Source: a virus. Taken from it: a stretch of 64,000 nt of DNA. Where the stretch lies: UHGV virus genome UHGV-0091736; one strand, written 5' to 3'. Of the stretch, positions 1-64,000 are shown piece by piece. The translations under genes and the position numbers were made by a program. Within the stretch, counting starts at the first letter, position 1; each line of letters opens with the position of its first letter. The notes under the pieces were generated by a model. The model did no database searches. It saw nothing but the letters and a program-made list of their open reading frames with translations, and was not told the DNA's origin.

Positions 1-527
1 GCTTCGAGGGTTTCCCTGTTAACCCCCTACTCCCGCAGGATAGTCTCTACACTTTCCACTTTCGAATCCATCTACAAGCGATTCCAAAGCTCACACCAAA
101 CCTTTCTGCAAGAGCAACACCAGTGCATTCATTGTTAAGCCAGAACTCTTTAGCAGCATCCTGTCTTTCTCTATTTCTGCCAGTGTTTGATTCAATAGCA
201 TGTGCACTACCTTCTAAGATTTCTAGATGGTCAGTATTACAACAAGCTCTATTCTTGCATTTATGGTTAACTTCATAACCGTCAGGAATTTTTCCAAATT
301 CCTCTTCCATGACGTATCTGTGATACATGACCCATTTGCCATTTATCACTTTTCGAAAGTAACCGTCTTTATTTAATTTGTGTGAGATAGGGATGATACA
401 TCCTGTGCTAGTTGTTTCTAGCACTAGATCTTTCTTAGCCATATCACCTCCTAATAGCTTAGCTCGGTATTGCCCTCAACTTAATGGTCGGGTTTCACCG
501 AGTTCACCAACTTTTACATGCACAATG
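1..527 (-). mobile_element. putative group I-type intron in the DNA polymerase gene (partial, runs off window start); carries HNH ORF 47-442
   Basis: Pol ORF loses similarity to T7 gp5 just before motif C (HDE) and ends HCACKSW*; DNA at the break (TGTGCATGTAAAAGTTGGTGAACTCGGTGAAA...GAGCTAAGCTA) closely matches DNA at the primase-helicase break (12440-12548). Confidence 0.5.
47..442 (-). CDS. HNH homing endonuclease (intron-encoded)
   Basis: 131 aa; His-Me finger motif EVNHKCKNRACCNTDHLE; SD AGGAGG upstream; sits inside the polymerase insertion. Confidence 0.7.
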   Translation of the reverse strand: MAKKDLVLETTSTGCIIPISHKLNKDGYFRKVINGKWVMYHRYVMEEEFGKIPDGYEVNHKCKNRACCNTDHLEILEGSAHAIESNTGRNRERQDAAKEFWLNNECTGVALAERFGVSFGIACRWIRKWKV

Positions 528-2225
528 AAGTTTATGCATATCAATTACCTTAGCACAACGAACTCCATCCTTCTCAATCCACTTGTTAAGGAACATCATA
601 GCGTATTTCATAACAACAGCACCAGCACATTGCAGGAGTGTGTTAAGTGCTTTATGAACCATAACTTTACCAGTGGCATCTCGTCTCATTGTAATCTTGC
701 GACCATCAACACCAATCAAGTACCCTTGAGCAGCTTTCTCTGTCATGCGATCAATGAGGATTGCAATACATGGGTTCTCTGCCAAGAAACGTGCTCGCAT
801 CACTGAACCTTCATCAGCCCCGCCACCTACAATTGAACCAAGCTTAGCATCACCAGCACCATAGTTGAATGCATAGATAAATGTCTTAGCATTGTCACGA
901 GTAGGGAGACCAGCAAGTTTCTGGTTGTGGGAGTGGATATCCCCTTCGAGGAGAATATCACGATACATAATAGCAGAAGCTAAACCGCGTTCTGCCAGAG
1001 CTTTCTTAGCTGGATTATTCTCTTCGATTGCTTCAGCAAGCATATCTCTACATTCTTTGATGAGGTAGTGAGCGAGCATACGAAGTTCAAGTCCAGAACC
1101 ATCATACCCTAAGAATACTTCTTTACCAGCGGGTATGTAATATTTGTAAGCACCTACAGGTTTGTCTTTCTTCCCCGGCTTACCTTTCTCGTAAATTACG
1201 TTAGTACCTTTTCGTATATAACAACCATCAGGAACAACGTTAGTAATAACGAAAGGACGAGAGTGATCACTGTCTGAGTTATAGTCAGACTCAAACAAAC
1301 TGCGACACTCGTGACCAAACAAACCACGGGAGGGAATATTAACCACGATACGATGTTTGAATCGAAAAGTCGGCGTAGCGCAGCTGTTAGCTTCTGCCGA
1401 AAGTTTACCATCTTCGCGTTCCTTTGCTATAAGTCCACTGATAAGACCTAGCCTGTGAGCCGCTACAACACGTCTCTTAAGCAAACTTCCAACACTCCCT
1501 AGCTCACCCCCTAACCCTTCTTCAAGAGTCTCCTCGAGGTTTGTAGGAGCTGTAGGCCACTTGTTTGATGTAGCTAGTGCTTTCTTAATCTCATCAAACG
1601 TTACAGGGTTACGGCGATTAGGGTTTAATCCCAAACCAAACACGTAAGCCTTCATGTAATTCTTAGTCTTAAACCTAAAATGCTTTTCTAAGAATTTCTT
1701 GATATCAGCGTCAACCATCTCGGCTGTCTGCTTCTGCTTAGCACTGCCTCTCATCCAAGCAGTGTACCAAGCCTGATATGTTCCATACTTTCGCATGTCT
1801 TTCTTAATTTCGAAAGTATTCCAAGGCTTCTTAGATACGTTAAACTCTGGAGGAAGAAAGCCCTCATCCATAAGAGCTTCTTTAACTCGTGCATCTTTCG
1901 ATGGGTCAAAGTCTACATATTCTACACAGGTGAATGCTCCACCAATGTCTTCTCTCTTCAGCCCAACCCTATCACAATAAGCTTGAGGCCACTTCTGCAA
2001 AGCACCAGACTTCTTAAACGGCTTCATGTAAGTAGAGCCATCTAATCTCATCTTAGGTAAGAGAGGAATCAACTCTCTATCAATATTAACAATAATCTCT
2101 TTAAGGAGGTGAACATACCACCGAGCATTTCTTCGGTTGAAACTCACTCCGTGCTTTGCTTGCTTAGAGATTATATCAGCGACAGTCATCTCTGTCAAAA
2201 ATGGAAGAGCGTCCGGGTTGCTCAC
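504..2225 (-). CDS. DNA polymerase, family A, T7 gp5-like polymerase domain (5' exon; exon probably ends near 525, motif C lies beyond window)
   Basis: 573 aa; motif A YDGSGLELRMLAHYL; motif B RDNAKTFIYAFNYGAGDAKLG; GVDGRKI...HKALNTLLQCAGA matches T7 gp5 C-terminal region; thumb region alignable to T7 thioredoxin-binding segment. Confidence 0.9.
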   Translation of the reverse strand: MSNPDALPFLTEMTVADIISKQAKHGVSFNRRNARWYVHLLKEIIVNIDRELIPLLPKMRLDGSTYMKPFKKSGALQKWPQAYCDRVGLKREDIGGAFTCVEYVDFDPSKDARVKEALMDEGFLPPEFNVSKKPWNTFEIKKDMRKYGTYQAWYTAWMRGSAKQKQTAEMVDADIKKFLEKHFRFKTKNYMKAYVFGLGLNPNRRNPVTFDEIKKALATSNKWPTAPTNLEETLEEGLGGELGSVGSLLKRRVVAAHRLGLISGLIAKEREDGKLSAEANSCATPTFRFKHRIVVNIPSRGLFGHECRSLFESDYNSDSDHSRPFVITNVVPDGCYIRKGTNVIYEKGKPGKKDKPVGAYKYYIPAGKEVFLGYDGSGLELRMLAHYLIKECRDMLAEAIEENNPAKKALAERGLASAIMYRDILLEGDIHSHNQKLAGLPTRDNAKTFIYAFNYGAGDAKLGSIVGGGADEGSVMRARFLAENPCIAILIDRMTEKAAQGYLIGVDGRKITMRRDATGKVMVHKALNTLLQCAGAVVMKYAMMFLNKWIEKDGVRCAKVIDMHKLHCACKSW

Positions 2226-2241
2226 TTTATACTCCTTTGAA

Positions 2242-2646
2242 TTATTGGTAAAGTAAATCTGTAAATGCTTGGTTGTCAGTTATTGCATCTAGGTCATTAT
2301 GAGATACTCGGATAACATTACCTTCAACTCTCCACGGAGTTGGCGTAGGTGAAGACCTAACTTCAAGAGGCTGCTCTCTGACTAAATGGGCCATGACCCT
2401 CTGATTGGCAACTTCCTCTCTTTCTCGAATAGCTCTTTGGATGTAGGCCAGCTTCATGCCCCAAGCTTCTTCAAACTCTTGAGGATGTTTGTCACTGATA
2501 ACCACATACTGACGCTCAGGGATACCAGATCGAATCTCTGATAATAATTCATGGAACAAATCAAGTTCATGTTCAGTGAGATTCATTTCGATATCATCCC
2601 ACTTGAGAACTAAGAAACGGTTTTGATATCTAGTTGGTAATGGCAT
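2242..2646 (-). CDS. hypothetical protein
   Basis: 134 aa ORF, tightly packed with neighbours. Confidence 0.5.
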   Translation of the reverse strand: MPLPTRYQNRFLVLKWDDIEMNLTEHELDLFHELLSEIRSGIPERQYVVISDKHPQEFEEAWGMKLAYIQRAIREREEVANQRVMAHLVREQPLEVRSSPTPTPWRVEGNVIRVSHNDLDAITDNQAFTDLLYQ

Positions 2647-2649
2647 AGC

Positions 2650-2934
2650 TTAACCTTTTGGGAATGGCATTAAAGACTCCATAGCAGATTTAATTTTGCT
2701 ATTGATTCGAGCATCTCTATAAGAGATAAACTTACCTTTGCTATCTCGTAACATCACATGAGTTCTGGCTGTTGTGTTAGGAAGTAATGTAATCCCAGTT
2801 GGGATATTGTCAACCCCCACAGGGAGTTTGTGAATAGTCTTACTTTCAGTTAATAGGTAAGACCAAGTAATTGGTTTACGATCTGTTCGATTAGGATATG
2901 TGTCTCGAATCTGAACCATAGCTAATTTATTCAT
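2650..2934 (-). CDS. hypothetical protein, tandem paralog of 2936-3187
   Basis: 94 aa; shares RDSKGKFISY...PFPKG with neighbour (ADGKFISY...PFPKGV). Confidence 0.55.
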   Translation of the reverse strand: MNKLAMVQIRDTYPNRTDRKPITWSYLLTESKTIHKLPVGVDNIPTGITLLPNTTARTHVMLRDSKGKFISYRDARINSKIKSAMESLMPFPKG

Positions 2935-2935
2935 A

Positions 2936-3187
2936 TTAAACTCCTTTAGGGAATGGGATGAGGTTTTCTACTGCAACACGAAAAGATTTTTCTACATTCT
3001 TATTCTTATAAGAAATGAATTTACCATCAGCACCACGAAGGATTACGTTAGTACGAGCTGTATTGGAAACTAAAGTGATCATAGAGATGGTGTTATTTTT
3101 TGAGTTGTTGTAGTTGTTATCGAAAGTCCACTTATCCAGACGATCATCCATTACATCAATAATAGTTACAGTTTTTACGATAGACAT
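2936..3187 (-). CDS. hypothetical protein, tandem paralog of 2650-2934
   Basis: 83 aa; conserved GKFISY and C-terminal PFPKG. Confidence 0.55.
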   Translation of the reverse strand: MSIVKTVTIIDVMDDRLDKWTFDNNYNNSKNNTISMITLVSNTARTNVILRGADGKFISYKNKNVEKSFRVAVENLIPFPKGV

Positions 3188-3222
3188 ATTTGTTACCTAA
3201 GAAGTTTAGTTTGGTTTATATA

Positions 3223-3250
3223 AAAGAAAAGGCCACCCATTTGGGTAGCC
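3223..3250 (-). terminator. rho-independent terminator after basic-protein gene
   Basis: minus-strand GGCTACCCaaatGGGTGGCC followed by TTTTCTTTT. Confidence 0.6.
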
Positions 3251-3255
3251 TTATA

Positions 3256-3573
3256 TCATGATGAGCTTAAAGCTCCTTTGCGTGCTCCAGCTGCTTTTCC
3301 AGCTCGATCACCACTTTTGCCGCCGTTTGAACGGTTTGAGCTGACTGATTCAACACGTAAGTTGCTTGACGCATTAGAGCCTCCAGACTTGATAGCTCGT
3401 TTGTGTCCAACGTCTTTACCTCTGACAGCAGCTTTTCCATCGCGCTTTTCAACGATGCGACGTGCACGGTGGCGCTGAGCATCTCCGCTCTTGCTCCCAA
3501 TGCCTGTTTCACCACGGGCAATTGCGGTACGTCTTTCTTGTGCATAATCTCTCTTTCCTACATGGTCTGCCAT
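3256..3573 (-). CDS. small highly basic Gly/Ser/Arg/Lys-rich protein (putative nucleic-acid-binding)
   Basis: 105 aa; SD AAGGAG 7 nt before ATG; G-rich first codon position; late-type TAATGTATA motif about 37 nt upstream; terminator immediately downstream. Confidence 0.55.
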   Translation of the reverse strand: MADHVGKRDYAQERRTAIARGETGIGSKSGDAQRHRARRIVEKRDGKAAVRGKDVGHKRAIKSGGSNASSNLRVESVSSNRSNGGKSGDRAGKAAGARKGALSSS

Positions 3574-3609
3574 TTAAAACTCCTTAACATATCAGTGTAC
3601 ACTAAGGAG

Positions 3610-3618
3610 TATACATTA
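3610..3618 (-). promoter_or_regulatory. TAATGTATA promoter-like motif (minus strand)
   Basis: same 9-mer occurs at 47721 and 63306 about 35-40 nt upstream of start codons. Confidence 0.4.
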
Positions 3619-3629
3619 TAAGTTACTGT

Positions 3630-5348
3630 TTAAGCTTTCTTTTCCATTGCTTTAACAATCGCCTTACAGAAACCAGAACGAACAATATCATCTGATTCAC
3701 CATCTACAATCTCAGCAAACTCATACAGATCATGTTCATCAATAAAGTTAGTAGCCCAAGTAAGACCACTCTCACGACCACGCATATCATGCTGGTTAGT
3801 ATCACCCATGCAGAACAGCTGAGAGGTTTCTCCCAATCGAGTCATGATTGAGAAGGCTTCATCTTTAGTTGTGTTCTGGAACTCATCCACGATAACAATG
3901 GCATCATTGAAAGAGCGACCACGGAGATATTCCAGAGGTACAAATTCAATGTTACCATTTCCGATTTGGCATTCATAGAACCCCTTACCATATCGCTGAG
4001 TAATAACATCAATGATAGGCATCAGGTATGGTTCAAACTTCTCACGCATCCCCCCCGGAAGTAACCCAAGAGAGTTACCCATGCCGACCGAAGGGCGACT
4101 CAGAATGATCTTCTGAATCTTACCACTCTTCAGTGCATCAATAACTGTGGAAGTGATTACAAAGGTCTTACCACAGTTACCTGTCACGAAAATGTTATCA
4201 TCTCGACGGAGCAACAGAGCACCTGTTGAGGTTGTAAAGCAATATTTAAAACCATCCTCCGTCTTCATCTTTGTGATCACAGCTTTCCCAGATTGTGGGT
4301 TGTTTGGGGTAATACTGATATGTGTCTGTTTAGAGAAATAAACACGATACTCTAGAGATTTACGAGTATATCCACCATACTCCCGACCAACTCTGTCGTA
4401 AGTTATGATAGATGATTTGTAACCACACTGCATTCCTACAAACTGGATATAGTCTGCATCATCTTTATCGGAAGTAAAGAAAGGTGGTAGTCTATTTCCT
4501 TGTAGGGCAAAACCCCCGTCCCAGAATTTAATCTCATCAAAGATGATTTTAGCATCACTCTTGTTACACAAAGGCCAGTCTTTATACCTTTTAGTCGCAC
4601 CTAGAAGAGAGAAAGATATTACATGAAACCCTGTATCATCTGACTTTTCTGAGTAATCTAAATGGAGAGTATCCAATAACTCTTTGAGTCGAGAAATCTT
4701 CCTCTCTTTCTTTAATCTGAAGACGAATCGCGAGGTGGACTCTGTTTCCAAGTGGGCATCAGCCTTGATGGCAACATGAAGACGTAATTCAGGTTCAGAT
4801 AGACCTAAACTTTTCCCTGAAACAAAGTTGGATGTAGTTTTAATTAGACCCTCAAACCCTATCTTCTTCTTGTGGTGCCTTGAAAGAAGATCAGATACCT
4901 TGATTTTGTTCGCTTTGTCTTTATCTCCCTTACGATAATAAACGACATTATGGTCATCACATAACGCCTGAGATATCCCACGGTATGTTTTAAACAAGTT
5001 CAACTCTTTACACTCTTGTTTAATATAAGCTACAGGTTTTTCTAAATGAGACTCTCCTGTGGTTAAGTTTACTGCTGTTATTAAATCACCTTCCACATAG
5101 TCAGAAATCTTTTTCCATCCAAACTCTGAGAGAAACTCGGTATCCTTATCAACACAGCCCGCAGGAGCGTCTGTGAACACAACTTGTTTAGTCTTAATAG
5201 CATTGAGTAGCTCAGACTGAAACTGGTTCTGAGGGACTACAGGCTTTGCTAAAACCACCTCTTCATACTCTCGCTTACCCTTACGAGTAACAAGTGCTTC
5301 CCGACGAAGGTCTTTCCGTGATTCTTTCCTTGATTGACGACGACTCAT
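3630..5348 (-). CDS. phoH: PhoH-like ATPase interrupted by an intein
   Basis: 572 aa; P-loop reconstituted as DAPAG + CGKT across the insert; PhoH motifs LSRPSVGMGNSLGLLPGG, VIVDEFQNTT, MGDTNQHD. Confidence 0.8.
   Translation of the reverse strand: MSRRQSRKESRKDLRREALVTRKGKREYEEVVLAKPVVPQNQFQSELLNAIKTKQVVFTDAPAGCVDKDTEFLSEFGWKKISDYVEGDLITAVNLTTGESHLEKPVAYIKQECKELNLFKTYRGISQALCDDHNVVYYRKGDKDKANKIKVSDLLSRHHKKKIGFEGLIKTTSNFVSGKSLGLSEPELRLHVAIKADAHLETESTSRFVFRLKKERKISRLKELLDTLHLDYSEKSDDTGFHVISFSLLGATKRYKDWPLCNKSDAKIIFDEIKFWDGGFALQGNRLPPFFTSDKDDADYIQFVGMQCGYKSSIITYDRVGREYGGYTRKSLEYRVYFSKQTHISITPNNPQSGKAVITKMKTEDGFKYCFTTSTGALLLRRDDNIFVTGNCGKTFVITSTVIDALKSGKIQKIILSRPSVGMGNSLGLLPGGMREKFEPYLMPIIDVITQRYGKGFYECQIGNGNIEFVPLEYLRGRSFNDAIVIVDEFQNTTKDEAFSIMTRLGETSQLFCMGDTNQHDMRGRESGLTWATNFIDEHDLYEFAEIVDGESDDIVRSGFCKAIVKAMEKKA
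4176..5156 (-). mobile_element. intein (327 aa) inside PhoH Walker A motif
   Basis: Begins C-VDKDTEF (block A like), TGESH (block B TxxH), ends FVTGN followed by +1 Cys of CGKT; in frame, no stops. Confidence 0.6.
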
Positions 5349-5530
5349 TTACGCTCTCCAATTTCTTCGTAATGACACTCAGTGGTTAAACAATCTTTAC
5401 AGATTGCTGTGTAAACCCTGACGTTAGTAAATCGTTTGTTCTTCCCTTTGGTTGGAGAGCCTTTGGCAAGCTCTCTGATAACCTTGTTACTTAAATGAAG
5501 GTTTGTTCCTTCACATTTAGAGCACTTCAT
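5345..5530 (-). CDS. small zinc-ribbon protein
   Basis: 61 aa with CSKC...CKDC pairs. Confidence 0.45.
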   Translation of the reverse strand: MKCSKCEGTNLHLSNKVIRELAKGSPTKGKNKRFTNVRVYTAICKDCLTTECHYEEIGERK

Positions 5531-5846
5531 GGTTCATATCTTTATGAATCCTGTAAACAGCTGTCGCCATACAAGCAACAGCCTCATTGTGTGGGAGGTG
5601 CATCCCTGTAGAACCATCCCAATCTTTGAACTCATTGTCAAAGACTCCAGTAGGCTCTGGATACAGAGCTTGCAGCTCCACTAGATCATTAGCAACTTGT
5701 TGCCATTTATCATCAGACCAGATAGGGTCATCCAACCAGTAATACAAATAGGAATGGATGATCAATTGCCTTCTGTGCCGATTAATTACTTCAGCGGGAC
5801 TTATTTCACTTCCATTTGAAGTCCTAAATGTATTACTGTCAATCAT
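5517..5846 (-). CDS. hypothetical protein with NAD-ligase Ia-domain-like motif
   Basis: 109 aa; HSYLYYWLDDPIWSDDKWQQV...LQALYPE resembles N-terminal Ia domain of NAD-dependent DNA ligases. Confidence 0.5.
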   Translation of the reverse strand: MIDSNTFRTSNGSEISPAEVINRHRRQLIIHSYLYYWLDDPIWSDDKWQQVANDLVELQALYPEPTGVFDNEFKDWDGSTGMHLPHNEAVACMATAVYRIHKDMNHEVL

Positions 5847-6061
5847 TTCACAACCTTAAATTTGAATGTTGTTGGGTGGTAATAGTGCAATCTATTGATA
5901 ATGTGCTTATTCTCATGATAGGTAATACAAGCATGGCACATGGAATGAGTTAAACCAGTTACAGAATTAGGTTTAAAGTTGACAATAGGCTTCTCTTTCT
6001 TACAGAAGCTACACACTTTATGTGTCATCAGTTCTCCAAAGTTTTCTTCAGAGCTGCCCAT
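5843..6061 (-). CDS. small zinc-finger protein
   Basis: 72 aa; CSFC...CHAC. Confidence 0.45.
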   Translation of the reverse strand: MGSSEENFGELMTHKVCSFCKKEKPIVNFKPNSVTGLTHSMCHACITYHENKHIINRLHYYHPTTFKFKVVK

Positions 6062-6684
6062 GAGATTGGGTAGAGCTTAGCCATCTCTTCATCCAGAGAT
6101 TGGGCAAACACTCGAACTTCATATTGAGCGTGAGAGGAGAGTCGCTGACGACACAACTCAAACCAGCCATACAAAGAACCGGTCCACACCCACTCAGTGA
6201 TCATTCCCTGAGGAAGAACAAATCGAGCTTGCTCTGGTGCAATAAATTCAATCAACTTGTCATATGCTGCTAGAGAAGCTTCATATGCATCATTAATCAG
6301 CATTAATGCTTCAGCTCGCTCTCCGTCAATGAGTTGAATCCCTGAACCTGCATGGAGGTCCGAAGGTCTCGCAAAAATCTCTTTAGGGATGAAGACTTCA
6401 ACTGCTCCATCTTTATACCGCCGGGACATTTCGTTCCACGAGAATCCAACCTGATGCTTGCCCAACTGTCTCGCAATTGCGATAGGTGCTTTGCATCGGA
6501 AACTGACTTGCGGGTGTCGGAATGGGGTAACATGCTTCTCTCTTGCGAGGAAGTTGATGAGACGTTCATCACGTTCATTTAAATCACCTTCACGGGTTAC
6601 GCCAAAGGAAACTCGAGCTGCGTTTACTACGCTACGATCACTTCCCATAGCTTCGATTAATGTTGCTTGTAGTTGTTCATTCAT
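6028..6684 (-). CDS. thyX: flavin-dependent thymidylate synthase ThyX
   Basis: 218 aa; KHQVGFSWNEMSRRY fits the ThyX RHRxxSxxxxSxRY signature region. Confidence 0.65.
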   Translation of the reverse strand: MNEQLQATLIEAMGSDRSVVNAARVSFGVTREGDLNERDERLINFLAREKHVTPFRHPQVSFRCKAPIAIARQLGKHQVGFSWNEMSRRYKDGAVEVFIPKEIFARPSDLHAGSGIQLIDGERAEALMLINDAYEASLAAYDKLIEFIAPEQARFVLPQGMITEWVWTGSLYGWFELCRQRLSSHAQYEVRVFAQSLDEEMAKLYPISWAALKKTLEN

Positions 6685-6699
6685 CCGTGAATTTCCTTA

Positions 6700-6909
6700 T
6701 TAATATTCTTTTACATAATAAATCACTAAGGTTCCCATCTCTGACAACGTTGATTTATGTAAGCTTATTTTACTATAAATCTTTGGAGCCATCTTAAGAG
6801 ATTTCTTAAAACGGCGAGCATCTTTACGAGTAGCAAAGTGCTCTGTGACAGGTATAGACTGGTCTTGGTGGAGATAATATACCACCGTCCAATATTTTTT
6901 CATAATCAA
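6700..6909 (-). CDS. hypothetical protein
   Basis: 69 aa ORF overlapping neighbours by 4 nt. Confidence 0.45.
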   Translation of the reverse strand: MIMKKYWTVVYYLHQDQSIPVTEHFATRKDARRFKKSLKMAPKIYSKISLHKSTLSEMGTLVIYYVKEY

Positions 6910-7184
6910 ACACCTAGGGCAGTAGTTAAGAATGCTTTCAGGTTTGCTTCGGTCTGCATACCAGAAATGCTGTAGTGTGCACCACTATTACGGTCAGGCA
7001 CAATGAAAGCAGGGATACTTCGTACACCATACTTAACAGCTTGCTCACGACCATCACCTTCAAGGATGTTAATCTCTTCCACTTCTACATCAAACTCCTT
7101 AACAACCTTCTCAAAGGTAGGAGCCATTGCTTTACATGGAGCACACTGATCACTATAAAACTTAATTACTTTAGACATTAACAA
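6906..7184 (-). CDS. thioredoxin
   Basis: 92 aa; CAPCK active site, KYGVRSIPAFIV, LKAFL; close to E. coli TrxA pattern. Confidence 0.8.
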   Translation of the reverse strand: MLMSKVIKFYSDQCAPCKAMAPTFEKVVKEFDVEVEEINILEGDGREQAVKYGVRSIPAFIVPDRNSGAHYSISGMQTEANLKAFLTTALGV

Positions 7185-7348
7185 TCCTCGTTAACAAATT
7201 CTTTAAGGTGGCGTTTTGTGGTAGGGATTACGATGTAATCTTTATACCCTTGAGCTTTGGCTAAATCCTCAGCTATCTTTTTAGTAGCCCCCAATGCCAT
7301 CACACACTGACAAACAATCACCGTGTGAGCTTTGTATTCGTCCTTCAT
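7178..7348 (-). CDS. small hypothetical protein (below ORF-track cutoff)
   Basis: 56 aa MKDEYKAHTVIVCQC...; weak SD; overlaps thioredoxin start by 7 nt. Confidence 0.3.
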   Translation of the reverse strand: MKDEYKAHTVIVCQCVMALGATKKIAEDLAKAQGYKDYIVIPTTKRHLKEFVNEDC

Positions 7349-7357
7349 TTAAGAACC

Positions 7358-7537
7358 TTATGCAGTCAGGAGGTGAAGCAGGAACGGGATAACAACAGCT
7401 ACGATAACCATGATAGTTGATGCTGTTTGAATCTCACCTTTCTTATCAGGAGTTTCTTCAATAAGCTTACCAGAAGCCCAATAAATACCACCACCAATAA
7501 AGATAGCCCAAATACCCCATACGATTGCTGATAACAT
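7358..7537 (-). CDS. small two-helix membrane protein
   Basis: 59 aa MLSAIVWGIWAIFIGGGIYW...MVIVAVVIPFLLHLL; SD AAGGA upstream; alternative to the 66-aa track ORF in another frame. Confidence 0.4.
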   Translation of the reverse strand: MLSAIVWGIWAIFIGGGIYWASGKLIEETPDKKGEIQTASTIMVIVAVVIPFLLHLLTA

Positions 7538-7593
7538 ACATCGATATCCTTATAAAGATAAAACCCCGTCTATTCCTAGACAGGGTTTGAGTT

Positions 7594-17122: not shown

Positions 17123-19153
17123 TTAACCTCTATTCAATGAACATTTAGGAGAATTACAATAAACTTGATTCATAGAACCAAGCGTACAACTTTCAGCATC
17201 GCGCCACGGAATCTGCTTAAAACACTCTGAGCAGTATCCGAGGGTTGACCACATGGCTTTGGTGAAGTCAGTGCTTCGGTTTCCGTCGAAGCTGACAACA
17301 GTTTTGCGGAGAGCTGTTCGTGATTCAGGAAACACACCTGCTTTCTCAGCAGGTTCCTCCTTTTTTGGCTTAGTTGAGATTGCAAAAATACTGTTGCTAC
17401 GTTTCTCAACATAAGCATCAACAACATCCTCCAGAGTGATGCCTGTTTGTTTCGCTGAGGAAGGTAATACAGTCATACGACCAATCATTTCTTCAGTTAC
17501 ACGTAAAGCAAACTCAGGACGACGGGTGTTTGTTGTATCTGTTGCTTTAATCCAGACATAACCATCTTTGATCGTAGCATTAGATACTTTCTTCTTTACT
17601 TCTACAGCGCAGACTTTACAGATATCTTCACCACGAAGACGACTAAGTTCATCATCGAACTCATTCTCTGTTTTAACCTCACCACAGATTTCACAAACAC
17701 CAATAGGAGTCTCCTCCTCTTCTTCCTCTTTAGGTTTAGTCAAACTTTCCAGACACTCTGGATGCCAGTAGCATTGATATGCGAAGACTGCTTTAGGTGC
17801 ATCCTTCCAATCAATGTGCTTGTCACAACCACCACAATCACCATGAGAGTGTGCTTCCCAGAATTTACGAGTGATAGTAACGCCATTCTTGTTGACGAAA
17901 CTATCATTCATATCAAAAGGGATATCATCATCAAAATCAGCAGTAGTTGACTCAGGCTCCTTTTTCTCCAGAGATGGGTCAACAAAACGACCTGCTGTGA
18001 TCACTAAACGAACCATAGCATTGACTTCGGAGATGCAGGATACTGTCCCACGGTAAACAATTTTAGGGTCTTTCAGGGCATCCTGATAGGCCTTAATGTC
18101 TACGTTATGAACATCACCTTCGATATACTCTTGAGATTTCTCATCGTAGATATAACCAATCATCTTACCACGAGAAGGGACAGCACCAGAAGTTGCATAA
18201 GGAACAAACTCATGCGGAGTGATTTCCACAGTCATGTCGCGGCGAATATCAATGTTTCGATCGCTTGCGATTTTGTTTTGACTTACCACTGCGTTTCTTC
18301 GACGAACATCTGCCGCCGTCACCCCCGGCTTCGTGTCGTAAGGATTGCTTGTACTGCTTTTTGAGGAGCTTTGATAGTTGCTTTGGCTGTAGTTGTTCGA
18401 GTAGTAACTGGCCCAACGATTGACTACCGTAAAAACCGGAAGCTCATGGGCGACCTCTTCAACCAGTGTCATGCTGTTATTTGACATGTCAAAGATGTAC
18501 TCTGTACCAACCTTACATTCAAAATGCTCATCAATGCGGTTCTTGTGAGACTTCGAACGCTTCAGAATCCACATCAGCATATCTTCTTCAGAAGCACCAA
18601 ACCAATCTTTATTACAACGTGCGAGATGGAAAGGACGTTCTTCGTTACGAATAATATGAAGCCGGTTATCAGAAGCATCATGCCAGATTAAAGTGAAAGC
18701 ACCATCCAACTTTTGAATAGTCTCTGCTGCACCAATGGTGTTAATAGAGTGGCAGATGTTCTCGCTGTCTACCTCGAAGTTTTTACTGTCAGGTAACAGG
18801 TCTTGGTCAATCAAGGTTCCGTTATGAACCAGAGTGATGTTACCGTGTTGGAAAGGATGGGCGTTCTTGGCGTTAACTGCACCTTTCGTTGCATGACGGC
18901 TGTGACCAACAATCCATGAAGGTGCTACAGTGTAAGATGTTTCACCAGTGGTATGCTTCTTATACTCATCTTGTAGGATGAATGCGAAAGAAGGAAGGGC
19001 TTCTTTATAAGTGAAGACCTCCTTAGTGCTCTTACGCTGACCAAAGATACCAGAAGAATGTTGTCCTCGGAATACCCCAGCATAAAAGAGTTGGTTGAAT
19101 ACGTCTAAATCGGTGCTTGACAGATTACCGCCAGCTAATACGATGCCACAAAT
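17123..19153 (-). CDS. class II (Ntn) glutamine amidotransferase domain protein with Cys-rich zinc-ribbon C-terminal region; non-ATG start
   Basis: Open frame upstream of track ORF encodes CGIVLAGG...RGQHSSGI...GHSRHATKG...HPF...LVHNG; conserved Cys preceded by ATT with SD AGGTGGA 7 nt upstream and an in-frame TAG. Confidence 0.6.
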   Translation of the reverse strand: MCGIVLAGGNLSSTDLDVFNQLFYAGVFRGQHSSGIFGQRKSTKEVFTYKEALPSFAFILQDEYKKHTTGETSYTVAPSWIVGHSRHATKGAVNAKNAHPFQHGNITLVHNGTLIDQDLLPDSKNFEVDSENICHSINTIGAAETIQKLDGAFTLIWHDASDNRLHIIRNEERPFHLARCNKDWFGASEEDMLMWILKRSKSHKNRIDEHFECKVGTEYIFDMSNNSMTLVEEVAHELPVFTVVNRWASYYSNNYSQSNYQSSSKSSTSNPYDTKPGVTAADVRRRNAVVSQNKIASDRNIDIRRDMTVEITPHEFVPYATSGAVPSRGKMIGYIYDEKSQEYIEGDVHNVDIKAYQDALKDPKIVYRGTVSCISEVNAMVRLVITAGRFVDPSLEKKEPESTTADFDDDIPFDMNDSFVNKNGVTITRKFWEAHSHGDCGGCDKHIDWKDAPKAVFAYQCYWHPECLESLTKPKEEEEEETPIGVCEICGEVKTENEFDDELSRLRGEDICKVCAVEVKKKVSNATIKDGYVWIKATDTTNTRRPEFALRVTEEMIGRMTVLPSSAKQTGITLEDVVDAYVEKRSNSIFAISTKPKKEEPAEKAGVFPESRTALRKTVVSFDGNRSTDFTKAMWSTLGYCSECFKQIPWRDAESCTLGSMNQVYCNSPKCSLNRG

Positions 19154-19232
19154 TTTCTAATCCACCTGAAGGGTAAACCCTTTCATCTAATTAACCTTTA
19201 AATTGTGCCCCTTTACCAGAGGCACCCATTGA

Positions 19233-20336
19233 TTACAGCGCTTGTTCTAACTGGTTTTCCAAATGGTCTGGAATGTACCCTGTGATATTGCTATCACTGT
19301 GACCTGACTCACGCAGCAAGTCAAAAATAGCACGGACACGTTGTTCTGGAGCGTGTCTTACTTGAGACAGGTCAGTTGTACTAAGCATAACCAGAATCTC
19401 TTGGTACAAGCTGTTAGCATTCCCTCGAACATATCCAAGGAATCCATAGAAGTCTGGAATAAGACGTAAGTCAACAAGAGCTTCTCCGTTTGGGTTGGTT
19501 CGTCGTAAACGAATACGACCAGACTGCTCTACTTCATGAGAACGGCAATACAAAACATCACGGGCCATACAATATCCTGAATGCAAATCCAACTCATCCA
19601 GATTGTAATCCAGAGGGAGATAAGGGAGCATTGGAGTGAATCGTACAGTATTTAAATGCTCAACAAACTGATCATTGCTCATATCTGCGTTATCTAAAGC
19701 CAGCTTCTTCAACATCAAGAAACGGTTAACCAAATTGAGAAGTTGACCACGTTTCCACTTAGGCTCACTGATACGGAACTCAATCGAACCATATTGGGCA
19801 AGTGGCAGAAGGTTCAGAGATGTGTATTTATCCCATGAACGAACCAGACGGTTGAAGAATTCTTCACCATCGTAGTTAAATGCGTCAGAGGCATTCATCA
19901 CCTGTGCTTGTACCACTGCAAACGCAGGGCAGAAGTTGCTACGGTAACGATGGTAGCCCGAACACTTGAACAACATCTTTTCATAGAAGGTCCAAGCGAG
20001 AATGGTTTTCTTGAGGATATTACTATCAGCATCCCTCATATCCATATGAACGTGAGTAGAGCAACGCCAAGTCCCCTCGGCGTGCGATTCAGCTACTGCT
20101 TCACTCAGGTTGTTGATAGCGTCTAACAACTCCTGTCCATTGTAAGGCCGTGAACATACCATTTCACAACCATTACGCAGGGAACCATCCTCTGTACAAT
20201 CCCACATATCTGCTTCGATATGATCGGAACCTTCGAGTTCAAGTTCAATACCGACACCGCACTGAAGTGCAATTGAACTATGCTCCTCAGTTAAACGACC
20301 TTCTCGATATCCAAAAGTTTGCGCTACAGTTGTCAT
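19233..20336 (-). CDS. COOH-NH2 ligase / amidoligase-like (glutamine synthetase / GCS2-like fold)
   Basis: 367 aa; N-terminal GVGIELELEG resembles carboxylate-amine ligase GxExE strand. Confidence 0.45.
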   Translation of the reverse strand: MTTVAQTFGYREGRLTEEHSSIALQCGVGIELELEGSDHIEADMWDCTEDGSLRNGCEMVCSRPYNGQELLDAINNLSEAVAESHAEGTWRCSTHVHMDMRDADSNILKKTILAWTFYEKMLFKCSGYHRYRSNFCPAFAVVQAQVMNASDAFNYDGEEFFNRLVRSWDKYTSLNLLPLAQYGSIEFRISEPKWKRGQLLNLVNRFLMLKKLALDNADMSNDQFVEHLNTVRFTPMLPYLPLDYNLDELDLHSGYCMARDVLYCRSHEVEQSGRIRLRRTNPNGEALVDLRLIPDFYGFLGYVRGNANSLYQEILVMLSTTDLSQVRHAPEQRVRAIFDLLRESGHSDSNITGYIPDHLENQLEQAL

Positions 20337-20950
20337 AACGAATCCACCAACGTAATATTATAATTGCTAAGGTTTTCAGAAATGTGATGAAAGTGTTCCA
20401 GAAGTCGCATCGGTTGCTGACCGTAAGAGTCACGAGGTGCTTCCAGATCTACTTGCCCTACCAGTGCACCTTTATAATGCACCTTACCATCAGTAGGGTT
20501 GATGTAAATATAACGAGTAACCAATCCCTCGAATTCAGGATTGAACAGACTGTAAACCATCTCCCCGGAGATAGCACGACCAACACCCGGAGCATTTCGA
20601 ATCTTGTTACCCATCAAACCCTTTGCTCTCTGACGAACAGGGTTAATATGAGTCCAACTTACAGTGTTACCGTTATGGAACAGATAACCAACATCAGGTG
20701 ATTCAAGAATCAAGGTTGGGTCGAACACTGGAATATTCATCGTAGTGTTTCGAAGGTGCCCTTGCTCATTCTTGTACCACTGCTCTACAACAAAATACAG
20801 AGCCTGCTCTGCTTCGTGAGAGAAGTCATCGCTGCGGAAGTTACCGCTCTGCTCAACACCAATCACAAAACATGGAAGGTTGATATTACCTGCTCGTTTA
20901 GCAATCCATGTACCATTATAGTAATGAGAAAAATCAGCTACTAAGCTCAC
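20333..20950 (-). CDS. hypothetical protein (within ligase cluster)
   Basis: 205 aa ORF, 4-nt overlap with upstream gene. Confidence 0.5.
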   Translation of the reverse strand: MSLVADFSHYYNGTWIAKRAGNINLPCFVIGVEQSGNFRSDDFSHEAEQALYFVVEQWYKNEQGHLRNTTMNIPVFDPTLILESPDVGYLFHNGNTVSWTHINPVRQRAKGLMGNKIRNAPGVGRAISGEMVYSLFNPEFEGLVTRYIYINPTDGKVHYKGALVGQVDLEAPRDSYGQQPMRLLEHFHHISENLSNYNITLVDSL

Positions 20951-20959
20951 GATAACCTC

Positions 20960-21766
20960 TTATGCTACCTGAAGGAGTTTGATCTGCTGGTCCGCTTCTT
21001 TAACGTTGTTGCCGTTAATGATTTCATGAAGCTTCTCAATCGGAAGGCGAGAGTGCAATGCCATCAGAGTGGACATATCACACTGCTGAACAACCTTGTC
21101 AACCTGATCGTAAACAAACTTACGGTTTTCACGATCGCTAATCCAGAAGTTAGACAGCGAACGATATTCGATACCATAGTCTTTATAACGGATTGCAGAT
21201 GCTTTACCGTAGAGTTCTTTACGGCGAGTATCTTTGTCCATAATTACTGCTGGGAGTGATAGGAAGTAGTCACACAGCACACCAAGCATCATCTGAGTTT
21301 GCAGAGTGATATCCAAAGCCCCAACGACACCAAGATGTACGTGACCACCGGCAGTACGAAGTCCCTTATTCTGAGAAGTTGGGGATGGGTTTTTCTGACC
21401 AGTGAAAGCGTTGAAGTCAGGAGTGCATCCAAAGATGAACGCTGATTCATTAAAGGTCTTCATCTCTTCTTCGGTGAAGATGTGAGAGCTGACACCCGGA
21501 GCTGTTTCCATATCCAGTTTGTTCAGGACTTTATTGGTGAGATCAATACCACGTTGCATGTTATCATTAAACGCTTCAAAACCGCTCTGTGGGTCAATAT
21601 CAAACTCAGCCAATACGTTGTCCTCTTGAAGACGAACATCCTTAGCCAGAGCGATCTTATCGTCCTTAGAGCAGCCTAGAAGACCGGCTACAGAGGTGAT
21701 GATGCCGTTGCTAGTACGAACGAAGAGCTCAGGGTCGCTGCCTATTAAGAATTTGCGCTTAGTCAT
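20960..21766 (-). CDS. possible second amidoligase-like protein
   Basis: 268 aa; N-terminal LIGSDPELF motif; weak. Confidence 0.3.
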   Translation of the reverse strand: MTKRKFLIGSDPELFVRTSNGIITSVAGLLGCSKDDKIALAKDVRLQEDNVLAEFDIDPQSGFEAFNDNMQRGIDLTNKVLNKLDMETAPGVSSHIFTEEEMKTFNESAFIFGCTPDFNAFTGQKNPSPTSQNKGLRTAGGHVHLGVVGALDITLQTQMMLGVLCDYFLSLPAVIMDKDTRRKELYGKASAIRYKDYGIEYRSLSNFWISDRENRKFVYDQVDKVVQQCDMSTLMALHSRLPIEKLHEIINGNNVKEADQQIKLLQVA

Positions 21767-22730
21767 TGTAATACTCCACTAGTTCAGAAAAGAGAGATGA
21801 GATTGTGTTACCAACTTCTTCAAGTGTAAGTCCAGAGCTTGGACCAGTACGTTGAATCAGTCGGGCTGTAAAGTTTTGTACTGTAATGTTTTCCAACTTA
21901 TTGTCTATTGTTTCACGTTTGTGACCATGACAGTTGGACCAGAGTTTTAACCACCCTGACATTGTTTCATACTCGTCTGGGTCTTGATCTTTATCAAGAG
22001 CAAACCCTCGTAAGGCCTCTGGGTTATGGTTACGAACATAACCATTCTCATTGTAACCAACACCGAAGGGGTTTTGAACCCATACTTGCTTCGTGTACTC
22101 ATCAGAGTCTACAACCAAAGGAAGGAATGCTGCTGCTGACATACCATTGTTGATAAGAATGGCTGTGTTCTCTCCACTCCCATTGGGGATTCCTCGTTGA
22201 GACCATCCACCGAAGAAGTCACGACCTAACCCAGCTAACACTAGAGCGATGCCTATGCGTTTACGCTTCAGCCACTCTTCCCTGTCTTCAATTCCTTCTG
22301 CTAGGAAATCCATTCCACGATACTGCCCTTCCAGAATACTACGAAAGAGCATAAGTCCTGTGAAGATCTGATCTGCTGGATGCTCACGAAGGTTGACAGC
22401 AACACTGTTCGCTGAAGTGATAGTAAATACATCACGATAGCAAGACATGGAGTTCATAATGTCTGCTGTTTCAACCAAGATCTTTTCAATCTCAGATGCA
22501 GGGTGATTGTGAAAAGAGTGAGTCCAGTAATTCAACATCTCCAGTTGCAAGTTGATACCACGGTTGAAGCGTTTATGACGCCCATCTTCCATGATATATT
22601 CGCCATTAATGTCAATTAAGAGGTGGCTTTGCATGTAGTTGTGGACACCGAAGCACCCACAACCTAAGAACTTCTGTTCCCCTAAACCCTGTTGAAGATT
22701 TAGAGGCACGATCGTTGTAGAGATTGCCAT
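21759..22730 (-). CDS. hypothetical protein
   Basis: 323 aa; own SD AAGG. Confidence 0.55.
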   Translation of the reverse strand: MAISTTIVPLNLQQGLGEQKFLGCGCFGVHNYMQSHLLIDINGEYIMEDGRHKRFNRGINLQLEMLNYWTHSFHNHPASEIEKILVETADIMNSMSCYRDVFTITSANSVAVNLREHPADQIFTGLMLFRSILEGQYRGMDFLAEGIEDREEWLKRKRIGIALVLAGLGRDFFGGWSQRGIPNGSGENTAILINNGMSAAAFLPLVVDSDEYTKQVWVQNPFGVGYNENGYVRNHNPEALRGFALDKDQDPDEYETMSGWLKLWSNCHGHKRETIDNKLENITVQNFTARLIQRTGPSSGLTLEEVGNTISSLFSELVEYYND

Positions 22731-22740
22731 AACTAACCTT

Positions 22741-23937
22741 TTATTTTCCTAAAAATAATCCGCTCATAATACCATCCCATTCAGAGGATGGAACCACTGA
22801 ATACTCCGAACTTTGGTCCAGAGTTCCACTACTAAATCGCTGAATAATGTTATAGATGTTGAACATATCCTTAGTCTCGATACGATTACCGTAGATTAAT
22901 TTGTCAGCTGTTCTTTCACCTTTAGATGCACGACGGACAAAGTTAACCAGAAGATTATCACATTTAAGTGTTTCTGACCCACTCTCTACTAAATCGGGGT
23001 GCATCACCGGCAAGAACATTGAGTTATTAACTCGTAATTCTGATGTTTCGTTATTTTCATAACTTATCCATCTAAAATCTTCATCACGGAAGTGGCCACA
23101 CCCATCTCTATACGACTGTTGACGCCAAGGCACTTTAAACGCTTCAGCATACTTGTTAGCCATACCAACTGTAAACAGTGATGACGGGAAGATACAAGCA
23201 TCCCAATCATTACCAACCAGAGTTGATTTTGTTTCCCCCAAGAGGTTAGTGTAAGTGCTAACCATTCTGGAGTAAACATAAGCCTGAAGGATTGTCCAGC
23301 CTTCAACCAACCATTTATGAAGGAAGGTTTCGACCTGACTCTCTTCTTCTTCGCAATAGAAGGTTCGATCTAACATTAAATAGAACAGACAACGGTCAGC
23401 ATGAACGTTCTCAGTTGCTACACCCATAAAACCTTTTTCGTGCCAGCGTAAACAGGAGGGACGGTCTTTGTCCACAAATGCTTCCATAGCTTCCAGTACA
23501 GCACGAGGTGTGGTTTGATATTCAGGGTTTTTGTCGTTCCAGCGTTCGATGTTATTTTTAAGCTCACCTTCGTAATCAATAGCACCCCAACCCAACCCTT
23601 TGGTTACGGGTTTTTCATCACGCCAGCTCAGAAAACCTAACATGTCTAAGTGTGTTCCAGAGTTCCAGATATGTTTGATATTGCACATATCCATCTCTCG
23701 ACTCAACAAGAAGTCTTGCCCATCAGCACTACTAATGTTAGATGCTTCGCTCCACACTCGAACGTGCATATTCCACCCATGGGTTGCCTCATAGGTGTTA
23801 GGTTCAAAATATTCATCATATTCCTCATCATCTTCATCAACGCCACCATTATAGTTGCGAAGCTGAAGGAATCCATAGCAAGGAGGATAGACCGTTAAAA
23901 CTTTACCTTCAGTATCTTCTAATGTTACTGGAAACAT
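22741..23937 (-). CDS. hypothetical protein
   Basis: 398 aa ORF. Confidence 0.55.
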   Translation of the reverse strand: MFPVTLEDTEGKVLTVYPPCYGFLQLRNYNGGVDEDDEEYDEYFEPNTYEATHGWNMHVRVWSEASNISSADGQDFLLSREMDMCNIKHIWNSGTHLDMLGFLSWRDEKPVTKGLGWGAIDYEGELKNNIERWNDKNPEYQTTPRAVLEAMEAFVDKDRPSCLRWHEKGFMGVATENVHADRCLFYLMLDRTFYCEEEESQVETFLHKWLVEGWTILQAYVYSRMVSTYTNLLGETKSTLVGNDWDACIFPSSLFTVGMANKYAEAFKVPWRQQSYRDGCGHFRDEDFRWISYENNETSELRVNNSMFLPVMHPDLVESGSETLKCDNLLVNFVRRASKGERTADKLIYGNRIETKDMFNIYNIIQRFSSGTLDQSSEYSVVPSSEWDGIMSGLFLGK

Positions 23938-23948
23938 TATACCAACCT

Positions 23949-24311
23949 CTATTGGTTTTTAATCAACTCAATTGACTTACGGATATAAAGAATATCTCGG
24001 AAGTTTCTGTAGTTGTTCATAAATTGGTGCTTCTGAAACTCAGCTTCAAGCAGAGATTCTTTAGCACTTTCGTAGTTCTGGCGGGCAAGATGTACAACCC
24101 GCTCTGGTAACGTGTTTGCGCGACGTATGACATACTTGTGAGCTTTCATATTACTTTGCTCACGAGCAATCTTACTTTTCGCTACCGTAATACCATTTGC
24201 AATCCAAGCAAGTTCTTGCTCAAGTTCTTCGTTGGACATACCACCGAGGTTTGATGCAACCTTGTTCAGAGTTTCAATATTAACGTTGCCCTTAATGGGA
24301 CGTGTATTCAT
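23949..24311 (-). CDS. hypothetical protein
   Basis: 120 aa ORF. Confidence 0.5.
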   Translation of the reverse strand: MNTRPIKGNVNIETLNKVASNLGGMSNEELEQELAWIANGITVAKSKIAREQSNMKAHKYVIRRANTLPERVVHLARQNYESAKESLLEAEFQKHQFMNNYRNFRDILYIRKSIELIKNQ

Positions 24312-24313
24312 AC

Positions 24314-24466
24314 TTACTCCTGTTGTTTACACTCGTCAATAACCCACTGATAAGTGGATTGCCCAGAAAAGAAACACTGAATAAATCCAGATGTTCTCTG
24401 CGTTACCAGTGCTAGTGCACAAATCACTATAGCTGCTGCTAGCAGTTTTAAATCTAATTTAGACAT
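24314..24466 (-). CDS. small signal-peptide protein
   Basis: 50 aa MSKLDLKLLAAAIVICALALV...; SD GAGAGGAAA; stop abuts next start. Confidence 0.35.
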   Translation of the reverse strand: MSKLDLKLLAAAIVICALALVTQRTSGFIQCFFSGQSTYQWVIDECKQQE

Positions 24467-24484
24467 ATTTCCTCTCGTTGAATT

Positions 24485-24510
24485 TAAAAAAGGACTCTCC
24501 GAAAAGAGTC
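24485..24510 (-). terminator. rho-independent terminator
   Basis: minus-strand GACTCTTTTCGGAGAGTC followed by CTTTTTT. Confidence 0.55.
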
Positions 24511-24701
24511 AAGCTTTAAACACAAAAAGATATTACCCAATATCTGTGGATAACCTGCTCTTAAAATATCTATCCGACGGATGTTTGAGGAATATCCCTC
24601 GCCCTAGCATCGGCCCCATACGGGAAATATATTAAGGTTAGGTTAGTTGAGTCAGAATAACTCACATAGCCCTCCGAAGAAGGCTATAGGCGTTACTACA
24701 A

Positions 24702-24917
24702 CTAAAAGTCACTTGATTCTACAAAAGCATCACTAAGGATTTCGTCAATTTCTTTGTTAGTCAAATCTTTCCTGAACCAACAACAAGGTACATCCACCCA
24801 TTGACCAGAGTTGTTTTCTACAGAGCATCTATTGCCTGTCTTACTCTTGCATTTATAGGTTTTACCTTTGTCTAGACGGTAGTGTATCCTGTAAACGACC
24901 GACACAAGTGTTATCAT
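24702..24917 (-). CDS. hypothetical protein
   Basis: 71 aa ORF. Confidence 0.45.
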   Translation of the reverse strand: MITLVSVVYRIHYRLDKGKTYKCKSKTGNRCSVENNSGQWVDVPCCWFRKDLTNKEIDEILSDAFVESSDF

Positions 24918-25150
24918 TACTCGCCTTTCTTAGCACGATCTTTGGCAGTTTTGCCAGTGCGGATGCGATGAGAAACGTTAACCAGAGTGCCACCATCAAC
25001 TACGGTAACGCTCTTGTTTTTAGCCAGATCAAACACAGTTTTCTCCGTGCCGCCCAAGCGAATTTGCTTAGGCTCACTGAAGGTTTGGGTTGATTTGGAT
25101 TGGAACTGGAACGGTTGACGGATTGCATCGATTGCGCTTACTTTAGACAT
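24917..25150 (-). CDS. hypothetical protein
   Basis: 77 aa ORF; SD AAGGAA. Confidence 0.45.
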   Translation of the reverse strand: MSKVSAIDAIRQPFQFQSKSTQTFSEPKQIRLGGTEKTVFDLAKNKSVTVVDGGTLVNVSHRIRTGKTAKDRAKKGE

Positions 25151-25383
25151 AGGGGAAATTCCTTAAAAAGTCATGGCTGCGTAGAGGGAATTCCCTACGC
25201 AAATTGGGCCGCCCACAGGGAGGCGTCATAGTACTAAAAGAAGGAGAGAAGAGGGCTTATTTAGCTACCTTTTCTGTCCATTTACAAACCAGATAATCGA
25301 ACCATCAGGCTGTCGTTGACCTAAGCTTTTCTGGTTAATCATATCGTCATAAGAATATGCTTTACGTCTCATTTGTTTTCCTA

Positions 25384-25596
25384 TTAACAGGCGTAGTTAC
25401 TTAGGTATACATGCCGATCTCTCAGCACCTCACCAAGAAAAGATTTGTAATCTTCTGTTATTCCAGAATAAAACTTCTCTTTAGCTTCTTCTTCAGACAC
25501 TTTCCACAACTTAGAAAGTTGATTGAACAAGACTTCCTCAGAGGAGAATAGTAGGTATGCATTCTGGATGAGTATGTCTTTCTCTTCTTGAGTCAT
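25384..25596 (-). CDS. hypothetical protein
   Basis: 70 aa ORF. Confidence 0.45.
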   Translation of the reverse strand: MTQEEKDILIQNAYLLFSSEEVLFNQLSKLWKVSEEEAKEKFYSGITEDYKSFLGEVLRDRHVYLSNYAC

Positions 25597-25603
25597 ATAC
25601 CAC

Positions 25604-25852
25604 CTACGGAGTTAAGATAATTTCAGCCTTACTAAACTTCTCACCAACAACCATATCACCAGAGATGACACGTAGTTCTCCCGTGCCCAAGTTAACAGCT
25701 CCAGCAGGTTGGAAACCTCTGCTCTTTGCTGTCAGCATGTAAGTCTTTTGAAGATGGCACTCTTGGAGAGTGAACACATCTGACATATTTAGGTCTTTAA
25801 CACGGAGGACTGTTTCCTCTTTGCTCTTAACTTTAACATGAATAGTGCTCAT
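25604..25852 (-). CDS. small paralog-family protein
   Basis: 82 aa; LRVKDLNMSDVF...GAVNLGTGEL fits family pattern L..GDVF...NL.xG. Confidence 0.5.
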   Translation of the reverse strand: MSTIHVKVKSKEETVLRVKDLNMSDVFTLQECHLQKTYMLTAKSRGFQPAGAVNLGTGELRVISGDMVVGEKFSKAEIILTP

Positions 25853-25854
25853 AA

Positions 25855-26100
25855 TTACTCCTGAACCACTGACATACGAATTACTTCAACTGGGGTATCA
25901 CTTTTCATAACACCCAGTACGCCAGTAAGAAGATTAACGGTCGTAATCCAACCCTCTTCTACAGAGATTTTGTTGGATACATTATTAACACGGATGTGGT
26001 ACTGAGGAGTTGCTGTTCCTCTCTGAACTACGAAAGGGTTTCCGGGAATAATTGTAGCCAGTGAAACAGTGTTATCTTTAATCTTTGGGATGATTTTCAT
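25855..26100 (-). CDS. small paralog-family protein
   Basis: 81 aa; IIPGNPFVV...VNLLTGVL. Confidence 0.5.
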   Translation of the reverse strand: MKIIPKIKDNTVSLATIIPGNPFVVQRGTATPQYHIRVNNVSNKISVEEGWITTVNLLTGVLGVMKSDTPVEVIRMSVVQE

Positions 26101-26348
26101 TGCGTATTATCCACCAAAAGTTCTGCTGATACAGGAACAACCTGACAACGACCAAGAGGGGCTGAAACAACCCCATCACCTAGCCGGAGAGTAGGTATCC
26201 GGTTATCTGGGATTTTGATGTTAGGACTTAAGGTAACAATTCCTTTCACATAAAGATCTTCATTGTGTGGGAATTTAAACACAGAACCATTAGCTAGAGA
26301 GCTTAGCTCTACTGCTTCTACTTCCTCTTTCTTATATGTGATTTTCAT
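26097..26348 (-). CDS. small paralog-family protein
   Basis: 83 aa; VELSSLANGSVFKF. Confidence 0.5.
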   Translation of the reverse strand: MKITYKKEEVEAVELSSLANGSVFKFPHNEDLYVKGIVTLSPNIKIPDNRIPTLRLGDGVVSAPLGRCQVVPVSAELLVDNTQ

Positions 26349-26356
26349 ATTGATTC

Positions 26357-26668
26357 CTATTTAAGTTTGAGGCTAATGTTAAGGTGCATACATGCCCTGT
26401 TCTGTACAGCAGCATAACTTCTACCGAGCATGTCAGCCATTCTCTGAATAGACATGAACCCAGCATTACGGATAAGGAACTGGTCTTCTTCTTTAGACCA
26501 CTTAACTCGGATTGAAGCTCTTGATATTCCGAATTTAGTACAAGCTGTGTTAACTGCATTCTCCGTTACATTCATAATCTGAGCAACTTCTTGAACCGAG
26601 TACTCTTTGATTAGTCTCCGAAGATTTTCAATCTGCATCGGAGTCCATATAGTTCTTCGAGCTTTCAT
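26357..26668 (-). CDS. putative DNA-binding protein with two tandem HTH-like repeats
   Basis: 103 aa; WTPMQIENLRRLIKEYSVQEVAQIMNVTENAV and WSKEEDQFLIRNAGFMSIQRMADMLGRSYAAV. Confidence 0.45.
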   Translation of the reverse strand: MKARRTIWTPMQIENLRRLIKEYSVQEVAQIMNVTENAVNTACTKFGISRASIRVKWSKEEDQFLIRNAGFMSIQRMADMLGRSYAAVQNRACMHLNISLKLK

Positions 26669-26983
26669 ACATCCTCCAATTAAACATTTATATAAGACTT
26701 GCTTAGATAAAGATTCAATAAAATAGGGGGAGGGGACGAATCCTCCCTTATCCTATTAGTCAATATTGCATGTAAGATCTAACAATCGGTTGCCTTTGTA
26801 GGAATAAGCGTTATGCTAATCCAGCACTAAACTCCCGCCCCCTTAGTGGGCTGGGTTATTAAAGGGTAACGCCCTTATGGGCTAGTTACATGAATGTTAG
26901 TTTGATAGGAGATCTGAAGTCCTATCTCAAAGGACTCTCGTAAGAATCCTTCACGATAGTCACGCTTTGAGCGTGGTAGCTCC

Positions 26984-27205
26984 TTAGTAAACTAAACCTA
27001 CAGCCTTAGCATCAGGCTGAGGGACCACCTTTGCGCTAGGGCGATAACCATCCACTGAACCATTCCAAAGATTGACACAGGTGATATATCCATCGTTTAT
27101 GATGTCTGTTTTAATCCAGAAGTGTTTATCATGACCAAAAATACTTCCGTTTGGCAGTGTGGACAGCTCAACGGTTTTAAGTGACTGCTTAGAGTCTAGT
27201 TTCAT
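26984..27205 (-). CDS. small paralog-family protein
   Basis: 73 aa; VELSTLPNGSIFGHDKHFWIK...CVNLWNGSV. Confidence 0.5.
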   Translation of the reverse strand: MKLDSKQSLKTVELSTLPNGSIFGHDKHFWIKTDIINDGYITCVNLWNGSVDGYRPSAKVVPQPDAKAVGLVY

Positions 27206-27212
27206 AATAACC

Positions 27213-27518
27213 TCAATCGTCGTAGCATGTATCCCAATACATGTAGTTAACGTACGTTCTCGGTTTGAGTCCGTACATGATAAAGTGAGTCTTCTTAATT
27301 CTTTCCTTCAAGGTATAATAAAGACCATCACTGAAGTTACCAATCTTTACTTGGAAGCGTAAGGAGCGAGCATCCATTCGAAGCATAGAGATTAGCTGTA
27401 CTCTACTGCCCCCAGCCATCTCTTCCAGAAGCTTCTTTGTGTTCCAATAATGAGCTGTCATATTACCACTCCTTACCGGTTGTAATCGTAGAACCACCAC
27501 ACCATAAGGCTGTATCAA
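27213..27518 (-). CDS. hypothetical protein
   Basis: 101 aa ORF. Confidence 0.4.
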   Translation of the reverse strand: MIQPYGVVVLRLQPVRSGNMTAHYWNTKKLLEEMAGGSRVQLISMLRMDARSLRFQVKIGNFSDGLYYTLKERIKKTHFIMYGLKPRTYVNYMYWDTCYDD

Positions 27519-27762
27519 TCACAACATTGTCTGGCGTAGACTTCTCTTCATTGATAGAAGGATTAGCATTAGAACAGGTTGCTCCGTTCCATCGCATATC
27601 AATTTCACCAGAAGGAACCTTCTCACCCTTATGCCAGCGAGATACACAAATACCATCCACTGCTACTGCACACCATCCATCAGGACGGCTCTGTACGCAG
27701 CCTGTAAGGGCCACACAGACAAGGAAGATACAGATTAAGGATATTACACCACCCCAACTCAT
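27463..27762 (-). CDS. small Cys-rich lipoprotein
   Basis: 99 aa; signal peptide MSWGGVISLICIFLVCVALTGC with lipobox LTGC. Confidence 0.5.
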   Translation of the reverse strand: MSWGGVISLICIFLVCVALTGCVQSRPDGWCAVAVDGICVSRWHKGEKVPSGEIDMRWNGATCSNANPSINEEKSTPDNVVIDTALWCGGSTITTGKEW

Positions 27763-27867
27763 AACTACCTCCTATTTGATTTGGCGCACCGTGTAGGACT
27801 CCAACCTACAACCTATTTCTTAGAAGGAAATTGCTCTCTGCAATTGAGCTAACGGCGCTTATTTCAG

Positions 27868-28092
27868 TTAGATCATATCTCGCTTTTTGATACGACCACA
27901 TATTTTACATCGAAGTATATAACGAGTTCCAGTACCTTCCAGACTACCAAAAACTCCATATTTTCTTAAAGGGTTAGATTTGATTATCTCCCATTCGTGG
28001 AGATGGAAGAGATGTTTAAACCACTTGAACACATTAACCTCAAGCACAAGCAGGGAGAGTGATGATTTTATACCGACCTTCAAACTCTCCAA
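27868..28092 (-). CDS. hypothetical protein
   Basis: 74 aa ORF. Confidence 0.4.
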   Translation of the reverse strand: MESLKVGIKSSLSLLVLEVNVFKWFKHLFHLHEWEIIKSNPLRKYGVFGSLEGTGTRYILRCKICGRIKKRDMI

Positions 28093-28339
28093 ACAAACCT
28101 AAGAATGTAGGACTGTAAGTTCCAGTGCAAACAAACTCATCAAACAACTCATTATAGCTAGGCTTAATTTTCCAAGCCCATACATAACCCATCTTGTCAA
28201 TTGCAATGTAACGGGTGTTCAGAGGAACAGTCATCATTACACCATCAACTTCGATCACTTTAGTTATTGGTGCAGCTTGGAAGTTTTTCATCCTACTCTC
28301 CTGACGTTTAGGGTAGCTTGATAAAATTTGACAGGACAA
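28040..28339 (-). CDS. hypothetical protein
   Basis: 99 aa ORF. Confidence 0.4.
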   Translation of the reverse strand: MSCQILSSYPKRQESRMKNFQAAPITKVIEVDGVMMTVPLNTRYIAIDKMGYVWAWKIKPSYNELFDEFVCTGTYSPTFLGLFGEFEGRYKIITLPACA

Positions 28340-28512
28340 CTTCTATCAAATGTAAATCTTGTTTCAGGGTTATTTATACAGATAGCATGTCTGTGCATAA
28401 CCTTCATATATAAAGGAGGTTTTGTATCCCCGTCTATCTCTAGAGAGAATACATCACCATTGCGGAGGCTGCCAAAAGTGTTATCTTTAGGCTCAGAGCG
28501 AACGATAATCAT
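28288..28512 (-). CDS. small paralog-family protein
   Basis: 74 aa; FGSLRNGDVFSLEIDG. Confidence 0.5.
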   Translation of the reverse strand: MIIVRSEPKDNTFGSLRNGDVFSLEIDGDTKPPLYMKVMHRHAICINNPETRFTFDRSCPVKFYQATLNVRRVG

Positions 28513-28685
28513 ACTTTACCTTTAATGAAAATATCATTACCACAGACACAGCATGAACGAACAACAGTAGCGCCACGCTGAACAATACGAACCTCTTCCT
28601 TAATCAGACTAATACGAGCACCGCAGCAAGGGGAGTTGACATAAGAGTAACCAGCTTGCGTATGTTTGATTGTTTGCTTAGACAT
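28509..28685 (-). CDS. small zinc-ribbon protein (below track cutoff)
   Basis: 58 aa MSKQTIKHTQAGYSYVNSPCCGARISL...SCCVCGNDIF; SD GAGGAAG; ATGA overlap with downstream gene. Confidence 0.4.
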   Translation of the reverse strand: MSKQTIKHTQAGYSYVNSPCCGARISLIKEEVRIVQRGATVVRSCCVCGNDIFIKGKV

Positions 28686-28786
28686 TTTAGCTTCCTCTTG
28701 TTAGTTTAGGTAAACCACCCCCCAATCACTGCTACACTCATTCATGTGGAATGCAGATGGGAAAAGCAATTAAAGGTGATTTACCT

Positions 28787-28822
28787 AAAACAACAAAGGC
28801 CACCCGATTGGGCAGCCTTTTA
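28787..28822 (-). terminator. rho-independent terminator
   Basis: minus-strand GGCTGCCCaatcGGGTGGCC followed by TTTGTTGTTTT; near-copy of the 3223-3250 hairpin. Confidence 0.5.
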
Positions 28823-28823
28823 T

Positions 28824-29075
28824 TTATCGATTTACTTCACGAAGTAAGATAACCTGTAAGTATGTATCATCTGCATTTGACAGAAATGCAAAGTACAACT
28901 CTTTTGCTGTATCTATTGAGCAATTAAGACATTTGGATATCTGAAGAAGCTGGATACTTCGTTCAGTGTTATCCAGAATAGCAATGCGAATAATTTCTCG
29001 CATACCGATTACATGGGTATTTTTAACCTTCATAGGTCCAATTGCCTTGCTTGTTACGGATGGCTGACATTGCAT
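28824..29075 (-). CDS. hypothetical protein (start uncertain)
   Basis: 83 aa track ORF; alternative internal start MKVKN at 29033 and an overlapping 46-aa ORF 29023-29163. Confidence 0.4.
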   Translation of the reverse strand: MQCQPSVTSKAIGPMKVKNTHVIGMREIIRIAILDNTERSIQLLQISKCLNCSIDTAKELYFAFLSNADDTYLQVILLREVNR

Positions 29076-29521
29076 GAATCCAGAAGCCTTCCAGTTTCAG
29101 AGCACCGTTAGCTACTGCATCCATACGTTCAGGGCGGTTCATACGTTTGGTTGATACTTTCATACCTATCTCTCTTTGTTAGTGGAGGCATTATTGCCAG
29201 TTGATATAAGGGATAGCCCTAGTCAGGAGACTAATTCTGACCGCGTACTCATTGCCGACCTTCTCTGCCTAAGAGTTCAGGTTCTAGAGCTATCTCTTAT
29301 TCCAACTGGTGAAGACTTCCTACCCCTAGGAAGCCTCCTGAATCCCAAACCAATACGTACCCCTACATATCGGAAAGTCTTTCGAAAATTAACAGGTTTT
29401 AGTCTAACACCGGATGTTCGAGCAAGCTCTCCCTAGCGGTGTGGCATATGCCTGAATTAATAAGTTAATGAGGAACACCCTCACATAGCCCTCTGATAAA
29501 CACAAGGGCTATAAGTCGATG

Positions 29522-29740
29522 TTACTTTTGAGTCAAATACAAATCAGGACGAGGCATAACAGTGGTTGATGGATTGAAGTTACCAACATAACCGGTGCTT
29601 AGATTAGCAGCCCTACGTAGTCCATTAGAGAGGTCATCATCCAGCATCAGCCAGAATTTTTGATCATAAGAGAAAACATCACCACTCTTAACATCTTCCA
29701 CAGTTGCATATTTAGGAGTATCAACTACTTTAATTTCCAT
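29522..29740 (-). CDS. small paralog-family protein
   Basis: 72 aa; VEDVKSGDVFSYDQKFWLML...ANLSTGYV. Confidence 0.5.
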   Translation of the reverse strand: MEIKVVDTPKYATVEDVKSGDVFSYDQKFWLMLDDDLSNGLRRAANLSTGYVGNFNPSTTVMPRPDLYLTQK

Positions 29741-29998
29741 TTACTTACCTTTATTAGTAATAACAACGTCATGAAGAAGAACAACCTTGCTCTTCGAGCT
29801 GAGCTTAATGACTTGTTTGTTTGTTAGACTGAGAACGACACAACCACCATCAGAAGGTTTGGTCTCCTCGATCTGCGATTTAAACAGTTGAACAACCATG
29901 TAGAAATCTGCTCGTGTTTCCCTGATTTGGAATACATCTCCAAGTTCAAGATCACCAACACACAAAGATGGTTCGTTTACCTTCAAATCAATCTTCAT
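29741..29998 (-). CDS. small paralog-family protein
   Basis: 85 aa; VGDLELGDVFQIRETRADFYMVV. Confidence 0.5.
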   Translation of the reverse strand: MKIDLKVNEPSLCVGDLELGDVFQIRETRADFYMVVQLFKSQIEETKPSDGGCVVLSLTNKQVIKLSSKSKVVLLHDVVITNKGK

Positions 29999-30224
29999 CT
30001 TTAACCTCTATGTTAGTTATGTGGAGATCACTGCGTACTTGGCAAACTTCATCACGATCAAAAGGGATAACCTTTCCAGTGACCACATTAACACAATTTA
30101 CACCATTTTCTGCGTATCGTGTGTCGGTTCTAATGTAAAGAGTGTCTTTACGCTCAAACAGAACCCCCGGCTTCATGTTATTTAATCGAATCATCGTACG
30201 ATCAGATTTAATATTAACTTTCAC
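29988..30224 (-). CDS. small paralog-family protein
   Basis: 78 aa; NNMKPGVLFERKDTLYIR...CVNVVTGKV. Confidence 0.5.
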   Translation of the reverse strand: MKVNIKSDRTMIRLNNMKPGVLFERKDTLYIRTDTRYAENGVNCVNVVTGKVIPFDRDEVCQVRSDLHITNIEVKDED

Positions 30225-30226
30225 TG

Positions 30227-30487
30227 TTAATCCACCTTATCAGTAAGTCGAGCATTGTTAATCTTCTTAACAATCACACTATGTCGATCTGCTGAGATCA
30301 CACCGTTTGAGAGGTTCATGTAGTTTCTACAACCATCTGATTTGTTAAATCTACAGGAAGCCATGTAAAAATCATCAGAGTTCACAAGGAATTGGAACAC
30401 ATCACCTGAATCGAGATCCCCAAGAGTTAGCTTCTTTGGTGGATGGTTCATGTCAATTATCACTGTTAATCTCCTGCTGCTTAGCAA
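30227..30487 (-). CDS. small paralog-family protein
   Basis: 86 aa; LGDLDSGDVFQFLVNSDDFYMA...MNLSNGVI. Confidence 0.5.
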   Translation of the reverse strand: MLSSRRLTVIIDMNHPPKKLTLGDLDSGDVFQFLVNSDDFYMASCRFNKSDGCRNYMNLSNGVISADRHSVIVKKINNARLTDKVD

Positions 30488-30749
30488 TAGCTACTCGCAA
30501 GTCTTCATTAGCACGAGCAAGGCGCAACACTTCATGATTGAGATTCTGAAGACGCTTGTTTCTGTCCTCTACTTGCATAATAAGATCGTTGAGTGTTACT
30601 TTAACTTTCTCATTATACATCTCATCCACTCGGACTAGGGATTTATACATTCTCTCCCAGCTTGCTGCTTTGTTTCTGAGAACAATAAATCCTATAACGC
30701 TGATAGTTAAACAGCTTACAAAAAGGAATTTATATACTTCTAAAGTCAT
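30453..30749 (-). CDS. membrane-anchored coiled-coil protein (i-spanin-like architecture)
   Basis: 98 aa; N-terminal TM FLFVSCLTISVIGFIVL then heptad-rich helical region. Confidence 0.45.
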   Translation of the reverse strand: MTLEVYKFLFVSCLTISVIGFIVLRNKAASWERMYKSLVRVDEMYNEKVKVTLNDLIMQVEDRNKRLQNLNHEVLRLARANEDLRVAIAKQQEINSDN

Positions 30750-30949
30750 ATCATTTTACCCTTTATCAGAGATTAAAAGTAATATTATTTAAGTAAGTTA
30801 TATTTAGTAAACTTATTTTCTAAGAAATTTTCAAAGGGTCTATATACAGAGCATTACCCATAGTCCCAGAATACTACCATCTTTTTCAATAAATTTACTA
30901 AGTGGTTGGTTTATAAAGGAATTTAGTTTGTCAAATCTGGCACTAGTGA

Positions 30950-31339
30950 TTATTCCCTAGAGCTATTATCGAACACTAAATCACCACAATACATAGGATT
31001 GGCATACCATTTTGGCACCCCTTCGCTCTTACTCTGAAAGTAAGTCCCACTGTACAGCGGAACATAATTCTTCTTAAGGGCACGTTTAGCTAGCCTCTCG
31101 CTTTCTCCAATGGCTTGCTTAGTCATCGGATTTTTATCACGAATCAGCTTTACATAACGTTTATAAGGTTTCTCCTGTTTTAATAGTACCGGAATCCACT
31201 CAAACTGGTTCTTTTGTCTTATCACCTGTTCAGCGGTCAGTTTTCGTTGAGCCATTCTATTTATCACGGTATCCGCAACTAAAGCCTTACATGCGGTTGG
31301 CTGATTCCCTGCCTCATAATAAATAGTCAATGTCAACAT
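30950..31339 (-). CDS. SleB-like cell wall hydrolase
   Basis: 129 aa; YYEAGNQPTACKALVADTVINR resembles the cell-wall hydrolase (Hydrolase_2) motif. Confidence 0.55.
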   Translation of the reverse strand: MLTLTIYYEAGNQPTACKALVADTVINRMAQRKLTAEQVIRQKNQFEWIPVLLKQEKPYKRYVKLIRDKNPMTKQAIGESERLAKRALKKNYVPLYSGTYFQSKSEGVPKWYANPMYCGDLVFDNSSRE

Positions 31340-31388
31340 TAGCTGTGCCGTTGTTATCAGAACTTGATACCTCCTGTTTTACGGGCAT

Positions 31389-31413
31389 AAAAAAGCCCCA
31401 GCCGTAGCCGGGG
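31389..31413 (-). terminator. rho-independent terminator
   Basis: minus-strand CCCCGGCtacGGCTGGGG followed by CTTTTTTAT. Confidence 0.6.
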
Positions 31414-31475
31414 TAAACCTGAAAGCAACACATGACCGTTGCTATAAATACACTCGTAAATGCACTTATAGCAAC

Positions 31476-31498
31476 GCAAAAAGCCGCTCAAAGGCGGC
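31476..31498 (-). terminator. rho-independent terminator
   Basis: minus-strand GCCGCctttgaGCGGC followed by TTTTTG. Confidence 0.5.
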
Positions 31499-31579
31499 TA
31501 TGCGGAAGCTTCAAATGGGAAGAGGGCACGACGCGACAGAAAGAGCGTCATAGTACTAAAAGAGGGGGATATATTCCTA

Positions 31580-32023
31580 CTACTTAACTCTTGCCTCTTT
31601 GATAGGGTCAATGTATTTCCCAACACCCCACTTGTGTTTACTATCTGCGTAGAAAACATCAGGTGCACACTGGCTTGTCTTAGGGAAAGCCTGCGGGTCT
31701 TTCGTGCTACCCTTAAACTTCTGTTTACCACGGGTGCGACCATTACAGAAGATTTCTAACTTCTTCTCTTCTTCTGTTTTAGCGCCCCCGCTCTGTAACA
31801 AAGAACGTTTATGATCAGCTAACAACAACGCATCAGCACGATGGACACGATGGCCTACACGTTTTGCCACACTAGAAGGGATATGAGATTCAGCTTCAGC
31901 CTTTGCAGCACGACGTTTTAAACTGCGCTTGCTGACGTGATTGGTTGCCTTTGGCTTCTCTTTCTCCAGTTCAGAGATAGAAAAACAACGCCCGCCCTTC
32001 ATGCTGATTTTAGATTTAGCCAC
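31580..32023 (-). CDS. basic hypothetical protein
   Basis: 147 aa Lys/Arg-rich ORF; two terminators downstream. Confidence 0.5.
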   Translation of the reverse strand: MAKSKISMKGGRCFSISELEKEKPKATNHVSKRSLKRRAAKAEAESHIPSSVAKRVGHRVHRADALLLADHKRSLLQSGGAKTEEEKKLEIFCNGRTRGKQKFKGSTKDPQAFPKTSQCAPDVFYADSKHKWGVGKYIDPIKEARVK

Positions 32024-32092
32024 AATCTTATTCCTTTCAGTGATAAGTTATATCGGGCAAGCCCATCAAGGCGATAGGCTTGAACAAATAAC

Positions 32093-32302
32093 TTAATCGA
32101 GTAAACTAAATGACTTCCAACTGCGTAGCAGGATTGTACCGTCATCCATAGTCACACACAGCTTTAGTAGTTTCTTATTAGCACTGCTTACTGTTGTAAT
32201 TCGTCCGATTGTGCATTTACCCTTATTACTATAAAGATACACTACACGACGACCTAACAAACGAGAGGGAGCTTTCTTAAACTCTGAAAGATTAGTGATC
32301 AT
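32093..32302 (-). CDS. hypothetical protein
   Basis: 69 aa ORF. Confidence 0.4.
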   Translation of the reverse strand: MITNLSEFKKAPSRLLGRRVVYLYSNKGKCTIGRITTVSSANKKLLKLCVTMDDGTILLRSWKSFSLLD

Positions 32303-32520
32303 TATCCGTAAAACTCCAAATGGTTAGCACGTTTATCTTTAAAGTAGGAGCATTCGATACCCCTTGCTTTTATCTCTTCTTTGCGCTGGTTAGTATGTAC
32401 AGTATCCCAATGCTCACTATTACGTCGGCGCTGTAGTATCTTACTACATTTGCGATGGTTTCCGGTGCTGCGATGTTTCTCACAAATAGGACACTTACCA
32501 AAATTACTACTGAATATCAT
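32302..32520 (-). CDS. small zinc-finger protein
   Basis: 72 aa; GKCPICEKH...NHRKC. Confidence 0.4.
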   Translation of the reverse strand: MIFSSNFGKCPICEKHRSTGNHRKCSKILQRRRNSEHWDTVHTNQRKEEIKARGIECSYFKDKRANHLEFYG

Positions 32521-32744
32521 TTTCTCAATCCTAGCTTACGTAATACACGGCCCAAAATTGTTTCTTGCGTGATGATATAACTAATCGCTTCACGTTCTAA
32601 CGTCTCAATTTTCATTGGCGACGGATACCATTCACCGGTAAGAATACACTTACATTCAACGCCATACTTTTTAGACAGGCGGTAATGTTGACCGTTACGA
32701 AGGTTTCTGTAGATCGTGGTATGTGTAGTTAACATAATCATCAC
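32517..32744 (-). CDS. hypothetical protein
   Basis: 75 aa ORF. Confidence 0.4.
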   Translation of the reverse strand: MMIMLTTHTTIYRNLRNGQHYRLSKKYGVECKCILTGEWYPSPMKIETLEREAISYIITQETILGRVLRKLGLRK

Positions 32745-32846
32745 CTTTGATTAGATTCTTTGATGAGCACACTGAATCAATGCACTGATAAAAGAAAAGG
32801 CGCTACCCGTTAAGATAGCGCCTTATATTTATTCAAATTGTCTTAC

Positions 32847-33755
32847 TTATGCCGCTTGACGTGCTGCCATAATCTCAGCTGCCTTGCGTAATACTTCTTC
32901 TTCTTCTGCTTTCGCCGCTTGTTCAGTACGGGTAGCAACCGTTGAAGAGATACGACCGCGCAGGTTATCTAACTTCTCCTGCATAGCTGAAACAGCTTTT
33001 TCCATTTCATCAGCATAGGAGTCTAGAGATTCCAGTTCCTTGCTTGATGCGTTCATCAGATAATCATCGGAGATCGCTACCGTTGAAGCCGTAACTTTCT
33101 TGATGAGTGAGTCGAAAGACTTTTTAACCTTCCCAACTTCTTCACTCAAGGCAATAGTGTTATCGCTAGTTGCGCCGTTGCGCTCATCTGCCAGCAATTT
33201 AGATTCAATACGGATGGCATTCAAGCGTTCAACCAAAGCGTAAATATCTTGGTTAAAATCTTCCTTGTTTTTCGCCGGAATTTGCAGGTGTGCCGCCACG
33301 TTGTCATTGCAACCTTTGTAGAAGTTAGGATTATCCACTTCAATTGCACGACCTAAAGCAAAGTTTTCGAAAGCATTTGACCAGCGAGCGCGGTTTTGTT
33401 CCATTTTGGTTTTAATTTGCGCTTCTTTCGCATCTTCTTTCGCTTTCGCTTCACCTTCCAGATTAATCCACTTCTTACGACCGTTCGCCGCATCAGTGTT
33501 AAACTTGATAGGAGTTAAGAAAGTGATCGCGGTAGAAATAACATCCATATCGCGGAAACGTTCAGTTAACAGAAAATCAACAGCCGCTTGTAATACGTCC
33601 AGCTTCTTACCGTTGCTGCGGAAGTGCTGTAAGTGCCCTAACAGGAAGTTAGAAACATCTTGCTTAATCGCTGCGTTATTGCTGCGGATGTTGTTAGCCA
33701 GAGCGTTAAAACCAGATTCGTTAACCAGATTAAAGATTTTAGCCATGATATTCAC
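32847..33755 (-). CDS. hypothetical protein (first gene downstream of long non-coding region)
   Basis: 302 aa helical ORF; SD AAAGGTGA. Confidence 0.55.
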   Translation of the reverse strand: MNIMAKIFNLVNESGFNALANNIRSNNAAIKQDVSNFLLGHLQHFRSNGKKLDVLQAAVDFLLTERFRDMDVISTAITFLTPIKFNTDAANGRKKWINLEGEAKAKEDAKEAQIKTKMEQNRARWSNAFENFALGRAIEVDNPNFYKGCNDNVAAHLQIPAKNKEDFNQDIYALVERLNAIRIESKLLADERNGATSDNTIALSEEVGKVKKSFDSLIKKVTASTVAISDDYLMNASSKELESLDSYADEMEKAVSAMQEKLDNLRGRISSTVATRTEQAAKAEEEEVLRKAAEIMAARQAA

Positions 33756-34570
33756 CTTTCAATTGTAAGGGCGCTATTGCCCCGCTCTCTATGAGCTTGT
33801 TTAAGTCACTATTAACTTAACTCTAACCACTCACTTTTTAAGTAGTTACAGGTAAGCGGGGCGGTCTTATCAGGAGTTAACCTTGCCGCCCCCTTATCCG
33901 TGATGTTTCATCTGGTATCTTTAATTAGTCGCTATAAATAAAGCCGACCTGATAGCGATGATCAATCATCACAATAAGGCAGTGCGTCCGACTCTAATTA
34001 GTTACGTTTATTGTAACCGTCGGCAATATCGTCTACTTTGCTTTCGCTCTCGCCTATCCTTTTGTATTAACTCTCAATCGCTAGTCATCGCCCACTACGG
34101 GATACTATTGCGAAAGAGTCATTAACCGTCTAATATTCCGACGTTTTATATCTTTCAGCGAGTTTACTACATAAACCGACTATGTACTTTCATCATAAGA
34201 CGAATCTCAAGCCGTTCACATCGTAAACGTTCACACTAAACCTTATTGTTAAATAGCAATTTGCCACTTTTTAACCGCTCCCCGCCGCCCTCAATTGGGC
34301 GTTAATTTGTCGGACTTGTCTACCCTGATTAACTTCTTTCACTGTAGCGCCTTGTTAGCGATGACCGCCGCTACCCTTAACCGTGGGCGATTAGCTTAAG
34401 CCTTTGCGTGCACTCAGTGAATCCGTTTATCAGTGGTGACGTTTCCAGTAAGGGATTGCAAGACTGTTTCCTCTGATAGTTTAGAGAGCCTTACATCGTT
34501 TTATCTGGTACGCTTTCCGATGGTTATTATCATCAAGCATATTCAACCGATATAGAAGAACGTTTAAATT

Positions 34571-35056
34571 GTTAAAGAGCGGTAAATCTATCAGCGTGTT
34601 TACTCACGCTATGCAACTGTTAGCCGTTGTCTCGCTTTTCACTTAAGCGGTGATTTGCTTAGTGAGTGCTCATTATGAATCATGTTGTTTTAGCTGTCAA
34701 CCACTTTTTTAATCTTTTTCGTCGTTCCCATTATCGGGAGGATATACCAATCAGCTTTATTTGATTGGAGATTAAGCGGTGATGCTTAACTTATGATTCA
34801 TATTGTTAAAGAGCGGTTACTACATTCACAGCTTAACACATCGTGTTAGCTTGTCAACTCTTTCTATCGTCTTCTTTTTCTCTCTCTCCCTCTGTCTCGC
34901 GTGAATCTATGCGAAAGGGCAAGACGATCAGTTTTTAAAGAGCGGGGATTTTTTAAGTCATCGCTGACTGAGTGCTCATTATGAATCAGGCTTTTTCCGG
35001 TGTCAATACTCTTTTTAAGAATATTTTCACTTTTTAGCCTGATTTTTAAGGAGCGG
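34571..35056. repeat. dispersed direct repeats inside the 1.8-kb non-coding region
   Basis: TTAAAGAGCGG at 34571, 34805, 34935, 35046 (variant TTAAGGAGCGG); GAGTGCTCATTATGAATCA at 34664 and 34970; TTAAGCGGTGAT at about 34643 and 34773. Confidence 0.6.
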
Positions 35057-35495
35057 TTGAAGTCTCTCTCTTCACGGGGTATTGCGTAGTTCCCAACGTT
35101 CTCTGCCACCGCGCTATAGGTAGTGGCTTAGTATCCGACAATCAGACCTTCTTCACTCGGTGAAGCCCGGCCCCTCAATTTACTGTTAGTGAGGCGGTTA
35201 CAGTGTACCTGCTACCGATTCCGTGGTGGCGTCTTACTGCTTGTTGCTTACTGCTTACTACGGGATTCATATTACTATACAGGAAAACCCTGTCAATACC
35301 CTTTTTTCAAATTATTTTTCATCTCACTGTTTTCTAAAGGAATTTATTTTATTGTCAGTAGGACACCGGAAGGAATCAGGAGGTAAAAGAGCGGGAGCGC
35401 GTGATACATCACAGGAAACGGCTTGTAAAGCAGTAATAAGCGTCCTAAAACGCATCACAACGAGCTAAAAGGGAGTAAGGCATACAATCACCTTA

Positions 35496-35526
35496 GAAAA
35501 TAGAAAAGCCTCTTAATGAGGCTTAC
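35496..35526 (-). terminator. rho-independent terminator
   Basis: minus-strand AAGCCTCattaaGAGGCTT followed by TTCTATTTTCT. Confidence 0.55.
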
Positions 35527-35600
35527 AGGAAGGATTTAAAGCATCAGATAGATTATGACCATAGGCATGACCACGGCACAATACAGGAGAAAGATTAAGC

Positions 35601-36053
35601 CTATGGATTTACACATTGACCGTTACCGGATTCTACTTCGTTCATGGACTCATCAAAGAGTGTCAACGATGAGCGCATCAGGTGATCGACCGTGATTTGT
35701 TTACCAGTGGTTTCATTTACTAATAGAATAGTTTTACTATCTGATTGCACATGTTCGAAATCATTTACATGTAAAATAATAACTTTAGGTGACTTTTTAC
35801 CAGTGTCATAATTCTCAATCAAATAGGTGCACTGTAAACCGTCAACCGTAGCAGGGGAAAACGTTGCAGCCCTTACGCTACCCAAAGATGATAGCAGGAC
35901 ACCTAACAGGAGAACAACCAGAAAGAAGCCTACAACCATTTTAACTAAGAATTTAATAAACCACATAGCAATCAACCTTTTAGTTAAAGAACGTAAGAGT
36001 AAAGCATATCGGCGACGAATAGCGCCACTGTAGCAACGAATAAACACCGCCAA
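35601..36053 (-). CDS. early membrane-anchored protein
   Basis: 150 aa; hydrophobic segment FLVKMVVGFFLVVLLLGVLLSSL; start may be internal Met. Confidence 0.5.
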   Translation of the reverse strand: MAVFIRCYSGAIRRRYALLLRSLTKRLIAMWFIKFLVKMVVGFFLVVLLLGVLLSSLGSVRAATFSPATVDGLQCTYLIENYDTGKKSPKVIILHVNDFEHVQSDSKTILLVNETTGKQITVDHLMRSSLTLFDESMNEVESGNGQCVNP

Positions 36054-36059
36054 AAATAA

Positions 36060-36323
36060 TCATTCTTCATCATTGCCTTTACCTTCAAAGAGTGATACTC
36101 TAAGCAATTTAATTTCTTCCAGTGACAGAAGAATCCCACGTTGCGCCAGATAATGACCAGCTTTAACATCATCCATAATTAGAGCGACGGCAGGAAATTC
36201 TACCGCATTAATATTATCGCCACCAACAAACAAGATCAGACACTTGTCAGAATTGTCAGTATATGAGAAATCAATATCCCCATAGTTATGAGTAGGGATA
36301 GTGTAACTATGTTCTTTAGCCAT
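36060..36323 (-). CDS. hypothetical early protein
   Basis: 87 aa ORF. Confidence 0.5.
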   Translation of the reverse strand: MAKEHSYTIPTHNYGDIDFSYTDNSDKCLILFVGGDNINAVEFPAVALIMDDVKAGHYLAQRGILLSLEEIKLLRVSLFEGKGNDEE

Positions 36324-36333
36324 GTATTAATCC

Positions 36334-37206
36334 TTACTTATTAGCCTTAATGCAGTTGGCTAGATTAACGTGAACAGTATAAACAGCATTATCAGCGTTA
36401 TTATAAACGGTAGTGGCGATCATCGACTCCTTAACCGGACCATAACTCACTAGATTGGTTACAGCTTTAACGTCTTCATAACGTTGTACAGTACCAAATG
36501 TCACCATATCCGCATCATTATCAGTGCGCTTAAGCACCAAATCATTGTTAGGCTGATTATCTAGTGTTTTAGACTGAAAGAGAACGCCTTCATTTGTTAC
36601 GTTGCTAAACTTCATTTTTAAGACAATAGTATTGCCGTCACTATCCGCACCGTTGCAAATCATCCAACCTTTATTGATGGAACTAGAGAAGACACTAGCC
36701 GCATCAGTTGCAGGAGCAGGACTAGCAACAGCCTTATCAGAAAGAGATGTGACCAGTGCACTAACACCGATCGCTGCAACCAGTGCATAACTTGCCAGAT
36801 TAACAGACTTCATAATCTTACTTGCAACAGTAGGCTTGATTGGCTGTTTCTTGTTTTTCTTGTTCCATGCTTCAACCATGACAGACAAGCGGGATAATTC
36901 AGCTTTCACATCACGGCATGACTCAGGCCAATCTTTCTGATTCCAGCTATCTAAATTTGCTTGAATGTAGCAATTAATAGCGTCCTGCATATCGGTAAAA
37001 CCGTTCTCTTTGAACGTGCTTTCATCTTCACACTGTAAAGCGTTCGCAGTAGAGTTAATGATCAAGCAAGCCAGCATTACAGAGTTTTTGAATCCTTTAC
37101 GTGCACTTTCGTTTTCCATCCACGCATCAGGACTACCAACGGTTAAGCCTAAAGATGAAAGGTTTTCGTTTGCTTTGTTCAAGTGGTTAATTGCTACTTT
37201 AGACAT
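36334..37206 (-). CDS. early protein with central transmembrane helix
   Basis: 290 aa; TM VNLASYALVAAIGVSALVTSL; first gene after strong sigma70-like promoter; SD AAGGAA. Confidence 0.55.
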   Translation of the reverse strand: MSKVAINHLNKANENLSSLGLTVGSPDAWMENESARKGFKNSVMLACLIINSTANALQCEDESTFKENGFTDMQDAINCYIQANLDSWNQKDWPESCRDVKAELSRLSVMVEAWNKKNKKQPIKPTVASKIMKSVNLASYALVAAIGVSALVTSLSDKAVASPAPATDAASVFSSSINKGWMICNGADSDGNTIVLKMKFSNVTNEGVLFQSKTLDNQPNNDLVLKRTDNDADMVTFGTVQRYEDVKAVTNLVSYGPVKESMIATTVYNNADNAVYTVHVNLANCIKANK

Positions 37207-37250
37207 TTGATATTCCTTATGGTTGATGAAAACTACAAACTACAATCGCA

Positions 37251-37278
37251 ACTATATAATAAAGGAAAAGGCTGTCAA
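37251..37278 (-). promoter_or_regulatory. sigma70-type early promoter (leftward)
   Basis: minus-strand TTGACA, 16-nt spacer, TATAGT; about 45 nt upstream of ATG at 37206. Confidence 0.6.
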
Positions 37279-37421
37279 CCATTTATTTTCTAACTTTCCT
37301 ATAACTTACTGAAAACTAAAGGAATTTAATTTACTAAACTTTCCATACTCAGAGAATCAGCTTACTGGATATTGTTACTTTATAACACTAATCCTACGGG
37401 TAACAGACCAACAGACCAGGG

Positions 37422-37852
37422 CAAACGGGGAACACACAACCGCAGGATAGACCACGGGGAAACATAGCCAGATAGTGCGGTAGTAATATACCACTTAAAT
37501 AATTAGTTAACTATTAATAGCATTACTCAAACATCAAAGACCATTCGCTACGCTCATGCACGCTGAAAAAGAAAAGAATAAAAAGAATATAATAACCATC
37601 AAACATAATCTTTCCACTTAATTAATACATATATCATTATTGCACTCATAATAACAACTATTGAAACTATTTACACTCAAACTATGGGGGATGGGATGGT
37701 TACTATACGGTATTATTAGACCTGTTATTATCACGCCTTAACAGAGTCTAGCCTTTCATCCACTCAGTAAAGGGGAACTAAATAAACGGGTAGGTAATGT
37801 AATAGATGACATATACGGGGAAAGAATAACGGGGAGTAGGCACGGGGAAGGT
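37422..37852. repeat. ACGGGGAA direct-repeat copies in divergent intergenic region
   Basis: AACGGGGAAC 37422, CACGGGGAAA 37452, TACGGGGAAA 37813, AACGGGGAGT 37827, CACGGGGAAG 37840. Confidence 0.55.
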
Positions 37853-38000
37853 TAGAACGTGGGAGGAGGTGTAAAGGCATTGCCAATAACCCTTTTTTAA
37901 ATGAGGACTCCCCCTTTTTAGGAATTCGTCGCAGAGCGCCTAGCCCCACTCGGTCAAATCAGAATTTTAAACTCTTATATATAAGGTTGAAAGAGAACTT

Positions 38001-38165
38001 ATGTGGAAAATTAAGTTAATCATTAAGCAATTCAAATGTGATCATGAGTACTATCGGATACGCAAAGCTTACGGGGATGAAAGAGTTCACTCCCTTTATA
38101 AGTCCACTTGGAGATGTAGTGAATGTGGTAAGCTTAAGCACAGCACATGGATGGATAGGCCTTAA
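38001..38165 (+). CDS. small zinc-ribbon protein (below track cutoff)
   Basis: 54 aa MWKIKLIIKQFKCDHEYY...RCSECGKLKH; alternative to track ORF 38038-38241. Confidence 0.3.
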   Translation: MWKIKLIIKQFKCDHEYYRIRKAYGDERVHSLYKSTWRCSECGKLKHSTWMDRP

Positions 38166-38375
38166 CGTGACATGGCCTTTATGGGGGTGCCTTAATGTGA
38201 AGTCCCTTTTATGTTTTAACTTTTATCAGAGGGATGTATGACTGAAGATGAATATGGTAGCTTCTCTGAAGAAGACTACGAAAATGAATACAGGTATACT
38301 CACGGGTGTTAATGTGAGGTGGCCTTTACGGGTTAGATAGCCATCAAAGATGACGATATGACTAGCCCTTTATAC
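38161..38375 (+). promoter_or_regulatory. four copies of a 25-nt promoter-like repeat
   Basis: CTTAACGTGACATGGCCTTTATGGG 38161; CTTAATGTGAAGTCCCTTTTATG 38191; GTTAATGTGAGGTGGCCTTTACGGG 38308; ATATGACTAGCCCTTTATAC 38356. Confidence 0.45.
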
Positions 38376-38395
38376 TTTACTCAGAGGACAAAAGT

Positions 38396-38506
38396 ATGGG
38401 ATGGTTCCTGTTGGTTTTAATTCTTTTTACCACTGTTCCTATTGTTGCTGTGTTTGGTTGCATAGCCGCTGACTTATTAGGAATAAAGAAAGGAGATGAT
38501 TTATGA
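38396..38506 (+). CDS. small hydrophobic single-helix peptide
   Basis: 36 aa MGWFLLVLILFTTVPIVAVFGCIAADLL...; SD GAGGA; ATGA overlap with next gene. Confidence 0.35.
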   Translation: MGWFLLVLILFTTVPIVAVFGCIAADLLGIKKGDDL

Positions 38507-38859
38507 GGTTGGATTTAAGAGGTTGTACTAGGTCAGTTATATTGTTCAGAGGTTATGCTATCAAGATTCCTACTTTTAAATCTTGGAAGCTTTTCTTAAA
38601 AGGGATTCTTGCTAATCTACAAGAGAGACATTTCTCTGAGATGAAAGACCCCAACCTTTGTCCTGTAGTCTTCTCTGATAAGTTAGGTTTCTTAGTAATA
38701 ATGAAGAGGTGTAAAGAGGTTGAGCACATAGGATTGTGGATGGCAGAGATTCACACCTTGAAAGGTTCCCTTCCTAAAGAATTTTACCTGTCAGATCTTA
38801 AGCCAGAAAATTATGGATACCTAGGCGGGCGGTTGGTTAAATTAGATTATGGAGATTGA
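38503..38859 (+). CDS. minimal protein-kinase-like protein (T7 gp0.7-like catalytic motifs)
   Basis: 118 aa; YAIKIPTFK (VAIK-like), DLKPEN catalytic loop, KLDYGD (DFG-like); strong SD AAAGGAGA. Confidence 0.45.
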   Translation: MRLDLRGCTRSVILFRGYAIKIPTFKSWKLFLKGILANLQERHFSEMKDPNLCPVVFSDKLGFLVIMKRCKEVEHIGLWMAEIHTLKGSLPKEFYLSDLKPENYGYLGGRLVKLDYGD

Positions 38860-39083
38860 TCATGAATTTAATACTAGACTTTTTATCAGAGTTGGTGCCT
38901 CGGTTCAGAACAGAAACTTGTGCCTTTGTTAAGATATCCCCTGAAGAATTAGAATGCATCGGTCGTCTGGTTGACTTGGATGATGATGAAGAATTTGATG
39001 CAACGATGGAAGTTAGTAGCCTAGGATGGTTATTCTTCCGAGCGTTCACCACTATCAAACCACACACTTATAAGGAATATTAA
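38856..39083 (+). CDS. hypothetical protein
   Basis: 75 aa acidic ORF. Confidence 0.45.
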   Translation: MIMNLILDFLSELVPRFRTETCAFVKISPEELECIGRLVDLDDDEEFDATMEVSSLGWLFFRAFTTIKPHTYKEY

Positions 39084-39086
39084 TTT

Positions 39087-39488
39087 ATGTTAGACTTAAT
39101 CCACACTACTCGCCCTAATTCTAAAACTAAAACACAACCATCTACTCTGGAAGTAGTTGAATATGAATCTACTAAACATGACCACCTCCCTGACTATGCT
39201 CGTGCAATGATTGAGATGATTGAAGAAGCTGAATATGAAATGCTCCATGATTACATTACCTCCAAAGATGAATGGCATCGTGATGTTCGAATAGAAGAGG
39301 ATGGTACAGAAACAATTACGTGGATTCACAAGAGTGAGCTAGTAGACGACGCACTGCGAGACTACGAAAAATTTTTGGTCGACGGCTCTATTCTTTTAGA
39401 GGAAGGGAAGGGTGCAGAACTTCCGTGGGAAGGCGAGACGATTGCTCTTGGTAAGATGTTTAACCTGTCCGTTGGTGATTGTAAGTAA
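39087..39488 (+). CDS. hypothetical protein
   Basis: 133 aa acidic ORF; terminator downstream. Confidence 0.5.
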   Translation: MLDLIHTTRPNSKTKTQPSTLEVVEYESTKHDHLPDYARAMIEMIEEAEYEMLHDYITSKDEWHRDVRIEEDGTETITWIHKSELVDDALRDYEKFLVDGSILLEEGKGAELPWEGETIALGKMFNLSVGDCK

Positions 39489-39493
39489 TATTT

Positions 39494-39516
39494 GCCTCCG
39501 TTGGGAGGCTTTTTGT
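39494..39516 (+). terminator. rho-independent terminator
   Basis: GCCTCCgttgGGAGGC followed by TTTTTGTGTT. Confidence 0.6.
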
Positions 39517-39544
39517 GTTGTTGATAATGTAGAAGGAGTATAAA

Positions 39545-40018
39545 ATGTTTGGAGAAAACGGAGAACTCACGCCTGCACAGGTAGCTGAGATTACAGGAAG
39601 ATTACCCGGAGTAACGGAAGAACTTGAAGGCCGTGGTATGAACCCAAGCAATGGGAAGTTTCAAAAGGGGAATAAATTCGGACGACCCAAAGGTAGTAGA
39701 GGTAAACTGACACAATTAATGTTGGACCGTGTTGCTGCAAGTCATTTGTCTCCTGATGAAGTGTTAATTCAAATTTACGAAGATCCTAATATTCCACCTG
39801 ATCTTAGATTCAAGGCTGCATCAAAAGTTGCAGATCTGGTATATCCTAAGGCGGCCTCCGTTGAAGTTAAGATTGAGGAAGAGAATGTAATCAACGAAGA
39901 ATCATTGAATGCACAAATCAAGGACTTCTTGACTGGAGCACTTGGTATCGACGTTATGCCTCCAGAAGAAGACAACTCTGAGGACGCTGAAAAGGGGGAG
40001 GAAGCGGACGAGAGTTAA
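39545..40018 (+). CDS. putative small terminase subunit (positional call)
   Basis: 157 aa; basic GRPKGSRG segment, acidic C-terminus; immediately upstream of large terminase; SD AGGAGT. Confidence 0.35.
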   Translation: MFGENGELTPAQVAEITGRLPGVTEELEGRGMNPSNGKFQKGNKFGRPKGSRGKLTQLMLDRVAASHLSPDEVLIQIYEDPNIPPDLRFKAASKVADLVYPKAASVEVKIEEENVINEESLNAQIKDFLTGALGIDVMPPEEDNSEDAEKGEEADES

Positions 40019-40087
40019 GTAAAGGAAAGAAGGGGAGGTTCTTTGACGAAGGGACTTTCCCTTTTCTATTTTTAAACTGGAGGAAGT

Positions 40088-40699
40088 ATGTCACTAGATA
40101 AACAAATTTATGAAGCTCTAACTGGTAACAATCTTAGTGTAGATGAAAAGAAAGCACTATTGAATATGTTGAAAGAGCGTGACCAATGGAGGAAGTATAA
40201 TAGGATTTTGTCTTTCAAGGCGTATGACTTCCAAAAGAAATTTTATGCAGCAGGATTGAAGCATAGGTTCAGGTTTCTCTGTGCGGCTAACCGAGTTGGG
40301 AAAAGTTACAGTGAAGCGTACGAATTCGCATGCCACGTTACCGGAAGATATCCAACATGGTGGACCGGTCATAAGTTTAAGAGGCCAATACTTGCGTGGG
40401 CTGTAGGGATTACAGGGGACTCAACAAGGAAAGTATTGCAAAAAGAATTATTTGGTACACCAATTGGAAAGGACACTAATCTGCTAGGTACTGGAGTTAT
40501 TCCACGAGATGCAATAGTAATAGATACTATAGAAAGGGATGGTAATAAGCTACAGATAGTACAGATTAAGCACCAGAATGAAAGGGGTGAGTTTGATGGA
40601 TTAAGTACGTTAGAATTTCGATCAACACAACAGGGTGAACATACACTGATGGGTGCTACTGTTGATTATATATGGCTGGATGAAGAGGATTGTATATAA
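40088..40699 (+). CDS. terminase large subunit, 5' exon (ATPase Walker A/B)
   Basis: Walker A AANRVGKS; Walker B YIWLDEE; ORF stops 5 codons after DEE. Confidence 0.8.
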   Translation: MSLDKQIYEALTGNNLSVDEKKALLNMLKERDQWRKYNRILSFKAYDFQKKFYAAGLKHRFRFLCAANRVGKSYSEAYEFACHVTGRYPTWWTGHKFKRPILAWAVGITGDSTRKVLQKELFGTPIGKDTNLLGTGVIPRDAIVIDTIERDGNKLQIVQIKHQNERGEFDGLSTLEFRSTQQGEHTLMGATVDYIWLDEEDCI

Positions 40700-41479
40700 C
40701 ATAGCTAGAAGTGTTGGTCCTCTATAAACTCGGTGAATTGCTGGAACCTCTGACCCTTAAGTGGAAGACAATCAGCAGCGAAGATAATGTATAACTTACT
40801 CATGATACATTATAACGTTCAACGACTATCGAAAGCATAGCCCGTATGGGTGAAGAAGCAAGTAGAGTAGATACCAAGTGGTATCGAAGTGCCGAGCAAA
40901 ACTAAGGAGTGATACATTGGGTAGACCTAACAAATCATTAGATTCAACCAAAACATGTTCAGTGTGCTCTGTAACAAAAGACATAGAATCTTTTGCAATA
41001 AGAACAAGAGCAATATCCACTGGAGAGGTTAGAATCTACCGTAAGTCTCAATGCAAAGAGTGCATGGCTGAGATGAGAAGGGATTGGGGTAAGAATAATC
41101 CAGATAAGATTCGTGAGAATAATAATTCTCCAAATAAGAGAGCTTGCGATAATGCAAGACGGGCTGGATTAGAAACTGCTTCTATTATCAGAGATGATGA
41201 GTATAATAAATTTGTTATGGAAGAAATGTATGAACTTCGAAATCTTAGAACAAAGGAAACTGGATTTCAATGGCATGTAGATCACATAATCCCTTTAAAA
41301 GGTAATAACGTATGTGGTTTTCATGTCTGGTATAACTTGCAGGTAGTTCCTGCTGTTTTCAACCTATCTAAGAGTAATAGTTTTGATGATATAGTCTGCT
41401 CTGCATGGAAACATGCAGCTGGAGAAATCCGGGATGAGATTAACGATCTTGTCTGAACAACACGCCATATGAGTCTATG
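40691..41479 (+). mobile_element. putative group I-type intron splitting the large terminase gene; carries HNH ORF
   Basis: ATPase motifs resume at AIFAQCV...TATPENG in 41477 ORF; no SD before exon 2; insert has AAACTCGGTGAA block shared with the polymerase and helicase insertions. Confidence 0.6.
40878..41456 (+). CDS. HNH homing endonuclease (intron-encoded; start may be TTG at 40917)
   Basis: Zn-finger CSVCS...CKEC plus HNH core [38 protein letters not shown]. Confidence 0.7.
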
Positions 41480-42403
41480 GCTATATTCGCACAGTGCGTC
41501 ACACGTACACTCACAACTAAAGGTCTAGTTACAATTACAGCTACACCAGAGAACGGTTTAACTGAACTGGTAGATAAATTTATGAAAGGTGAAGGGGATG
41601 AGAACACAGGTTCTCTATATTTCCAGAATGCTTCTTGGTGGGATGCTCATGCAGACCTAGGTGGACATATCACTGACCAAGATATAAAAGATATGACTGA
41701 AGGTATTCCAGCGTGGCAGTTAGAGATGCGTTCGAAAGGTATGCCATTGTTAGGAAGTGGTTTGATATATGATGTATCGGATGACACAATTAAATGTGAA
41801 CCATTCGAAATTCCTGATACGTGGAAACGTGTCTGTGCAATTGATATTGGTATTGATCACCCAACTGCTGCTGTTTGGACAGCTTACGATGCAAACACGG
41901 ATACTGTCTATGTTTACGACTCATATAAAGAAGGTGGCTTTACTCCAGTGTATCATGCTCCAGCTATTAATGGTCGTGGTCAGTGGATTCCTGTCATCCT
42001 ACCGCATGATGCGGACAATATTGAGAAAGGTAGTGGATCATCTGTTGCTCAATTCTATAAGAATGCAGGAGTTAATGTACAGAGTGAGACCTTCTACAAC
42101 AAAATTGGAATGGATGGTAAAAAGAACTTCTTTGTAGAACCCGGAATCACAGATATCCGAGAAAGAATGATGAGTGGACGCTTTAAAATCTTTAACACAG
42201 CTGCTAACGCTAAGCTATTCGAAGAGAAAGCTAGATATCACCGCAAGGTTGGTAAGATTATTAAAGAACATGATGACTTAATGGATGCAATGCGCTATTC
42301 AGCGTGCTCTGTTACACATCGTGGTCGCTCTAAGCATGACGTTAGCTACGGAAGTGCTTCTCTGTATGAGGCAAACGTAAGCAGATGGAATCAGAGTTAC
42401 TAA
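41477..42403 (+). CDS. terminase large subunit, 3' exon (ATPase motif III and nuclease domain)
   Basis: TATPENG coupling motif; CAIDIGIDHPTAAVWTAYD...VYVYDSY nuclease-type acidic motifs. Confidence 0.8.
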   Translation: MAIFAQCVTRTLTTKGLVTITATPENGLTELVDKFMKGEGDENTGSLYFQNASWWDAHADLGGHITDQDIKDMTEGIPAWQLEMRSKGMPLLGSGLIYDVSDDTIKCEPFEIPDTWKRVCAIDIGIDHPTAAVWTAYDANTDTVYVYDSYKEGGFTPVYHAPAINGRGQWIPVILPHDADNIEKGSGSSVAQFYKNAGVNVQSETFYNKIGMDGKKNFFVEPGITDIRERMMSGRFKIFNTAANAKLFEEKARYHRKVGKIIKEHDDLMDAMRYSACSVTHRGRSKHDVSYGSASLYEANVSRWNQSY

Positions 42404-42406
42404 AGT

Positions 42407-42438
42407 AAGGGGGAGGTTTGTCCTCCCTTCTTTTATTT
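42407..42438 (+). terminator. rho-independent terminator
   Basis: AAGGGGGAGGtttgTCCTCCCTT followed by CTTTTATTT. Confidence 0.6.
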
Positions 42439-42464
42439 AAGCTATCAACCGAGGGAGAGAATCG

Positions 42465-44708
42465 ATGGCTAAGCAAAAATATAGTGAAGAGGTGTTGGAC
42501 GAGTTACGTGTTGACCTTCAACGTCGTTTTAATTACGCTCAAGGCTACGTGGACATGGCTGTTAAGGGCTATGCTCGTGAAGCTTGGGAATATTTCTATG
42601 GTAACTTACCTGCACCAGTAACTGCTGGCAGCTCTAGTTGGGTAGATCGTACTGTTTGGGAATCTGTTAACGGTACATTGCAAGATATTATTAACGTATT
42701 CTGTTCTGGTGATGAAGCAGTTACTTTCGTAGCTGACAACCAACAGGATTCTGATGCTGCTGATGTAGCAACTAAATTAGTCAACCAAATTCTTCTGCGT
42801 GACAATCCGGGATACAATATTATCTCTTCTGCTGCACAAGAATGTCTGGTTACTCGTAACTCTTTTATCAAATATTATTGGGATGAGCACACTTCTACTC
42901 AAACTGAAGAAGCTGAAGGTGTACCACCGGAAGCATTGGCTGCATATGTTCAGGGATTAGAAGCTGGTGGACTCAAGAATCTGGAAATCTTCACTGAAGA
43001 TAATGAAGACGGTACAGTAGATGTTAAAGTTACTTATGAACAAACTGTTAAACGTGTGAAAGTTGAATATGTTCCTTCAGAGCAAATCTTTGTTGATGAA
43101 CATGCTACCTCTTTTGCAGATGCACAATACTTCTGTCATCGTGTACGTCGTTCTAAAGAAGATCTGGTTGCTATGGGCTTCCCTAAAGATGAGATTGAAG
43201 CATTCAACGACTGGACAGACACGATGGACACCACTCAATCTACAGTTGCTTGGTCTCGTACTGACTGGCGTCAGGATATTGATGCTGATATTGGTACAGA
43301 TACCGAAGATATCGCTTCTATGGTTTGGGTTTATGAGCACTACATCCGTACTGGTGTTCTAGATAAGAATAAAGAGTCTAAACTCTATCAGGTTATTCAA
43401 GCTGGTGAGCATATCCTTCACACTGAAGAAGTAACTCACATTCCGTTTGTAACCTTCTGCCCGTATCCGATTCCGGGTTCCTTCTATGGTCAATCGGTCT
43501 ATGACATTACGAAAGATATTCAAGATTTACGTACCGCGTTAGTTCGTGGTTATATTGATAACGTCAACAATGCTAACTATGGTCGATACAAAGCTCTTGT
43601 TGGTGCATACGATCGTCGCTCTCTGCTTGATAACCGTCCCGGTGGAGTGGTTGAAATGGAACGTCAGGACGCTATTGACCTGTTCCCATACCATAACCTA
43701 CCTCAAGGTATTGACGGCCTCCTAGGCATGTCTGAGGAGCTTAAAGAGACACGTACAGGTGTAACCAAACTAGGCATGGGTATCAACCCTGATGTGTTTA
43801 AGAATGATAACGCTTATGCAACCGTAGGCTTGATGATGAATGCTGCACAGAACCGTCTCCGTATGGTATGTCGTAACATTGCTCACAATGGTATGGTTGA
43901 ATTGATGCGTGGTATTTACAGTCTTATCAGAGAAAACGGTGAAGTTCCTATTGAGGTACAAACACCTCGTGGTATGGTTCAGGTTAACCCTAAACAATTA
44001 CCAGCTCGTCATAATCTTCAAGTTGTTGTAGCTATCTCTCCTAATGAGAAAGCAGAACGTGCACAGAAACTGATTAGCTTGAAACAGCTGATTGCAGCAG
44101 ATGCACAGTTAGCACCTCTCTTTGGTTTGGAGCAAGATCGTTACATGACTGCACAGATCTTTGAGTTGATGGGTATTAAGGACACTCACAAATACCTTCT
44201 GCCTCTGGAACAGTATCAGCCTCCAGAACCTTCTCCGATGGAAATCCTCCAGCTCGAGATGACTAAAGCACAGGTTGAGAACGTACAGGCTTCTTCTCAG
44301 AAGATGATTGCTGATGCATTCGACCAACGTGAACGTACTACATTTGAACAGCAGAAAGCTGCGGATGAATTGAGTCTGCGTCAGGAAGAGTTGCAGTTCA
44401 AGCAAGAAAATGCAGCAGATGTTATGACTCTGGAAAACCGTAAAGAAGATAACAGCGCTACTCTGGAACAAGCTAAGCACAAGTTAGCTCTTATGCAACA
44501 GCAGGTCCGTCAATATGAATCTGTACTGAAAGAGTTGCAGATGGTTATGGAACATCAGGTTGACCAAGAGAAGCTTAATGAACAATCACGCATTCAAAAC
44601 AAGACTTTGGAACTCCAAAAGAAAGAAGCTAATGTAACTAAGAAAGAGCAACAAGCTTCTCTCAAAGATTCACGGATTCCAGGCAAACGTCTTGGAAGTA
44701 AAAAGTAA
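42465..44708 (+). CDS. portal protein (positional and size-based)
   Basis: 747 aa directly after terminase; C-terminal coiled-coil; SD GAGGGAGAG. Confidence 0.55.
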   Translation: MAKQKYSEEVLDELRVDLQRRFNYAQGYVDMAVKGYAREAWEYFYGNLPAPVTAGSSSWVDRTVWESVNGTLQDIINVFCSGDEAVTFVADNQQDSDAADVATKLVNQILLRDNPGYNIISSAAQECLVTRNSFIKYYWDEHTSTQTEEAEGVPPEALAAYVQGLEAGGLKNLEIFTEDNEDGTVDVKVTYEQTVKRVKVEYVPSEQIFVDEHATSFADAQYFCHRVRRSKEDLVAMGFPKDEIEAFNDWTDTMDTTQSTVAWSRTDWRQDIDADIGTDTEDIASMVWVYEHYIRTGVLDKNKESKLYQVIQAGEHILHTEEVTHIPFVTFCPYPIPGSFYGQSVYDITKDIQDLRTALVRGYIDNVNNANYGRYKALVGAYDRRSLLDNRPGGVVEMERQDAIDLFPYHNLPQGIDGLLGMSEELKETRTGVTKLGMGINPDVFKNDNAYATVGLMMNAAQNRLRMVCRNIAHNGMVELMRGIYSLIRENGEVPIEVQTPRGMVQVNPKQLPARHNLQVVVAISPNEKAERAQKLISLKQLIAADAQLAPLFGLEQDRYMTAQIFELMGIKDTHKYLLPLEQYQPPEPSPMEILQLEMTKAQVENVQASSQKMIADAFDQRERTTFEQQKAADELSLRQEELQFKQENAADVMTLENRKEDNSATLEQAKHKLALMQQQVRQYESVLKELQMVMEHQVDQEKLNEQSRIQNKTLELQKKEANVTKKEQQASLKDSRIPGKRLGSKK

Positions 44709-44717
44709 GGACGTCGA

Positions 44718-44954
44718 ATGAACATTAGGCATCAATTCAATAAAGAGCACGCCGCCGCTTTGGCGGCTCTCAATCTTAACGGCAGTCTTGACGCAGCATT
44801 AGAGGCATTGAAAGAAAGACTCATGACAGAGATAGTTCAAACAGAACCTCATGAGAATAAGAAACGCGAAGATTGTTATCAAAAGTATAAAATGGTGGGT
44901 AGCTTAAAAGAGGTCATAAAAGCTGCTATCAATAGTGCAGGAGATGTTTCATAA
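44718..44954 (+). CDS. hypothetical protein
   Basis: 78 aa helical ORF. Confidence 0.45.
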   Translation: MNIRHQFNKEHAAALAALNLNGSLDAALEALKERLMTEIVQTEPHENKKREDCYQKYKMVGSLKEVIKAAINSAGDVS

Positions 44955-46039
44955 TGCCACAAGATAATTATATTGACCCGAACGATTTTAAATCTTTCCT
45001 CCAACTGGATGACCTGAAAGGTTCTTTCAAAGAAGAACTCGGTCGATTAGAATCTGAACAAGAACCAGAAGTGGACATTGACGATGAGTTCCCGGAAAAA
45101 GACGGTGACGATTTCGACTTTGATACCGACCTTCTCGGTGAAAGCGATGAGCTTAAGTTCGAAGATGAAGATGGTTGGGAAGATCGTGAAGAGGAAGGCG
45201 AAGTCGAAGAAGATGAGGAAGAATTTGATGAATCAGATGAAAACTCTGAAGCAGATGAGGACGACTCAAGCGATGCAGGATATGAAGATGATTCTGCTGA
45301 CGGTGAAGGTGAAGTCTTTGATGTAGACTACGAAACCGTTATCACCCTTCCTGATGGACGTGAGATGACTATTGAAGAACTTTCTAATGGCTATCTTACT
45401 GGTGCTGATATGACAGAACGAGAATCAACTCTTCAGCGTCATATGGAAGCATTTGAGGAACGTGTAGTAGGTTTGAAGGATGTATTAGAACTAGCGTCTT
45501 TAGAAGCAGACCGAGTAATTGAAGATTATAACGGTTTTGATTGGGACAAGCTTGCAGTAGAAGATCCTCAAGCATATGTTGAAAACAAACGTTTCCTAGA
45601 GAAGTACACAGCTCGCCGTCAACAGCTTGAACAGGCTCAGGTCCGTGTTAAGCAGGAAGCAGCAGCTAAAGAACAGGAAGCTTTCCAAGCCAAGAGCATT
45701 GAATGTGTTAATATTCTGAAACGTGAGATTCCAAATTGGGATGAAAACTTATATCAAAACTTAATGCAATACGCAATTGACTTAGGTGCTACTGAAGAAG
45801 AAGTATTGAAGGAAAACCGTCCGTCTATTTTCCTAGCTCTCCATAAAGCATACCAATTTGATAAAGGTAAGCAACAGGTGATGGCTAAGATTAAACGTCC
45901 CGGTGCTCCACGCAAGGTTGTGAAGTCTGATGCTGCAAAGTCTCGCACTTCCAATAAGCCCGACAACGCTAAGGTTGCCAAGGCATTCGCAGAGGGTCGC
46001 GTTAGTCACGAAGACGCATTCAAATTCCTCGTAGATTAA
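44954..46039 (+). CDS. putative scaffolding protein
   Basis: 361 aa; long Asp/Glu-rich stretch then coiled-coil; sits between portal and capsid genes. Confidence 0.5.
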   Translation: MPQDNYIDPNDFKSFLQLDDLKGSFKEELGRLESEQEPEVDIDDEFPEKDGDDFDFDTDLLGESDELKFEDEDGWEDREEEGEVEEDEEEFDESDENSEADEDDSSDAGYEDDSADGEGEVFDVDYETVITLPDGREMTIEELSNGYLTGADMTERESTLQRHMEAFEERVVGLKDVLELASLEADRVIEDYNGFDWDKLAVEDPQAYVENKRFLEKYTARRQQLEQAQVRVKQEAAAKEQEAFQAKSIECVNILKREIPNWDENLYQNLMQYAIDLGATEEEVLKENRPSIFLALHKAYQFDKGKQQVMAKIKRPGAPRKVVKSDAAKSRTSNKPDNAKVAKAFAEGRVSHEDAFKFLVD

Positions 46040-46079
46040 TCGACAAATTAATTATTAATAGTATAGGAGCTAACATAAC

Positions 46080-47138
46080 ATGGCTAATCCAACTTTATTT
46101 GTATCGTATGACCAGAATGGTAAAAAACTTTCTTTTGCTAACTGGATTTCTGTTCTGTCCCCTCAGGATACCCCGTTCGTATCCATGACCGGTAAAGAGT
46201 CTATCAACCAGACTATCTTTAGCTGGCAGACCGATGCACTGGCAAGCGTTGACGGTAATAACGCACACGTCGAAGGCTCTCGTGCTGAAGACGGCGAAAT
46301 GAAACCGACTGTTATCAAGTCTAACGTTACTCAGATTCTGCGTAAGGTTGTTCGTGTTTCTGATACTGCTAACACCACCGCTAACTACGGTCGTGGTCGT
46401 GAACTGATGTATCAGCTGGAGAAGAAAGGTAAAGAGATCAAGCGTGACCTCGAGAAAATCCTTCTGTCCGGTCAGGCTCGTACCGACGTTCTGGCTGACC
46501 AGTACCTGACTAACTCTGCAACTGATCCTGCTGTTGTTGGTCTGAATGACACCCATGCAGCTCGTAAGACTGGTGCATTCCAGTTCCTGTGTGCTCACGG
46601 TGGTCTGGCTGGTGGTGTTGTTGACAAGACCAAGAATGGTCCTGCTGACCCGGATACTGGTGCAGTAACTGTTAAAGTTGCACAGAATGCTTCTAACCTG
46701 ACCACTAACATTGGTTTCGACGAAGCTGATATCTTTGATATGACTCTGCAACTGTATACCGCTGGTTCTGAAGCAGATATCATCATGATTAACCCGGCTC
46801 ATGCTAAGATCTTCGCTGGTCTGCAAGAAAATACTCAGGGTTCACGTAAGCGTATCTTTGAGAACACCAAGCAGTTCATCTACGAAGTTAACAGCATCAC
46901 TGACCCGCTGGGTCAGAGCTACAAAATCATCGTTAACCGTTGGATGCCTACCGATGCAGTTTACTTCTTCCGTAGCGCTGACTGGACTCAGATGGTTCTC
47001 CGTGCTCCGAAACGTACTGAACTGGCTAAGGACGGTTCTTACGAGAAGTGGATGATTGAAATGGAAGTTGGTCTGCGTCACCGCAACCCATATGCTTCCG
47101 GCGTTCTGTTCACTGCTGCGGGAAAGGTGGCGGCGTAA
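46080..47138 (+). CDS. major capsid protein
   Basis: 352 aa; strong codon bias; flanked by scaffold and Ig-like extension; terminator after 47662. Confidence 0.7.
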   Translation: MANPTLFVSYDQNGKKLSFANWISVLSPQDTPFVSMTGKESINQTIFSWQTDALASVDGNNAHVEGSRAEDGEMKPTVIKSNVTQILRKVVRVSDTANTTANYGRGRELMYQLEKKGKEIKRDLEKILLSGQARTDVLADQYLTNSATDPAVVGLNDTHAARKTGAFQFLCAHGGLAGGVVDKTKNGPADPDTGAVTVKVAQNASNLTTNIGFDEADIFDMTLQLYTAGSEADIIMINPAHAKIFAGLQENTQGSRKRIFENTKQFIYEVNSITDPLGQSYKIIVNRWMPTDAVYFFRSADWTQMVLRAPKRTELAKDGSYEKWMIEMEVGLRHRNPYASGVLFTAAGKVAA

Positions 47139-47662
47139 CAGTAGACAGTGTGACTGTTAGCCCTGCGTCTTTAGCAAGTCTAGAGACAGGGGCTACTCGG
47201 CAGTTCACTGCAAGCGCGGAGAAAAGTGATGGTTCTACCGAAACAACTGGCTTTACTTGGTCAGTGACAGGAGGTGGTTCTATCACTCAGTCGGGTTTGT
47301 ATACTGCTCCGAGTGCGTCTCAATCCACTGATGTATCCATTACTGCAACTTTAGAAGGTGTTTCTGGTACAGCAACCATTTCTGAAATTGTTGCTCCTGC
47401 TCCTACTATTGTGAGTCGTGGGCCAATTACAGGTAAAGTAGGTGGTACTACCACTAACTTCAACACCATGTTTACTGTAACTAATTCTATTGCTGATGAT
47501 TATACACTTGTTGTAACTCCCGCAGAAGCTGGTACAATAAGCGCTAATAATTCGTTAAAATTAGATGCTGCTGCAAGTGGCGAAGTTACTGTTCAAGCTA
47601 GTTTGACAGCCACTCCGTCTATCAATGCAACATGCACTTTTACTGGTGTAACACCTGCTTAA
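47126..47662 (+). CDS. Ig-like (Big_2) C-terminal extension of capsid protein, reached by programmed -1 frameshift
   Basis: Slippery heptamer G_GGA_AAG at 47120-47126, 10 nt before capsid stop; -1 frame stays open and encodes VSPASL...TRQFTASAEK...FTWSVTGGGSITQSGLYTA. Confidence 0.6.
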   Translation, partial: GGGVTVDSVTVSPASLASLETGATRQFTASAEKSDGSTETTGFTWSVTGGGSITQSGLYTAPSASQSTDVSITATLEGVSGTATISEIVAPAPTIVSRGPITGKVGGTTTNFNTMFTVTNSIADDYTLVVTPAEAGTISANNSLKLDAAASGEVTVQASLTATPSINATCTFTGVTPA

Positions 47663-47667
47663 AACTA

Positions 47668-47698
47668 GACCCTGCCTTCGGGCGGGGTTTTTCGTTTT
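47668..47698 (+). terminator. rho-independent terminator
   Basis: CCCTGCCttcgGGCGGGG followed by TTTTTCGTTTT. Confidence 0.7.
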
Positions 47699-47720
47699 AA
47701 GACCTATACAAGCTAGTGTG

Positions 47721-47729
47721 TAATGTATA
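47721..47729 (+). promoter_or_regulatory. TAATGTATA promoter-like motif
   Basis: 34 nt upstream of ATG 47763; same 9-mer at 63306 and on minus strand at 3610-3618. Confidence 0.45.
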
Positions 47730-47762
47730 TTCTTTGTCTACATATAACAAGGAGGACAACCT

Positions 47763-48515
47763 ATGGCAATGCCAGACGTTCAAAACCCAATCAATACCTA
47801 CGGATGGCTTAAGAAGGCTGTGTCCCTCTGGGCTGACCGTGATGACTCTGAATTTATCAATCAAATTCCAAACTTTATTAATTTTGCAGAGAAAGAGATT
47901 TATCGTAACTTACGTATTCCTCCTCTGGAAAAAGAAGTCTATCTAGGGATTAAAGATGGTATAGCTTATATTCCACCAGATTATCTAGAGGCTCAATGGA
48001 TGATGAGAGCTGTGGATGGTTCAATATTTCAAGTGACTTCTCCAGAAGAGATAAGCTATCGAAGACAGCATGGGGCTATTAACTCTTCACATTGGAATAA
48101 CCAACCTGTTAATTTTGCACGGTTTGGAGCACGCTTCTTATTCTACCCTAGAATCAATGCAGATGTTCCACATTACCCTGATGATGGTAGTCCGATTGTT
48201 CCAGCAGAGAACTCCGTAATTTTAAGCTATTATGCAGATCCTCCGGAGTTTCATGAAGATGGTGATACAAGTGCGATTCTCACTATTGCACCAGAACTTC
48301 TTTTGTATTTTACTCTGAGGCATGCATGTTTATTTGTTCAAGATGATAATGGGGTTCAAAAGTGGTCTGCTTTAGGTAAGGCTATTCTTGATGAGCTAGT
48401 AGAACAAAGTAAGAAACAAGAATACTCTGGTTCTCCAATTGCTATACCTAATAACATGTCTAGGCTCCAGAGCAGCTTGCCAGATGTTTATGGAATACGT
48501 ACCTCACGAATATAA
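47763..48515 (+). CDS. virion structural protein (putative)
   Basis: 250 aa in late structural block; SD AGGAGGA. Confidence 0.5.
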   Translation: MAMPDVQNPINTYGWLKKAVSLWADRDDSEFINQIPNFINFAEKEIYRNLRIPPLEKEVYLGIKDGIAYIPPDYLEAQWMMRAVDGSIFQVTSPEEISYRRQHGAINSSHWNNQPVNFARFGARFLFYPRINADVPHYPDDGSPIVPAENSVILSYYADPPEFHEDGDTSAILTIAPELLLYFTLRHACLFVQDDNGVQKWSALGKAILDELVEQSKKQEYSGSPIAIPNNMSRLQSSLPDVYGIRTSRI

Positions 48516-48524
48516 GGAGATTTT

Positions 48525-51500
48525 ATGATCAGTTATAACAACTCAGCACCTACATCTGTTAACAACGTAGGTCAGTTTGGTGCTACGGAAGGTTCTATTG
48601 GTGCTTATAAGTCAGCAGCTGAGTATGCGGCTGATGCTAAATATTGGGCGCTTCTCTCACAGACTAAGTATTCATCTGTAGAAGATATTCTAGCCGAAGT
48701 GGAACGTCTTTATGCTCAAGGACAGTTACTTGAGAGTGATATTAAACAGCTTAGAGATGACTTTGAAGCACAGGAACAAGTACTCTTAGGTTTGATTCAA
48801 TCCACAGGGACTGCAATTGACAATACCAATGCAGCTACAGAACTATCTAGAGAAGCTACACAAGAAGTACTTGCTCAGTTAGATATCATCTCTAACATGA
48901 CAGTTCAGACTGCACTACTCCCTCCGGGAAGCTTAGCAACTGGTTCCTATGATAACTCAACAGGCGTCTTTACTTTTGGTATTCCAGAAGGGCAACCCGG
49001 CCGTGATGGTACTGATGGAACAGTTAGCGATATTGGAAATGTTCCCGTTGGTGTTCCAGTTGTTGATGACTATGGATTCTATGTAGACAAGGACGACGGT
49101 GGGTTATACAGAGCTAATATGTCAGATATTGCCAATCTTGTTCCTTCTATCAGATCTATCTCTATCAATGGCGGCGCTGAGCAAACAGGTTCAGTGGTTT
49201 TTGATTCTGTCTCCACATTCAATGGACGTAAGGGTGCTGTAGTTCCTGCTACTGGAGACTACACAGCTGCTCAAGTGGGAGCTTTTAGTGTAACTAATAA
49301 CCTATCCGAAATAACCGACACAAGTGCAGCTATTACAAATATTGGACTCGCTGAGTATGGGATTGGTAGCCCTACCTTAACCACAGTGGAGGCTCTGGAC
49401 TGGCAAACATTTAATTTTGTCAATGGAGGTAACTATTCAACATTAATGTCGAATATTACAAATGCCCCTGCTGAGATAGCATATCCTGCCAATTTTGGGT
49501 TATATATTGAAGTCATTGGCGTACTTACAGGAGGAGGTGAGGTACGAGTGGTGCCACGGACAAACAATAATAACTACTACTCAGTTTTCTCTGTAAGGTG
49601 GACTGGAATAGTTGGTTCCCGAGTATTTACAGTACGAGAAGAGCTGTCTTCCGCTCGCCCTGTGACTATCTCTCAGGGTGGCACTGGATCTACTTCAGCA
49701 GAGAATGCTCGACTAGCTCTAGTTGCTGCAAAGAGTGGAGATAACTCTGATATCACCTCTATGACTAACAAGGTTACTTTCACACAACCTCCAGTGGTTC
49801 CCGATGCTGTAGATGATAATAATGCAGTTACTTTGAGACAATTGCGTAATAGTAGCGATTCTGATGGAGTCATAGCTAACAAACAAGCCATTGCCCGTAA
49901 GTTTGGTGTTGAGCAATCAGAGGTTGTTTACTTCTCCGCAGGAGCTGCACTAAGCGGCTATAAAGTCATCTATGACAAAGAGTCACAGAAGGCTTATTCT
50001 TTACCTACTGACCTTGATTCAGATGTTACTGCTATTAGTCTTAGTACTGCTGGGGTGCTAGTTCATTCTGCTGGTAATGTGGACTTGGGTGGATTAGCAG
50101 TTACTCGTGAAGAGTATGTTACTTTACCAGGTTCATTTTCTACCGGGGTAACTGTTAATACTAAGAACGAGTTGGTTGTGTTTACTGATGGTAAATATCG
50201 TTGGGAAGGTACTTTACCTAAAGTGGTTGCTGCTGGTTCAACTCCTGCATCAACGGGGGGTGTTGGTTCTGGTGCTTGGGTCAGTGTTGGTGTTATTTCA
50301 CTAAGAACAACGATTTCTTCCACTACAGGTTCCACACTAGTTGGATATAAATATAAGTTGGAAAATTCTGCAAGTATCCGTAATGTTGCTGATGTTCTAA
50401 ATGAACGGGTCAGTCTTTGGGATTTCCACTGTGACTCATCGGGTAATATTATTCAGCCGGGACCTTCCATTGACAGTCGCCCGTATTTGCAGAATGCAAT
50501 TGATTTTGTTAGTTCTGTTGGTGGGGGTACTTTACTCATTCCTCAGGGTTACACTTGGTATCTGAATAGCATTAGCACAGGCCCCGTCTCTGGGCATAGC
50601 GGACTCATCCAGCTTAAGAGCAATGTAAGCATCAAGCTGGACGGCACAGTTAAAGTAGGTCCTGCCTTAGCTAACAGTTCCTTCCAAGTCTTCGTGGGAT
50701 TCACTGATGGTAATCCAGCTAACTCTGGTAACCTAGATAACTGCCATATATTTGGTGAAGGTAGTATTGACTTCGGGGGTTATGACTTCGCTGACGCAGG
50801 TCACTTGCGTAATGGTATCGCGTTTGGTAAGGGGTACAACTGTTCAGTAGACGGTATTACGTTCGTTAACGGTGACGTTACATGGGGTATAACTCTTGGA
50901 TGGAACGGTTACGGTTCAGACTCGCACGTCCGCAACTGCCGCTTCATTAACCTTATCCAGAGTGAAGTTAACCGTGACCATAGTACTGTTTACGTTAACT
51001 GCCCATTCAGTGGAGTTAGCAACTGCACATTCCGTGCAAGCTCTGCGCGTGCCAAGGTAATTGCGTGTACGGTGGAACTGCATCAGCAGAACACCTACTA
51101 CCGCAACAGTATCATCTCAGGTTATACACGTGGATGTTATGTAGCCCTGCATGGTGCTGAGTCTGCTGGTGCAGGTGCCTATCTGTATAATGCCGAAGTA
51201 TCTGGGGTCATCGGAGATATCTCTGGTCAGGCTGTCATATTAGCGGCAGGCCCAGATGATACAGCTACTACATACATTAATGGTCTTACGGTATCTAACT
51301 GTCGATTCACTGCTGGAAACCACCCGGGTATGTGCAGCTTCATCGACTTCTTCCAAGACGATAACTCTGACTCAAGTCAGTACCGCATCAATCACGTTAC
51401 GGTTAAAGGGTGCAGCTTCATTGTCGATAGGGGCCGTTCTCTTAGTGCAGCCATTACCCTGAACGGTAGCATTCAAGGCATCACCTTCCAGGATAACTTC

Positions 51501-52091
51501 TTCGATGTTAAGCAGGCTATGGTATCAGAACTCCCTAGCGGACGCACTGTACAGTTAGAACGCTTTAACTGGGATGCCAGCAATATCATCGGCGACGATA
51601 ACACTGGTACTCGTACTGGCCTGAACCTGTTTGAGACTCAGAGAGTATCCAGTATGTCGCGCTGTAACATTCAGGTGCATATGCGACAGCCTAGTTCGGA
51701 CCTGTACTGCTTTATGTATTTCAGGCCAAATGATACAACATTCAGTGACTGTACCTTTGAGGTATTGCCATATAATTGGTCTTGTACATCTGGTAATCCT
51801 ATATTTTTTGGCAGTACAGGCGTCCCAGCGTCTGGAATGCGCGTCAGGTTTCCTAAACAAATTTCGTTCACGTTGTCAGCCGGGAGTAACGTCCAACGCG
51901 TTACTGCTTCGGGAAGTTATGCTTGGGTGGCCCGGGCGGATGCTCTTGACCCCCGCAGTATTTCTGGGCAATTTGATGCTCCCGCATCATATACGGGGGC
52001 AAATAACGGGCAGTTGGTAGGTCTAGGCTGGCAGCTTGACGGTATAGAGCATGTTTATGATCATAATGTGTATCTTCAGAATTTCAACTGA
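48525..52091 (+). CDS. tailspike / tail fibre protein with beta-helix-like region
   Basis: 1188 aa; repetitive Asn/Gly/Cys-containing rungs (NCHIFGEG, NCSVDGITFVNG, RNCRFINL, SNCTFRAS) typical of right-handed beta-helix folds. Confidence 0.6.
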   Translation: MISYNNSAPTSVNNVGQFGATEGSIGAYKSAAEYAADAKYWALLSQTKYSSVEDILAEVERLYAQGQLLESDIKQLRDDFEAQEQVLLGLIQSTGTAIDNTNAATELSREATQEVLAQLDIISNMTVQTALLPPGSLATGSYDNSTGVFTFGIPEGQPGRDGTDGTVSDIGNVPVGVPVVDDYGFYVDKDDGGLYRANMSDIANLVPSIRSISINGGAEQTGSVVFDSVSTFNGRKGAVVPATGDYTAAQVGAFSVTNNLSEITDTSAAITNIGLAEYGIGSPTLTTVEALDWQTFNFVNGGNYSTLMSNITNAPAEIAYPANFGLYIEVIGVLTGGGEVRVVPRTNNNNYYSVFSVRWTGIVGSRVFTVREELSSARPVTISQGGTGSTSAENARLALVAAKSGDNSDITSMTNKVTFTQPPVVPDAVDDNNAVTLRQLRNSSDSDGVIANKQAIARKFGVEQSEVVYFSAGAALSGYKVIYDKESQKAYSLPTDLDSDVTAISLSTAGVLVHSAGNVDLGGLAVTREEYVTLPGSFSTGVTVNTKNELVVFTDGKYRWEGTLPKVVAAGSTPASTGGVGSGAWVSVGVISLRTTISSTTGSTLVGYKYKLENSASIRNVADVLNERVSLWDFHCDSSGNIIQPGPSIDSRPYLQNAIDFVSSVGGGTLLIPQGYTWYLNSISTGPVSGHSGLIQLKSNVSIKLDGTVKVGPALANSSFQVFVGFTDGNPANSGNLDNCHIFGEGSIDFGGYDFADAGHLRNGIAFGKGYNCSVDGITFVNGDVTWGITLGWNGYGSDSHVRNCRFINLIQSEVNRDHSTVYVNCPFSGVSNCTFRASSARAKVIACTVELHQQNTYYRNSIISGYTRGCYVALHGAESAGAGAYLYNAEVSGVIGDISGQAVILAAGPDDTATTYINGLTVSNCRFTAGNHPGMCSFIDFFQDDNSDSSQYRINHVTVKGCSFIVDRGRSLSAAITLNGSIQGITFQDNFFDVKQAMVSELPSGRTVQLERFNWDASNIIGDDNTGTRTGLNLFETQRVSSMSRCNIQVHMRQPSSDLYCFMYFRPNDTTFSDCTFEVLPYNWSCTSGNPIFFGSTGVPASGMRVRFPKQISFTLSAGSNVQRVTASGSYAWVARADALDPRSISGQFDAPASYTGANNGQLVGLGWQLDGIEHVYDHNVYLQNFN

Positions 52092-52097
52092 TAATAT

Positions 52098-52123
52098 AAA
52101 AACCCCGCTTCGGCGGGGGTTTA
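52098..52123 (+). terminator. rho-independent terminator
   Basis: CCCCGCttcgGCGGGGG followed by TTT. Confidence 0.6.
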
Positions 52124-52186
52124 GTAGTAAGTGTGTTCAAGAAGTAATGAAACTAGTATATCACAAAAGGAATACACATAGGAGAT

Positions 52187-52411
52187 ATGAAGATGAAAAT
52201 GATGAAACAAATCAGTTATGGATTAGCTTGTGTTGCTACTGGTTTTGCTGTGTCAGTGGCTGTTCCTGTTAACGCAGTGCATCCTCTGGCAACGCAACCT
52301 GCACCAGTTGAGAAATTGAGTGCATCCTGTAAGCAGCGTACAATTCAAAATAATCTTGTGGTTATTTGTCCGGACTCTGATTCTAGTGCTCTGAGAAATA
52401 TGCTTCAGTAA
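52187..52411 (+). CDS. small secreted/membrane protein next to endolysin
   Basis: 74 aa; signal-like MKMKMMKQISYGLACVATGFAVSVAVPVNA. Confidence 0.4.
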   Translation: MKMKMMKQISYGLACVATGFAVSVAVPVNAVHPLATQPAPVEKLSASCKQRTIQNNLVVICPDSDSSALRNMLQ

Positions 52412-52441
52412 TTTAGGGCTGGCTAGAAAGGGAGGTGAAAG

Positions 52442-52933
52442 ATGGATAATGTCGCATTGCCGCCGATACAACGGAGCTTAAGCCCAGAAGGGATGGAATT
52501 CATCATGAAGCATGAAGGCATGAGAACTCGTGCTTACCAAGATTCCGCAGGTATCTGGACAATATGTGTTGGGGCTACGCGCGATATGAATGGGTATCCA
52601 GTTAGACAAGGATTAACGTATTCTATAGAGGATTGTCTAGCTCTGCTAGATAGAGACACACAAGACTCTGTTCGTGCTACTCAAAAGAACATAAAGGTTC
52701 CTTTACTAATGCATGAGTTTGATGCACTCACTTCTTTCAACTTCAATGTTGGCAGTGGGGCTTTGAGCACATCTAAGTTAAGGAAGGTTATCAATGGAGA
52801 AGTGAAAGGAGATGTTTATTCAGAATTTCTTCGTTGGGATAAAATCACGGTTAAAGGGGAGAAACGGAGAAGTCAGGGTCTTCATAACAGAAGGGTTGCA
52901 GAAGCCGATCTTTATACCGAAGCTAAATATTAA
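52442..52933 (+). CDS. endolysin, phage lysozyme (GH24-like)
   Basis: 163 aa; EGMRTRAYQDSAGIWTICVGAT and HEFDALTSFNFNVGSGA match the phage lysozyme family. Confidence 0.8.
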   Translation: MDNVALPPIQRSLSPEGMEFIMKHEGMRTRAYQDSAGIWTICVGATRDMNGYPVRQGLTYSIEDCLALLDRDTQDSVRATQKNIKVPLLMHEFDALTSFNFNVGSGALSTSKLRKVINGEVKGDVYSEFLRWDKITVKGEKRRSQGLHNRRVAEADLYTEAKY

Positions 52934-52945
52934 TGGAGGTGCCTC

Positions 52946-53749
52946 TTGGCTATTGAAACTAATGCGGTAGTAGTTACCGACTTAAACCCTCTCTATCCTC
53001 GTGATAGAGATTATATTTATGAGGGTGCAGCTCAGCTGCGCCTAGTTAAACAGGTGTTACAAAACACTTTTCCTAATCTGACAGAGCCTATGACTGTTGA
53101 TTCTGATACTCTAGCCGCCATCTCTGACAAAATCTCTTTTGCTGGAGATTATATGGACGTTGGCGGTCTTATGATTAAGAATGGTACAGCGGGTACTGGT
53201 AATAATGACTTTACCACCAAAGCTCAAATGGAATCTTTTATGCTCAACTGGATGCAAAACAAGATCTATAGGGTTGGCTCTTATTACATCACTGAGGAAG
53301 ACATTAACCCGGGAGATTCTACATCTTTAGGATTCGGTATATGGACAGCTGTTACTGGTGTTATCATGGGTGCTGGGGTTGTGAACCCTGATGGAACAGT
53401 TCCTAATGCTCAACGTGTGGAATTTACTGCTGGTGCTACCGGTGGTCGTGTTTACAATACAGTTAAGACAGAGAACCTGCCTTTAACTACAATCTCTGGT
53501 TCTAGTTTCTCTCTTTCTAATTACACACACTCCCACACAACAACGTTTGGACGGGGGGATGCTAGTGGTCATAACAGCTCACCTAACTGGTACAGCCCGG
53601 GTAGTGGATATTCTGCTGTTACAAGTTCTGATACTCACACCCACTCTATCACGGGCAGTGCAACATTTGGTTATGATGACGTATCTCGTCAACCTATAAA
53701 TACGTTACCACCTTTCCGTGCAGCATATATCTGGAGACGTATTAGTTAA
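52946..53749 (+). CDS. tail fibre-like protein with His-x-His repeats
   Basis: 267 aa; HSHTTTFG and HTHSITGSATFG repeats. Confidence 0.45.
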   Translation: MAIETNAVVVTDLNPLYPRDRDYIYEGAAQLRLVKQVLQNTFPNLTEPMTVDSDTLAAISDKISFAGDYMDVGGLMIKNGTAGTGNNDFTTKAQMESFMLNWMQNKIYRVGSYYITEEDINPGDSTSLGFGIWTAVTGVIMGAGVVNPDGTVPNAQRVEFTAGATGGRVYNTVKTENLPLTTISGSSFSLSNYTHSHTTTFGRGDASGHNSSPNWYSPGSGYSAVTSSDTHTHSITGSATFGYDDVSRQPINTLPPFRAAYIWRRIS

Positions 53750-53758
53750 GGAGGAAGT

Positions 53759-56716
53759 ATGGCTCTCTACCCAATAAAATCTTTGGGTGCGGTTGGTGTT
53801 ATTGCCGACCAATCTCCTACGGATCTGGCTCCTAATGCATTTACCAATGCAATCAACGCTCGGTTTGTAGAACAACGTGTTTTTAAAACGGGGGGCTCTG
53901 CCCCTCTTTCTTACGTCGAGAGTGATAAAGAAATAAAACCATTATCATTCACTTCAATGCCTTTTGACTACTTCAGTGCTAACAATAGTTTCTTACTGGT
54001 AGGTACAGATAAGAGTATTTTTAGATTAAATAATGAATCTATGGTTGATGTTAGTCGAAGAGTGGCTACAGTCACCAAAAAAGCCGTGTCTTATATTAAG
54101 ATAAATCCTGTATTAACAGAGATTGTCCCTAAAGAAACATCTGTCATTATGAATTTTAATGAAAGCAAGGTTCTCGAGGTATCTCTTCTTCCAGAGGGTG
54201 TTACTACTCCATCTCTTGTGTGGGAGGTTAGTAACCCTTCTTATGGCTCAATACTAGTTGATCCTGATGACAGTAAGAAAGCTACATTGAGTGTCTTGTC
54301 TAATGAGGGAAGTTTCACTGTCACTGTCTCCAATGAAGATGAATCTGTGACTGCCAGTATTTCTATAAAGGTAGTTGATTCAGATTCTGGTATCTTCCTT
54401 AATCGAGACTCTGTCCAACTCCGGAAAGGTGGAACAACCACACTTACAGCAACAACAAGTAAGACCCCTCTGACGTGGACTTCTTCTAACCCAGCTATTA
54501 TCTCTGTATCACCTAATGGGGATACTACTACGGCTGTACTTACTGCTCAGGGGGTTGGAAACGCTCTTATTACTGTAAGCAACGGTTCCAAAACCTCAGA
54601 ATGCTCTGTTATCGTTATTAATCAGATTGACAGTATCTCTTTGAGCCAAACAGATTTACAAATTAACCGAGGGACGTCTTATGTCCTATACGCTAGTCTA
54701 ACTCCATCAAATGCTGCAAATCAGAAGATAACTTGGACTTCTTCTAACCCCAATATTGCCACTGTTTCAGGAACGGGTCTTCAAGGCACTGTTTCTGGTC
54801 TCACAGCCGGGTATACAGTTATAACAGCAACTACTGAAGAAGGTGAAAGGACAGCCACCTGTACTGTTAGGGTTGATTTATCAAGCAGGATGCTTTTTGC
54901 TGCTGCATCAGTTCCTTCTGAAGAACCAAGTTCTATGAATTCAGATATTGACACTTCGGCTATGTCAGAGGGAAACTCTTTTTATGACTACTCTATGGTT
55001 GATGGTGTCGAAGCCTATTCCATAAACGAAGTCATGTCAAGATCTACTCAACTCGAAACACTAACTTTAGACATTGTGGATACTGAAATTAATGTTGGAG
55101 ACGAGCTAGTGATAACCGCAACAGCGGCCCCTGAAGGGGATTACCTTTATACTTGGGTTGTTGATCAACCGGGGTATATATCTTCAACTTCTACTACAGA
55201 TTCTTCTTTTACTTTAACTGCTATTAAGACTGGTAAGGTGAAAATAACCTGCACTGCTAGTCAAGTGGCCCAGAGGGATTATGAAGCTTTTGAGGAGTAC
55301 CCTTGGTATAATACGATTATTTCTAACTGCGCTGTATTCACTACTCACTATGAAACTCCTCAGGTAAAAGAGTTTGCCTCTGAGTATTTCACAGATCTTC
55401 CGGGGTGGGGAGAACAGACGATAGTTGATGCTGATGGGAACCCATCTGTTGTGAAGTACAATTGGAAATGTGAAAGGGTTCGTGCTTTTAACAATCGCCT
55501 ATTTGCTCTTAATATGCGAGAGTCTAATGCATCAGGGGTTACCACTCATTACCCTCTTCGCCTTCGCTGGTCTAACTATGCTAATGAGAATAAGGCACCT
55601 ACCTTATGGGATGATTTTGCTTACGATAGGTATGTGACTTCAGACTTAGCGGCAAATGTTGTAGGACAAACTGAGGCTCTAGAAAATGGATATGCTGGGT
55701 ATATAGACTTAGCTGATTCAAACGGAAGTTTAGTTGAAGTTCTTCCTCTTAAGGATTACCTGTTTATCTATACAGAGTTTGAAACTTACATCGGATCCCC
55801 AACTAACAACACATATCAGCCTTTAATGTTCAAGAAGCTTTTCAACGATTCTGGAATCTTAGCACCTGAGTGCGTAGTTGAAGTTGAGAGTGGTCATTTT
55901 GTGGTTACTCAGAACGATGTTATTCTACACAATGGAGCAACCAAGAAATCTATTGCATCAAACAGGGTTAAGAATCTTCTCATTAATGAGGTGTGCTTAG
56001 TAAACCCTTTGGCTACTAAAGTTCATCTTCACCAAGACAAGAAGGAAGTGTGGATTCTTTATGTAGGACCCGGAGAACCTGCTGGGAGCTTTGCTTGTAC
56101 GAAAGCCGCTGTATGGAACTATGAGTTTGATACGTGGTCTTTCCGTACAATCCCATTCTCTCATTGTATTGGTTTAGTCGATCCTCCTACTTTAGAGAAA
56201 GGTCCTACTTGGGTTGATTTCCAAGAGTACACTTGGGATGACCCTTCAATCAGTGAACTTGTGTGGAGAAAGGATTCTACTAACTTCCGTCAGAGAGTTA
56301 CTGTAGTAGGTTCTTGGATGAAAGGTTTTTACCAAGTGGACATAGGTCCTTATGACTACTCTTATGATAGGCTGAATGATATTGTTGTCAAAAAGCCTCT
56401 AGAGATGAGACTGGAAAGAACTGGTATAGATTTTGACAACGTAACTAATGAATGGAATCAAAAGCACATAAACCGATTCCGTCCACAAGTAACAGGGTCA
56501 GGTACCTATATATTTCAAGCTGGTGGTAGTCAGTATTCTGATCAGGAAGATAGACATATTCACAGTGAAAAGTCTTATACAATTGGTGTGGACAGACATG
56601 TAGGTGTCCGACTGAACCATCCGTATCTATTCTATAATGTTATAGATAATGATGTTAACAGTAATGCAGCTATCAATGGTCTAACTATTGAGTTTGCTGT
56701 TGGCGGGCGAAGATAA
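53759..56716 (+). CDS. large virion protein with tandem Ig-like (Big_2) domains
   Basis: 985 aa; three Big_2-like segments between about residues 120 and 360. Confidence 0.55.
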   Translation: MALYPIKSLGAVGVIADQSPTDLAPNAFTNAINARFVEQRVFKTGGSAPLSYVESDKEIKPLSFTSMPFDYFSANNSFLLVGTDKSIFRLNNESMVDVSRRVATVTKKAVSYIKINPVLTEIVPKETSVIMNFNESKVLEVSLLPEGVTTPSLVWEVSNPSYGSILVDPDDSKKATLSVLSNEGSFTVTVSNEDESVTASISIKVVDSDSGIFLNRDSVQLRKGGTTTLTATTSKTPLTWTSSNPAIISVSPNGDTTTAVLTAQGVGNALITVSNGSKTSECSVIVINQIDSISLSQTDLQINRGTSYVLYASLTPSNAANQKITWTSSNPNIATVSGTGLQGTVSGLTAGYTVITATTEEGERTATCTVRVDLSSRMLFAAASVPSEEPSSMNSDIDTSAMSEGNSFYDYSMVDGVEAYSINEVMSRSTQLETLTLDIVDTEINVGDELVITATAAPEGDYLYTWVVDQPGYISSTSTTDSSFTLTAIKTGKVKITCTASQVAQRDYEAFEEYPWYNTIISNCAVFTTHYETPQVKEFASEYFTDLPGWGEQTIVDADGNPSVVKYNWKCERVRAFNNRLFALNMRESNASGVTTHYPLRLRWSNYANENKAPTLWDDFAYDRYVTSDLAANVVGQTEALENGYAGYIDLADSNGSLVEVLPLKDYLFIYTEFETYIGSPTNNTYQPLMFKKLFNDSGILAPECVVEVESGHFVVTQNDVILHNGATKKSIASNRVKNLLINEVCLVNPLATKVHLHQDKKEVWILYVGPGEPAGSFACTKAAVWNYEFDTWSFRTIPFSHCIGLVDPPTLEKGPTWVDFQEYTWDDPSISELVWRKDSTNFRQRVTVVGSWMKGFYQVDIGPYDYSYDRLNDIVVKKPLEMRLERTGIDFDNVTNEWNQKHINRFRPQVTGSGTYIFQAGGSQYSDQEDRHIHSEKSYTIGVDRHVGVRLNHPYLFYNVIDNDVNSNAAINGLTIEFAVGGRR

Positions 56717-56721
56717 TACTA

Positions 56722-56750
56722 AGGGAGCTTCGTGCTCCCTTTTCTTGTTT
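56722..56750 (+). terminator. rho-independent terminator
   Basis: GGGAGCttcgtGCTCCC followed by TTTTCTTGTTT. Confidence 0.6.
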
Positions 56751-56766
56751 ATAAGAAGGAGGTTAT

Positions 56767-57735
56767 ATGGGTGCTGGTGGCTTTCGTAAGAATACCGGAA
56801 GAAACAACACAACACAACCTTATAGTGTGGGTTTTCTAAACACCTCTGAGAGTGTAGAAACTAATAACGTTGCGATATATGATGAACTTCAGAATATTAG
56901 TACTGCAACTAATCAAATGTTCCAAGCTATAGATGAAATTCATGAGGAGATTGATGTTCGTATTAAAGCTCTTCATGCTATGAATTTACAATTCGACGAA
57001 CTAGAGAATCGTGTTACGACAGAGATTGAGACTGCCATTGCAGATATCATAACACAAATGGGTAATCTATCCACTGATGATATTTGGGATAACTCTGTTC
57101 AGCCTCCTGTTAAGTTAGATTCAACTATGTCTGGTATTAAGACTTCTATAGAAGGCAATACAGCATCTATTCAAACTGTCGAAGGCATTGTCAATGATCA
57201 AGGACAAGAGATTGCCCTTATTCAGTCTGATTTAACTAACGGGACAGGTAGTGCTTCTCAATATATGAAACTCACTGAATATGAAGCTACTTGGGGAGTA
57301 AATTCCACAGTAAATGGAAAGACAGCAGGGGTAAAACTGACAAATAATGGTTCTATAAGCCAATTCCAAGTCACAGCTGATAAGTTTGTGGTATCTGATG
57401 GCACATCAGGAAGTACTCCCTTCAAGGTTGAGAATGGAAGGGCTGTTATGGAGTTTGCTGATATTACTAATGTCAATATTACAACAGCTCAAATAGCAAC
57501 AGCTAGGATTGAATGGGCACAGATTGATAATGTCAGTATAACAAATGCACAAATCACAAGTCTCTCCGCTGATAAGATAACGGCTGGTTCTATGTCAGGA
57601 ACTAACTGGCGTCTTACAGTTGGTGGTGACTTTGTTTTAGGTGGTACAGGTGGGGCGCAGTTGTGGATGAATGGTAACAGAATAGACTTCTATGATGGAA
57701 GTGGTGCTCTGAGAATTAGAATAGGGAGTTGGTAA
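56767..57735 (+). CDS. virion structural protein (putative)
   Basis: 322 aa; SD AGGAGG. Confidence 0.5.
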   Translation: MGAGGFRKNTGRNNTTQPYSVGFLNTSESVETNNVAIYDELQNISTATNQMFQAIDEIHEEIDVRIKALHAMNLQFDELENRVTTEIETAIADIITQMGNLSTDDIWDNSVQPPVKLDSTMSGIKTSIEGNTASIQTVEGIVNDQGQEIALIQSDLTNGTGSASQYMKLTEYEATWGVNSTVNGKTAGVKLTNNGSISQFQVTADKFVVSDGTSGSTPFKVENGRAVMEFADITNVNITTAQIATARIEWAQIDNVSITNAQITSLSADKITAGSMSGTNWRLTVGGDFVLGGTGGAQLWMNGNRIDFYDGSGALRIRIGSW

Positions 57736-57736
57736 T

Positions 57737-58768
57737 ATGGCATATGGAATATGGTGTCAACCTGTAGGGCCGGGGCCAGCAACCCCCGCTCCCTTGTTTA
57801 TTGATAGCGGAAGTACTTTCCCTCAGTTCAAGAACAGCATAAGAGGAAGTTTTAACTTTAATGGGGCTGGAAGATCCTTCCCTATTAATGGGTGGGATGG
57901 TAGTGGTCAGATAGTTATTGTTCCTACCGGTTCTTTATGTTGGCAGTGGGAAGTCCCTCCTAACTTAGTTCCTGATGTTTATTGTGTGAATAACATCTAC
58001 GTAGAAAACAACTCCTCTTTTAGAGTTACTCTGAATCAGAACCCTGGCAGTAACCCATTATTCGACTGTGGGTTCAACGTATACCAAATATGGCCTAGAG
58101 CAGATAGGAATTATGGAATTACCTTTTCCAATACAGCAGACTACTTCTCAATATCTGATAGTGGGGTCGTCGGTCAATGTATTTGGGCTTGGCAGGGAAC
58201 TATAGGTAACTCCCTTCAAATACCAAATATTGGTGGTTTTAATATGGCTAATGCTGTTGTGTTTGCCAACTGGTCTGATGGAGGGATAGGACTATCTTAC
58301 ACATCCGATGACAGAATTATTCGCGTCTATCAGAATAGACCTTATGTCAATGGAAACACTAATGAAGGAGGGTCTGTCTTTGCGAGGGTTGCCGTATTCT
58401 GTAATGGAGCTGGTGTTCCTGAGCATAATGGAGGTTTGAATATTTACTCTCCGGGTACCACTCAATGCGTCTTCTCTACTAACAGAACACCTTTCACTGT
58501 GGATACTTTTATAGGCTCAGGAGGTGGTGACACTGGAATGTCATACCCTATGATACCTCTTACTTCTGGAATAGGTGCAATAAAAGGGCGAGGCAGTGGA
58601 TGGAGATATCAGCAAATGAGATCTCACACAATGAGTGGTTCTACGATAGGAACTGGCTATGGAAGGTATTTGTTTCAGTGGGATCAAAATTATGACCTAG
58701 GAGCTGATACTGTAGTTAATTTATCAGTTCCTGTAATAAATGCAGCTAAGGTTTTTGCTGGACTATAA
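57737..58768 (+). CDS. virion structural protein (putative)
   Basis: 343 aa; translationally coupled to upstream gene. Confidence 0.5.
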   Translation: MAYGIWCQPVGPGPATPAPLFIDSGSTFPQFKNSIRGSFNFNGAGRSFPINGWDGSGQIVIVPTGSLCWQWEVPPNLVPDVYCVNNIYVENNSSFRVTLNQNPGSNPLFDCGFNVYQIWPRADRNYGITFSNTADYFSISDSGVVGQCIWAWQGTIGNSLQIPNIGGFNMANAVVFANWSDGGIGLSYTSDDRIIRVYQNRPYVNGNTNEGGSVFARVAVFCNGAGVPEHNGGLNIYSPGTTQCVFSTNRTPFTVDTFIGSGGGDTGMSYPMIPLTSGIGAIKGRGSGWRYQQMRSHTMSGSTIGTGYGRYLFQWDQNYDLGADTVVNLSVPVINAAKVFAGL

Positions 58769-58780
58769 CAAGGAGATATT

Positions 58781-59563
58781 ATGGCAATTAAGATGGGTAT
58801 TGAAGAACTAGACCCAATGGTTCAACAGGCTTCAAAGAAGTATGGGATTCCTGCTGCTTTGATTCATGCTGTAATCCAAAGAGAGTCTAGTGGTCGTCCT
58901 ACAGTAGCCTCTGGAACTGGTCCTGTAGGTTTAATGCAAATCAGTAAAGGGTTGGCTAAAGACTATGGTTACAAATTAGAAGACAGACTTGACCCAGCAA
59001 AGAATATTGATATGGGTGCTCGTTATATTCGAGATAACTTAAAGGCTTTTAATGGTGATGTTAAGAAAGCAATGGTTGGTTACTCAGAAGGTATCGGCGG
59101 AGCTAAGCAAATGTTCGCTGGTAAAAAGGGATTTACACCTCAAGCCCTTGACTCAATGAACAACAAACACTTTCTCCCTTTCTATGGTGATGCAGCTTCT
59201 CAGATTGCTAACCCTGTTGGAGCTTTGCAAGCTGTTCAACCAGTCAATCAGTTTAGTCCTGACTTGTTAGATAGAGAGAAGGCCGCACAAGCTCCAACTC
59301 AGGCAGAGATTGCTGCTTCTAAGACCGGTGCTTTAGGTGGTAATCCAGTAGAGTTTTACTCTGATGAAGTACAGGAAGGTGAAAACCAGAAACCTCAACA
59401 GAACTTTGGTAATGCAGTATTAGGGGTAGCTGCTATGCTTGCTGGTAAACCTCCTACTTCTCAAACAGTTCAGAGGGCGAGTGCACCACATGCAGCAGGT
59501 TCTCAGTACAGTCTACAAACACAAGCAGTGCTCAGACGTTTGGCTAGCATTGGTGTAAAGTAA
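58781..59563 (+). CDS. lytic transglycosylase (SLT domain) internal virion protein
   Basis: 260 aa; ALIHAVIQRESSGRPTVASGTGPVGLMQIS. Confidence 0.75.
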   Translation: MAIKMGIEELDPMVQQASKKYGIPAALIHAVIQRESSGRPTVASGTGPVGLMQISKGLAKDYGYKLEDRLDPAKNIDMGARYIRDNLKAFNGDVKKAMVGYSEGIGGAKQMFAGKKGFTPQALDSMNNKHFLPFYGDAASQIANPVGALQAVQPVNQFSPDLLDREKAAQAPTQAEIAASKTGALGGNPVEFYSDEVQEGENQKPQQNFGNAVLGVAAMLAGKPPTSQTVQRASAPHAAGSQYSLQTQAVLRRLASIGVK

Positions 59564-59582
59564 TAATCTTTAAGGAGGACTT

Positions 59583-60635
59583 ATGTCTTTATTTGGAAAA
59601 TCAGCTTCTAGCAAAACCACAGTGGCCCCTTCCTCTCAGGTTGATGCCCTGCTGAAGCAGATTGTTGCTAATGCTCAGAATATGCAGAACAACGATCCGG
59701 GATTCATCTCCCAACAGCTGGCTGGGTTCAATGGCAACCAACAGGGTGCTCTGAATAACTTAGCGGCTTCTACAACTCAGAAGCAATTAGCTGATATGTA
59801 CACTCCTCGTACACAGCAAGGGTTGGACCAATTAAACTCTCTTGCACAACAGTATCAGAATATTGTCAATGGTGGTGGTCTAACTGCTGATGGTGTTAAT
59901 AACTTCAGTAAAGGATTGAATAGCTCAGCTCTTGCTCAAGCGACTAGTAAGGCAGCTTCCAATGTATCTCTCGGAAATGGTTCTGATTCAGGCTCTCTCC
60001 GTAGAGCTGCTGCTCAAGGTGCTGCTTTGAACAGTGCTAATACAAACTTAGCTCGTACTATCAGTGGCAAGAATATGGGAATCAGTGCTCTTCAACAAGA
60101 CCAAAACTTCCAGAGGGGCTTACTTGGTGCTCAGTCAGGGTTGGCTGGACAGAACCTCAACCTAGGTGCTCAAGGTGTTCAGGCAACTCAACAAGCTATC
60201 CAGAATCAACTCATGGCTGGTAATCTACAACAGCAACAAGCTCAAGCTCAAGCTGATATTAATTGGCAGAACGCTATTGGCTCTCAGCAGTATGGGTGGA
60301 ATCAGCTTAACAACCAACTTAATGTATTAAATAGTGTAAGCCCAATGGCTGGGTACACGATTAAGAATGCTGCTCCGGGGGTTAATACTGGACAACAGCT
60401 CCTAGGTGCTGGTATCACTGGATTAGGTATTGCAGGGCGTATGGGTGCTTTCTCTCCTAATCAACAGACTCAGAATGCTTGGAGTTCCTATAACAACTCA
60501 GGTGGGCAATCTGGAATGGCTGGACCTATGATTGGAGGTTCTAATCTTTCTCAACAGAGAGGTCAGTCTAACTGGTTATCCACAGCAGGTAGTAATATCT
60601 TAGGTGGTGTCTTAGGGGCATTTGGAGCAAACTAA
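59583..60635 (+). CDS. Q/N/G-rich internal virion protein, tandem paralog A
   Basis: 350 aa; MSLFGK start, QQ/NN-rich, C-terminal Gly-zipper-like hydrophobic tail. Confidence 0.5.
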   Translation: MSLFGKSASSKTTVAPSSQVDALLKQIVANAQNMQNNDPGFISQQLAGFNGNQQGALNNLAASTTQKQLADMYTPRTQQGLDQLNSLAQQYQNIVNGGGLTADGVNNFSKGLNSSALAQATSKAASNVSLGNGSDSGSLRRAAAQGAALNSANTNLARTISGKNMGISALQQDQNFQRGLLGAQSGLAGQNLNLGAQGVQATQQAIQNQLMAGNLQQQQAQAQADINWQNAIGSQQYGWNQLNNQLNVLNSVSPMAGYTIKNAAPGVNTGQQLLGAGITGLGIAGRMGAFSPNQQTQNAWSSYNNSGGQSGMAGPMIGGSNLSQQRGQSNWLSTAGSNILGGVLGAFGAN

Positions 60636-60647
60636 AGGAGAATATCT

Positions 60648-61616
60648 ATGTCACTTTTTGGTGGAGGCGGAAGTAAAACTACTTCCCAAATGATTCGCCC
60701 TGAATACATTCAACAGTATATTGACCAGCTTAACCAACAGATTGGTAATACTAGTTCAGGGGATTATGTTTATCGAGATAATGTAGGGTTTAATAACAAC
60801 CAGACAGAGGCACTTAACAACTTAGCACAATCTGGTGCTCTAGGAACTCTCTCACAGCAATACATGGATGCAGCAGGTCAAGGCTTGGGTTATCTAGATA
60901 ATGCCTATAAAGGCTATCAGAGCCTATCTGGACAAGGTGGGATTACTGGAGAACAGATTGGTGCTCTCGCTGGTCAACTGTATGATGATGACGCTGTGCA
61001 AGCAGCCATTACAGCTAATAATGAACAAGTTCAACAGAACTTGGCACGTAATGCTCTTCCTCAGTTGGCTCAGCAGTATGCTGGTCAGCAAGGTTCAGGT
61101 GCTCGTATGGCTAAGTCTTTTGCCCAAGGCGATGCTCTGAATCAGATGCAAGGTCAAGCAACAGATATTACCAACAGTGCCTATAACTCAGCTATTAGTC
61201 AAGCTGAAAGCATTCTCTCTGGTAATAGACAGAATCAGGCAGCTGCTCTTTCTGGTCTTTCTAATATTGGTTCTAACCTTTCTAACCTAGGTCAGCAGGG
61301 TGCTAATTTGTCTCAACAGCAAATAATGAATCAATGGAATGCAGGGTTGCAGCAACAACAGCAACAACAGAATGAATATGACAATGCCTACCAGAATGCT
61401 CAGAACGCAGCTAATTGGGGATGGCAAGATATCAATAACCAACTCGGTGCAGCAGGTGTGCTTAACGGCGCTCTCGGACAAACCACAACTACTAAAACAT
61501 CTGGTGGCAAAGGTGGTTTCCTTGGTGGAGCTATGAGTGGTGCAGCAGCTGGCTCCTCCTTTGGGCCTTGGGGTGCATTAGCTGGGGGTGTAATCGGTGG
61601 GTTGGCTAGTACTTAA
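60648..61616 (+). CDS. Q/N/G-rich internal virion protein, tandem paralog B
   Basis: 322 aa; MSLFGGGGSKTT start; C-terminal GFLGGAMSGAAAGSSFGPWGALAGGVIGGLAST. Confidence 0.5.
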   Translation: MSLFGGGGSKTTSQMIRPEYIQQYIDQLNQQIGNTSSGDYVYRDNVGFNNNQTEALNNLAQSGALGTLSQQYMDAAGQGLGYLDNAYKGYQSLSGQGGITGEQIGALAGQLYDDDAVQAAITANNEQVQQNLARNALPQLAQQYAGQQGSGARMAKSFAQGDALNQMQGQATDITNSAYNSAISQAESILSGNRQNQAAALSGLSNIGSNLSNLGQQGANLSQQQIMNQWNAGLQQQQQQQNEYDNAYQNAQNAANWGWQDINNQLGAAGVLNGALGQTTTTKTSGGKGGFLGGAMSGAAAGSSFGPWGALAGGVIGGLAST

Positions 61617-61629
61617 TTAGGAGATAAAT

Positions 61630-63285
61630 ATGCAACAGACAACTTACGCTCAGGTCAGAAGTCGTGACCCGAGAAATACTTTCTATGGTATTAATCCGGG
61701 AGCGGCTTCGGCCTCTCCTTATATGGCTAGACCTACTCAGACAGCGGATGTTTCTATGTACCAACGTCCTGCTGTACCTTCATCTCTTGCGGGTCTTGTC
61801 TCTCAGGCAGAAGAAGATCAGAATGCTATGGTTAATCCGGGATTCCAGCAACGTCTTATGGAACAGCAGAATCAAGGAACTCCTACAAGTCTTCAGGGTA
61901 TTGATATTGGAGCACCGGCCCCTGTAGTGGCTAACCCTAACCTATCCACTGATCAAGGTTTACAGGATGCTGGACTTATGCCTAGTGACCCTCTTCCGGT
62001 AACACCTCCTACTAAACCATTAGAAGCTGGCCCTATGGAGTTTACTCCTTCTCAAGTGGAACAGGCACAGGGTGTTATTAATACTCTTGCTCAAGGTCAG
62101 GATACTGGTGATGGAATGACTGCTGCTACTCGTGCTAAAGATCAGGAACGTGTTAACTCTGATATTGTGCAAGTTGCGAAAGCTAAAGACCCTTCAGAAG
62201 CTTGGAACAAACTACAGAAAGAACCATTCTATCAGAACTCTAGCTTCTATACAGGTTTGATGGGTGTAGGTCTTTCAATCATGTCAGGTAAGTCTCCTAT
62301 CGAAGCTTTCCAGATTGGTCAGGGAATGGCTAATCAAGATGAGACTAAGAAGCAATTGGAAGCTAACCGTGATGCTCTGATTGAACAAGGTTTCTCTCAA
62401 GACTCAATCGCAGCTGCTATTGCTAACGGAGACCCATCCCTGCTGAAGATGAAAGCTGTAGACCCTGCTCAGAAAGAGGCGTTGTATGCTGCTCGTGAAG
62501 AACGGCAGAATGCTGAATGGGATAGACGTCAACAGATTCAAGAGCAATCTATGCGTGAACGTGCCGAGGAGACTCGTCGTGCCGCTGAAAAGAGGACTGA
62601 CATGAACTTTGAACGTCAGAAAGAGTTGATTAGTTATCGTGATAAGGTTAAGGCTGAACGTGCTGAACAAGCTGCTCAGAGTTTTAACTTTAACCCGAAA
62701 GAAGTTCGTCTTGCTCAGAACACAGCTGAAGGTACGGTTGCTAAGCAGTGGGCAGAGAAAGGTGGTCTGTTTAATCAGTCCAACAAAGACTTGGATTTGG
62801 CTGACAAAGCAGTTAAAGAGAAAGACTATCAGACAGCTCGCTCTGCTTACATGCAGGCTATCATGAACTCCGCAAGGGCTGAAATCGGTGCTACTCGTTC
62901 TCTTACTGAAGAAGACTTGGGACATTTTGCAGAAGACCCATCAATCTTTGTTCGTGTTGGTAACAAGTTTGCGCTGAAGTCAGGATGGCGTCCTACTGAT
63001 GCTGCTCTTTCTTATGCTCGTAAGCAGGCTAACGTTGGTCACACCTCTGCAATGAAAGGTGTTTCTGATGCTAAGAAAGCTACTATCGAAGCGTACATCG
63101 GTTCTGGTATGGATAAGAAGAGAGCTACTGCATTGGTTAACCGTGCGATTCCTTCTGGTGGTTTCTATGATCCTCTAGGAGTTTTCTCTGAACAAGCGGA
63201 AGAATCCGTTGGTGGTGCAGCAACCAATCCTAAGCTTAATGGTGCTTTATCAGCTGTCGAAGATACTAGCTGGTTCGCCCAATAA
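61630..63285 (+). CDS. virion protein with long coiled-coil region
   Basis: 551 aa; SD AGGAGA. Confidence 0.5.
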   Translation: MQQTTYAQVRSRDPRNTFYGINPGAASASPYMARPTQTADVSMYQRPAVPSSLAGLVSQAEEDQNAMVNPGFQQRLMEQQNQGTPTSLQGIDIGAPAPVVANPNLSTDQGLQDAGLMPSDPLPVTPPTKPLEAGPMEFTPSQVEQAQGVINTLAQGQDTGDGMTAATRAKDQERVNSDIVQVAKAKDPSEAWNKLQKEPFYQNSSFYTGLMGVGLSIMSGKSPIEAFQIGQGMANQDETKKQLEANRDALIEQGFSQDSIAAAIANGDPSLLKMKAVDPAQKEALYAAREERQNAEWDRRQQIQEQSMRERAEETRRAAEKRTDMNFERQKELISYRDKVKAERAEQAAQSFNFNPKEVRLAQNTAEGTVAKQWAEKGGLFNQSNKDLDLADKAVKEKDYQTARSAYMQAIMNSARAEIGATRSLTEEDLGHFAEDPSIFVRVGNKFALKSGWRPTDAALSYARKQANVGHTSAMKGVSDAKKATIEAYIGSGMDKKRATALVNRAIPSGGFYDPLGVFSEQAEESVGGAATNPKLNGALSAVEDTSWFAQ

Positions 63286-63292
63286 GACCTAA

Positions 63293-63337
63293 GTCCTGCC
63301 TTCTATAATGTATATAGGGGGTAGGACATTTTTATTT
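63293..63337 (+). promoter_or_regulatory. hairpin enclosing TAATGTATA motif followed by T-run
   Basis: GTCCTGCC...GGTAGGAC stem with loop TTCTATAATGTATATAGGG (motif 63306-63314), then ATTTTTATTT. Confidence 0.4.
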
Positions 63338-63352
63338 ATAAAAGGAGACGTT

Positions 63353-64000
63353 ATGGCTAACATTAAACCGTGGGAAGAAGCTTCCAAAGCTCCTGCGTAT
63401 CTGAATGCCTCTCCGGAGCAACAAGCTCGAATGAGAGAACAATATAAGGCAGCAGGTGGCTCTATTCCTGAGGAACAGCCAGTAGCACAACCACAACAAG
63501 AAGAACGTGGTGCTATAGGTGAGTTTGCTCAAGGTGTGTCAAATGCTCTTCAATCTGGTGGTGCAAATATTGCAGCTAGTGCTGCTAAAGGTATTGGTGG
63601 TTTAGTTGAGATTGGTGAGAATCTAGCTGGAACACAAACTAGTTATGGTAAGCGTATCCAAGAGAACTCTCAGAACCTTCTGAAAGAACGTATGGAGAAG
63701 ATTGAGGACGGGATTGGTAAATCTGCTGGTCAGTACGCTGGAGTGGCTGCCGATATCGGTTTGACTGTTGCTAACCCATTAGCTGCCGCTGCTATCATCG
63801 CAGGTCGTGAGACAGGTCGTGCATATGCGGACCAAACCCCTGAAGATGGAGAAGATAAGTCTATCCTAGATGCAGCCTTAGTTGGTGGTGCTAACTATGC
63901 GGCTCAGAGAATCCTTCCGGGTGCTGTTGGTACAGCTGAGTCCGCACTTGGACGTATCGGTCAGAACGTTGCTAGTAACGCAGTGGCTGGTGCTAAAGGT
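63353..64000 (+). CDS. partial CDS (5' end of a large virion protein; continues past window)
   Basis: Open frame from ATG 63353 (SD AAGGAGA) to window end, 216 codons; Ala/Gly-rich; not in ORF track as no stop in window. Confidence 0.55.
   Translation, partial: MANIKPWEEASKAPAYLNASPEQQARMREQYKAAGGSIPEEQPVAQPQQEERGAIGEFAQGVSNALQSGGANIAASAAKGIGGLVEIGENLAGTQTSYGKRIQENSQNLLKERMEKIEDGIGKSAGQYAGVAADIGLTVANPLAAAAIIAGRETGRAYADQTPEDGEDKSILDAALVGGANYAAQRILPGAVGTAESALGRIGQNVASNAVAGAKG

Follow-up and report, generated by a model that had tools for sequence, protein, structure and literature searches.

A probable AUU start codon and a conserved mini-ORF cassette at the Ntn amidotransferase gene of phiEco32-like coliphages

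How is an N-terminal nucleophile (Ntn) amidotransferase translated from a gene in which no canonical start codon stands directly before the catalytic cysteine? Genes for enzymes of this type, such as GlmS, PurF and AsnB, start with ATG-TGY. The question is raised by a locus on the minus strand of the window, i.e. the whole 64,000-nt stretch of viral DNA analysed here (UHGV-0091736), which is from a phiEco32-like coliphage. The locus reads ATG(19186-19184) AAA GGG TTT ACC CTT CAG GTG GAT TAG(19159-19157) AAA ATT(19153-19151) TGT(19150-19148) GGC ATC GTA, and its translation across the start region is MKGFTLQVD-stop-KICGIVLAGG. A preliminary description had reported this succession of mini-ORF, TAG, ATT and Cys codon, with a Shine–Dalgarno (SD) sequence AGGTGGA 7 nt before ATT. 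Re-reading of the sequence bore out every detail, the SD lying at 19167-19161 with the spacer TTAGAAA. Between TAG and ATT there is no ATG, GTG or TTG in frame. The nearest downstream canonical in-frame start is a TTG located 113 codons in (18814), the use of which would cost the enzyme its nucleophile. The features of the locus are the following.

17123..19153, minus strand: gene of a class II (Ntn) glutamine amidotransferase, 676 codons counted from ATT, with its stop codon at 17125-17123
19151..19153, minus strand: ATT, inferred initiation codon (AUU), at the position of the outgroup ATG, with TAG 2 codons upstream and the SD 7 nt away
19148..19150, minus strand: TGT, predicted catalytic Cys1 and N-terminal nucleophile, in an invariant C1-G2 and aligned with Cys1 of GlmS 1xff and PurF 1ecb
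19161..19167, minus strand: putative SD AGGTGGA for ATT, within codons 7-9 of the mini-ORF, anti-SD duplex -5.9 kcal/mol
19157..19186, minus strand: nine-codon mini-ORF ATG-MKGFTLQVD-TAG, in the amidotransferase frame, its TAG 3 nt before ATT
19169..19182, minus strand: hairpin A, AAGGG-UUUA-CCCUU, contained in the mini-ORF and close to the SD on its 5' side
19195..19199, minus strand: AAAGG, weak SD-like element, 8 nt upstream of the ATG of the mini-ORF, anti-SD duplex -3.4 kcal/mol
19146..19200, minus strand: 55-nt leader without substitution in Kuravirus, Suseptimavirus and Nieuwekanaalvirus
19205..19225, minus strand: stem-loop GUGCCUCU-GGUAA-AGGGGCAC, in the gap that separates the amidoligase stop codon from the leader
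19233..20336, minus strand: upstream amidoligase gene (Pfam Amidoligase_2), stop TAA 19235-19233

Taken as a whole, the locus is best explained by an intact gene that is initiated at AUU and lies in a conserved cassette, with a probability of about 0.8. That translation starts at AUU 19153-19151 is, as a point on its own, very probable on comparative grounds.

By its residues, its Cys1 and its domain the encoded protein belongs to the class II (Ntn, PurF-type) glutamine amidotransferases. Counted from Cys, 675 codons run uninterrupted up to the stop at 17125-17123; without the initiator Met the mature protein would have 675 aa and 76.0 kDa. Matches are found to Pfam GATase_6 (E = 1.6e-14, 54.5 bits against a cut-off of 27), to Pfam GATase_7 (27.5 bits against a cut-off of 25) and to PHROG 4736 (E = 1.4e-200), where residue 1 of the protein falls on profile position 2. 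The domain profile places Cys1 on Cys1 of E. coli GlmS (1xff) and PurF (1ecb). In an alignment of 17 homologues Cys1-Gly2, R28-G29, H83, R85, A87, T88, N110-G111 and D128 are invariant; the motifs Arg-Gly, His-x-Arg-x-Ala-Thr, Asn-Gly and Asp align with GlmS and PurF, and the glutaminase residues Arg26, Arg73/Thr76, Asn98-Gly99 (oxyanion hole) and Asp123 (GlmS numbering) are all present. The glutaminase domain is the same as in ordinary GlmS, PurF and AsnB, with Cys1, Arg, Asn-Gly and Asp in common, but the phage protein is without their SIS, PRTase or synthetase domain. Pfam detects no SIS domain in it, and the C-terminal ~425 aa, which are Cys-rich, match no Pfam family. The name GlmS, carried by the gene in many records, is wrong: PRK00331 reaches 42.4 bits where the cut-off is 381, and TIGR01135 reaches 36.3 where it is 418, both NCBIfam matches being confined to the N-terminal domain. 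The amidotransferase and amidoligase genes are members of one early-gene enzyme cluster. The same cluster is found in phiEco32, with Amidoligase_2, COOH-NH2_lig and ATP-grasp genes, and its phi32_83 is the same gene (~96% nucleotide identity), with nothing material that differs.

Evidence on the start codon comes mainly from relatives. The start was compared among homologous phages, a check proposed with the preliminary description: the outgroups (Grimontviridae phages and IMG/VR contigs, 62-66% protein identity) have the arrangement SD-N7-9-ATG-TGY, with ATG exactly at the ATT codon. The ancestral codon would be AUG, later replaced by AUU. Among 77 other viral homologues, all from IMG/VR, the codon before Cys is ATG (60), ATT (11), ATC (2) or TTG (4), and no other; five further loci have TTG, GTG, ATT, ATT and TTG. 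In nine of the 13 ATT/ATC loci of the amidotransferase family the stretch from the upstream stop to Cys is free of canonical in-frame starts, and in 11 of the 13 the SD stands exactly 7 nt from the start. The window shows the same combination, AUU with a functionally spaced SD and without a canonical alternative in frame, in a gene with orthologues that carry a canonical start at this position. The SDs of weak-start loci are modestly shifted in strength (-7.6 versus -6.5 kcal/mol, one-sided Mann–Whitney p = 0.004, uncorrected for phylogeny), a weak hint that stronger SDs may make up for weak starts. Codons 1-112 are coding and under strong purifying selection (dN/dS 0.07-0.09, pS 0.65-0.81, i.e. 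synonymous sites nearly saturated). Four options had been offered in the preliminary description; comparative evidence is strong for initiation at ATT from AGGTGGA, whereas sequencing error, pseudogene and stop-codon recoding did not survive. A point against the AUU start is the poor quality of this codon as an initiator, rated at 1-2% of AUG in one study (bioRxiv 10.1101/063800) and at 6-8 times lower in another (PMC3592434), when the protein of phage SU10 is readily detected.

The AUU start itself is not new. The phiEco32 GenBank record already annotates ATT, and the records of phiEco32, SU10 and the BASEL phages Bas89 and Bas90 have the same 2,031-nt CDS from ATT. A literature search on amidotransferase and ATT start codon, outside the original phiEco32 papers (Savalia 2008, Pavlova 2012), found nothing. 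In at least seven inspected records (Paul, SU7, ECBP2, KBNP1711, EP335, PAS59 and BUCT695) the gene is begun at an internal codon, and the homologous gene is likewise started internally in the Zobellviridae records VR7901 and O4; these internal starts delete the catalytic Cys. If the start were anchored on the Cys codon, entries throughout the family would be put right. In SU10, gp85 gave 9 peptides by mass spectrometry, the most of any early protein in the sample, and the entry in the proteomics table is a truncated 63.8-kDa form (PMC4281155). This value is a database mass, not a measured one, and the peptides were matched only against the truncated prediction, so that they do not inform on the N-terminus. 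The N-terminal tryptic peptide of the full 676-codon protein would be CGIVLAGGNLSSTDLDVFNQLFYAGVFR.

Judging from sequence comparison, the arrangement at the start site is not due to chance. The 55-nt leader run is without a single substitution in 11 genomes of three genera, and the next longest invariant run in the 1,229 aligned columns is 14 nt. Uniqueness by length had to be rejected, the run being only the third-longest exact three-genus stretch in the window; its distinction lies in the low-identity flanks (73-80%) that it has, alone among the seven longest of these stretches, on both sides and in both comparison genomes. A 62-nt query of the phage collection retrieved 99 records, 69 at ≥99% identity, 28 at 95-99% and 2 (BUCT695) at 92%. 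The 97 Gordonclarkvirinae records depart from these 62 nt by one change or none, and in the genomes read directly over 19140-19201 the sole difference is a GGC-to-GGT change in codon 2. The leader also occurs unaltered in six metagenome contigs. Metagenome and IMG/VR contigs yielded identical copies only and no variants; the variants described below came from a scan of genome contigs (locus L125) and from sensitive blastn (Aeromonas phage BUCT695). The leader motif is found once in the whole window, and a consensus scan detected neither promoter nor terminator at the leader on the gene strand.

What is conserved is a cassette, a unit not recognised in the preliminary description. Its order is a weak RBS, a 9-codon mini-ORF holding a small hairpin and the SD, UAG, 3 nt and AUU, and the AAAGG element of its RBS falls in the invariant 55-nt run. 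BUCT695 has an enzyme only 51% identical, yet it keeps the mini-ORF, UAG, the 3-nt gap and AUU. Its mini-ORF, MKGLTLQAD, is of the same length with two non-synonymous changes, and its SD, AGGCGGA, has a computed strength equal to that of AGGTGGA. In L125 this stretch forms the 3' terminus of a longer upstream ORF (at least 73 codons), which closes with GAT TAG TAA ATT TGC and has CTG at the position of the mini-ORF ATG. Like the window, both variants preserve the geometry of termination–reinitiation, with an upstream stop a few nucleotides from the start and an SD inside the upstream ORF. At the RNA level, hairpin A, which in the window can be extended to UGAA.GGG/CCCUUCA (-6.1 kcal/mol), changes in BUCT695 in the loop only, at unchanged energy, and in L125 it gains one pair (AAGGGA-UUUA-UCCCUU, -7.1 kcal/mol). 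A competing hairpin B, which would hide the SD, reaches -6.1 kcal/mol here versus -2.3 in BUCT695. A leader fold hiding the SD, made of hairpin B and an outer stem proposed by RNAalifold, was rejected; its energies do not surpass those of shuffles, both elements are broken in BUCT695, and hairpin A alone is kept.

On these grounds a course of initiation may be proposed. The 30S subunit would be placed by AGGUGGA, 7 nt upstream of AUU; the initiator tRNA would read AUU, and the product would start with fMet-Cys. Deformylase and methionine aminopeptidase would then strip Met, as in ordinary ATG-TGY class II amidotransferases, leaving Cys1 free to act as N-terminal nucleophile. The cassette would most probably serve to deliver terminating ribosomes beside the weak start, where reinitiation would add to de novo initiation, leading to a controlled and possibly IF3-sensitive enzyme level. 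The chance that mini-ORF translation or reinitiation plays any such role is put somewhat below even. Against coupling stand the weak RBS of the mini-ORF (-3.4 kcal/mol) and the lack of variation in the leader, which makes coding and RNA-level constraint inseparable. As a general rule it is also opposed by a negative family-wide association test: an upstream ORF tightly abuts the start at 3 of 23 weak-start loci versus 20 of 58 ATG loci. Weak-start loci are no more tightly abutted than ATG loci, and therefore coupling does not generally go together with weak starts.

Known AUU starts offer two points of reference, infC and pcnB being the confirmed cases in E. coli (bioRxiv 10.1101/063800). At the thrS-infC junction of E. 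coli (UAA GGU AUU) the likeness to the phage UAG AAA AUU extends to an AUU start, an SD in the preceding frame, a stop followed by a 3-nt gap and an A/U-rich spacer. At junctions of the infC type with stop, 3 nt and AUU, reinitiation and de novo initiation have roughly equal shares in the output (PMC3592434). The systems differ in the upstream frame, a full gene for infC but a 9-codon mini-ORF in the phages, except in L125; in autoregulation by IF3 and sensitivity to it, the latter being a possibility for the phage; and in the product, here a phage enzyme with Cys required at mature position 1. Possibly unreported are the likeness of the cassette to thrS-infC, its recurrence in BUCT695 and the repeated weak starts within the enzyme family. 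The phage gene may also be likened to E. coli pcnB, in which an inefficient AUU holds the enzyme low. To our knowledge pcnB has no conserved mini-ORF cassette. The orthologues of pcnB alternate between canonical and weak start codons (bioRxiv 10.1101/063800), as does the phage amidotransferase family.

Several other readings of the locus have to be weighed against an intact, AUU-initiated gene. Read-through or recoding of TAG would yield a 12-residue propeptide, MKGFTLQVD-X-KI, removed autocatalytically as in B. subtilis PurF, which is made with an 11-residue propeptide and whose solved chains 1ao0 and 1gph align from residue 1. The mini-ORF is indeed in frame and its length is about right, but an amber suppressor tRNA is not found by ARAGORN in the 64-kb window of the ~77-kb genome, where the sole tRNA is tRNA-Arg(TCT), and TAG ends 4 of 45 long ORFs, all 45 being intact under code 11. 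Stop-codon reassignment and amber suppression were rejected on this basis, and membership in the propeptide-bearing Ntn class on account of the frame broken by TAG, a break that in L125 is a tandem TAG TAA before ATT. The outgroup ATG stands exactly where ATT does, and other ATT/ATC lineages are without any upstream in-frame start. Moreover, an internal Ile would predict other sense codons at the ATT position, and the 77 loci hold none, which argues against read-through; this reading is highly improbable. Very unlikely too is the view that translation begins only at an internal canonical start, so that the sole product lacks the N-terminus and the Cys stretch stays untranslated. It finds its basis in gene callers, which pick TTG 18814 or an internal ATG or GTG (in Paul, SU7, ECBP2, KBNP1711, EP335 and BUCT695), and in the 63.8-kDa form of the SU10 table. 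Yet that figure comes from a database, the annotated internal starts differ among records and are non-homologous, and the strong purifying selection on codons 1-112, with synonymous sites nearly saturated, covers the invariant active-site Cys1, Arg28-Gly29, His83, Arg85 and Thr88. A sequencing or assembly error, or a decaying pseudogene, has nothing in its favour beyond the missing canonical start and is practically negligible: independent sequencing gave the same sequence in 97 Gordonclarkvirinae records, and it recurs in IMG/VR and in 6 metagenome contigs, with BUCT695 at 92%, while dN/dS of 0.07-0.09 over codons 1-112, intact catalytic residues and the detection of SU10 gp85 (PMC4281155) speak against decay.

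More room is left, within the AUU start, for a mini-ORF that is not functionally translated. The leader would then be an RNA- or protein-binding element, with hairpin A presenting the SD or serving as operator for a phage translational repressor, or it would have been spread by gene conversion associated with homing endonucleases. Within Gordonclarkvirinae the mini-ORF varies at none of the three codon positions, which goes beyond what coding constraint needs; both substitutions in BUCT695 alter the peptide, and L125 has CTG for ATG; the RBS is weak and hairpin A is kept in all three lineages. Horizontal transfer is suggested by the patchy distribution of the cassette on the protein tree, present in BUCT695 at 51% identity and absent from L025, L026 and L035 at 62-66%, and by remnants of homing-endonuclease-like ORFs directly upstream in BUCT695 and L125. 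Against an untranslated mini-ORF, the open frame ends in all three lineages at the same UAG, 3 nt before AUU, which points to termination there as a preserved feature; the length of 9 codons is exactly kept in BUCT695, and in L125 a real upstream gene runs to the stop. An RNA element is further disfavoured by Rfam, in which nothing in the leader reaches gathering thresholds (one chance-level match, E = 0.56), and by a folding energy of the leader no better than that of shuffled sequence (z = -0.7 and -1.2). This alternative is considered unlikely, though well above those of the preceding paragraph.

With AUU initiation in a conserved cassette as the preferred reading, it is tempting to go further. 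The cassette could be a dedicated, horizontally mobile control module that meters the Ntn amidotransferase by termination–reinitiation and possibly senses IF3 or ribosome status, and weak starts may be selected family-wide; the proposal is speculative and rather less probable than its contrary. Weak starts are found in 17 of the 77 sampled loci, with apparently at least seven origins, and AUU, AUC and UUG may be selected if excess free glutaminase is harmful or if enzyme stoichiometry matters. Confirmed AUU starts are very rare, and the phage locus provides a naturally replicated case: an infC-like junction that is nearly invariant in ~100 coliphages and retained in one Aeromonas phage, within a family where AUU, AUC and UUG starts have arisen repeatedly. 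In an Ntn enzyme the start has to be the codon in front of Cys, and for this reason the family reveals non-canonical starts of a kind that elsewhere escapes gene callers. It is a convenient system for how and why phages tune translation by weak start codons.

A last observation concerns the stem-loop at 19205..19225. Lacking a U-tract, it is not a canonical intrinsic terminator, and a terminator scan gave no hit; two pairs of its stem are exchanged in compensatory fashion from genus to genus (U-A to C-G, C-G to U-A).

The class II (Ntn) glutamine amidotransferase gene of the window, a phiEco32-like coliphage (Kuravirus, Gordonclarkvirinae) sharing ~96% identity with phiEco32 at this locus, is homologous to phi32_83 and resides in the early-gene cluster beside Amidoligase_2, COOH-NH2 ligase and ATP-grasp genes. 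The absence of a canonical start before its Cys codon, noted in the preliminary description, is real, and all coordinates given there proved correct when the minus-strand sequence was re-read. The start region, ATG AAA GGG TTT ACC CTT CAG GTG GAT TAG AAA ATT TGT GGC ATC GTA, translates as MKGFTLQVD*KICGIV and comprises the following elements:

19186-19184, minus strand: ATG of a 9-codon mini-ORF
19182-19169, minus strand: hairpin A, AAGGG-UUUA-CCCUU
19167-19161, minus strand: Shine-Dalgarno sequence (SD) AGGTGGA, 7 nt upstream of ATT
19159-19157, minus strand: TAG of the mini-ORF
19153-19151, minus strand: ATT
19150-19148, minus strand: TGT, the Cys codon opening a frame of 675 codons
17125-17123, minus strand: stop codon of that frame

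The amidotransferase exceeds the Pfam thresholds of GATase_6 and GATase_7. Aligning 17 phage homologues shows no variation at C1, G2, R28-G29, H83, R85, A87, T88, N110-G111 and D128, and the profile of this alignment matches the solved glutaminase domains of GlmS and PurF, with Cys1 on Cys1. Judged from these alignments, the Cys encoded at 19150-19148 is the catalytic nucleophile. Identity as GlmS is rejected (~40 bits with GlmS models versus cut-offs of ~400, and no SIS domain), despite the common record name ‘L-glutamine-D-fructose-6-phosphate aminotransferase’. The C-terminal ~425 residues that follow the glutaminase domain give no Pfam match; several Cys-x2-Cys pairs of zinc-ribbon-like appearance are found in this part (17123-17900, minus strand), such as CGGCDKH...CYWHPEC, CEICGE...CKVC and CSECFKQ...CNSPKC.

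Four explanations had been proposed for the missing start, and three of them are excluded or very unlikely. A sequencing error is contradicted by 99 phage records matching the 62-nt leader and start region, with at least 99% identity in 69, 95-99% in 28 and 92% in two (the GenBank and RefSeq copies of one phage, Aeromonas phage BUCT695). The identical leader also recurs in four contigs of IMG/VR and six from metagenomes, and in the genomes read directly the sole difference inside the 62-nt stretch is GGC to GGT at codon 2. Decay into a pseudogene disagrees with a dN/dS of 0.07-0.09 over codons 1-112, the portion dropped by truncated annotations (pS 0.65-0.81, synonymous sites being near saturation), and with detection of phage SU10 gp85 by nine peptides in mass spectrometry, top among the early proteins of that sample (PMC4281155). 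These peptides were assigned solely to predicted proteins (PMC4281155), and the 63.8 kDa listed for gp85 corresponds to a truncated 563-aa ORF (63.9 kDa) versus 76.0 kDa for the full form; thus, they show expression and do not inform on the N-terminus. Recoding of TAG, which would yield a short propeptide, fares no better: tRNA-Arg(TCT) is the sole tRNA within the window, TAG is the stop of 4 of the 45 long ORFs, none of which needs recoding, and the homologous locus L125 displays tandem stops (TAG TAA) immediately 5' of ATT-TGC. ARAGORN places the tRNA at 27782-27858 (minus strand); when the entire window was scanned against Rfam with gathering thresholds, no family matched, that of tRNA included.

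Comparison of homologues points to the fourth explanation, initiation at ATT, as the right one. The nearest outgroups (IMG/VR contigs with 62-66% identity, Aeromonas phage LAh_9, and Grimontviridae phages P59, GAP52, SE131, PKM and SJSY21) have ATG before Cys and an SD 7-9 nt upstream, so that the ATT of the window is the positional homologue of ATG, one substitution apart. If ATT specified an Ile inside a propeptide, further sense codons would be expected at this position; among 77 IMG/VR homologues it is occupied by ATG (60), ATT (11), ATC (2) or TTG (4) and by no others, and in five additional loci by TTG, GTG, ATT, ATT and TTG. No canonical in-frame start occurs between the upstream stop and Cys in nine of the 13 ATT/ATC loci, and SD spacing is exactly 7 nt in 11 of them. 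In a neighbour-joining tree, weak starts are interspersed with ATG sisters, which suggests at least seven switches, an approximate count from a tree without support values; two near-identical proteins even start with TTG (L101) and ATC (L102). ATT or ATC immediately precedes the codon for the catalytic Cys, and the SD mostly lies 7 nt upstream, in several unrelated phage amidotransferase lineages, especially Zobellviridae-like ones; TTG or GTG takes this place in others. The ATT/ATC loci listed are:

L018:398-403, L019:398-403, L065, L074, L076, L083, L096, L106, L108, L109, L125 and L127

The leader is highly conserved. A 55-nt run (19200-19146) is without substitution in 11 genomes of three genera, the runner-up in 1,229 aligned columns being 14 nt. 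Across the genome, only two stretches exactly common to the window, SU7 and KBNP1711 are longer; these two, and the one that ranks next after the leader, have flanks of 88-98% identity, and the leader alone among the seven longest has low-identity flanks (73-80%) on both sides and in both comparisons. Exact-sharing clusters with SU7 and KBNP1711 at 26380-26960 and 33400-34400 (three-way up to 58 nt, pairwise ~100 nt) may represent conserved sequence of a regulatory or non-coding kind; only one ORF of at least 40 aa is listed around the longest two of the three-way stretches (26700-27100 and 33800-34400). A stem-loop at 19205-19225 (minus strand), after the amidoligase stop codon, shows two compensatory base-pair changes between genera and no U-tract, and may act in RNA stability or processing instead of termination.

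Two natural variants of the leader came to light. In BUCT695 (Grimontviridae, Aeromonas host), the enzyme of which is 51% identical to that of the window, the leader reads ATG AAA GGG TTA ACC CTT CAG GCG GAT TAG AAA ATT TGT. The 9-codon frame, UAG, 3-nt gap, AUU and SD strength are retained, and both substitutions in the mini-ORF alter the peptide (F to L and V to A). Hairpin A is intact; hairpin B, an alternative fold sequestering the SD, loses two pairs (-6.1 to -2.3 kcal/mol). In L125 (59% identity), an upstream gene, at least 73 codons long and containing a helix-turn-helix-like sequence, crosses the homologous leader in the same frame and terminates in GAT TAG TAA ATT TGC, and hairpin A gains one base pair. 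All three lineages retain hairpin A, the SD, an A-rich spacer and a frame that closes on one and the same UAG, 3 nt ahead of AUU; the mini-ORF peptide sequence is not kept. L125 belongs to four scaffolds of 560-924 nt (L123-L126) from Herbiconiux daphne NZ_JANLCJ01, on which four distinct amidotransferase genes of phage type, 48-64% identical to the query, are found; these scaffolds probably entered the actinobacterial assembly as phage or metagenomic contamination. ATTAGA occurs twice in the leader (19154-19191, minus strand), just 5' of the mini-ORF ATG and overlapping its TAG, which hints that the cassette may have originated by duplication of a ribosome-binding region.

The phage UAG AAA AUU has the same geometry as the E. 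coli thrS-infC junction (UAA GGU AUU), where reinitiation and de novo initiation contribute about equally; AUU is 6-8 times weaker than AUG (Osterman et al., PMC3592434). Elsewhere, AUU, AUC, AUA and CUG were rated at 1-2% of AUG, and infC and pcnB were named as the sole E. coli genes with a confirmed AUU start (Hecht et al., bioRxiv 10.1101/063800). The favoured interpretation is that the SD directs initiation at the amidotransferase AUU, with help from ribosomes that have just finished the mini-ORF; a limited, possibly IF3-sensitive enzyme supply would result. The coupling is inferred; against it stand the weak mini-ORF ribosome-binding site (-3.4 kcal/mol), the invariance of the leader, which leaves coding and RNA-level constraint inseparable, and the lack of family-wide association of weak starts with tight upstream ORFs (3/23 versus 20/58).

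The cassette is carried by Gordonclarkvirinae, L125 and BUCT695 and is absent from L025, L026 and L035, which start with ATG and encode enzymes closer to that of the window than BUCT695's is. This patchy distribution reflects either several losses or horizontal transfer. Directly upstream of the leader, BUCT695 and L125 contain homing-endonuclease-like gene remnants, including CWLWTGCINSDGYP and LSQSKVAKLVGCSQTHVSKLELGKY, which makes homing-associated co-conversion a candidate route of spread. These HNH/HTH remnants are unannotated and sit in the interval separating the leader from the amidoligase gene (L133:700-900 in BUCT695; L125:1-219); that of BUCT695 is split by a frameshift, and that of L125 runs in frame into the leader and stops at TAG TAA before ATT. 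Relatives outside the phiEco32 group (L011, L014, L015, L025, L026 and BUCT695) have TTTAAATGTAA ~20-30 nt before the amidotransferase gene begins; most are ATG-start phages, and BUCT695 combines it with the ATT cassette. Within TTTAAATGTAA lies AATGTA, which has been reported as the core of the middle and late phiEco32 promoters that depend on gp36 (PMC12276001). At the homologous stretch the phiEco32 group carries TTTAAAGGTTAA, so the core is lost.

The CDS is annotated from ATT in the records of phiEco32 (2008), SU10, Bas89 and Bas90; the core point is therefore not new. A literature search, the scope of which did not extend to the two phiEco32 primary papers, returned no paper discussing or testing this start. 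Possibly new are the infC-like mini-ORF cassette and the extreme degree to which it is conserved, its occurrence in a remotely related Aeromonas phage, and the repeated adoption of AUU, AUC and UUG as starts in the phage amidotransferase family. Records of Paul, SU7, ECBP2, KBNP1711, EP335, PAS59 and BUCT695 have differing internal starts that lose the catalytic Cys. In many public records an internal ATG, GTG or TTG serves as the start (17123-19153 in the window; L003, L005-L009, L018, L019 and L133), and the homologous gene is likewise shortened, with deletion of the catalytic Cys, in Klebsiella phage VR7901 and Pseudomonas phage O4.

Follow-up and report, generated by a model that had tools for sequence, protein, structure and literature searches.

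Nine divergent paralogues of a small phage protein family with a predicted SH3-like barrel fold in the putative early region of a Kuravirus genome

SH3-like small beta-barrels are known from the C-terminal domain of L2, domain I of EF-P/eIF5A, KOW and Tudor domains, the C-terminal SH3 domain of DtxR and FeoA. The phage proteins described here differ from these domains in that they stand alone as chains of 70–85 aa, carry a motif set of their own (GDVF, YMK and VNL..G), have no functional residues in common with them and belong to no Pfam SH3-like profile. They also differ from VapX of the VapXD system, as no VapD-like toxin gene is found among 15 neighbouring ORFs and no sequence similarity to VapX was detected. 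With small accessory multigene families and anti-defence binders, which tend to be small, early and tandem and to vary in copy number and allele content in a mosaic fashion, the array has much in common; what sets it apart is that its divergence is ancient, is accompanied by purifying selection and is not demonstrably driven by an arms race.

In current annotation, relatives of these proteins are scattered. PHROGs divides them into at least eight groups (phrog_6570, 7832, 7431, 8365, 9955, 16423, 10911 and 12612), which match the nine proteins with E-values of 1e-20 to 1e-42, cross-match among one another and are each labelled “unknown function”; unity, fold and expansion of the family are unrecorded there. 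N4 gp21 (E 2e-17, supported by both HMM and BFVD structure) and phiEco32 gp95–98, 104, 109 and 113–115 (HMM E-values from 4e-21 to 3e-7) are family members annotated as hypothetical. A literature search on phiEco32 gp104 and N4 gp21, on paralogues in Kuravirus, on early proteins with an SH3-like fold and on anti-defence proteins that are small beta-barrels returned no description of the family, which appears not to have been described before as one unit.

The window, that is the whole stretch of 64,000 nucleotides analysed here (UHGV-0091736), belongs to a Kuravirus, a phiEco32-like coliphage, and at a 10.2-kb locus it is 100% identical to IMG/VR UViG_3300045988_017452. An earlier note had listed nine ORFs of 72–86 aa; all nine were confirmed, on the minus strand and at the positions it gave, with only the start of the ninth needing revision, and they are laid out as three tandem genes (25604–26348), two single genes and four further tandem genes (29522–30463). 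The first group comprises member 1 (25604–25852, 82 aa), member 2 (25855–26100, 81 aa) and member 3 (26097–26348, 83 aa), orthologues of phiEco32 gp95, gp96 and gp97, respectively; the stop of member 2 and the start of member 1 are separated by 2 nt, and members 3 and 2 overlap by 4 nt (ATGA). The single genes are member 4 (26984–27205, 73 aa) and member 5 (28288–28512, 74 aa), orthologous to gp104 and gp109. The second group consists of member 6 (29522–29740, 72 aa, gp113), member 7 (29741–29998, 85 aa, gp114), member 8 (29988–30224, 78 aa, gp115), whose GTG start follows an AGGTGG motif, and member 9 (30227–30463, 78 aa), which is 58% identical to SU10_0114 and has no orthologue in phiEco32. 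Member 9 most likely starts at GTG 30463 rather than at TTG 30487 (86 aa), because an AGGAG Shine–Dalgarno (SD) motif sits 8 nt upstream, because GATTAACA precedes both this codon and the GTG start of 29988–30224, and because the resulting length agrees with that of P0001, a database orthologue of 78 aa, and of SU10_0114, a gene of 237 bp. The junction GATTAACAGTG is common to members 8 and 9. Apart from a junction of 25 nt at which the two gene starts agree, no DNA-level repeats were found within the array, which bears no sign of recent duplication.

The relationship between the nine proteins was assessed with two profile searches. In a leave-one-out design, HMMs built from eight members were scored against 5,385 sequences (385 window ORFs and 5,000 shuffles), and the left-out ninth ranked first of 5,385 each time, with E-values ranging from 6e-11 to 6e-3: 6e-11 for member 4, 1.2e-8 for member 9, 6e-8 for member 7, 5e-7 for members 3 and 6, 8e-7 for member 8, 1.8e-4 for member 1 (rank 1, 19.7 bits) and 7.7e-4 for member 2 (rank 1, 17.6 bits), whereas member 5 gave the weakest signal with 14.7 bits. 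A second HMM was built from 124 distant homologues after removal of the close Kuravirus orthologues; since these homologues were recruited with the nine-member profile, this test is only partly independent. Among 1,014 stop-to-stop segments of the window it matched precisely the nine members with E-values of 1e-19 to 1e-7 (member 4, 1e-19; member 6, 1.4e-16; member 8, 2.5e-16; member 9, 3.7e-16; member 3, 3e-13; member 7, 3.6e-13; member 2, 5e-13; member 1, 7.8e-12), the next-best segment reaching 0.18, so that no tenth member was found among these segments. Two weak candidates for further members (15046–15231 and 41440–41607, E about 0.1–1) were lost with the broader profile. Member 1 in addition matches phrog_12612 with an E-value of 2e-37. 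Member 4 is closest to the consensus of all nine; of 132 distant homologues, 42 have it as their best match in the window, and it and member 6 are mutual best paralogues. The shared motifs noticed earlier are real: L..L..G[DSN][VI]F is followed by Y/W-M/I-K with its aromatic residue and then by VNL..G, the last being degenerate in 28288, 29741 and 26097. By these sequence comparisons, the nine genes qualify as true paralogues that belong to a single family of small genes and have diverged strongly, in line with the proposal of an expanded family of small proteins.

Comparison with related phages shows that the nine ORFs are coding and under purifying selection, as dN/dS lies between 0.04 and 0.38 across members (0.12 for member 4; 0.20 for each of members 1, 2 and 7; 0.26 for member 8; 0.29 for member 9; 0.31 for member 6). 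An SD-like motif is present at each of the nine genes, and the operon is tightly packed. Compared across genomes, the array genes have a median amino-acid identity of 75%, versus 96% for neighbouring early genes (per-gene Mann–Whitney p=0.027), and their median dS is raised together with non-synonymous divergence (0.59, versus 0.22 in genes nearby). From phage to phage, identities follow a bimodal distribution, pointing to discrete deep alleles swapped by recombination. Member 7, for instance, has two allele classes (88–93% and 52–55% identity), and the gp97 slot in SU10, Bas91 and CHD5UKE1 is occupied by a family member with merely 22–24% identity to member 3. Members 4 and 5 are highly conserved, the former with 82–99% identity across Kuravirus and the latter either 95–100% conserved or absent. 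Most paralogues of the window are nearer to, and score higher against, proteins of unrelated phages than one another, which rejects a recent lineage-specific burst. Together with the raised dS and the bimodal identities, this indicates that the array is old and mosaic, and the description of the genes as “rapidly diverging” has to be replaced accordingly.

The copy number of the family varies. The HMM counts nine members in the window, phiEco32 and SU10, 10 in NJ01, eight in Bas91 and seven in YF01, so that closely related phages differ in copy number as well as in allele content, and nine genomes contain 13–14 paralogue types. Outside Kuravirus, four copies were counted in phage 7-11 and one in N4, the latter within the first 30 kb of the genome, compared with 7–10 in Kuravirus phages. 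An exhaustive search of 1.84 billion sequences yielded 782 cluster representatives at E≤1e-3, and the tailed phages bearing the family infect Gram-negative and Gram-positive hosts; BFVD structural matches include N4 gp21, PaP3 ORF65, EP335, Cronus and Seu621. The top hit of this search, P0121 (3,353 aa with 20 matching stretches), as well as P0122 and P0144, are repeat proteins and were rejected as false positives because many partial GD.F-segment matches of 2–5 bits each sum up. The family is usually single-copy, as in temperate siphophage-like contigs. Independent tandem arrays are found in Kuravirus, in phage 7-11 and in an SPbeta-like contig (five to six domains), and the locus L020 contains an independent array together with a two-domain fusion. 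The existence of fused proteins with two, three and about six domains suggests that several domains are able to act together, although an Sm/Hfq-like ring is not implied, the models being monomeric. In nine metagenomic contexts, mostly temperate-phage-like, the gene sits among small accessory ORFs, in most cases in a stretch between replication genes and terminase, and three or four of them have an orphan DNA methyltransferase nearby. A search for related loci returned five; in one of these (L014) the match is partial, covering 32 residues, and the HMM detects no member. Searches of cultured phages by tblastn with a distant member, the family consensus and an L020 member were too insensitive for mapping the distribution.

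The array is orthologous to genes within phiEco32 gp95–115 and SU10 CDS 96–114, and the orthologues fall in the early class reported for these phages, as given in secondary citations. Four near-consensus sigma70-type promoters (10–11 of 12 matches each) cluster at 34672–37278 on the same strand upstream of the array, at 37278, 35296, 35006 and 34700. The early promoters described for SU10 and phiEco32 are arranged one plus three, and the cluster in the window corresponds to this arrangement. Promoter sequence and orthology place the array in a putative sigma70-driven, leftward early transcription unit, consistent with the early location suggested in the earlier note. Pfam scans of the 15 neighbouring ORFs identified an HTH regulator, a phage lipoprotein and a cell-wall hydrolase, but no toxin.

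While the fold had initially been considered unassignable, AlphaFold2 models allow it to be predicted as an SH3-like small beta-barrel. The model of member 4 is a five-strand barrel (pLDDT 84, pTM 0.71; strands at residues 22–25, 28–37, 40–45, 51–54 and 59–62), and that of member 5 is all-beta (pLDDT 85.9); as both were built from alignments of the family, the agreement between them does not count as independent evidence for member 5, the weakest of the nine. Superposition of the predicted fold on solved SH3-like domains is significant, and the closest structural matches are domains associated with RNA or the ribosome (L2, EF-P, KOW) and not inhibitors. At the sequence level, Pfam and NCBIfam contain no match for the family; none of the Pfam SH3-like families (FeoA, KOW, Tudor, SH3_x, YorP) reaches the gathering threshold for the nine window proteins, for the L020 array, N4 gp21 and 7-11 gp112, or for 10 distant homologues, the best score being SH3_9 with E 0.21 (cutoff 30 bits). 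Searching 177,635 PDB sequences with the 124-homologue profile gave merely a chance match (E 0.95). The nine proteins are soluble, 72–85 aa long and devoid of metal-binding or catalytic motifs. Judged by their position relative to the secondary structure of the model, and not by a computed core-versus-surface mapping, the L..L..GDVF, Y-M-K, VNL..G and V.P motifs seem to form the core of the barrel and its tight turns. Loop length between the conserved motifs varies in the alignments, and we infer that variation in length and sequence falls in two inter-motif hairpin loops and the C-terminal tail, by which each paralogue would show a different surface on one scaffold.

Early expression, location in accessory regions of other phages and variable copy number make a role in host takeover or anti-defence plausible. 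Our preferred reading, held tentatively and with slightly less than even confidence, is that the array encodes diversified small binders serving such a role, with candidate partners differing between paralogues. Early in infection, different paralogues would bind different partner proteins stoichiometrically, candidates being factors of the host, effectors of host defence or abortive infection and proteins of competitor phages, and the array would represent an accessory binder repertoire built by old tandem duplication and horizontal exchange. A search of PADLOC, which covers defence and not anti-defence proteins, gave no match at E≤1. Speaking against this reading, the closest structural matches are not inhibitors, three of the nine window proteins are basic and SU10 proteomics detected no member; the spread over phages whose hosts differ widely might also reflect one universal or phage-internal target. 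A more far-reaching version, which we regard as unlikely but worth stating, is a phage-wide SH3-like binder scaffold whose two hairpins have been repeatedly retargeted, with arrays and fusions inhibiting host immunity or machinery in a multivalent or combinatorial manner and the nine-cassette exchangeable repertoire of Kuravirus helping to set host range.

Several other explanations were weighed against diversified binders. That the motifs reflect chance similarity, or that the ORFs are non-coding, might be suspected from pairwise identities of just 13–36% and from BLASTP, which misses several pairs and connects only five of the nine members within the window, the remaining four being detectable by profiles. 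The leave-one-out and distant-homologue searches, the dN/dS values, the cross-matching PHROG families and the one predicted fold shared by the strongest and weakest members all speak against it, and we count this explanation, which the earlier note had named as its refuting case, as already refuted. An improbable though serious alternative is that these are small barrels of the KOW, Tudor, Sm or L2 type with nucleic acid or the machinery of transcription or translation (RNA polymerase, ribosome, RNA) as their ligand, and that they tune the expression of host or phage genes instead of neutralising diverse targets. Of the nine window proteins, three are basic (pI 8.9–9.3); in the family as a whole, most proteins are acidic or neutral (the median pI is 5.3, and just 9% exceed a pI of 8), which argues against generic nucleic-acid binding.

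A special case of anti-defence would be antitoxin-like neutralisers, VapX-like SH3 barrels that sequester toxins of host or prophage or abortive-infection effectors. We consider this quite unlikely, given that no toxin gene adjoins any member in the window, going by Pfam scans of 15 neighbouring ORFs, or the family gene in most other contexts, and that many unrelated domains with SH3-like folds ranked at least as high as VapX. Finally, the genes might be evolutionary filler, duplicated ORFans with little or no function: copy number ranges from seven to 10, slots can be lost without obvious consequence, the family has no known function, and proteomics of SU10 by mass spectrometry detected none of its members. 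Purifying selection on each member, the 95–100% conservation of two of them, the persistence of the family, with its conserved motifs, in 782 sequence clusters and in phage lineages far removed from one another, and the SD-like motifs within a tightly packed operon make filler very improbable.

About a tenth of the Kuravirus early-region genes belong to this single family. With its recognition, at least eight PHROGs labelled “unknown” and dozens of genes annotated as “hypothetical protein” come together as one testable unit, which offers a predicted fold, variable loops and natural fusion proteins, and natural presence/absence variants exist in cultivable E. coli phages (phiEco32, SU10 and BASEL Bas90/Bas91). 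Should the members not be inhibitors, the array would be an ordinary case of phage ORFan expansion; if they do inhibit host factors or defence systems, it would constitute a ready-made panel for target discovery.

All nine small ORFs that the earlier note had claimed are present on the minus strand, and its "about nine" paralogues are exactly nine in the window, laid out as three tandem genes (25604, 25855 and 26097; members are named by left coordinate), two single genes (26984 and 28288) and four tandem genes (29522, 29741, 29988 and 30227). Because pairwise identity among the members is just 13–36% and the nine-way alignment contains one invariant residue, a Phe, profile statistics were required. 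When each member was left out in turn and an eight-member HMM was run against 385 window ORFs and 5,000 shuffled decoys, the left-out member ranked first in nine of nine runs (E 6e-11 to 6e-3), with a clear gap below. A second HMM, built from 124 distant homologues excluding close Kuravirus orthologues, matched exactly the nine members among 1,014 stop-to-stop segments (E 1e-19 to 1e-7; next segment E 0.18), a test that is supportive but not fully independent, as the homologues had been recruited with the nine-member profile. The shared motifs that first suggested a family are thus statistically supported. Members also cross-match with eight PHROG families, all of unknown function.

Every one of the nine genes has a Shine–Dalgarno-like motif, and genes of the array abut or overlap by 4–11 nt. 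The start of the ninth gene (30227) appears better placed at GTG 30463, giving 78 aa, because an AGGAG lies upstream, a neighbouring member's GTG start shares its junction, GATTAACAGTG, and the length agrees with a 78-aa database orthologue and SU10_0114. Compared with eight Kuravirus early regions (phiEco32, Bas91, KBNP1711, NJ01, SU10, CHD5UKE1, 1-6af and YF01), dN/dS (Nei–Gojobori) was 0.04–0.38 in every family member, similar to neighbouring non-family genes (0.04–0.40), which excludes non-coding ORFs.

By megablast, positions 25000–31000 matched 109 phage records, almost all of phiEco32/SU10-type Escherichia phages (Kuravirus, Gordonclarkvirinae), with SU10 (91% identity) and phiEco32 (89%) at the top; the array region is the counterpart of phiEco32 gp95 to gp116. 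A 76.6-kb IMG/VR contig, UViG_3300045988_017452, is 100% identical to the window across the 10.2-kb locus compared. GC skew and ORF orientation indicate leftward transcription from ~37 kb, and four near-consensus sigma70-type promoters predicted on the minus strand (37278, 35296, 35006 and 34700) match the "one plus three" early set that published accounts describe for SU10 and phiEco32. Orthologues of array genes are placed in the early class in published work. Strong terminator-like hairpins lie within the unit at 28795–28820, 32797–32824 and 26728–26747 (minus strand). Terminator-like sites are about twice as common as in shuffled sequence (23 versus 10.4), suggesting that the early operon is punctuated or in need of antitermination.

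Several other genes are interspersed or adjacent. A tRNA-Arg(TCT) gene lies mid-array (27782–27858, minus); in the related phages Bas91 and YF01, an inserted endonuclease gene (homing or HNH) directly adjoins it, and the window lacks this insertion. Between array blocks, a 103-aa protein with two HTH-like segments (26357–26668, minus; RefSeq "transcriptional regulator, D5-like") matches Sigma70_r4_2 (E 1.6e-7), its second half being Myb/HTH_11-like; it is 97–99% identical in seven phages and only 63% in phiEco32, another deep allele. RefSeq and several GenBank records call the 98-aa gp116 orthologue (30453–30749, minus) a "DNA helicase", a label that looks wrong, since the protein has no helicase Pfam match and a hydrophobic, membrane-like N-terminus. 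Gene content at 24917–25600 is unlike that of phiEco32: the phi32_92 membrane-protein gene is missing, and a 70-aa ORF (25384–25596; weak HMG-box-like match, E 0.008) has an orthologue in one of the eight phages (1-6af). Elsewhere, the small adjacent ORFs 2650–2934 and 2936–3187 (minus) are mutual paralogues unrelated to the family (53% identity over 47 aa, E 7e-14), and two adjacent late genes encoding ~320–350 aa form a second paralogous pair (59583–60635 and 60648–61616, plus; 32% over 275 aa, E 6e-11).

Family genes differ far more between phages than their neighbours do, at a median amino-acid identity of 75% versus 96% (per-gene Mann–Whitney p = 0.027). A recent, "rapidly diverging" burst it is not, as median dS is raised too (0.59 versus 0.22) and alleles are deep. 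Between-phage identities are bimodal; 29741, for example, is 88–93% identical in four phages and 52–55% in four others. Phages also differ in how the alleles are combined. In SU10, Bas91 and CHD5UKE1 the family member at the 26097 slot is only 22–24% identical, and phiEco32, which lacks the ninth gene, has an additional, partial member (gp98) instead. Conservation is high in two members, 26984 and 28288. Copies per genome range from seven (YF01) to 10 (NJ01), with 13–14 paralogue types at ≥50% identity across nine genomes combined. For most window paralogues, unrelated metagenomic phages supply higher-scoring matches than the other paralogues do, the only mutual best hits being 29522/26984 and 29741/30227, and no DNA-level repeats were found within the array except one 25-nt start junction. 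By these comparisons the array is old, mosaic and cassette-like, and is maintained by recombination.

Whereas a word-indexed search returned nothing beyond Kuravirus orthologues, exhaustive HMMER searching of 1.84 billion representatives gave 782 matches at E ≤ 1e-3, nearly all stand-alone proteins of 68–85 aa (consensus MKI...L..L..GDVF...YMKT...VNL..G...V.P..A.L). Three large top matches were rejected as repeat-protein artefacts; genuine fusions comprise seven two-domain proteins, one three-domain and one ~6-domain protein. No member tested matched Pfam, NCBIfam, PADLOC or PDB sequences. One member, A0A7L4XW47 (BFVD; Escherichia phage vB_EcoP_EcoN5, 77 aa), is annotated "Endolysin", probably wrongly, as its size and fold fit the small SH3-like family. 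By HMM, N4 gp21 (E 2e-17) and gp110, gp112, gp131 and gp133 of phage 7-11 also belong. In a subset, Cys residues precede the GDVF motif or take its place ("CGSCF" in N4 gp21, positions 9155–9379 of the N4 locus; "CGEV" in gp110 and gp112), and N4 gp21 has a sub-threshold zf-UBP match (E 1e-3); metal binding is possible in these Cys-bearing proteins.

The nine metagenomic contexts examined hold one copy each. Most have the look of temperate siphophages, with an integrase, a repressor, RecT, an SPP1-type portal and GC of 32–52%. The gene lies in a stretch of small accessory ORFs that usually separates replication genes from the late activator and terminase; YopX or DUF551 are frequent neighbours, and three or four contexts have orphan DNA methyltransferases. 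In an SPbeta-like contig (YorF/YorH context), a separate tandem array comprises three genes, one two-domain fusion and a fifth, weak member. On a Logan contig (SRR33512697, 1404–5460), PemK-toxin and GmrSD_N-like genes lie upstream of a homologue, with an acetyltransferase and a DNA methylase nearby; the setting resembles a defence or counter-defence island more than a standard phage module.

The proteins are small, predicted soluble barrels without a metal-binding or catalytic motif, with pI mostly in the acidic to neutral range (family median 5.3; window members 4.8 to 9.3), under purifying selection and accessory in gene content. From these properties and the early placement we tentatively infer one common scaffold whose hairpin surfaces, diversified between paralogues, would bind different partner proteins, so that the array may form a host-takeover or anti-defence repertoire. 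Published SU10 proteomics detected no family member. The main rival has the proteins bind RNA polymerase, the ribosome or RNA, in the manner of their KOW, Tudor and L2 relatives. The nature of the structural neighbours and the distribution across hosts speak for it, but the lack of profile similarity, the acidity of the proteins and the dispensability of individual copies make it rather unlikely.

A role like that of the antitoxin VapX, a special case of anti-defence, has in its favour the homologue near PemK and GmrSD-like genes; with no toxin gene adjacent to members in the window, we consider it doubtful. The selection and profile tests contradict both filler ORFs, which are highly improbable, and chance similarity, whose probability is negligible. 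Compared with these alternatives, a repertoire of diversified binders is our working interpretation.

That phage early regions harbour expanded families of small proteins is already familiar, as is the fold itself. We found no paper treating the nine genes as one family, and this particular family, together with its breadth, the recurrence of its arrays and the fusions, appears to be undescribed. Until a target is found it would hold no surprise for a phage specialist; as a lead, it is solid and amenable to experiment.

What the first reader, a model, noticed from the sequence alone, without database searches (positions are those of the whole stretch)
27463..31339. Cell-wall-active and envelope proteins in the early region, far from the endolysin
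A SleB-like cell wall hydrolase (30950-31339), a membrane-anchored coiled-coil protein with i-spanin-like architecture (30453-30749) and a Cys-rich lipoprotein (27463-27762) lie on the early strand, about 22 kb from the GH24 endolysin. They may serve superinfection exclusion, envelope remodelling, or form a second lysis-related module.
Basis: inference. Interest (0 to 1): 0.4.

Follow-up and report, generated by a model that had tools for sequence, protein, structure and literature searches.

The report
LptD-blocking lipoprotein in a Kuravirus
The three early genes are real but do not form one module: the lipoprotein belongs to a family shown to block the LptD outer-membrane channel against superinfection, and its receptor-binding partner sits among the tail genes, which points to LptD as the unidentified receptor of these phages.

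Summary
The window is a phiEco32/SU10-like Kuravirus. All three ORFs exist at the stated coordinates, on the early (minus) strand.

1. 27463-27762 is a lipoprotein (lipobox LTGC). It belongs to Pfam PF24052 and is homologous to Rtp45, the superinfection-exclusion lipoprotein solved bound to LptDE (PDB 9RPS).
3. Kuraviruses therefore carry both halves of the LptD-type RBP/exclusion pair, about 30 kb apart and in different temporal classes. Their terminal receptor is unidentified in the papers I could read.
5. 30453-30749 has a transmembrane helix plus coiled coil but is not a spanin: it has no o-spanin partner, and the real spanins lie elsewhere in phiEco32. Its function is unknown, and the "DNA helicase" label is spurious.

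The parts
27463..27762 (-). Early lipoprotein, Rtp45-family (PF24052) superinfection-exclusion protein. Signal peptide 1-21, lipobox LTGC, lipidated Cys22. Val at +2 implies outer-membrane sorting. Conserved Cys31/Cys39 pair and C-terminal KEW motif.
   Evidence: PDB 9rps_D E=1.2e-13. Mature-only identity to Rtp45 is 48% over 42 aa. The reciprocal tblastn of Rtp45 finds kuraviruses.
27782..27858 (-). tRNA-Arg(TCT), immediately upstream (in transcription order) of the lipoprotein gene.
   Evidence: The same arrangement occurs in phiEco32, ShigP1 and ECBP2.
30453..30749 (-). 98-aa membrane-anchored coiled-coil protein (phi32_116 homologue). Function unknown; it is not a spanin and not a helicase.
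   Evidence: Found only in Gordonclarkvirinae. N-flank has no positive charge and C-flank has four.
30950..31339 (-). SleB/CwlJ-fold lytic-transglycosylase-like enzyme (phi32_117 homologue). Single domain, no signal peptide or transmembrane helix, invariant Glu9.
31396..31413 (-). Terminator-like GC hairpin plus T-run just upstream of the hydrolase start. A second one lies at 31482-31499.
   Evidence: Phage 7-11 has an annotated terminator directly upstream of its SleB-like gp111.
57737..58768 (+). Late gene (SU10 gp19 / phi32_21): DUF6453 protein with the fold of LptD-binding receptor-binding proteins of small siphophages. Inferred cognate partner of the early lipoprotein.
56767..57735 (+). 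Tail needle (SU10 gp18), homologous to the C-terminal tip of J-like central fibres (PF09327). Its stop codon lies 1 nt before the gp19 start.
52442..52933 (+). GH24 endolysin (late), preceded by the annotated holin homologue at 52187-52411.
58781..59563 (+). Virion ejection protein with an SLT transglycosylase domain (SU10 gp20). This is the entry-stage peptidoglycan enzyme, so that role is already filled.
34672..37278 (-). Cluster of strong sigma-70-like promoters (TTGACA with 16-17 nt spacing and near-consensus -10 boxes) that would drive early leftward transcription towards the three genes.
   Evidence: Consistent with the SU10 description.

Best explanation
The three genes are independent early functions, not one module.

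(a) The lipoprotein. It is exported, lipidated at Cys22 and sorted to the inner face of the outer membrane. By homology to Rtp45, it binds the periplasmic side of the LptDE lipopolysaccharide translocon and pushes its extracellular loops into a shape that phage receptor-binding proteins (RBPs) cannot engage. An infected cell, and later its debris, would then stop adsorbing LptD-targeting phages. Its cognate RBP is the late DUF6453 protein (57737-58768), encoded right after the tail needle and inferred to sit at the needle tip. The phage is therefore predicted to use LptD as its terminal receptor after the long fibres bind O-antigen.

(b) The SleB-like protein. It is a cytoplasmically made, probably active lytic transglycosylase that can reach the wall only when a holin opens the membrane. 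It is best read as an auxiliary or ancestral endolysin kept alongside the later-acquired GH24+holin cassette.

(c) The 98-aa protein. It is an inner-membrane-anchored coiled coil, most likely facing the cytoplasm. Its role is unknown; a host-takeover or membrane function is a guess.

Shown here: family membership, folds, motifs and gene arrangement. Inferred: LptD binding, timing, enzyme activity and membrane topology.
For: Lipoprotein:
- PF24052 at 117 bits against a cutoff of 27; Rtp45 itself scores E=1e-37 in the same family.
- The phmmer hit to 9rps_D has E=1.2e-13.
- Mature-only identity is 48% over 42 aa and includes the Cys pair that forms the Rtp45 Cys30-Cys38 disulfide and the strand (residues 30-35) that pairs with LptD. 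This is at least as close to Rtp45 as the SE protein of Oekolampad is (35%).
- The Rtp45 mechanism comes from PMC12685063.

Partner RBP:
- DUF6453 E=3e-23.
- The only PDB sequence hit is the Oekolampad RBP.
- hhalign to Rtp44 gives 97.8% probability over 301 columns.
- Needle gp18 aligns to the C-terminal tip of T1 J and Rtp43 and shares PF09327 with Rtp43.

Co-occurrence of the two families:
- They were adjacent in all 7 E. coli siphophages that appeared in both sampled hit lists, and about 10 kb apart in 2 Klebsiella weberviruses.
- FhuA-dependent T1 has neither family.
- LptD dependence was shown genetically for seven phages with this RBP locus.
- The Kuravirus terminal receptor is unidentified in the literature I could search.
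- T5 Llp is a precedent for an early-expressed exclusion lipoprotein (cited).

Hydrolase: for fold and the invariant Glu. It is 100% identical at the amino-acid level in phiEco32, SU10 and ShigP1, and 86% identical in another genus where neighbouring genes fall to 30-65%. Its distant homologues are the annotated endolysins of 7-11, Cronobacter and Aeromonas C3 podophages. The SU10 paper reports that 7-11 and GAP52 lack the GH24+holin pair.

98-aa protein.
Against: - gp19 was not among the 34 proteins found by LC-MS/MS of SU10 preparations. It is not mentioned in the SU10 cryo-EM paper or its held supplements. Its presence in the virion is therefore unproven.
- Lipoprotein and gp19 sequence variants do not co-vary across kuraviruses: KBNP1711 is 100%/62%, ES17 is 75%/98%.
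- Resistant mutants reported for ES17 lost O-antigen, not LptD. Short tail fibres with T4-like tips are the published candidates for surface binding.
- gp19 is only 22-24% identical to proven LptD binders, so its specificity could differ.
- The hydrolase has no export signal, lies in an early region among small host-takeover-type genes, and has no adjacent holin. Lysis is already covered by GH24.
- The 98-aa protein's topology rests only on the positive-inside rule.
Confidence: 0.6

Rival explanations
1. The three genes form a second lysis cassette: the SleB-like endolysin, the 98-aa protein as holin or i-spanin, and the lipoprotein as o-spanin.
For: The architectures resemble such a cassette superficially: a muralytic fold, a transmembrane helix plus coiled coil, and a small lipoprotein. 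Lysis genes are already scattered in this phage group.
Against: The lipoprotein is a full-length PF24052/Rtp45 homologue, not an o-spanin. About 2.7 kb, roughly ten ORFs and a tRNA separate it from the 98-aa gene. No lipobox ORF overlaps or adjoins the 98-aa gene. phiEco32 already has overlapping spanins. The 98-aa protein matches no holin or spanin family. It is absent next to the SleB-like gene of 7-11. Early expression of a holin would be self-defeating.
Confidence: 0.05
2. The lipoprotein blocks LptD (or another outer-membrane protein) only against competing phages. The Kuravirus itself does not use LptD. gp19 is then a non-virion protein or has a different specificity.
For: gp19 was not detected in virion proteomics. 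The two genes do not co-vary. Only O-antigen dependence has been reported.
Against: gp19 lies between the needle gene and the ejection-protein genes, with the needle gene's stop codon 1 nt before its start. It keeps the whole RBP fold, including the conserved N-terminal MA(Y/Q)GIY motif. The needle is homologous to the J tip where such RBPs dock. Both genes are core to all ~100 Gordonclarkvirinae records. LptD is essential, so knockout screens would miss it.
Confidence: 0.25
3. The SleB-like protein has a non-lytic early role in the cytoplasm. It could be regulatory, like T7 lysozyme acting on RNA polymerase, or it could act on peptidoglycan precursors or recycling products.
For: It has no export signal. 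It occupies an early-region position in kuraviruses and sits among small non-lysis genes in related metagenomic phages. Conservation is extreme although lysis is already covered by GH24. A terminator-like hairpin lies just upstream, in both Kuravirus and 7-11. The T7 gp3.5 precedent is from my own knowledge.
Against: The catalytic Glu and the other family motifs are retained in every homologue. 7-11-like phages reportedly have no other endolysin. There is no evidence for any binding partner.
Confidence: 0.2
4. The SleB-like protein is a virion-borne entry enzyme.
For: Many podophages carry a wall-degrading enzyme in the particle (general knowledge).
Against: That role is filled by the SLT-domain ejection protein gp20. 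The SleB-like protein was not found in SU10 proteomes. It is encoded on the early strand.
Confidence: 0.03

Closest known systems
Rtp45 of siphophage Rtp (PDB 9RPS; Pfam PF24052), the LptDE-binding superinfection-exclusion lipoprotein
   Same: Same Pfam family. Both have a signal peptide and lipobox, the RPDGWC...C...VP.GE.D.R core with the disulfide Cys pair, and a C-terminal KEW motif. A DUF6453 RBP is encoded in the same genome.
   Different: The host phage is a podovirus. The gene sits in the early region about 30 kb from the RBP gene rather than next to it. It carries a 20-30 aa variable insertion with two extra Cys. LptD binding is untested.
RBP of Oekolampad / Rtp44 (DUF6453; PDB 9RPT)
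   Different: Only 22-24% identity. The partner is a P22-style needle homologous only to the J tip. It has not been seen in published virion proteomes.
T5 Llp and T1/phi80 Cor (FhuA-directed exclusion lipoproteins)
   Same: Small outer-membrane lipoproteins that inactivate the phage's own receptor. Llp is expressed early.
   Different: No sequence relationship: T1 Cor matches only the generic lipid-attachment-site model and scores 12 bits against a lipoprotein HMM built here. The receptor and mechanism differ.
SleB/CwlJ spore cortex lytic transglycosylases (PF07486; PDB 4FET, 4F55)
   Same: Catalytic-domain fold, the Y-x-E-[AS] Glu, and the NR and QF motifs. It is single-domain like CwlJ.
   Different: Phage-encoded in a Gram-negative host. 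It has no N-terminal peptidoglycan-binding domain and no secretion signal. Only 16-17% identity.
gp111 'endolysin' of Salmonella phage 7-11 and relatives (C3 podophages)
   Same: Homologous (32-36% identity), same size, no signal peptide, on the minus-strand non-structural region, with a terminator just upstream.
   Different: In 7-11 it is reportedly the only endolysin. Here a GH24+holin pair is also present.
Lambda Rz-type i-spanins
   Same: An N-terminal transmembrane helix followed by a coiled coil, and small size.
   Different: No o-spanin partner, the predicted opposite topology, no family match, and a real spanin pair elsewhere in the reference genome.

Membership tests
PF24052 / Rtp45-type exclusion lipoprotein (27463-27762) | Sec signal peptide with lipobox and invariant Cys | tested here: met
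   LTGC at 19-22; hydrophobic core with KD 2.71; conserved in phiEco32 and ECBP2.
PF24052 / Rtp45-type exclusion lipoprotein (27463-27762) | Profile match above the curated threshold over the whole model | tested here: met
   117.1 bits against 27, model positions 1-80 of 80; Rtp45 scores 128 bits.
PF24052 / Rtp45-type exclusion lipoprotein (27463-27762) | Conserved core with the Cys30-Cys38 disulfide pair and the LptD-pairing strand | tested here: met
   Cys31/Cys39 align with Rtp45 Cys30/Cys38; 48% identity over the core.
PF24052 / Rtp45-type exclusion lipoprotein (27463-27762) | A DUF6453 RBP encoded in the same genome | tested here: met
   57737-58768.
PF24052 / Rtp45-type exclusion lipoprotein (27463-27762) | Gene adjacent to the RBP gene (typical of E. 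coli siphophages; not strictly defining) | tested here: not met
   About 30 kb apart, on opposite strands. Klebsiella weberviruses also split the pair, by about 10 kb.
PF24052 / Rtp45-type exclusion lipoprotein (27463-27762) | Binds the periplasmic face of LptDE and blocks RBP binding | not testable with these tools
   Needs co-expression and pull-down, cryo-EM, or plating assays.
DUF6453 LptD-binding RBP (57737-58768) | Family profile and fold | tested here: met
DUF6453 LptD-binding RBP (57737-58768) | Encoded next to the central-fibre tip protein it docks on | tested here: met
   It starts 1 nt after the stop codon of needle gp18, which is homologous to the J C-terminus.
DUF6453 LptD-binding RBP (57737-58768) | Present in the virion | tested here: inconclusive
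   Absent from the SU10 LC-MS/MS list, and only major gel bands were analysed in the cryo-EM study.
DUF6453 LptD-binding RBP (57737-58768) | Binds LptD | not testable with these tools
   Requires lptD mutants or biochemistry.
SleB/CwlJ lytic transglycosylase, PF07486 (30950-31339) | Profile match above threshold, and fold | tested here: met
SleB/CwlJ lytic transglycosylase, PF07486 (30950-31339) | Catalytic glutamate retained | tested here: met
   Glu9 is invariant in 24 homologues and aligns with the first Glu of YGESRGE in SleB. Which Glu it is comes from my recollection (B. anthracis E151).
SleB/CwlJ lytic transglycosylase, PF07486 (30950-31339) | Own route to the cell wall (signal peptide or SAR domain) | tested here: not met
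   Maximum 19-residue hydropathy is 0.29, and only 8 residues precede the catalytic Glu. Some distant homologues do carry signal peptides.
SleB/CwlJ lytic transglycosylase, PF07486 (30950-31339) | Muralytic activity | not testable with these tools
   Zymogram or dye-release assay needed.
i-spanin (30453-30749) | N-terminal transmembrane helix with a periplasmic coiled-coil domain | tested here: inconclusive
   The helix is present. Flank charges (0 positive N-side, 4 positive C-side) predict a cytoplasmic C-terminus. This is a rule of thumb only.
i-spanin (30453-30749) | Cognate o-spanin lipoprotein gene embedded, overlapping or adjacent | tested here: not met
   No lipobox ORF in any minus-strand frame of 30200-31000, apart from a spurious FVSC inside the transmembrane helix itself, which is not conserved in ECBP2.
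i-spanin (30453-30749) | It is the genome's spanin | tested here: not met
   phiEco32 spanins are at 35417-35768 and 35272-35533. That region lies outside this window (tblastn negative).
DNA helicase (the PHROG 12154 / RefSeq label for 30453-30749) | NTP-binding and helicase motifs, helicase domain | tested here: not met
   98 aa, transmembrane helix plus coiled coil, no P-loop in the sequence, and no helicase family hit.

The most novel reading that the evidence does not exclude
Kuraviruses (phiEco32/SU10 group) use the essential LPS translocon LptD as their so-far unidentified terminal receptor. A low-copy DUF6453 protein at the tip of the tail needle docks into LptD. This would be the trigger for needle release and nozzle formation, and possibly the route through the outer membrane. 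An early-expressed Rtp45-like lipoprotein then closes LptD to further phage. The siphophage RBP/exclusion module would thus have been transplanted into a podovirus and split between late and early transcription units.
Probability: 0.5. Interest if true: 0.7.

Novelty: new variant of a known kind. Interest (0 to 1): 0.6.

Why it matters
Kuraviruses are common, broad-host-range, restriction-resistant coliphages that are being considered for therapy. A 2023 review says of SU10 that its receptors "are not yet identified", and the 2025 BASEL paper only infers a surface or LPS-core target by analogy.

Finding both halves of the experimentally characterised LptD RBP/exclusion system in these genomes turns that open question into a simple experiment, using existing lptD loop mutants or plasmid-borne lipoprotein. 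It also offers a candidate trigger for the tail rearrangement seen by cryo-EM.

LptD is essential and conserved, so phages that use it are attractive for therapy and for 'phage steering'.

The work also corrects two annotations: the 'DNA helicase' label, and the truncated hydrolase ORF in ECBP2. It flags a strongly conserved third peptidoglycan enzyme whose role in a phage that already has an endolysin and a virion transglycosylase is unexplained.

Tried and rejected
- tblastn of a Kuravirus o-spanin against the window was negative; that region is not in the window.
- The phiEco32 gp36 promoter motif TAATGTATA is not enriched (19 matches against 21.8 expected), and no copy lies upstream of the three genes. 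There is therefore no evidence for middle or late promoters there.
- The test for co-variation of lipoprotein and gp19 variants across kuraviruses was negative.
- The 7-11 genes next to its SleB-like gene were checked for a holin, a spanin or a homologue of the 98-aa protein. None was found.
- Metagenomic contexts of distant hydrolase homologues show small early-type or nucleotide-metabolism genes and no lysis cassette.
- For the 98-aa protein: PDB sequence search gave only chance coiled-coil hits; PADLOC gave none; the database-wide homologue search returned only Kuravirus-like proteins; Pfam gave only borderline coiled-coil DUFs.
- A SAR-endolysin reading of the hydrolase was rejected because only 8 residues precede the catalytic Glu.
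- A lipoprotein reading of the 98-aa protein (FVSC) was rejected because the h-region is too short and the Cys is not conserved.
- Savalia 2008, Pavlova 2012 and the two SleB structure papers could not be read.

Full report
**What the window is.** Megablast of 27000-32000 finds about 100 Escherichia and Shigella podophages of the genus Kuravirus (phiEco32, SU10 and relatives) at about 91-93% identity. Genes at 1-37 kb run on the minus strand (replication and early functions). Genes at 39-64 kb run on the plus strand (virion and lysis). Strong sigma-70-like promoters lie at 34.7-37.3 kb on the minus strand. The SU10 paper assigns CDS 69-125, which include the homologues of all three genes, to the early class. 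The 7-11 paper summarises the same for phiEco32. Timing is therefore inferred by homology, not measured here.

**The observation.** All three ORFs are at the exact coordinates given.
- The hydrolase passes Pfam PF07486.
- The lipoprotein hits PF24052 at E=3e-34. It has a textbook lipobox (LTGC, Cys22), a good Shine-Dalgarno sequence and seven cysteines.
- The 98-aa protein has a single N-terminal hydrophobic helix and a charged, heptad-patterned remainder.
- The GH24 endolysin is 52442-52933 (PF00959), 21-25 kb away.

**The lipoprotein.** A sequence search of the PDB gave one real hit: chain D of 9RPS, 'Phage lipoprotein', E=1.2e-13. 9RPS is the cryo-EM structure of Shigella LptDE(M) with Rtp45, the superinfection-exclusion lipoprotein of siphophage Rtp.

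According to that paper, Rtp45 binds the periplasmic side of LptD between LptE and LptM. It pairs a beta-strand (residues 30-35) with LptD and sends a hairpin up the lumen. This displaces extracellular loop 4 by up to 20 A, so the phage RBP cannot bind.

The similarity here is not just the signal peptide. With mature sequences only, identity is 48% over 42 residues. That stretch covers the strand and both cysteines of the Cys30-Cys38 disulfide, which are Cys31 and Cys39 here. The C-terminal KEW motif is shared too. Rtp45 itself belongs to PF24052, and the reverse tblastn from Rtp45 recovers kuraviruses at 40-51% identity. The exclusion protein of Oekolampad, which the authors treat as equivalent, is only 35% identical to Rtp45. 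T1 Cor, which acts on FhuA, is not in this family.

**The missing partner.** In siphophages the exclusion gene sits beside the RBP gene, so I searched the window with Rtp44, the RBP of Rtp. It hit the late ORF 57737-58768.
- This ORF is a DUF6453 protein at 83 bits against a cutoff of 25; Rtp44 scores E=1e-113 in the same family.
- Its only PDB sequence hit is the Oekolampad RBP in 9RPT (E=3e-10).
- A profile of Kuravirus homologues aligns end to end with Rtp44 (hhalign 97.8%, E=1e-12, 301 columns).

The ORF is SU10_019 / phi32_21, annotated as hypothetical. It begins 1 nt after the stop codon of the tail-needle gene gp18. The needle itself aligns with the last ~250 residues of the J-like central fibres of T1 (E=2e-8) and Rtp (E=3e-6), and it carries the same PF09327 domain as Rtp43. 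The C-terminal end of J is where such RBPs are thought to attach. The Kuravirus therefore has a needle equivalent to the J tip, then the RBP, with the exclusion gene moved to the early transcription unit about 30 kb away.

**How specific the pair is for LptD.**
- Seven BASEL siphophages with this RBP locus were shown genetically to need LptD. The locus type matched the receptor 'without exception' in that study.
- Both families appear in similar numbers of phage records (384 and 307, or 305 with Rtp45 as query) and in the same taxa.
- In the seven E. coli siphophages that appeared in both sampled lists, the two genes are adjacent. In two Klebsiella weberviruses they are about 10 kb apart, so a split arrangement is not unique to kuraviruses.
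- FhuA-dependent T1 has neither family.
- I could not run a full census.

**What argues against LptD as the Kuravirus receptor.**
- gp19 is not among the 34 proteins detected in SU10 preparations. It is never mentioned in the SU10 structure paper, where only major bands were identified.
- Lipoprotein and gp19 variants assort independently across kuraviruses.
- Reported resistance and host-range data implicate only O-antigen.

None of this is decisive. LptD is essential and is missed by knockout screens. A tip RBP would be present in very few copies. The exclusion protein binds the conserved periplasmic face, so it has no need to track RBP variation. The searchable literature does not link kuraviruses with LptD, and it states that the SU10 receptors are unidentified.

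**The SleB-like protein.**
- Twenty-eight relatives were found in an exhaustive search. In the alignment of 24, Glu9 and Arg28 are invariant.
- The profile matches the SleB catalytic domains across their whole length (E=6e-18). Glu9 falls on the first Glu of YGESRGE.
- A catalytic glutamate is essential in SleB. That it is this particular one is my recollection.
- The protein has no signal peptide, SAR domain or transmembrane helix.
- It is the most conserved ORF of the neighbourhood: 100% amino-acid identity in phiEco32, SU10 and ShigP1, at least 99% in 63 records, and 86% in the genus Suseptimavirus, where neighbouring genes fall to 30-65%.
- Outside Gordonclarkvirinae, its homologues (32-36% identity) are the annotated endolysins of other prolate podophages: 7-11 gp111, and Cronobacter, Proteus and Aeromonas phages. 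The SU10 paper says 7-11 and GAP52 lack the GH24 lysozyme and holin.
- The entry-stage wall enzyme is the SLT-domain ejection protein gp20.

The most economical reading is a holin-dependent endolysin inherited from the common ancestor of these phages and retained after a GH24+holin cassette was inserted among the tail genes. There are caveats. No holin lies beside it in any relative examined. It sits behind a terminator-like hairpin in both Kuravirus and 7-11. Its redundancy with GH24 makes the extreme conservation hard to explain. A non-lytic early role cannot be excluded.

**The 98-aa protein.** Homologues occur only in Gordonclarkvirinae. The transmembrane helix and the juxtamembrane LRNK(A/S)ASW motif are the conserved part; the coiled coil diverges. 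It is not an i-spanin for four reasons.
- No o-spanin ORF is embedded in or next to it.
- The flanking charges predict that the coiled coil is cytoplasmic.
- It matches no spanin or holin family.
- The curated spanin census places the phiEco32 i-spanin and o-spanin at 35.3-35.8 kb, which RefSeq annotates as the Rz-like spanin phi32_39. That is outside this window.

The 'DNA helicase' label in RefSeq comes from PHROG 12154 and is not credible for a 98-residue membrane coiled coil. I can offer only a weak guess at function: an inner-membrane early protein involved in host takeover or exclusion.

**Verdict.** The three genes are real and envelope-related but functionally separate.
- The lipoprotein is a new member of a now-characterised exclusion family, in a new genomic arrangement and a new phage morphotype. 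Together with gp19 it predicts LptD as the Kuravirus terminal receptor.
- The hydrolase is a bona fide SleB-fold enzyme of uncertain role.
- The spanin idea is rejected.

Noticed in passing
window 25855-26100, 26097-26348, 26984-27205, 28288-28512, 29522-29740, 29741-29998, 29988-30224, 30227-30487 (all minus strand): A multi-copy family of small (72-86 aa) paralogous early proteins with a shared N-terminal pattern (MK(I/V)...L..G(D/S)(V/I)F...). They cross-hit PHROGs 6570, 7832, 16423 and 9955 and have no Pfam match. The window has an extra copy (30227-30487) relative to phiEco32. Similar proteins flank the SleB-like gene in phage 7-11 (gp110, gp112).
   Followed up: partly
window 30453-30749; phi32_116 and many RefSeq records: The 98-aa membrane coiled-coil protein is widely annotated 'DNA helicase', apparently propagated from the PHROG 12154 label. 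Nothing in the sequence supports this.
   Followed up: yes
L010 (ECBP2) 4494-4799: ECBP2_0114 is annotated from an internal Met (101 aa), which would remove the catalytic Glu. The frame is open further upstream (…LITTAQLLLTLTIYYEAGNQ…), so the true gene probably starts at a non-ATG codon and is full length.
   Followed up: partly
window 31580-32023 (-): A 147-aa lysine-rich protein (GTG start, PHROG 11641, no Pfam or PADLOC hit) lies directly upstream of the hydrolase. It is 97% conserved even in the genus Suseptimavirus, more than any neighbour. Two terminator-like hairpins separate it from the hydrolase.
   Followed up: no
window 31340-31579, compared with L001 5494-6427: phiEco32 carries two extra genes here in the early region. 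One is phi32_119, 265 aa, annotated 'agglutinating adhesin', 'tail protein' or 'recognition of host receptor'. Both are absent from this window and from SU10.
   Followed up: no
window 52187-52411 (+): The homologue of the annotated 'putative holin' has a basic N-terminus, one hydrophobic segment and a VNA|V site. It looks as much like a cleavable Sec signal or type II anchor with a 45-aa periplasmic tail as like a classical holin.
   Followed up: no
window 26500-38500, minus strand: Terminator-like hairpins are about twice as frequent as in shuffled sequence (17 against 8.0 +/- 2.3). Strong examples are at 32824-32797 and 28820-28795, which would partition the early region into several units.
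   Followed up: no
window 3610 (-), 40785 (+), 47721 (+), 63306 (+): Exact matches to the phiEco32 gp36 (phage sigma factor) promoter consensus TAATGTATA. Their positions fit middle and late promoters, and none is near the three genes.
   Followed up: partly
window 27463-27762 compared with L001, L002, L003: The lipoprotein gene is mosaic. Residues 1-58 are nearly identical across kuraviruses, while residues ~59-90, which carry the two extra Cys, are replaced by divergent variants (73-93% overall amino-acid identity). gp19 also falls into discrete variant classes of 98, 70, 60 and 47% identity.
   Followed up: partly
phages mEp021 (52712-52897) and mEp515 (50987-51610): Lambdoid temperate phages also carry a PF24052-like lipoprotein or a DUF6453-like protein. 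This suggests the LptD-type module also circulates in temperate phages.
   Followed up: no

Follow-up and report, generated by a model that had tools for sequence, protein, structure and literature searches.

Ribosomal RNA operons carry a boxA element not only in the leader, but also in the spacer. The consensus of this element is GYTCTTTAANA (PMC5725501), and the boxA downstream of the early promoters of phage T7 is named as a functional anti-termination element in a statement of PMC3709561 that cites Savalia 2010. For phage SU10 three sigma70 promoters have been reported in the spacer between genes 124 and 125, "like phiEco32". A connection of boxA with phiEco32 or Kuravirus was not found in the literature searched, which was without Savalia 2008, Pavlova 2012, and Savalia 2010.

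The DNA analyzed here (the window, 64,000 nt of the virus genome UHGV-0091736) belongs to a phiEco32-like phage of the Gordonclarkvirinae. Its gene-free part from 33747 to 35600 is the spacer between the homologs of phiEco32 genes 124 and 125. The flanking genes are encoded on the minus strand, and all functional signals of the spacer are found on this strand as well. A preliminary description had proposed a non-coding region from 33756 to 35600; the absence of genes is confirmed, but the region starts at about 33747, at the ATG of the gene 124 homolog. The minus strand does not contain an ORF of at least 30 amino acids between 33756 and 34864, and a search for a conserved coding frame, which the preliminary description had named as a counter-argument, revealed no sense-strand ORF of more than 23 amino acids common to 10 genomes. 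Genes for tRNAs or a tmRNA are absent from the region, the PHROG and Pfam searches yielded nothing usable about the function of the flanking genes, and a tblastn search for distant relatives with the first downstream gene showed that this gene is confined to the same group of E. coli phages. The spacer is unannotated in most deposited relatives, including phiEco32 and SU10. Judged from its sequence, the region probably represents an rrn-like early transcription unit, in which a Nus-modified host polymerase would resist Rho on its way across a structured leader into the early operon.

Tandem promoters and boxA elements

The spacer begins with a terminator, which is followed by four tandem promoters that are of the host sigma70 type by their sequence, with transcription starts inferred from the hexamers:

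35496..35524, minus strand: intrinsic terminator (stem 35524-35506, then a T-run) closing the upstream early operon (homologs of phiEco32 genes 128-125)
35269..35296, minus strand: P4 (predicted), TTGACA-16-TAATAT preceded by an A-rich tract, inferred start at about 35262
34978..35006, minus strand: P3, TTGACA-17-CATAAT, inferred start at about 34971, equivalent to SU10 promoter 73996
34830..34857, minus strand: P2, TTGACA-16-TAAGCT, extended -10 (TGt), inferred start at about 34823, equivalent to SU10 promoter 73668
34672..34700, minus strand: P1, TTGACA-17-CATAAT, inferred start at about 34665, equivalent to SU10 promoter 73511

The minus-strand terminator had already been recognized in the preliminary description, and in SU10 a terminator is annotated at the homologous site. 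A scan of the early-gene strand for promoter hexamers separated by 16-18 bp yielded scores of 11/12 at 34700 and at 35006 and of 10/12 at 35296, and P2 at 34857 was identified beside the scan (TTGACA-16-TGtTAAGCT). P1, P2, and P3 are nearly identical to early promoters listed for SU10; P4 is missing from the SU10 promoter table, but is conserved in phiEco32, SU10, Paul, EK010, and EP335. In an alignment of P1 from 10 genomes the hexamers are invariant and the spacer is variable. The 15 nt upstream of P3, AAAAAGAGTATTGAC, are found unchanged upstream of the T7 promoter A1.

The repeated elements of the preliminary description were all found at their positions, but they had been read on the plus strand. 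The two copies of GAGTGCTCATTATGAATCA are indeed 306 nt apart, lie within a 56-nt repeat (D3, 34657-34712 and 34963-35018), and represent the -10 and start regions of two of the four promoters. Copies resembling TTAAAGAGCGG (family D1) are present at 34569, 34803, 34932, and 35043, and weaker ones at 34246 and 35381; TTAAAGAGCGG is the reverse complement of boxA. The earlier suggestion of a cluster of promoters or regulator-binding sites was thus correct for the promoters, as two repeat families are sigma70 promoter cores, whereas the third family is predicted to act as boxA at the RNA level and not as a DNA site. Its members are:

34569..34580, minus strand: boxA1, GCTCTTTAACAA followed by TTTA, exact consensus, 16 nt in common with the rrnB leader of E. 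coli
34803..34814, minus strand: boxA2, GCTCTTTAACAA, exact consensus, identical to the 12-nt rrn/T7 core
34932..34943, minus strand: boxA3, GCTCTTTAAAAA, exact consensus
35043..35054, minus strand: boxA4 variant, GCTCCTTAAAAA, T5 -> C compared to the consensus; relatives have the consensus GCTCTTTAAAAA at this site
34246..34269, minus strand: inter-domain hairpin with the boxA-like GCTATTTAACAA, C4 -> A, off consensus, second most conserved block of the leader

Two of these elements depart from the consensus, boxA4 at T5 and the fifth, boxA-like element at position 4, and these copies (at 35054 and 34257, respectively) were not counted as boxA. The 64-kb window contains three exact copies of CGCTCTTTAA, each of them on the minus strand and within 34572-34944. 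The consensus GYTCTTTAANA is found four times in the window, three times within the spacer, compared to an expectation of 0.45, and none of 100 shuffles reached four. The 12-nt core of the T7 boxA is shared by boxA1 and boxA2. The comparison with relatives that the preliminary description had recommended revealed that the alternation of promoters and boxA is retained in all nine relatives fetched, which represent three genera, even where the flanks cannot be aligned, and it is also found in the metagenomic relatives fetched. The clusters of 15 relatives contain 58 consensus boxA elements in sense and none in antisense orientation, and outside of the cluster only three are found in 90 kb. The distance from the inferred start varies between +9 and +208, the orientation is constant, and the motif is asymmetric. 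A boxA is lacking in the right-end operon, in which translation sets in close to the start.

The probability of being unpaired at emergence was calculated to be 0.4-0.8 for boxA2 and boxA3 and below 0.1 for boxA1 and boxA4, which are thus mostly paired in equilibrium folding, with an equally low value for the T7 control. For boxA3 it decreases to about 0.13-0.15 after 15-40 additional nucleotides have been transcribed. Accessibility in equilibrium folding does not discriminate, because the score of the validated T7 boxA is no higher.

The promoters and boxA elements are of known kinds, and three of the four promoters have already been listed for SU10, but the layout of multiple promoter-boxA cassettes appears to be new. 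One boxA per promoter exceeds what should be needed for protection against Rho, and T7 manages with a single boxA.

Hairpins and a structured module accompany the cassettes. The sequence TTAAGCGGTGAT, which is present twice as described before (at 34643 and 34772, family D13), is one half of a repeated hairpin:

34772..34789, minus strand: hairpin UUAAGC-AUCACC-GCUUAA, second TTAAGCGGTGAT copy, 13 nt downstream of boxA2
34639..34665, minus strand: 5'-terminal hairpin of the P1 transcript, first TTAAGCGGTGAT copy
34592..34611, minus strand: covarying hairpin 11 nt upstream of boxA1, 3/7 pairs compensated, at the position of boxB in the rrn leader
35033..35246, minus strand: structured RNA module located between P4 and boxA4; its identity with the early leader of Kayfunavirus phages, which are T7-like, is 82-90%

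In the consensus fold of the Kayfunavirus-type module 10 of the 33 pairs are compensated. The module is absent from every other Kuravirus of the phage collection, and a scan of IMG/VR with its core yielded mostly chance matches and one new true homolog. In T7-like phages, which are unrelated, the early promoters are also followed by the boxA motif. The module shows an exchange of early-leader RNA elements among podophages that are not related.

A covarying leader RNA

Downstream of the last promoter, P1, an untranslated leader of about 0.9 kb with very strong covariation extends to the first gene. Small non-coding RNAs had been suggested before; a non-coding RNA is present, but as a contiguous structured leader of about 0.9 kb instead of small transcripts. 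It consists of two domains of about 300 nt and seven hairpins:

34270..34568, minus strand: Domain I, multi-helix, closed by a long-range helix
33971..34249, minus strand: Domain II, with helices that have 6/6 and 7/13 covarying pairs
33768..33970, minus strand: string of 3' hairpins
33892-33858, minus strand: hairpin with a covarying stem and the nearly invariant 21-nt loop CAAGGUUAACUCCUGAUAAGA
33857-33815, minus strand: 16-bp hairpin
33791-33780, minus strand: invariant "anti-boxA" sequence TAGAGAGCGGGG
33744..33762, minus strand: AAGGTG (Shine-Dalgarno sequence) and start codon ATG of the gene that opens the long operon (phiEco32 gene 124 homolog)

In the consensus structure 98.4% of the cells are paired and 73 of the 270 pairs are compensated, in comparison to 32±4 for shuffles (0/500 reached 73) and 3-8 for slid controls. 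When the structure is predicted solely from the sequence of the window, 65 pairs are still compensated, versus 4-9 for slid controls. The folding z-score is -6.4 for the sense and -2.7 for the antisense strand, and the consensus energies are -270 and -189 kcal/mol, respectively. The alignment contains 309 G·U cells and 10 A·C cells, and covariation that includes G·U pairs argues for selection on the RNA. The longest invariant run of the leader alignment coincides with the boxA1 block.

Homologs of the leader outside of the Gordonclarkvirinae were not found in searches of phage genomes, IMG/VR, metagenomes, and bacterial genomes. The 21-nt loop as a probe retrieved close relatives only, three in IMG/VR and seven in metagenomes, and had no match in 100,044 bacterial genomes. 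The Rfam covariance models, including those for GOLLD, ROOL, and leaders of ribosomal protein operons, did not match at gathering thresholds, and only noise was found at E-values up to 10. When the leader profile was compared to rrnB or to T7-like loci, boxA was the sole similarity, and it was also the best nhmmer match in the rrnB locus (E-value of 0.42, not significant). The leader RNA is apparently new and without an earlier description. It may serve as a 5' UTR for stabilization or processing, or it may be a functional RNA in its own right. The distant C3-morphotype phage 7-11 also has an ORF-free early leader, of 1 kb, which neither contains a boxA nor has similarity to the leader described here.

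Some candidate features were not retained. Both fold predictions contain a long-range pairing between boxA1 and the sequence that directly precedes the ribosome-binding site. We do not claim this pairing, because neither side varies and because TH42 has the adjacent helix disrupted without a compensating change. A locus that seemed to be a variant without promoters and boxA (L020) turned out to be a mis-assembled short contig, and the enrichment of k-mers in the leader (GGTTAA and similar) was not significant once multiple testing was allowed for.

Proposed mechanism and alternative explanations

According to the model that we favor, the terminator would end the small right-end operon, and the four tandem promoters, from P4 to P1, would recruit the host RNA polymerase. 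Each transcript would acquire a boxA within 10-210 nt of its start, and the boxA RNA would be bound by host NusB/NusE(S10), which together with NusA, NusG, and SuhB would convert the polymerase into a fast and Rho-resistant complex, the same conversion as in rrn operons and downstream of the T7 promoters A1-A3. The modified polymerase would then cross the folded, untranslated leader of about 0.9 kb, which would otherwise invite Rho, and enter the long operon of small early genes. Points against this model are the deviations of boxA4 and of the fifth element from the consensus, the predicted pairing of boxA1 and boxA4, which the T7 control shows as well, the surplus of boxA elements, and the boxA-free early leader of phage 7-11. 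An extended version seems doubtful but worth considering, namely, that the region is a mimic of an rrn operon, in which the promoter-boxA cassettes load an antitermination and RNA-chaperone complex to make and fold a phage non-coding RNA of a new class, about 0.9 kb long and with its own function. Such an RNA might be a sponge for host factors, might counteract host defence, or might serve as a platform for processing by which early gene expression is timed. In addition, Nus factors might be drained from host rRNA synthesis by the boxA array.

Closely related is the possibility, which we likewise regard only as tentative, that processing frees the leader to work in trans as a large non-coding RNA, e.g., as a protein sponge or anti-defence RNA, beyond a role as 5' UTR. 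For a UTR, the leader has an extensive conserved architecture, with the nearly invariant 21-nt loop on its covarying stem, and RNase III might cleave the 16-bp hairpin at 33857-33815, which lies near the start codon. RNase III sites occur in T7 early RNAs. In addition, an rrn-like Nus complex is reported to act as a chaperone in the folding of long RNAs (PMC8632103). However, the leader and the mRNA are not separated by a terminator or a mapped processing site, and the RNA has neither a homolog outside of the subfamily nor an Rfam family.

Less probable is that the boxA array is mainly a decoy, which titrates NusB/NusE/SuhB from the rrn operons and thereby aids host shut-off, with antitermination in cis being secondary. 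The three to five boxA elements per transcript together with four strong promoters are beyond the need in cis, and Friedman and colleagues are said to have observed in 1990 that overexpressed boxA RNA competes for NusB. However, T7 has a single boxA, and cassette duplication (repeats D2 and D3) accounts for the copy number without a decoy role. In addition, a decoy effect is compatible with Nus-dependent antitermination and does not replace it as an explanation.

We consider it very unlikely that the CCGCTCTTTAA repeats are DNA operators, at which a regulator of the phage or the host switches the early promoters off, instead of boxA elements in the RNA. Every copy is near a promoter, and early sigma70 transcription is known to be shut off by the phage, but the known shut-off factor, gp79, targets RNA polymerase and not DNA (PMC12276001). 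Further arguments against operators are that the asymmetric motif has only one orientation and lies downstream of the start at a variable distance, that 16 nt are common to the host rrnB boxA and the 12-nt core to the T7 boxA, and that the unrelated T7-like phages have the motif after their early promoters, too.

To our knowledge, no replication origin of the phiEco32-like group is known. The preliminary description had also considered an origin at this locus, with the dispersed repeats as iterons for an initiator protein, and a gene-free stretch with repeated motifs of 11-14 nt and hairpins is in agreement with that idea. Nevertheless, we can give it hardly any credence. The repeat spacings of 323, 234, 129, 111, and 338 bp are irregular, in contrast to an iteron origin with three or more direct repeats of about 17-22 bp at regular spacing, and a tandem array is missing (TRF gave just a 7-nt repeat with 3.9 copies). 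The region contains neither a DnaA box (TTWTNCACA) nor an AT-rich block, its GC content being 0.37-0.46 throughout, and the skew switch is located near the genome ends, at about 37.7 kb. The boxA motif is strictly strand-specific (58:0) and corresponds to an RNA signal that is already known, the remaining repeats represent cores of promoters, and covariation that includes G·U pairs indicates selection at the RNA level. Equally improbable is that annotation pipelines have overlooked small proteins: short hypothetical ORFs are annotated in the spacers of Paul (one) and pEC-N1203-2Af.1 (eight), but sense ORFs of more than 23 amino acids are not conserved, the two short conserved ORFs have TTG starts and lack a Shine-Dalgarno sequence, and the substitutions track base-pair compensation and not codon structure.

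The analysis turns a conserved stretch of 1.8 kb into an annotated control region. Among about 110 coliphage genomes, which include many therapy candidates, most lack an annotation of this stretch. If the proposed mechanism is true, host Nus antitermination reaches a third, unrelated group of lytic phages beyond the lambdoid phages and T7. Early transcription boosted by Nus factors would also offer a rationale why phiEco32 needs gp79 to silence the host polymerase later, in parallel to Gp2 and boxA in T7. The multi-cassette layout is an unusual natural design for a long untranslated RNA in E. coli and might be useful as a strong, Rho-proof expression module. The leader is among the larger structured RNAs supported by covariation in a well-studied host-phage system, and it is experimentally tractable.

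Comparison with known systems

With the nut sites of phage lambda the spacer would share the use of a phage boxA and host Nus factors for processive early antitermination, which is a prediction for the phage described here. However, its boxA elements are of the rrn type and not of the lambda type (CGCTCTTA), and a boxB-like hairpin at a fixed distance downstream is missing. A hairpin soon after boxA is present for boxA2 alone (loop AUCACC), and boxA1 has a hairpin before it and none after it. The boxA elements of CRISPR arrays and of the suhB 5' UTR have the same consensus and likewise precede a long untranslated RNA, as a protection against Rho (PMC7665894, PMC5725501), but they are chromosomal single copies, in contrast to the promoter-coupled array on a lytic phage. 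The large RNAs GOLLD and ROOL, which are associated with phages or prophages, resemble the leader as phage-encoded RNAs of more than 500 nt with many helices. The leader differs from them in that it has no Rfam match, is a 5' leader contiguous with an mRNA, and is limited to the Gordonclarkvirinae of E. coli.

The similarity to T7 is larger. Both phages have tandem strong sigma70 promoters near the early-gene end of the genome (A1, A2, and A3 in T7), the identical boxA core GCTCTTTAACAA, an untranslated leader before the first gene (in T7 a processed leader before gene 0.3), and the 15 nt upstream of the -35 element that are common to P3 and A1. In both cases host RNA polymerase is inhibited later, by Gp2 in T7 and by gp79 in the phiEco32-like phage. 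However, T7 has one boxA after all three promoters, while here each promoter has its own boxA, in three to five cassettes. The T7 leader has a length of about 175-430 nt, compared to about 0.9 kb from the last promoter and support by covariation here, and the phage family described here is unrelated and does not encode a phage RNA polymerase.

The leader of an E. coli rrn operon has the order P1/P2, boxB hairpin, boxA, and boxC, with the 16S rRNA next. In comparison with the rrn operons, the RNA is not an rRNA, has no similarity beyond boxA, and is followed by protein-coding genes, and the inter-domain element is off consensus. Nevertheless, the boxA-like element between two structured domains can be compared to the rrn spacer boxA, and 16 nt around boxA are shared with the rrnB leader. 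Common to both are also the tandem strong promoters with A/T-rich upstream tracts, the hairpin just upstream of boxA, and the long structured untranslated RNA downstream. With regard to the elements shared, which are the ones covered by the comparison, the spacer has the order of an rrn operon, i.e., tandem promoters, a hairpin with boxA, and a long structured untranslated RNA.

The locus and its tandem promoters

The spacer between the homologs of phiEco32 genes 124 and 125 is free of ORFs, lacks any annotation in phiEco32 and SU10, and is flanked on both sides by regions transcribed from the minus strand. In a megablast search with 33756-35600, 109 phage records were matched; among them, phiEco32, SU10, Paul, and their relatives are 88-94% identical to the query, and the IMG/VR contig UViG_3300045988_017452 is 100% identical to the window across 3.2 kb. 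The GC-skew changes its sign at about 37.7 kb, in the segment of about 37650-37950, which coincides with the map position of the phiEco32 genome ends, and therefore the window is circularly permuted relative to phiEco32. The dispersed repeats of the preliminary description were all recovered by a repeat search of the region, and its minus-strand terminator by a terminator scan. Read on the minus strand, the region contains four predicted sigma70 promoters (P4 to P1, in the order of transcription), each followed by a boxA, the RNA signal for host NusB/NusE. The following promoters were found:

34700 and 35006, minus strand: two promoters, TTGACA-17-CATAAT, which lie together with their start regions in the 56-nt repeat containing GAGTGCTCATTATGAATCA
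35296, minus strand: TTGACA-16-TAATAT, the third of the four, from the promoter scan
34857, minus strand: TTGACA-16-TGtTAAGCT, the fourth, with an extended -10
37251-37278: TTGACA-16-TATAGT, a strong, separate promoter of the small right-end operon

Three of the four are nearly identical to the SU10 sigma70 early promoters tabulated "between CDS120 and CDS121," and phiEco32 has the same three, according to the SU10 paper; the promoters are already published. The first gene of the right-end operon begins about 40 nt past its promoter, and a boxA search of this operon was negative. The 15 nt at 35007-35021 (AAAAAGAGTATTGAC), which overlap the -35 of P3 and extend upstream from it, are identical to T7 452-466 (locus L008), upstream of A1. 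The P4 transcript carries a short tandem repeat of CAGTAAG (3.9 copies, sense strand, 35233-35259) at its 5' end.

Further observations concern the surroundings. A tRNA-Arg gene (anticodon TCT) lies at 27782-27858 on the minus strand, and the same tRNA has been reported for SU10 and SU7. Two ORFs at 35601-35966 (121 aa) and 36060-36323 (87 aa) are called "terminase" and "polymerase" in phiEco32-family records, the former also by PHROG. Neither has Pfam support, and the labels look like inherited mis-annotation.

Conserved boxA elements downstream of each promoter

The sequence CCGCTCTTTAA, the reverse complement of TTAAAGAGCGG, is boxA. Three copies of the exact CGCTCTTTAA are present in the 64 kb, always on the minus strand and all within 373 nt. 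The window matches the gamma-proteobacterial consensus GYTCTTTAANA (PMC5725501) exactly at four sites, versus 0.45 expected, and three of these lie in the region. The fourth (GTTCTTTAATA, 42259-42269, minus strand) is distant from the cluster and, in view of the expected number, probably due to chance. The E. coli rrnB leader and boxA1 with its flank have 16 nt in common (GCTCTTTAACAATTTA), and a 12-nt core at T7 813-824, downstream of A1-A3, recurs in boxA1 and boxA2. One hairpin, with TTAAGCGGTGAT as its loop and 3' arm, is present in two copies: it lies at the 5' end of the P1 transcript and recurs 13 nt past boxA2.

On the minus strand the order is terminator, P4, boxA4, P3, boxA3, P2, boxA2, P1, boxA1, leader, and gene. 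Promoters and boxA elements also alternate in phiEco32, SU10, Paul, NC-B, TH42, EK010, EP335, IMEP8, and SU7, which represent three genera, even where the upstream half fails to align with the window, and they do so in NJ01 and metagenomic relatives as well. Within the 1.15-kb cluster of 15 relatives, 58 consensus boxA elements are in sense and none in antisense orientation, and the remaining 90 kb of the retrieved sequence contain three. In the alignment from P1 to the gene, the boxA1 block is the longest invariant run; the -35 and -10 are also invariant, while the spacer between them varies. The number of cassettes varies, because a consensus boxA was found upstream of the topmost detected promoter in NJ01, IMEP8, and two metagenomic contigs. 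In the window, GCTCTTTTACC (35375-35396), a degenerate boxA-like sequence, is located downstream of the terminator and upstream of P4, where there may be a further weak promoter.

A structured leader RNA and a probably exchanged module

The inferred P1 start (near 34665) lies about 920 nt upstream of the ATG at 33746. This untranslated leader is predicted to fold into the following elements:

5' hairpins: one of them covarying, 11 nt upstream of boxA1, the position of boxB in rrnB
34568-34270, minus strand: Domain I
34246-34269: hairpin with an off-consensus boxA-like GCTATTTAACAA, between Domains I and II
34249-33971, minus strand: Domain II
3' hairpins: seven, of which one combines a covarying stem with an almost invariant 21-nt loop

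RNAalifold predicted 270 pairs from 10 genomes, 73 of which have compensatory double changes, and 98.4% of the cells are paired. Shuffled controls yielded 32±4 compensated pairs (0/500 reached 73), and sliding the partners by 1-3 columns yielded 3-8. The structure predicted from the window sequence alone had 65, versus 4-9 in slid controls. The folded strand is the minus strand: G·U cells outnumber A·C cells 309 to 10 in leader pairs, the consensus folding energy is -270 versus -189 kcal/mol for the opposite strand, and the single-sequence z-scores are -6.4 versus -2.7.

Among the blocks of the leader, the hairpin at 34246-34269 ranks second in conservation (28/30 columns invariant); its GCTATTTAACAA element may either be an analog of the spacer boxA of rrn operons or have a purely structural role. 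The Shine-Dalgarno sequence of the first gene is closely preceded by an invariant "anti-boxA" (33780-33791, TAGAGAGCGGGG on the sense strand), whose sequence is complementary to both boxA1 and boxA3. In the two fold predictions it pairs with boxA1, so that the leader as a whole is enclosed; the two sides of this predicted pairing never vary and hence provide no covariation.

The leader has no Rfam family, and no homolog outside the phage subfamily was found in the phage collection, IMG/VR, JGI metagenomes, or 100,044 bacterial genomes. In the distant C3-morphotype relative Salmonella phage 7-11 (locus L027), the first early gene is likewise preceded by about 1 kb lacking ORFs (88864-89916), with neither a boxA nor any likeness to this leader. 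In the A5 alignment of 16 genomes, leader variants are mosaic (e.g., columns 520-550 and 820-900). Entire hairpins exist in two or three alternative versions, which are reassorted between lineages, and this pattern suggests recombination at the boundaries of helices.

The segment from P4 to boxA4 (35033-35246, minus strand) shares 82-90% identity with the early leader of the T7-like Kayfunavirus, with more distant matches in PPWS1 (Kotilavirus) and Buco (Bucovirus). There, too, a host-type promoter precedes it and a boxA follows. It represents a structured RNA of about 170-210 nt with the invariant loop CUCACUAAGAGUAAAUUGAG (10/33 pairs compensated; compared loci L004, L005, L006, L025, L007, L026, and L036) and has no Rfam entry. 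No other Kuravirus of the phage collection contains it. This distribution suggests that unrelated podophages have exchanged a leader element horizontally, possibly via the flanking promoter and boxA.

Possible functions and known systems

Besides a function of boxA in elongation, the boxA array may act as a decoy for Nus factors, and the leader may be processed to a trans-acting RNA. Apart from acting in trans, the leader could possibly stabilize or process the mRNA or control the translation of gene 124. Repeats acting as DNA operators are unlikely, because the motif is asymmetric, strand-biased, and identical to boxA. It is also unlikely that the region encodes small proteins; the absence of a convincing ORF was confirmed, with no minus-strand ORF of at least 30 aa between 33756 and 34864. 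The iteron origin considered in the preliminary description is not supported, as the repeat spacing, the absence of tandem arrays, DnaA boxes, and composition or skew features, and the strand bias of the motif all speak against it.

A boxA downstream of early host promoters has already been published for T7. For the structured leader, there appears to be no earlier description. No literature link between boxA and phiEco32 or Kuravirus was found in a search that did not include the two primary phiEco32 papers, and an earlier notice is possible. In a 2022 paper of the group that characterized phiEco32, boxA goes unmentioned, and the authors describe the antitermination strategy of 7-11 as undefined.

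For antitermination at boxA we propose that the host sigma70 polymerase would initiate at the four strong promoters, that boxA in the nascent RNA would recruit NusB/NusE and then the rest of the Nus complex, and that the modified elongation complex would be resistant to Rho, as in rrn operons and T7. Such resistance would be required for the polymerase to cross the roughly 0.9 kb of untranslated RNA ahead of the first start codon. The predicted pairing of boxA1 and anti-boxA around the leader recalls the leader-trailer helix of rrn operons. In a passage of PMC3709561 citing Savalia 2010, the T7 element is termed a boxA anti-termination element, and its mutation, or a weaker A3, is stated to make the host-polymerase inhibitor Gp2 dispensable. 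Gp2 is paralleled in this phage group by gp79, the phage factor for the later shut-off of sigma70 transcription.
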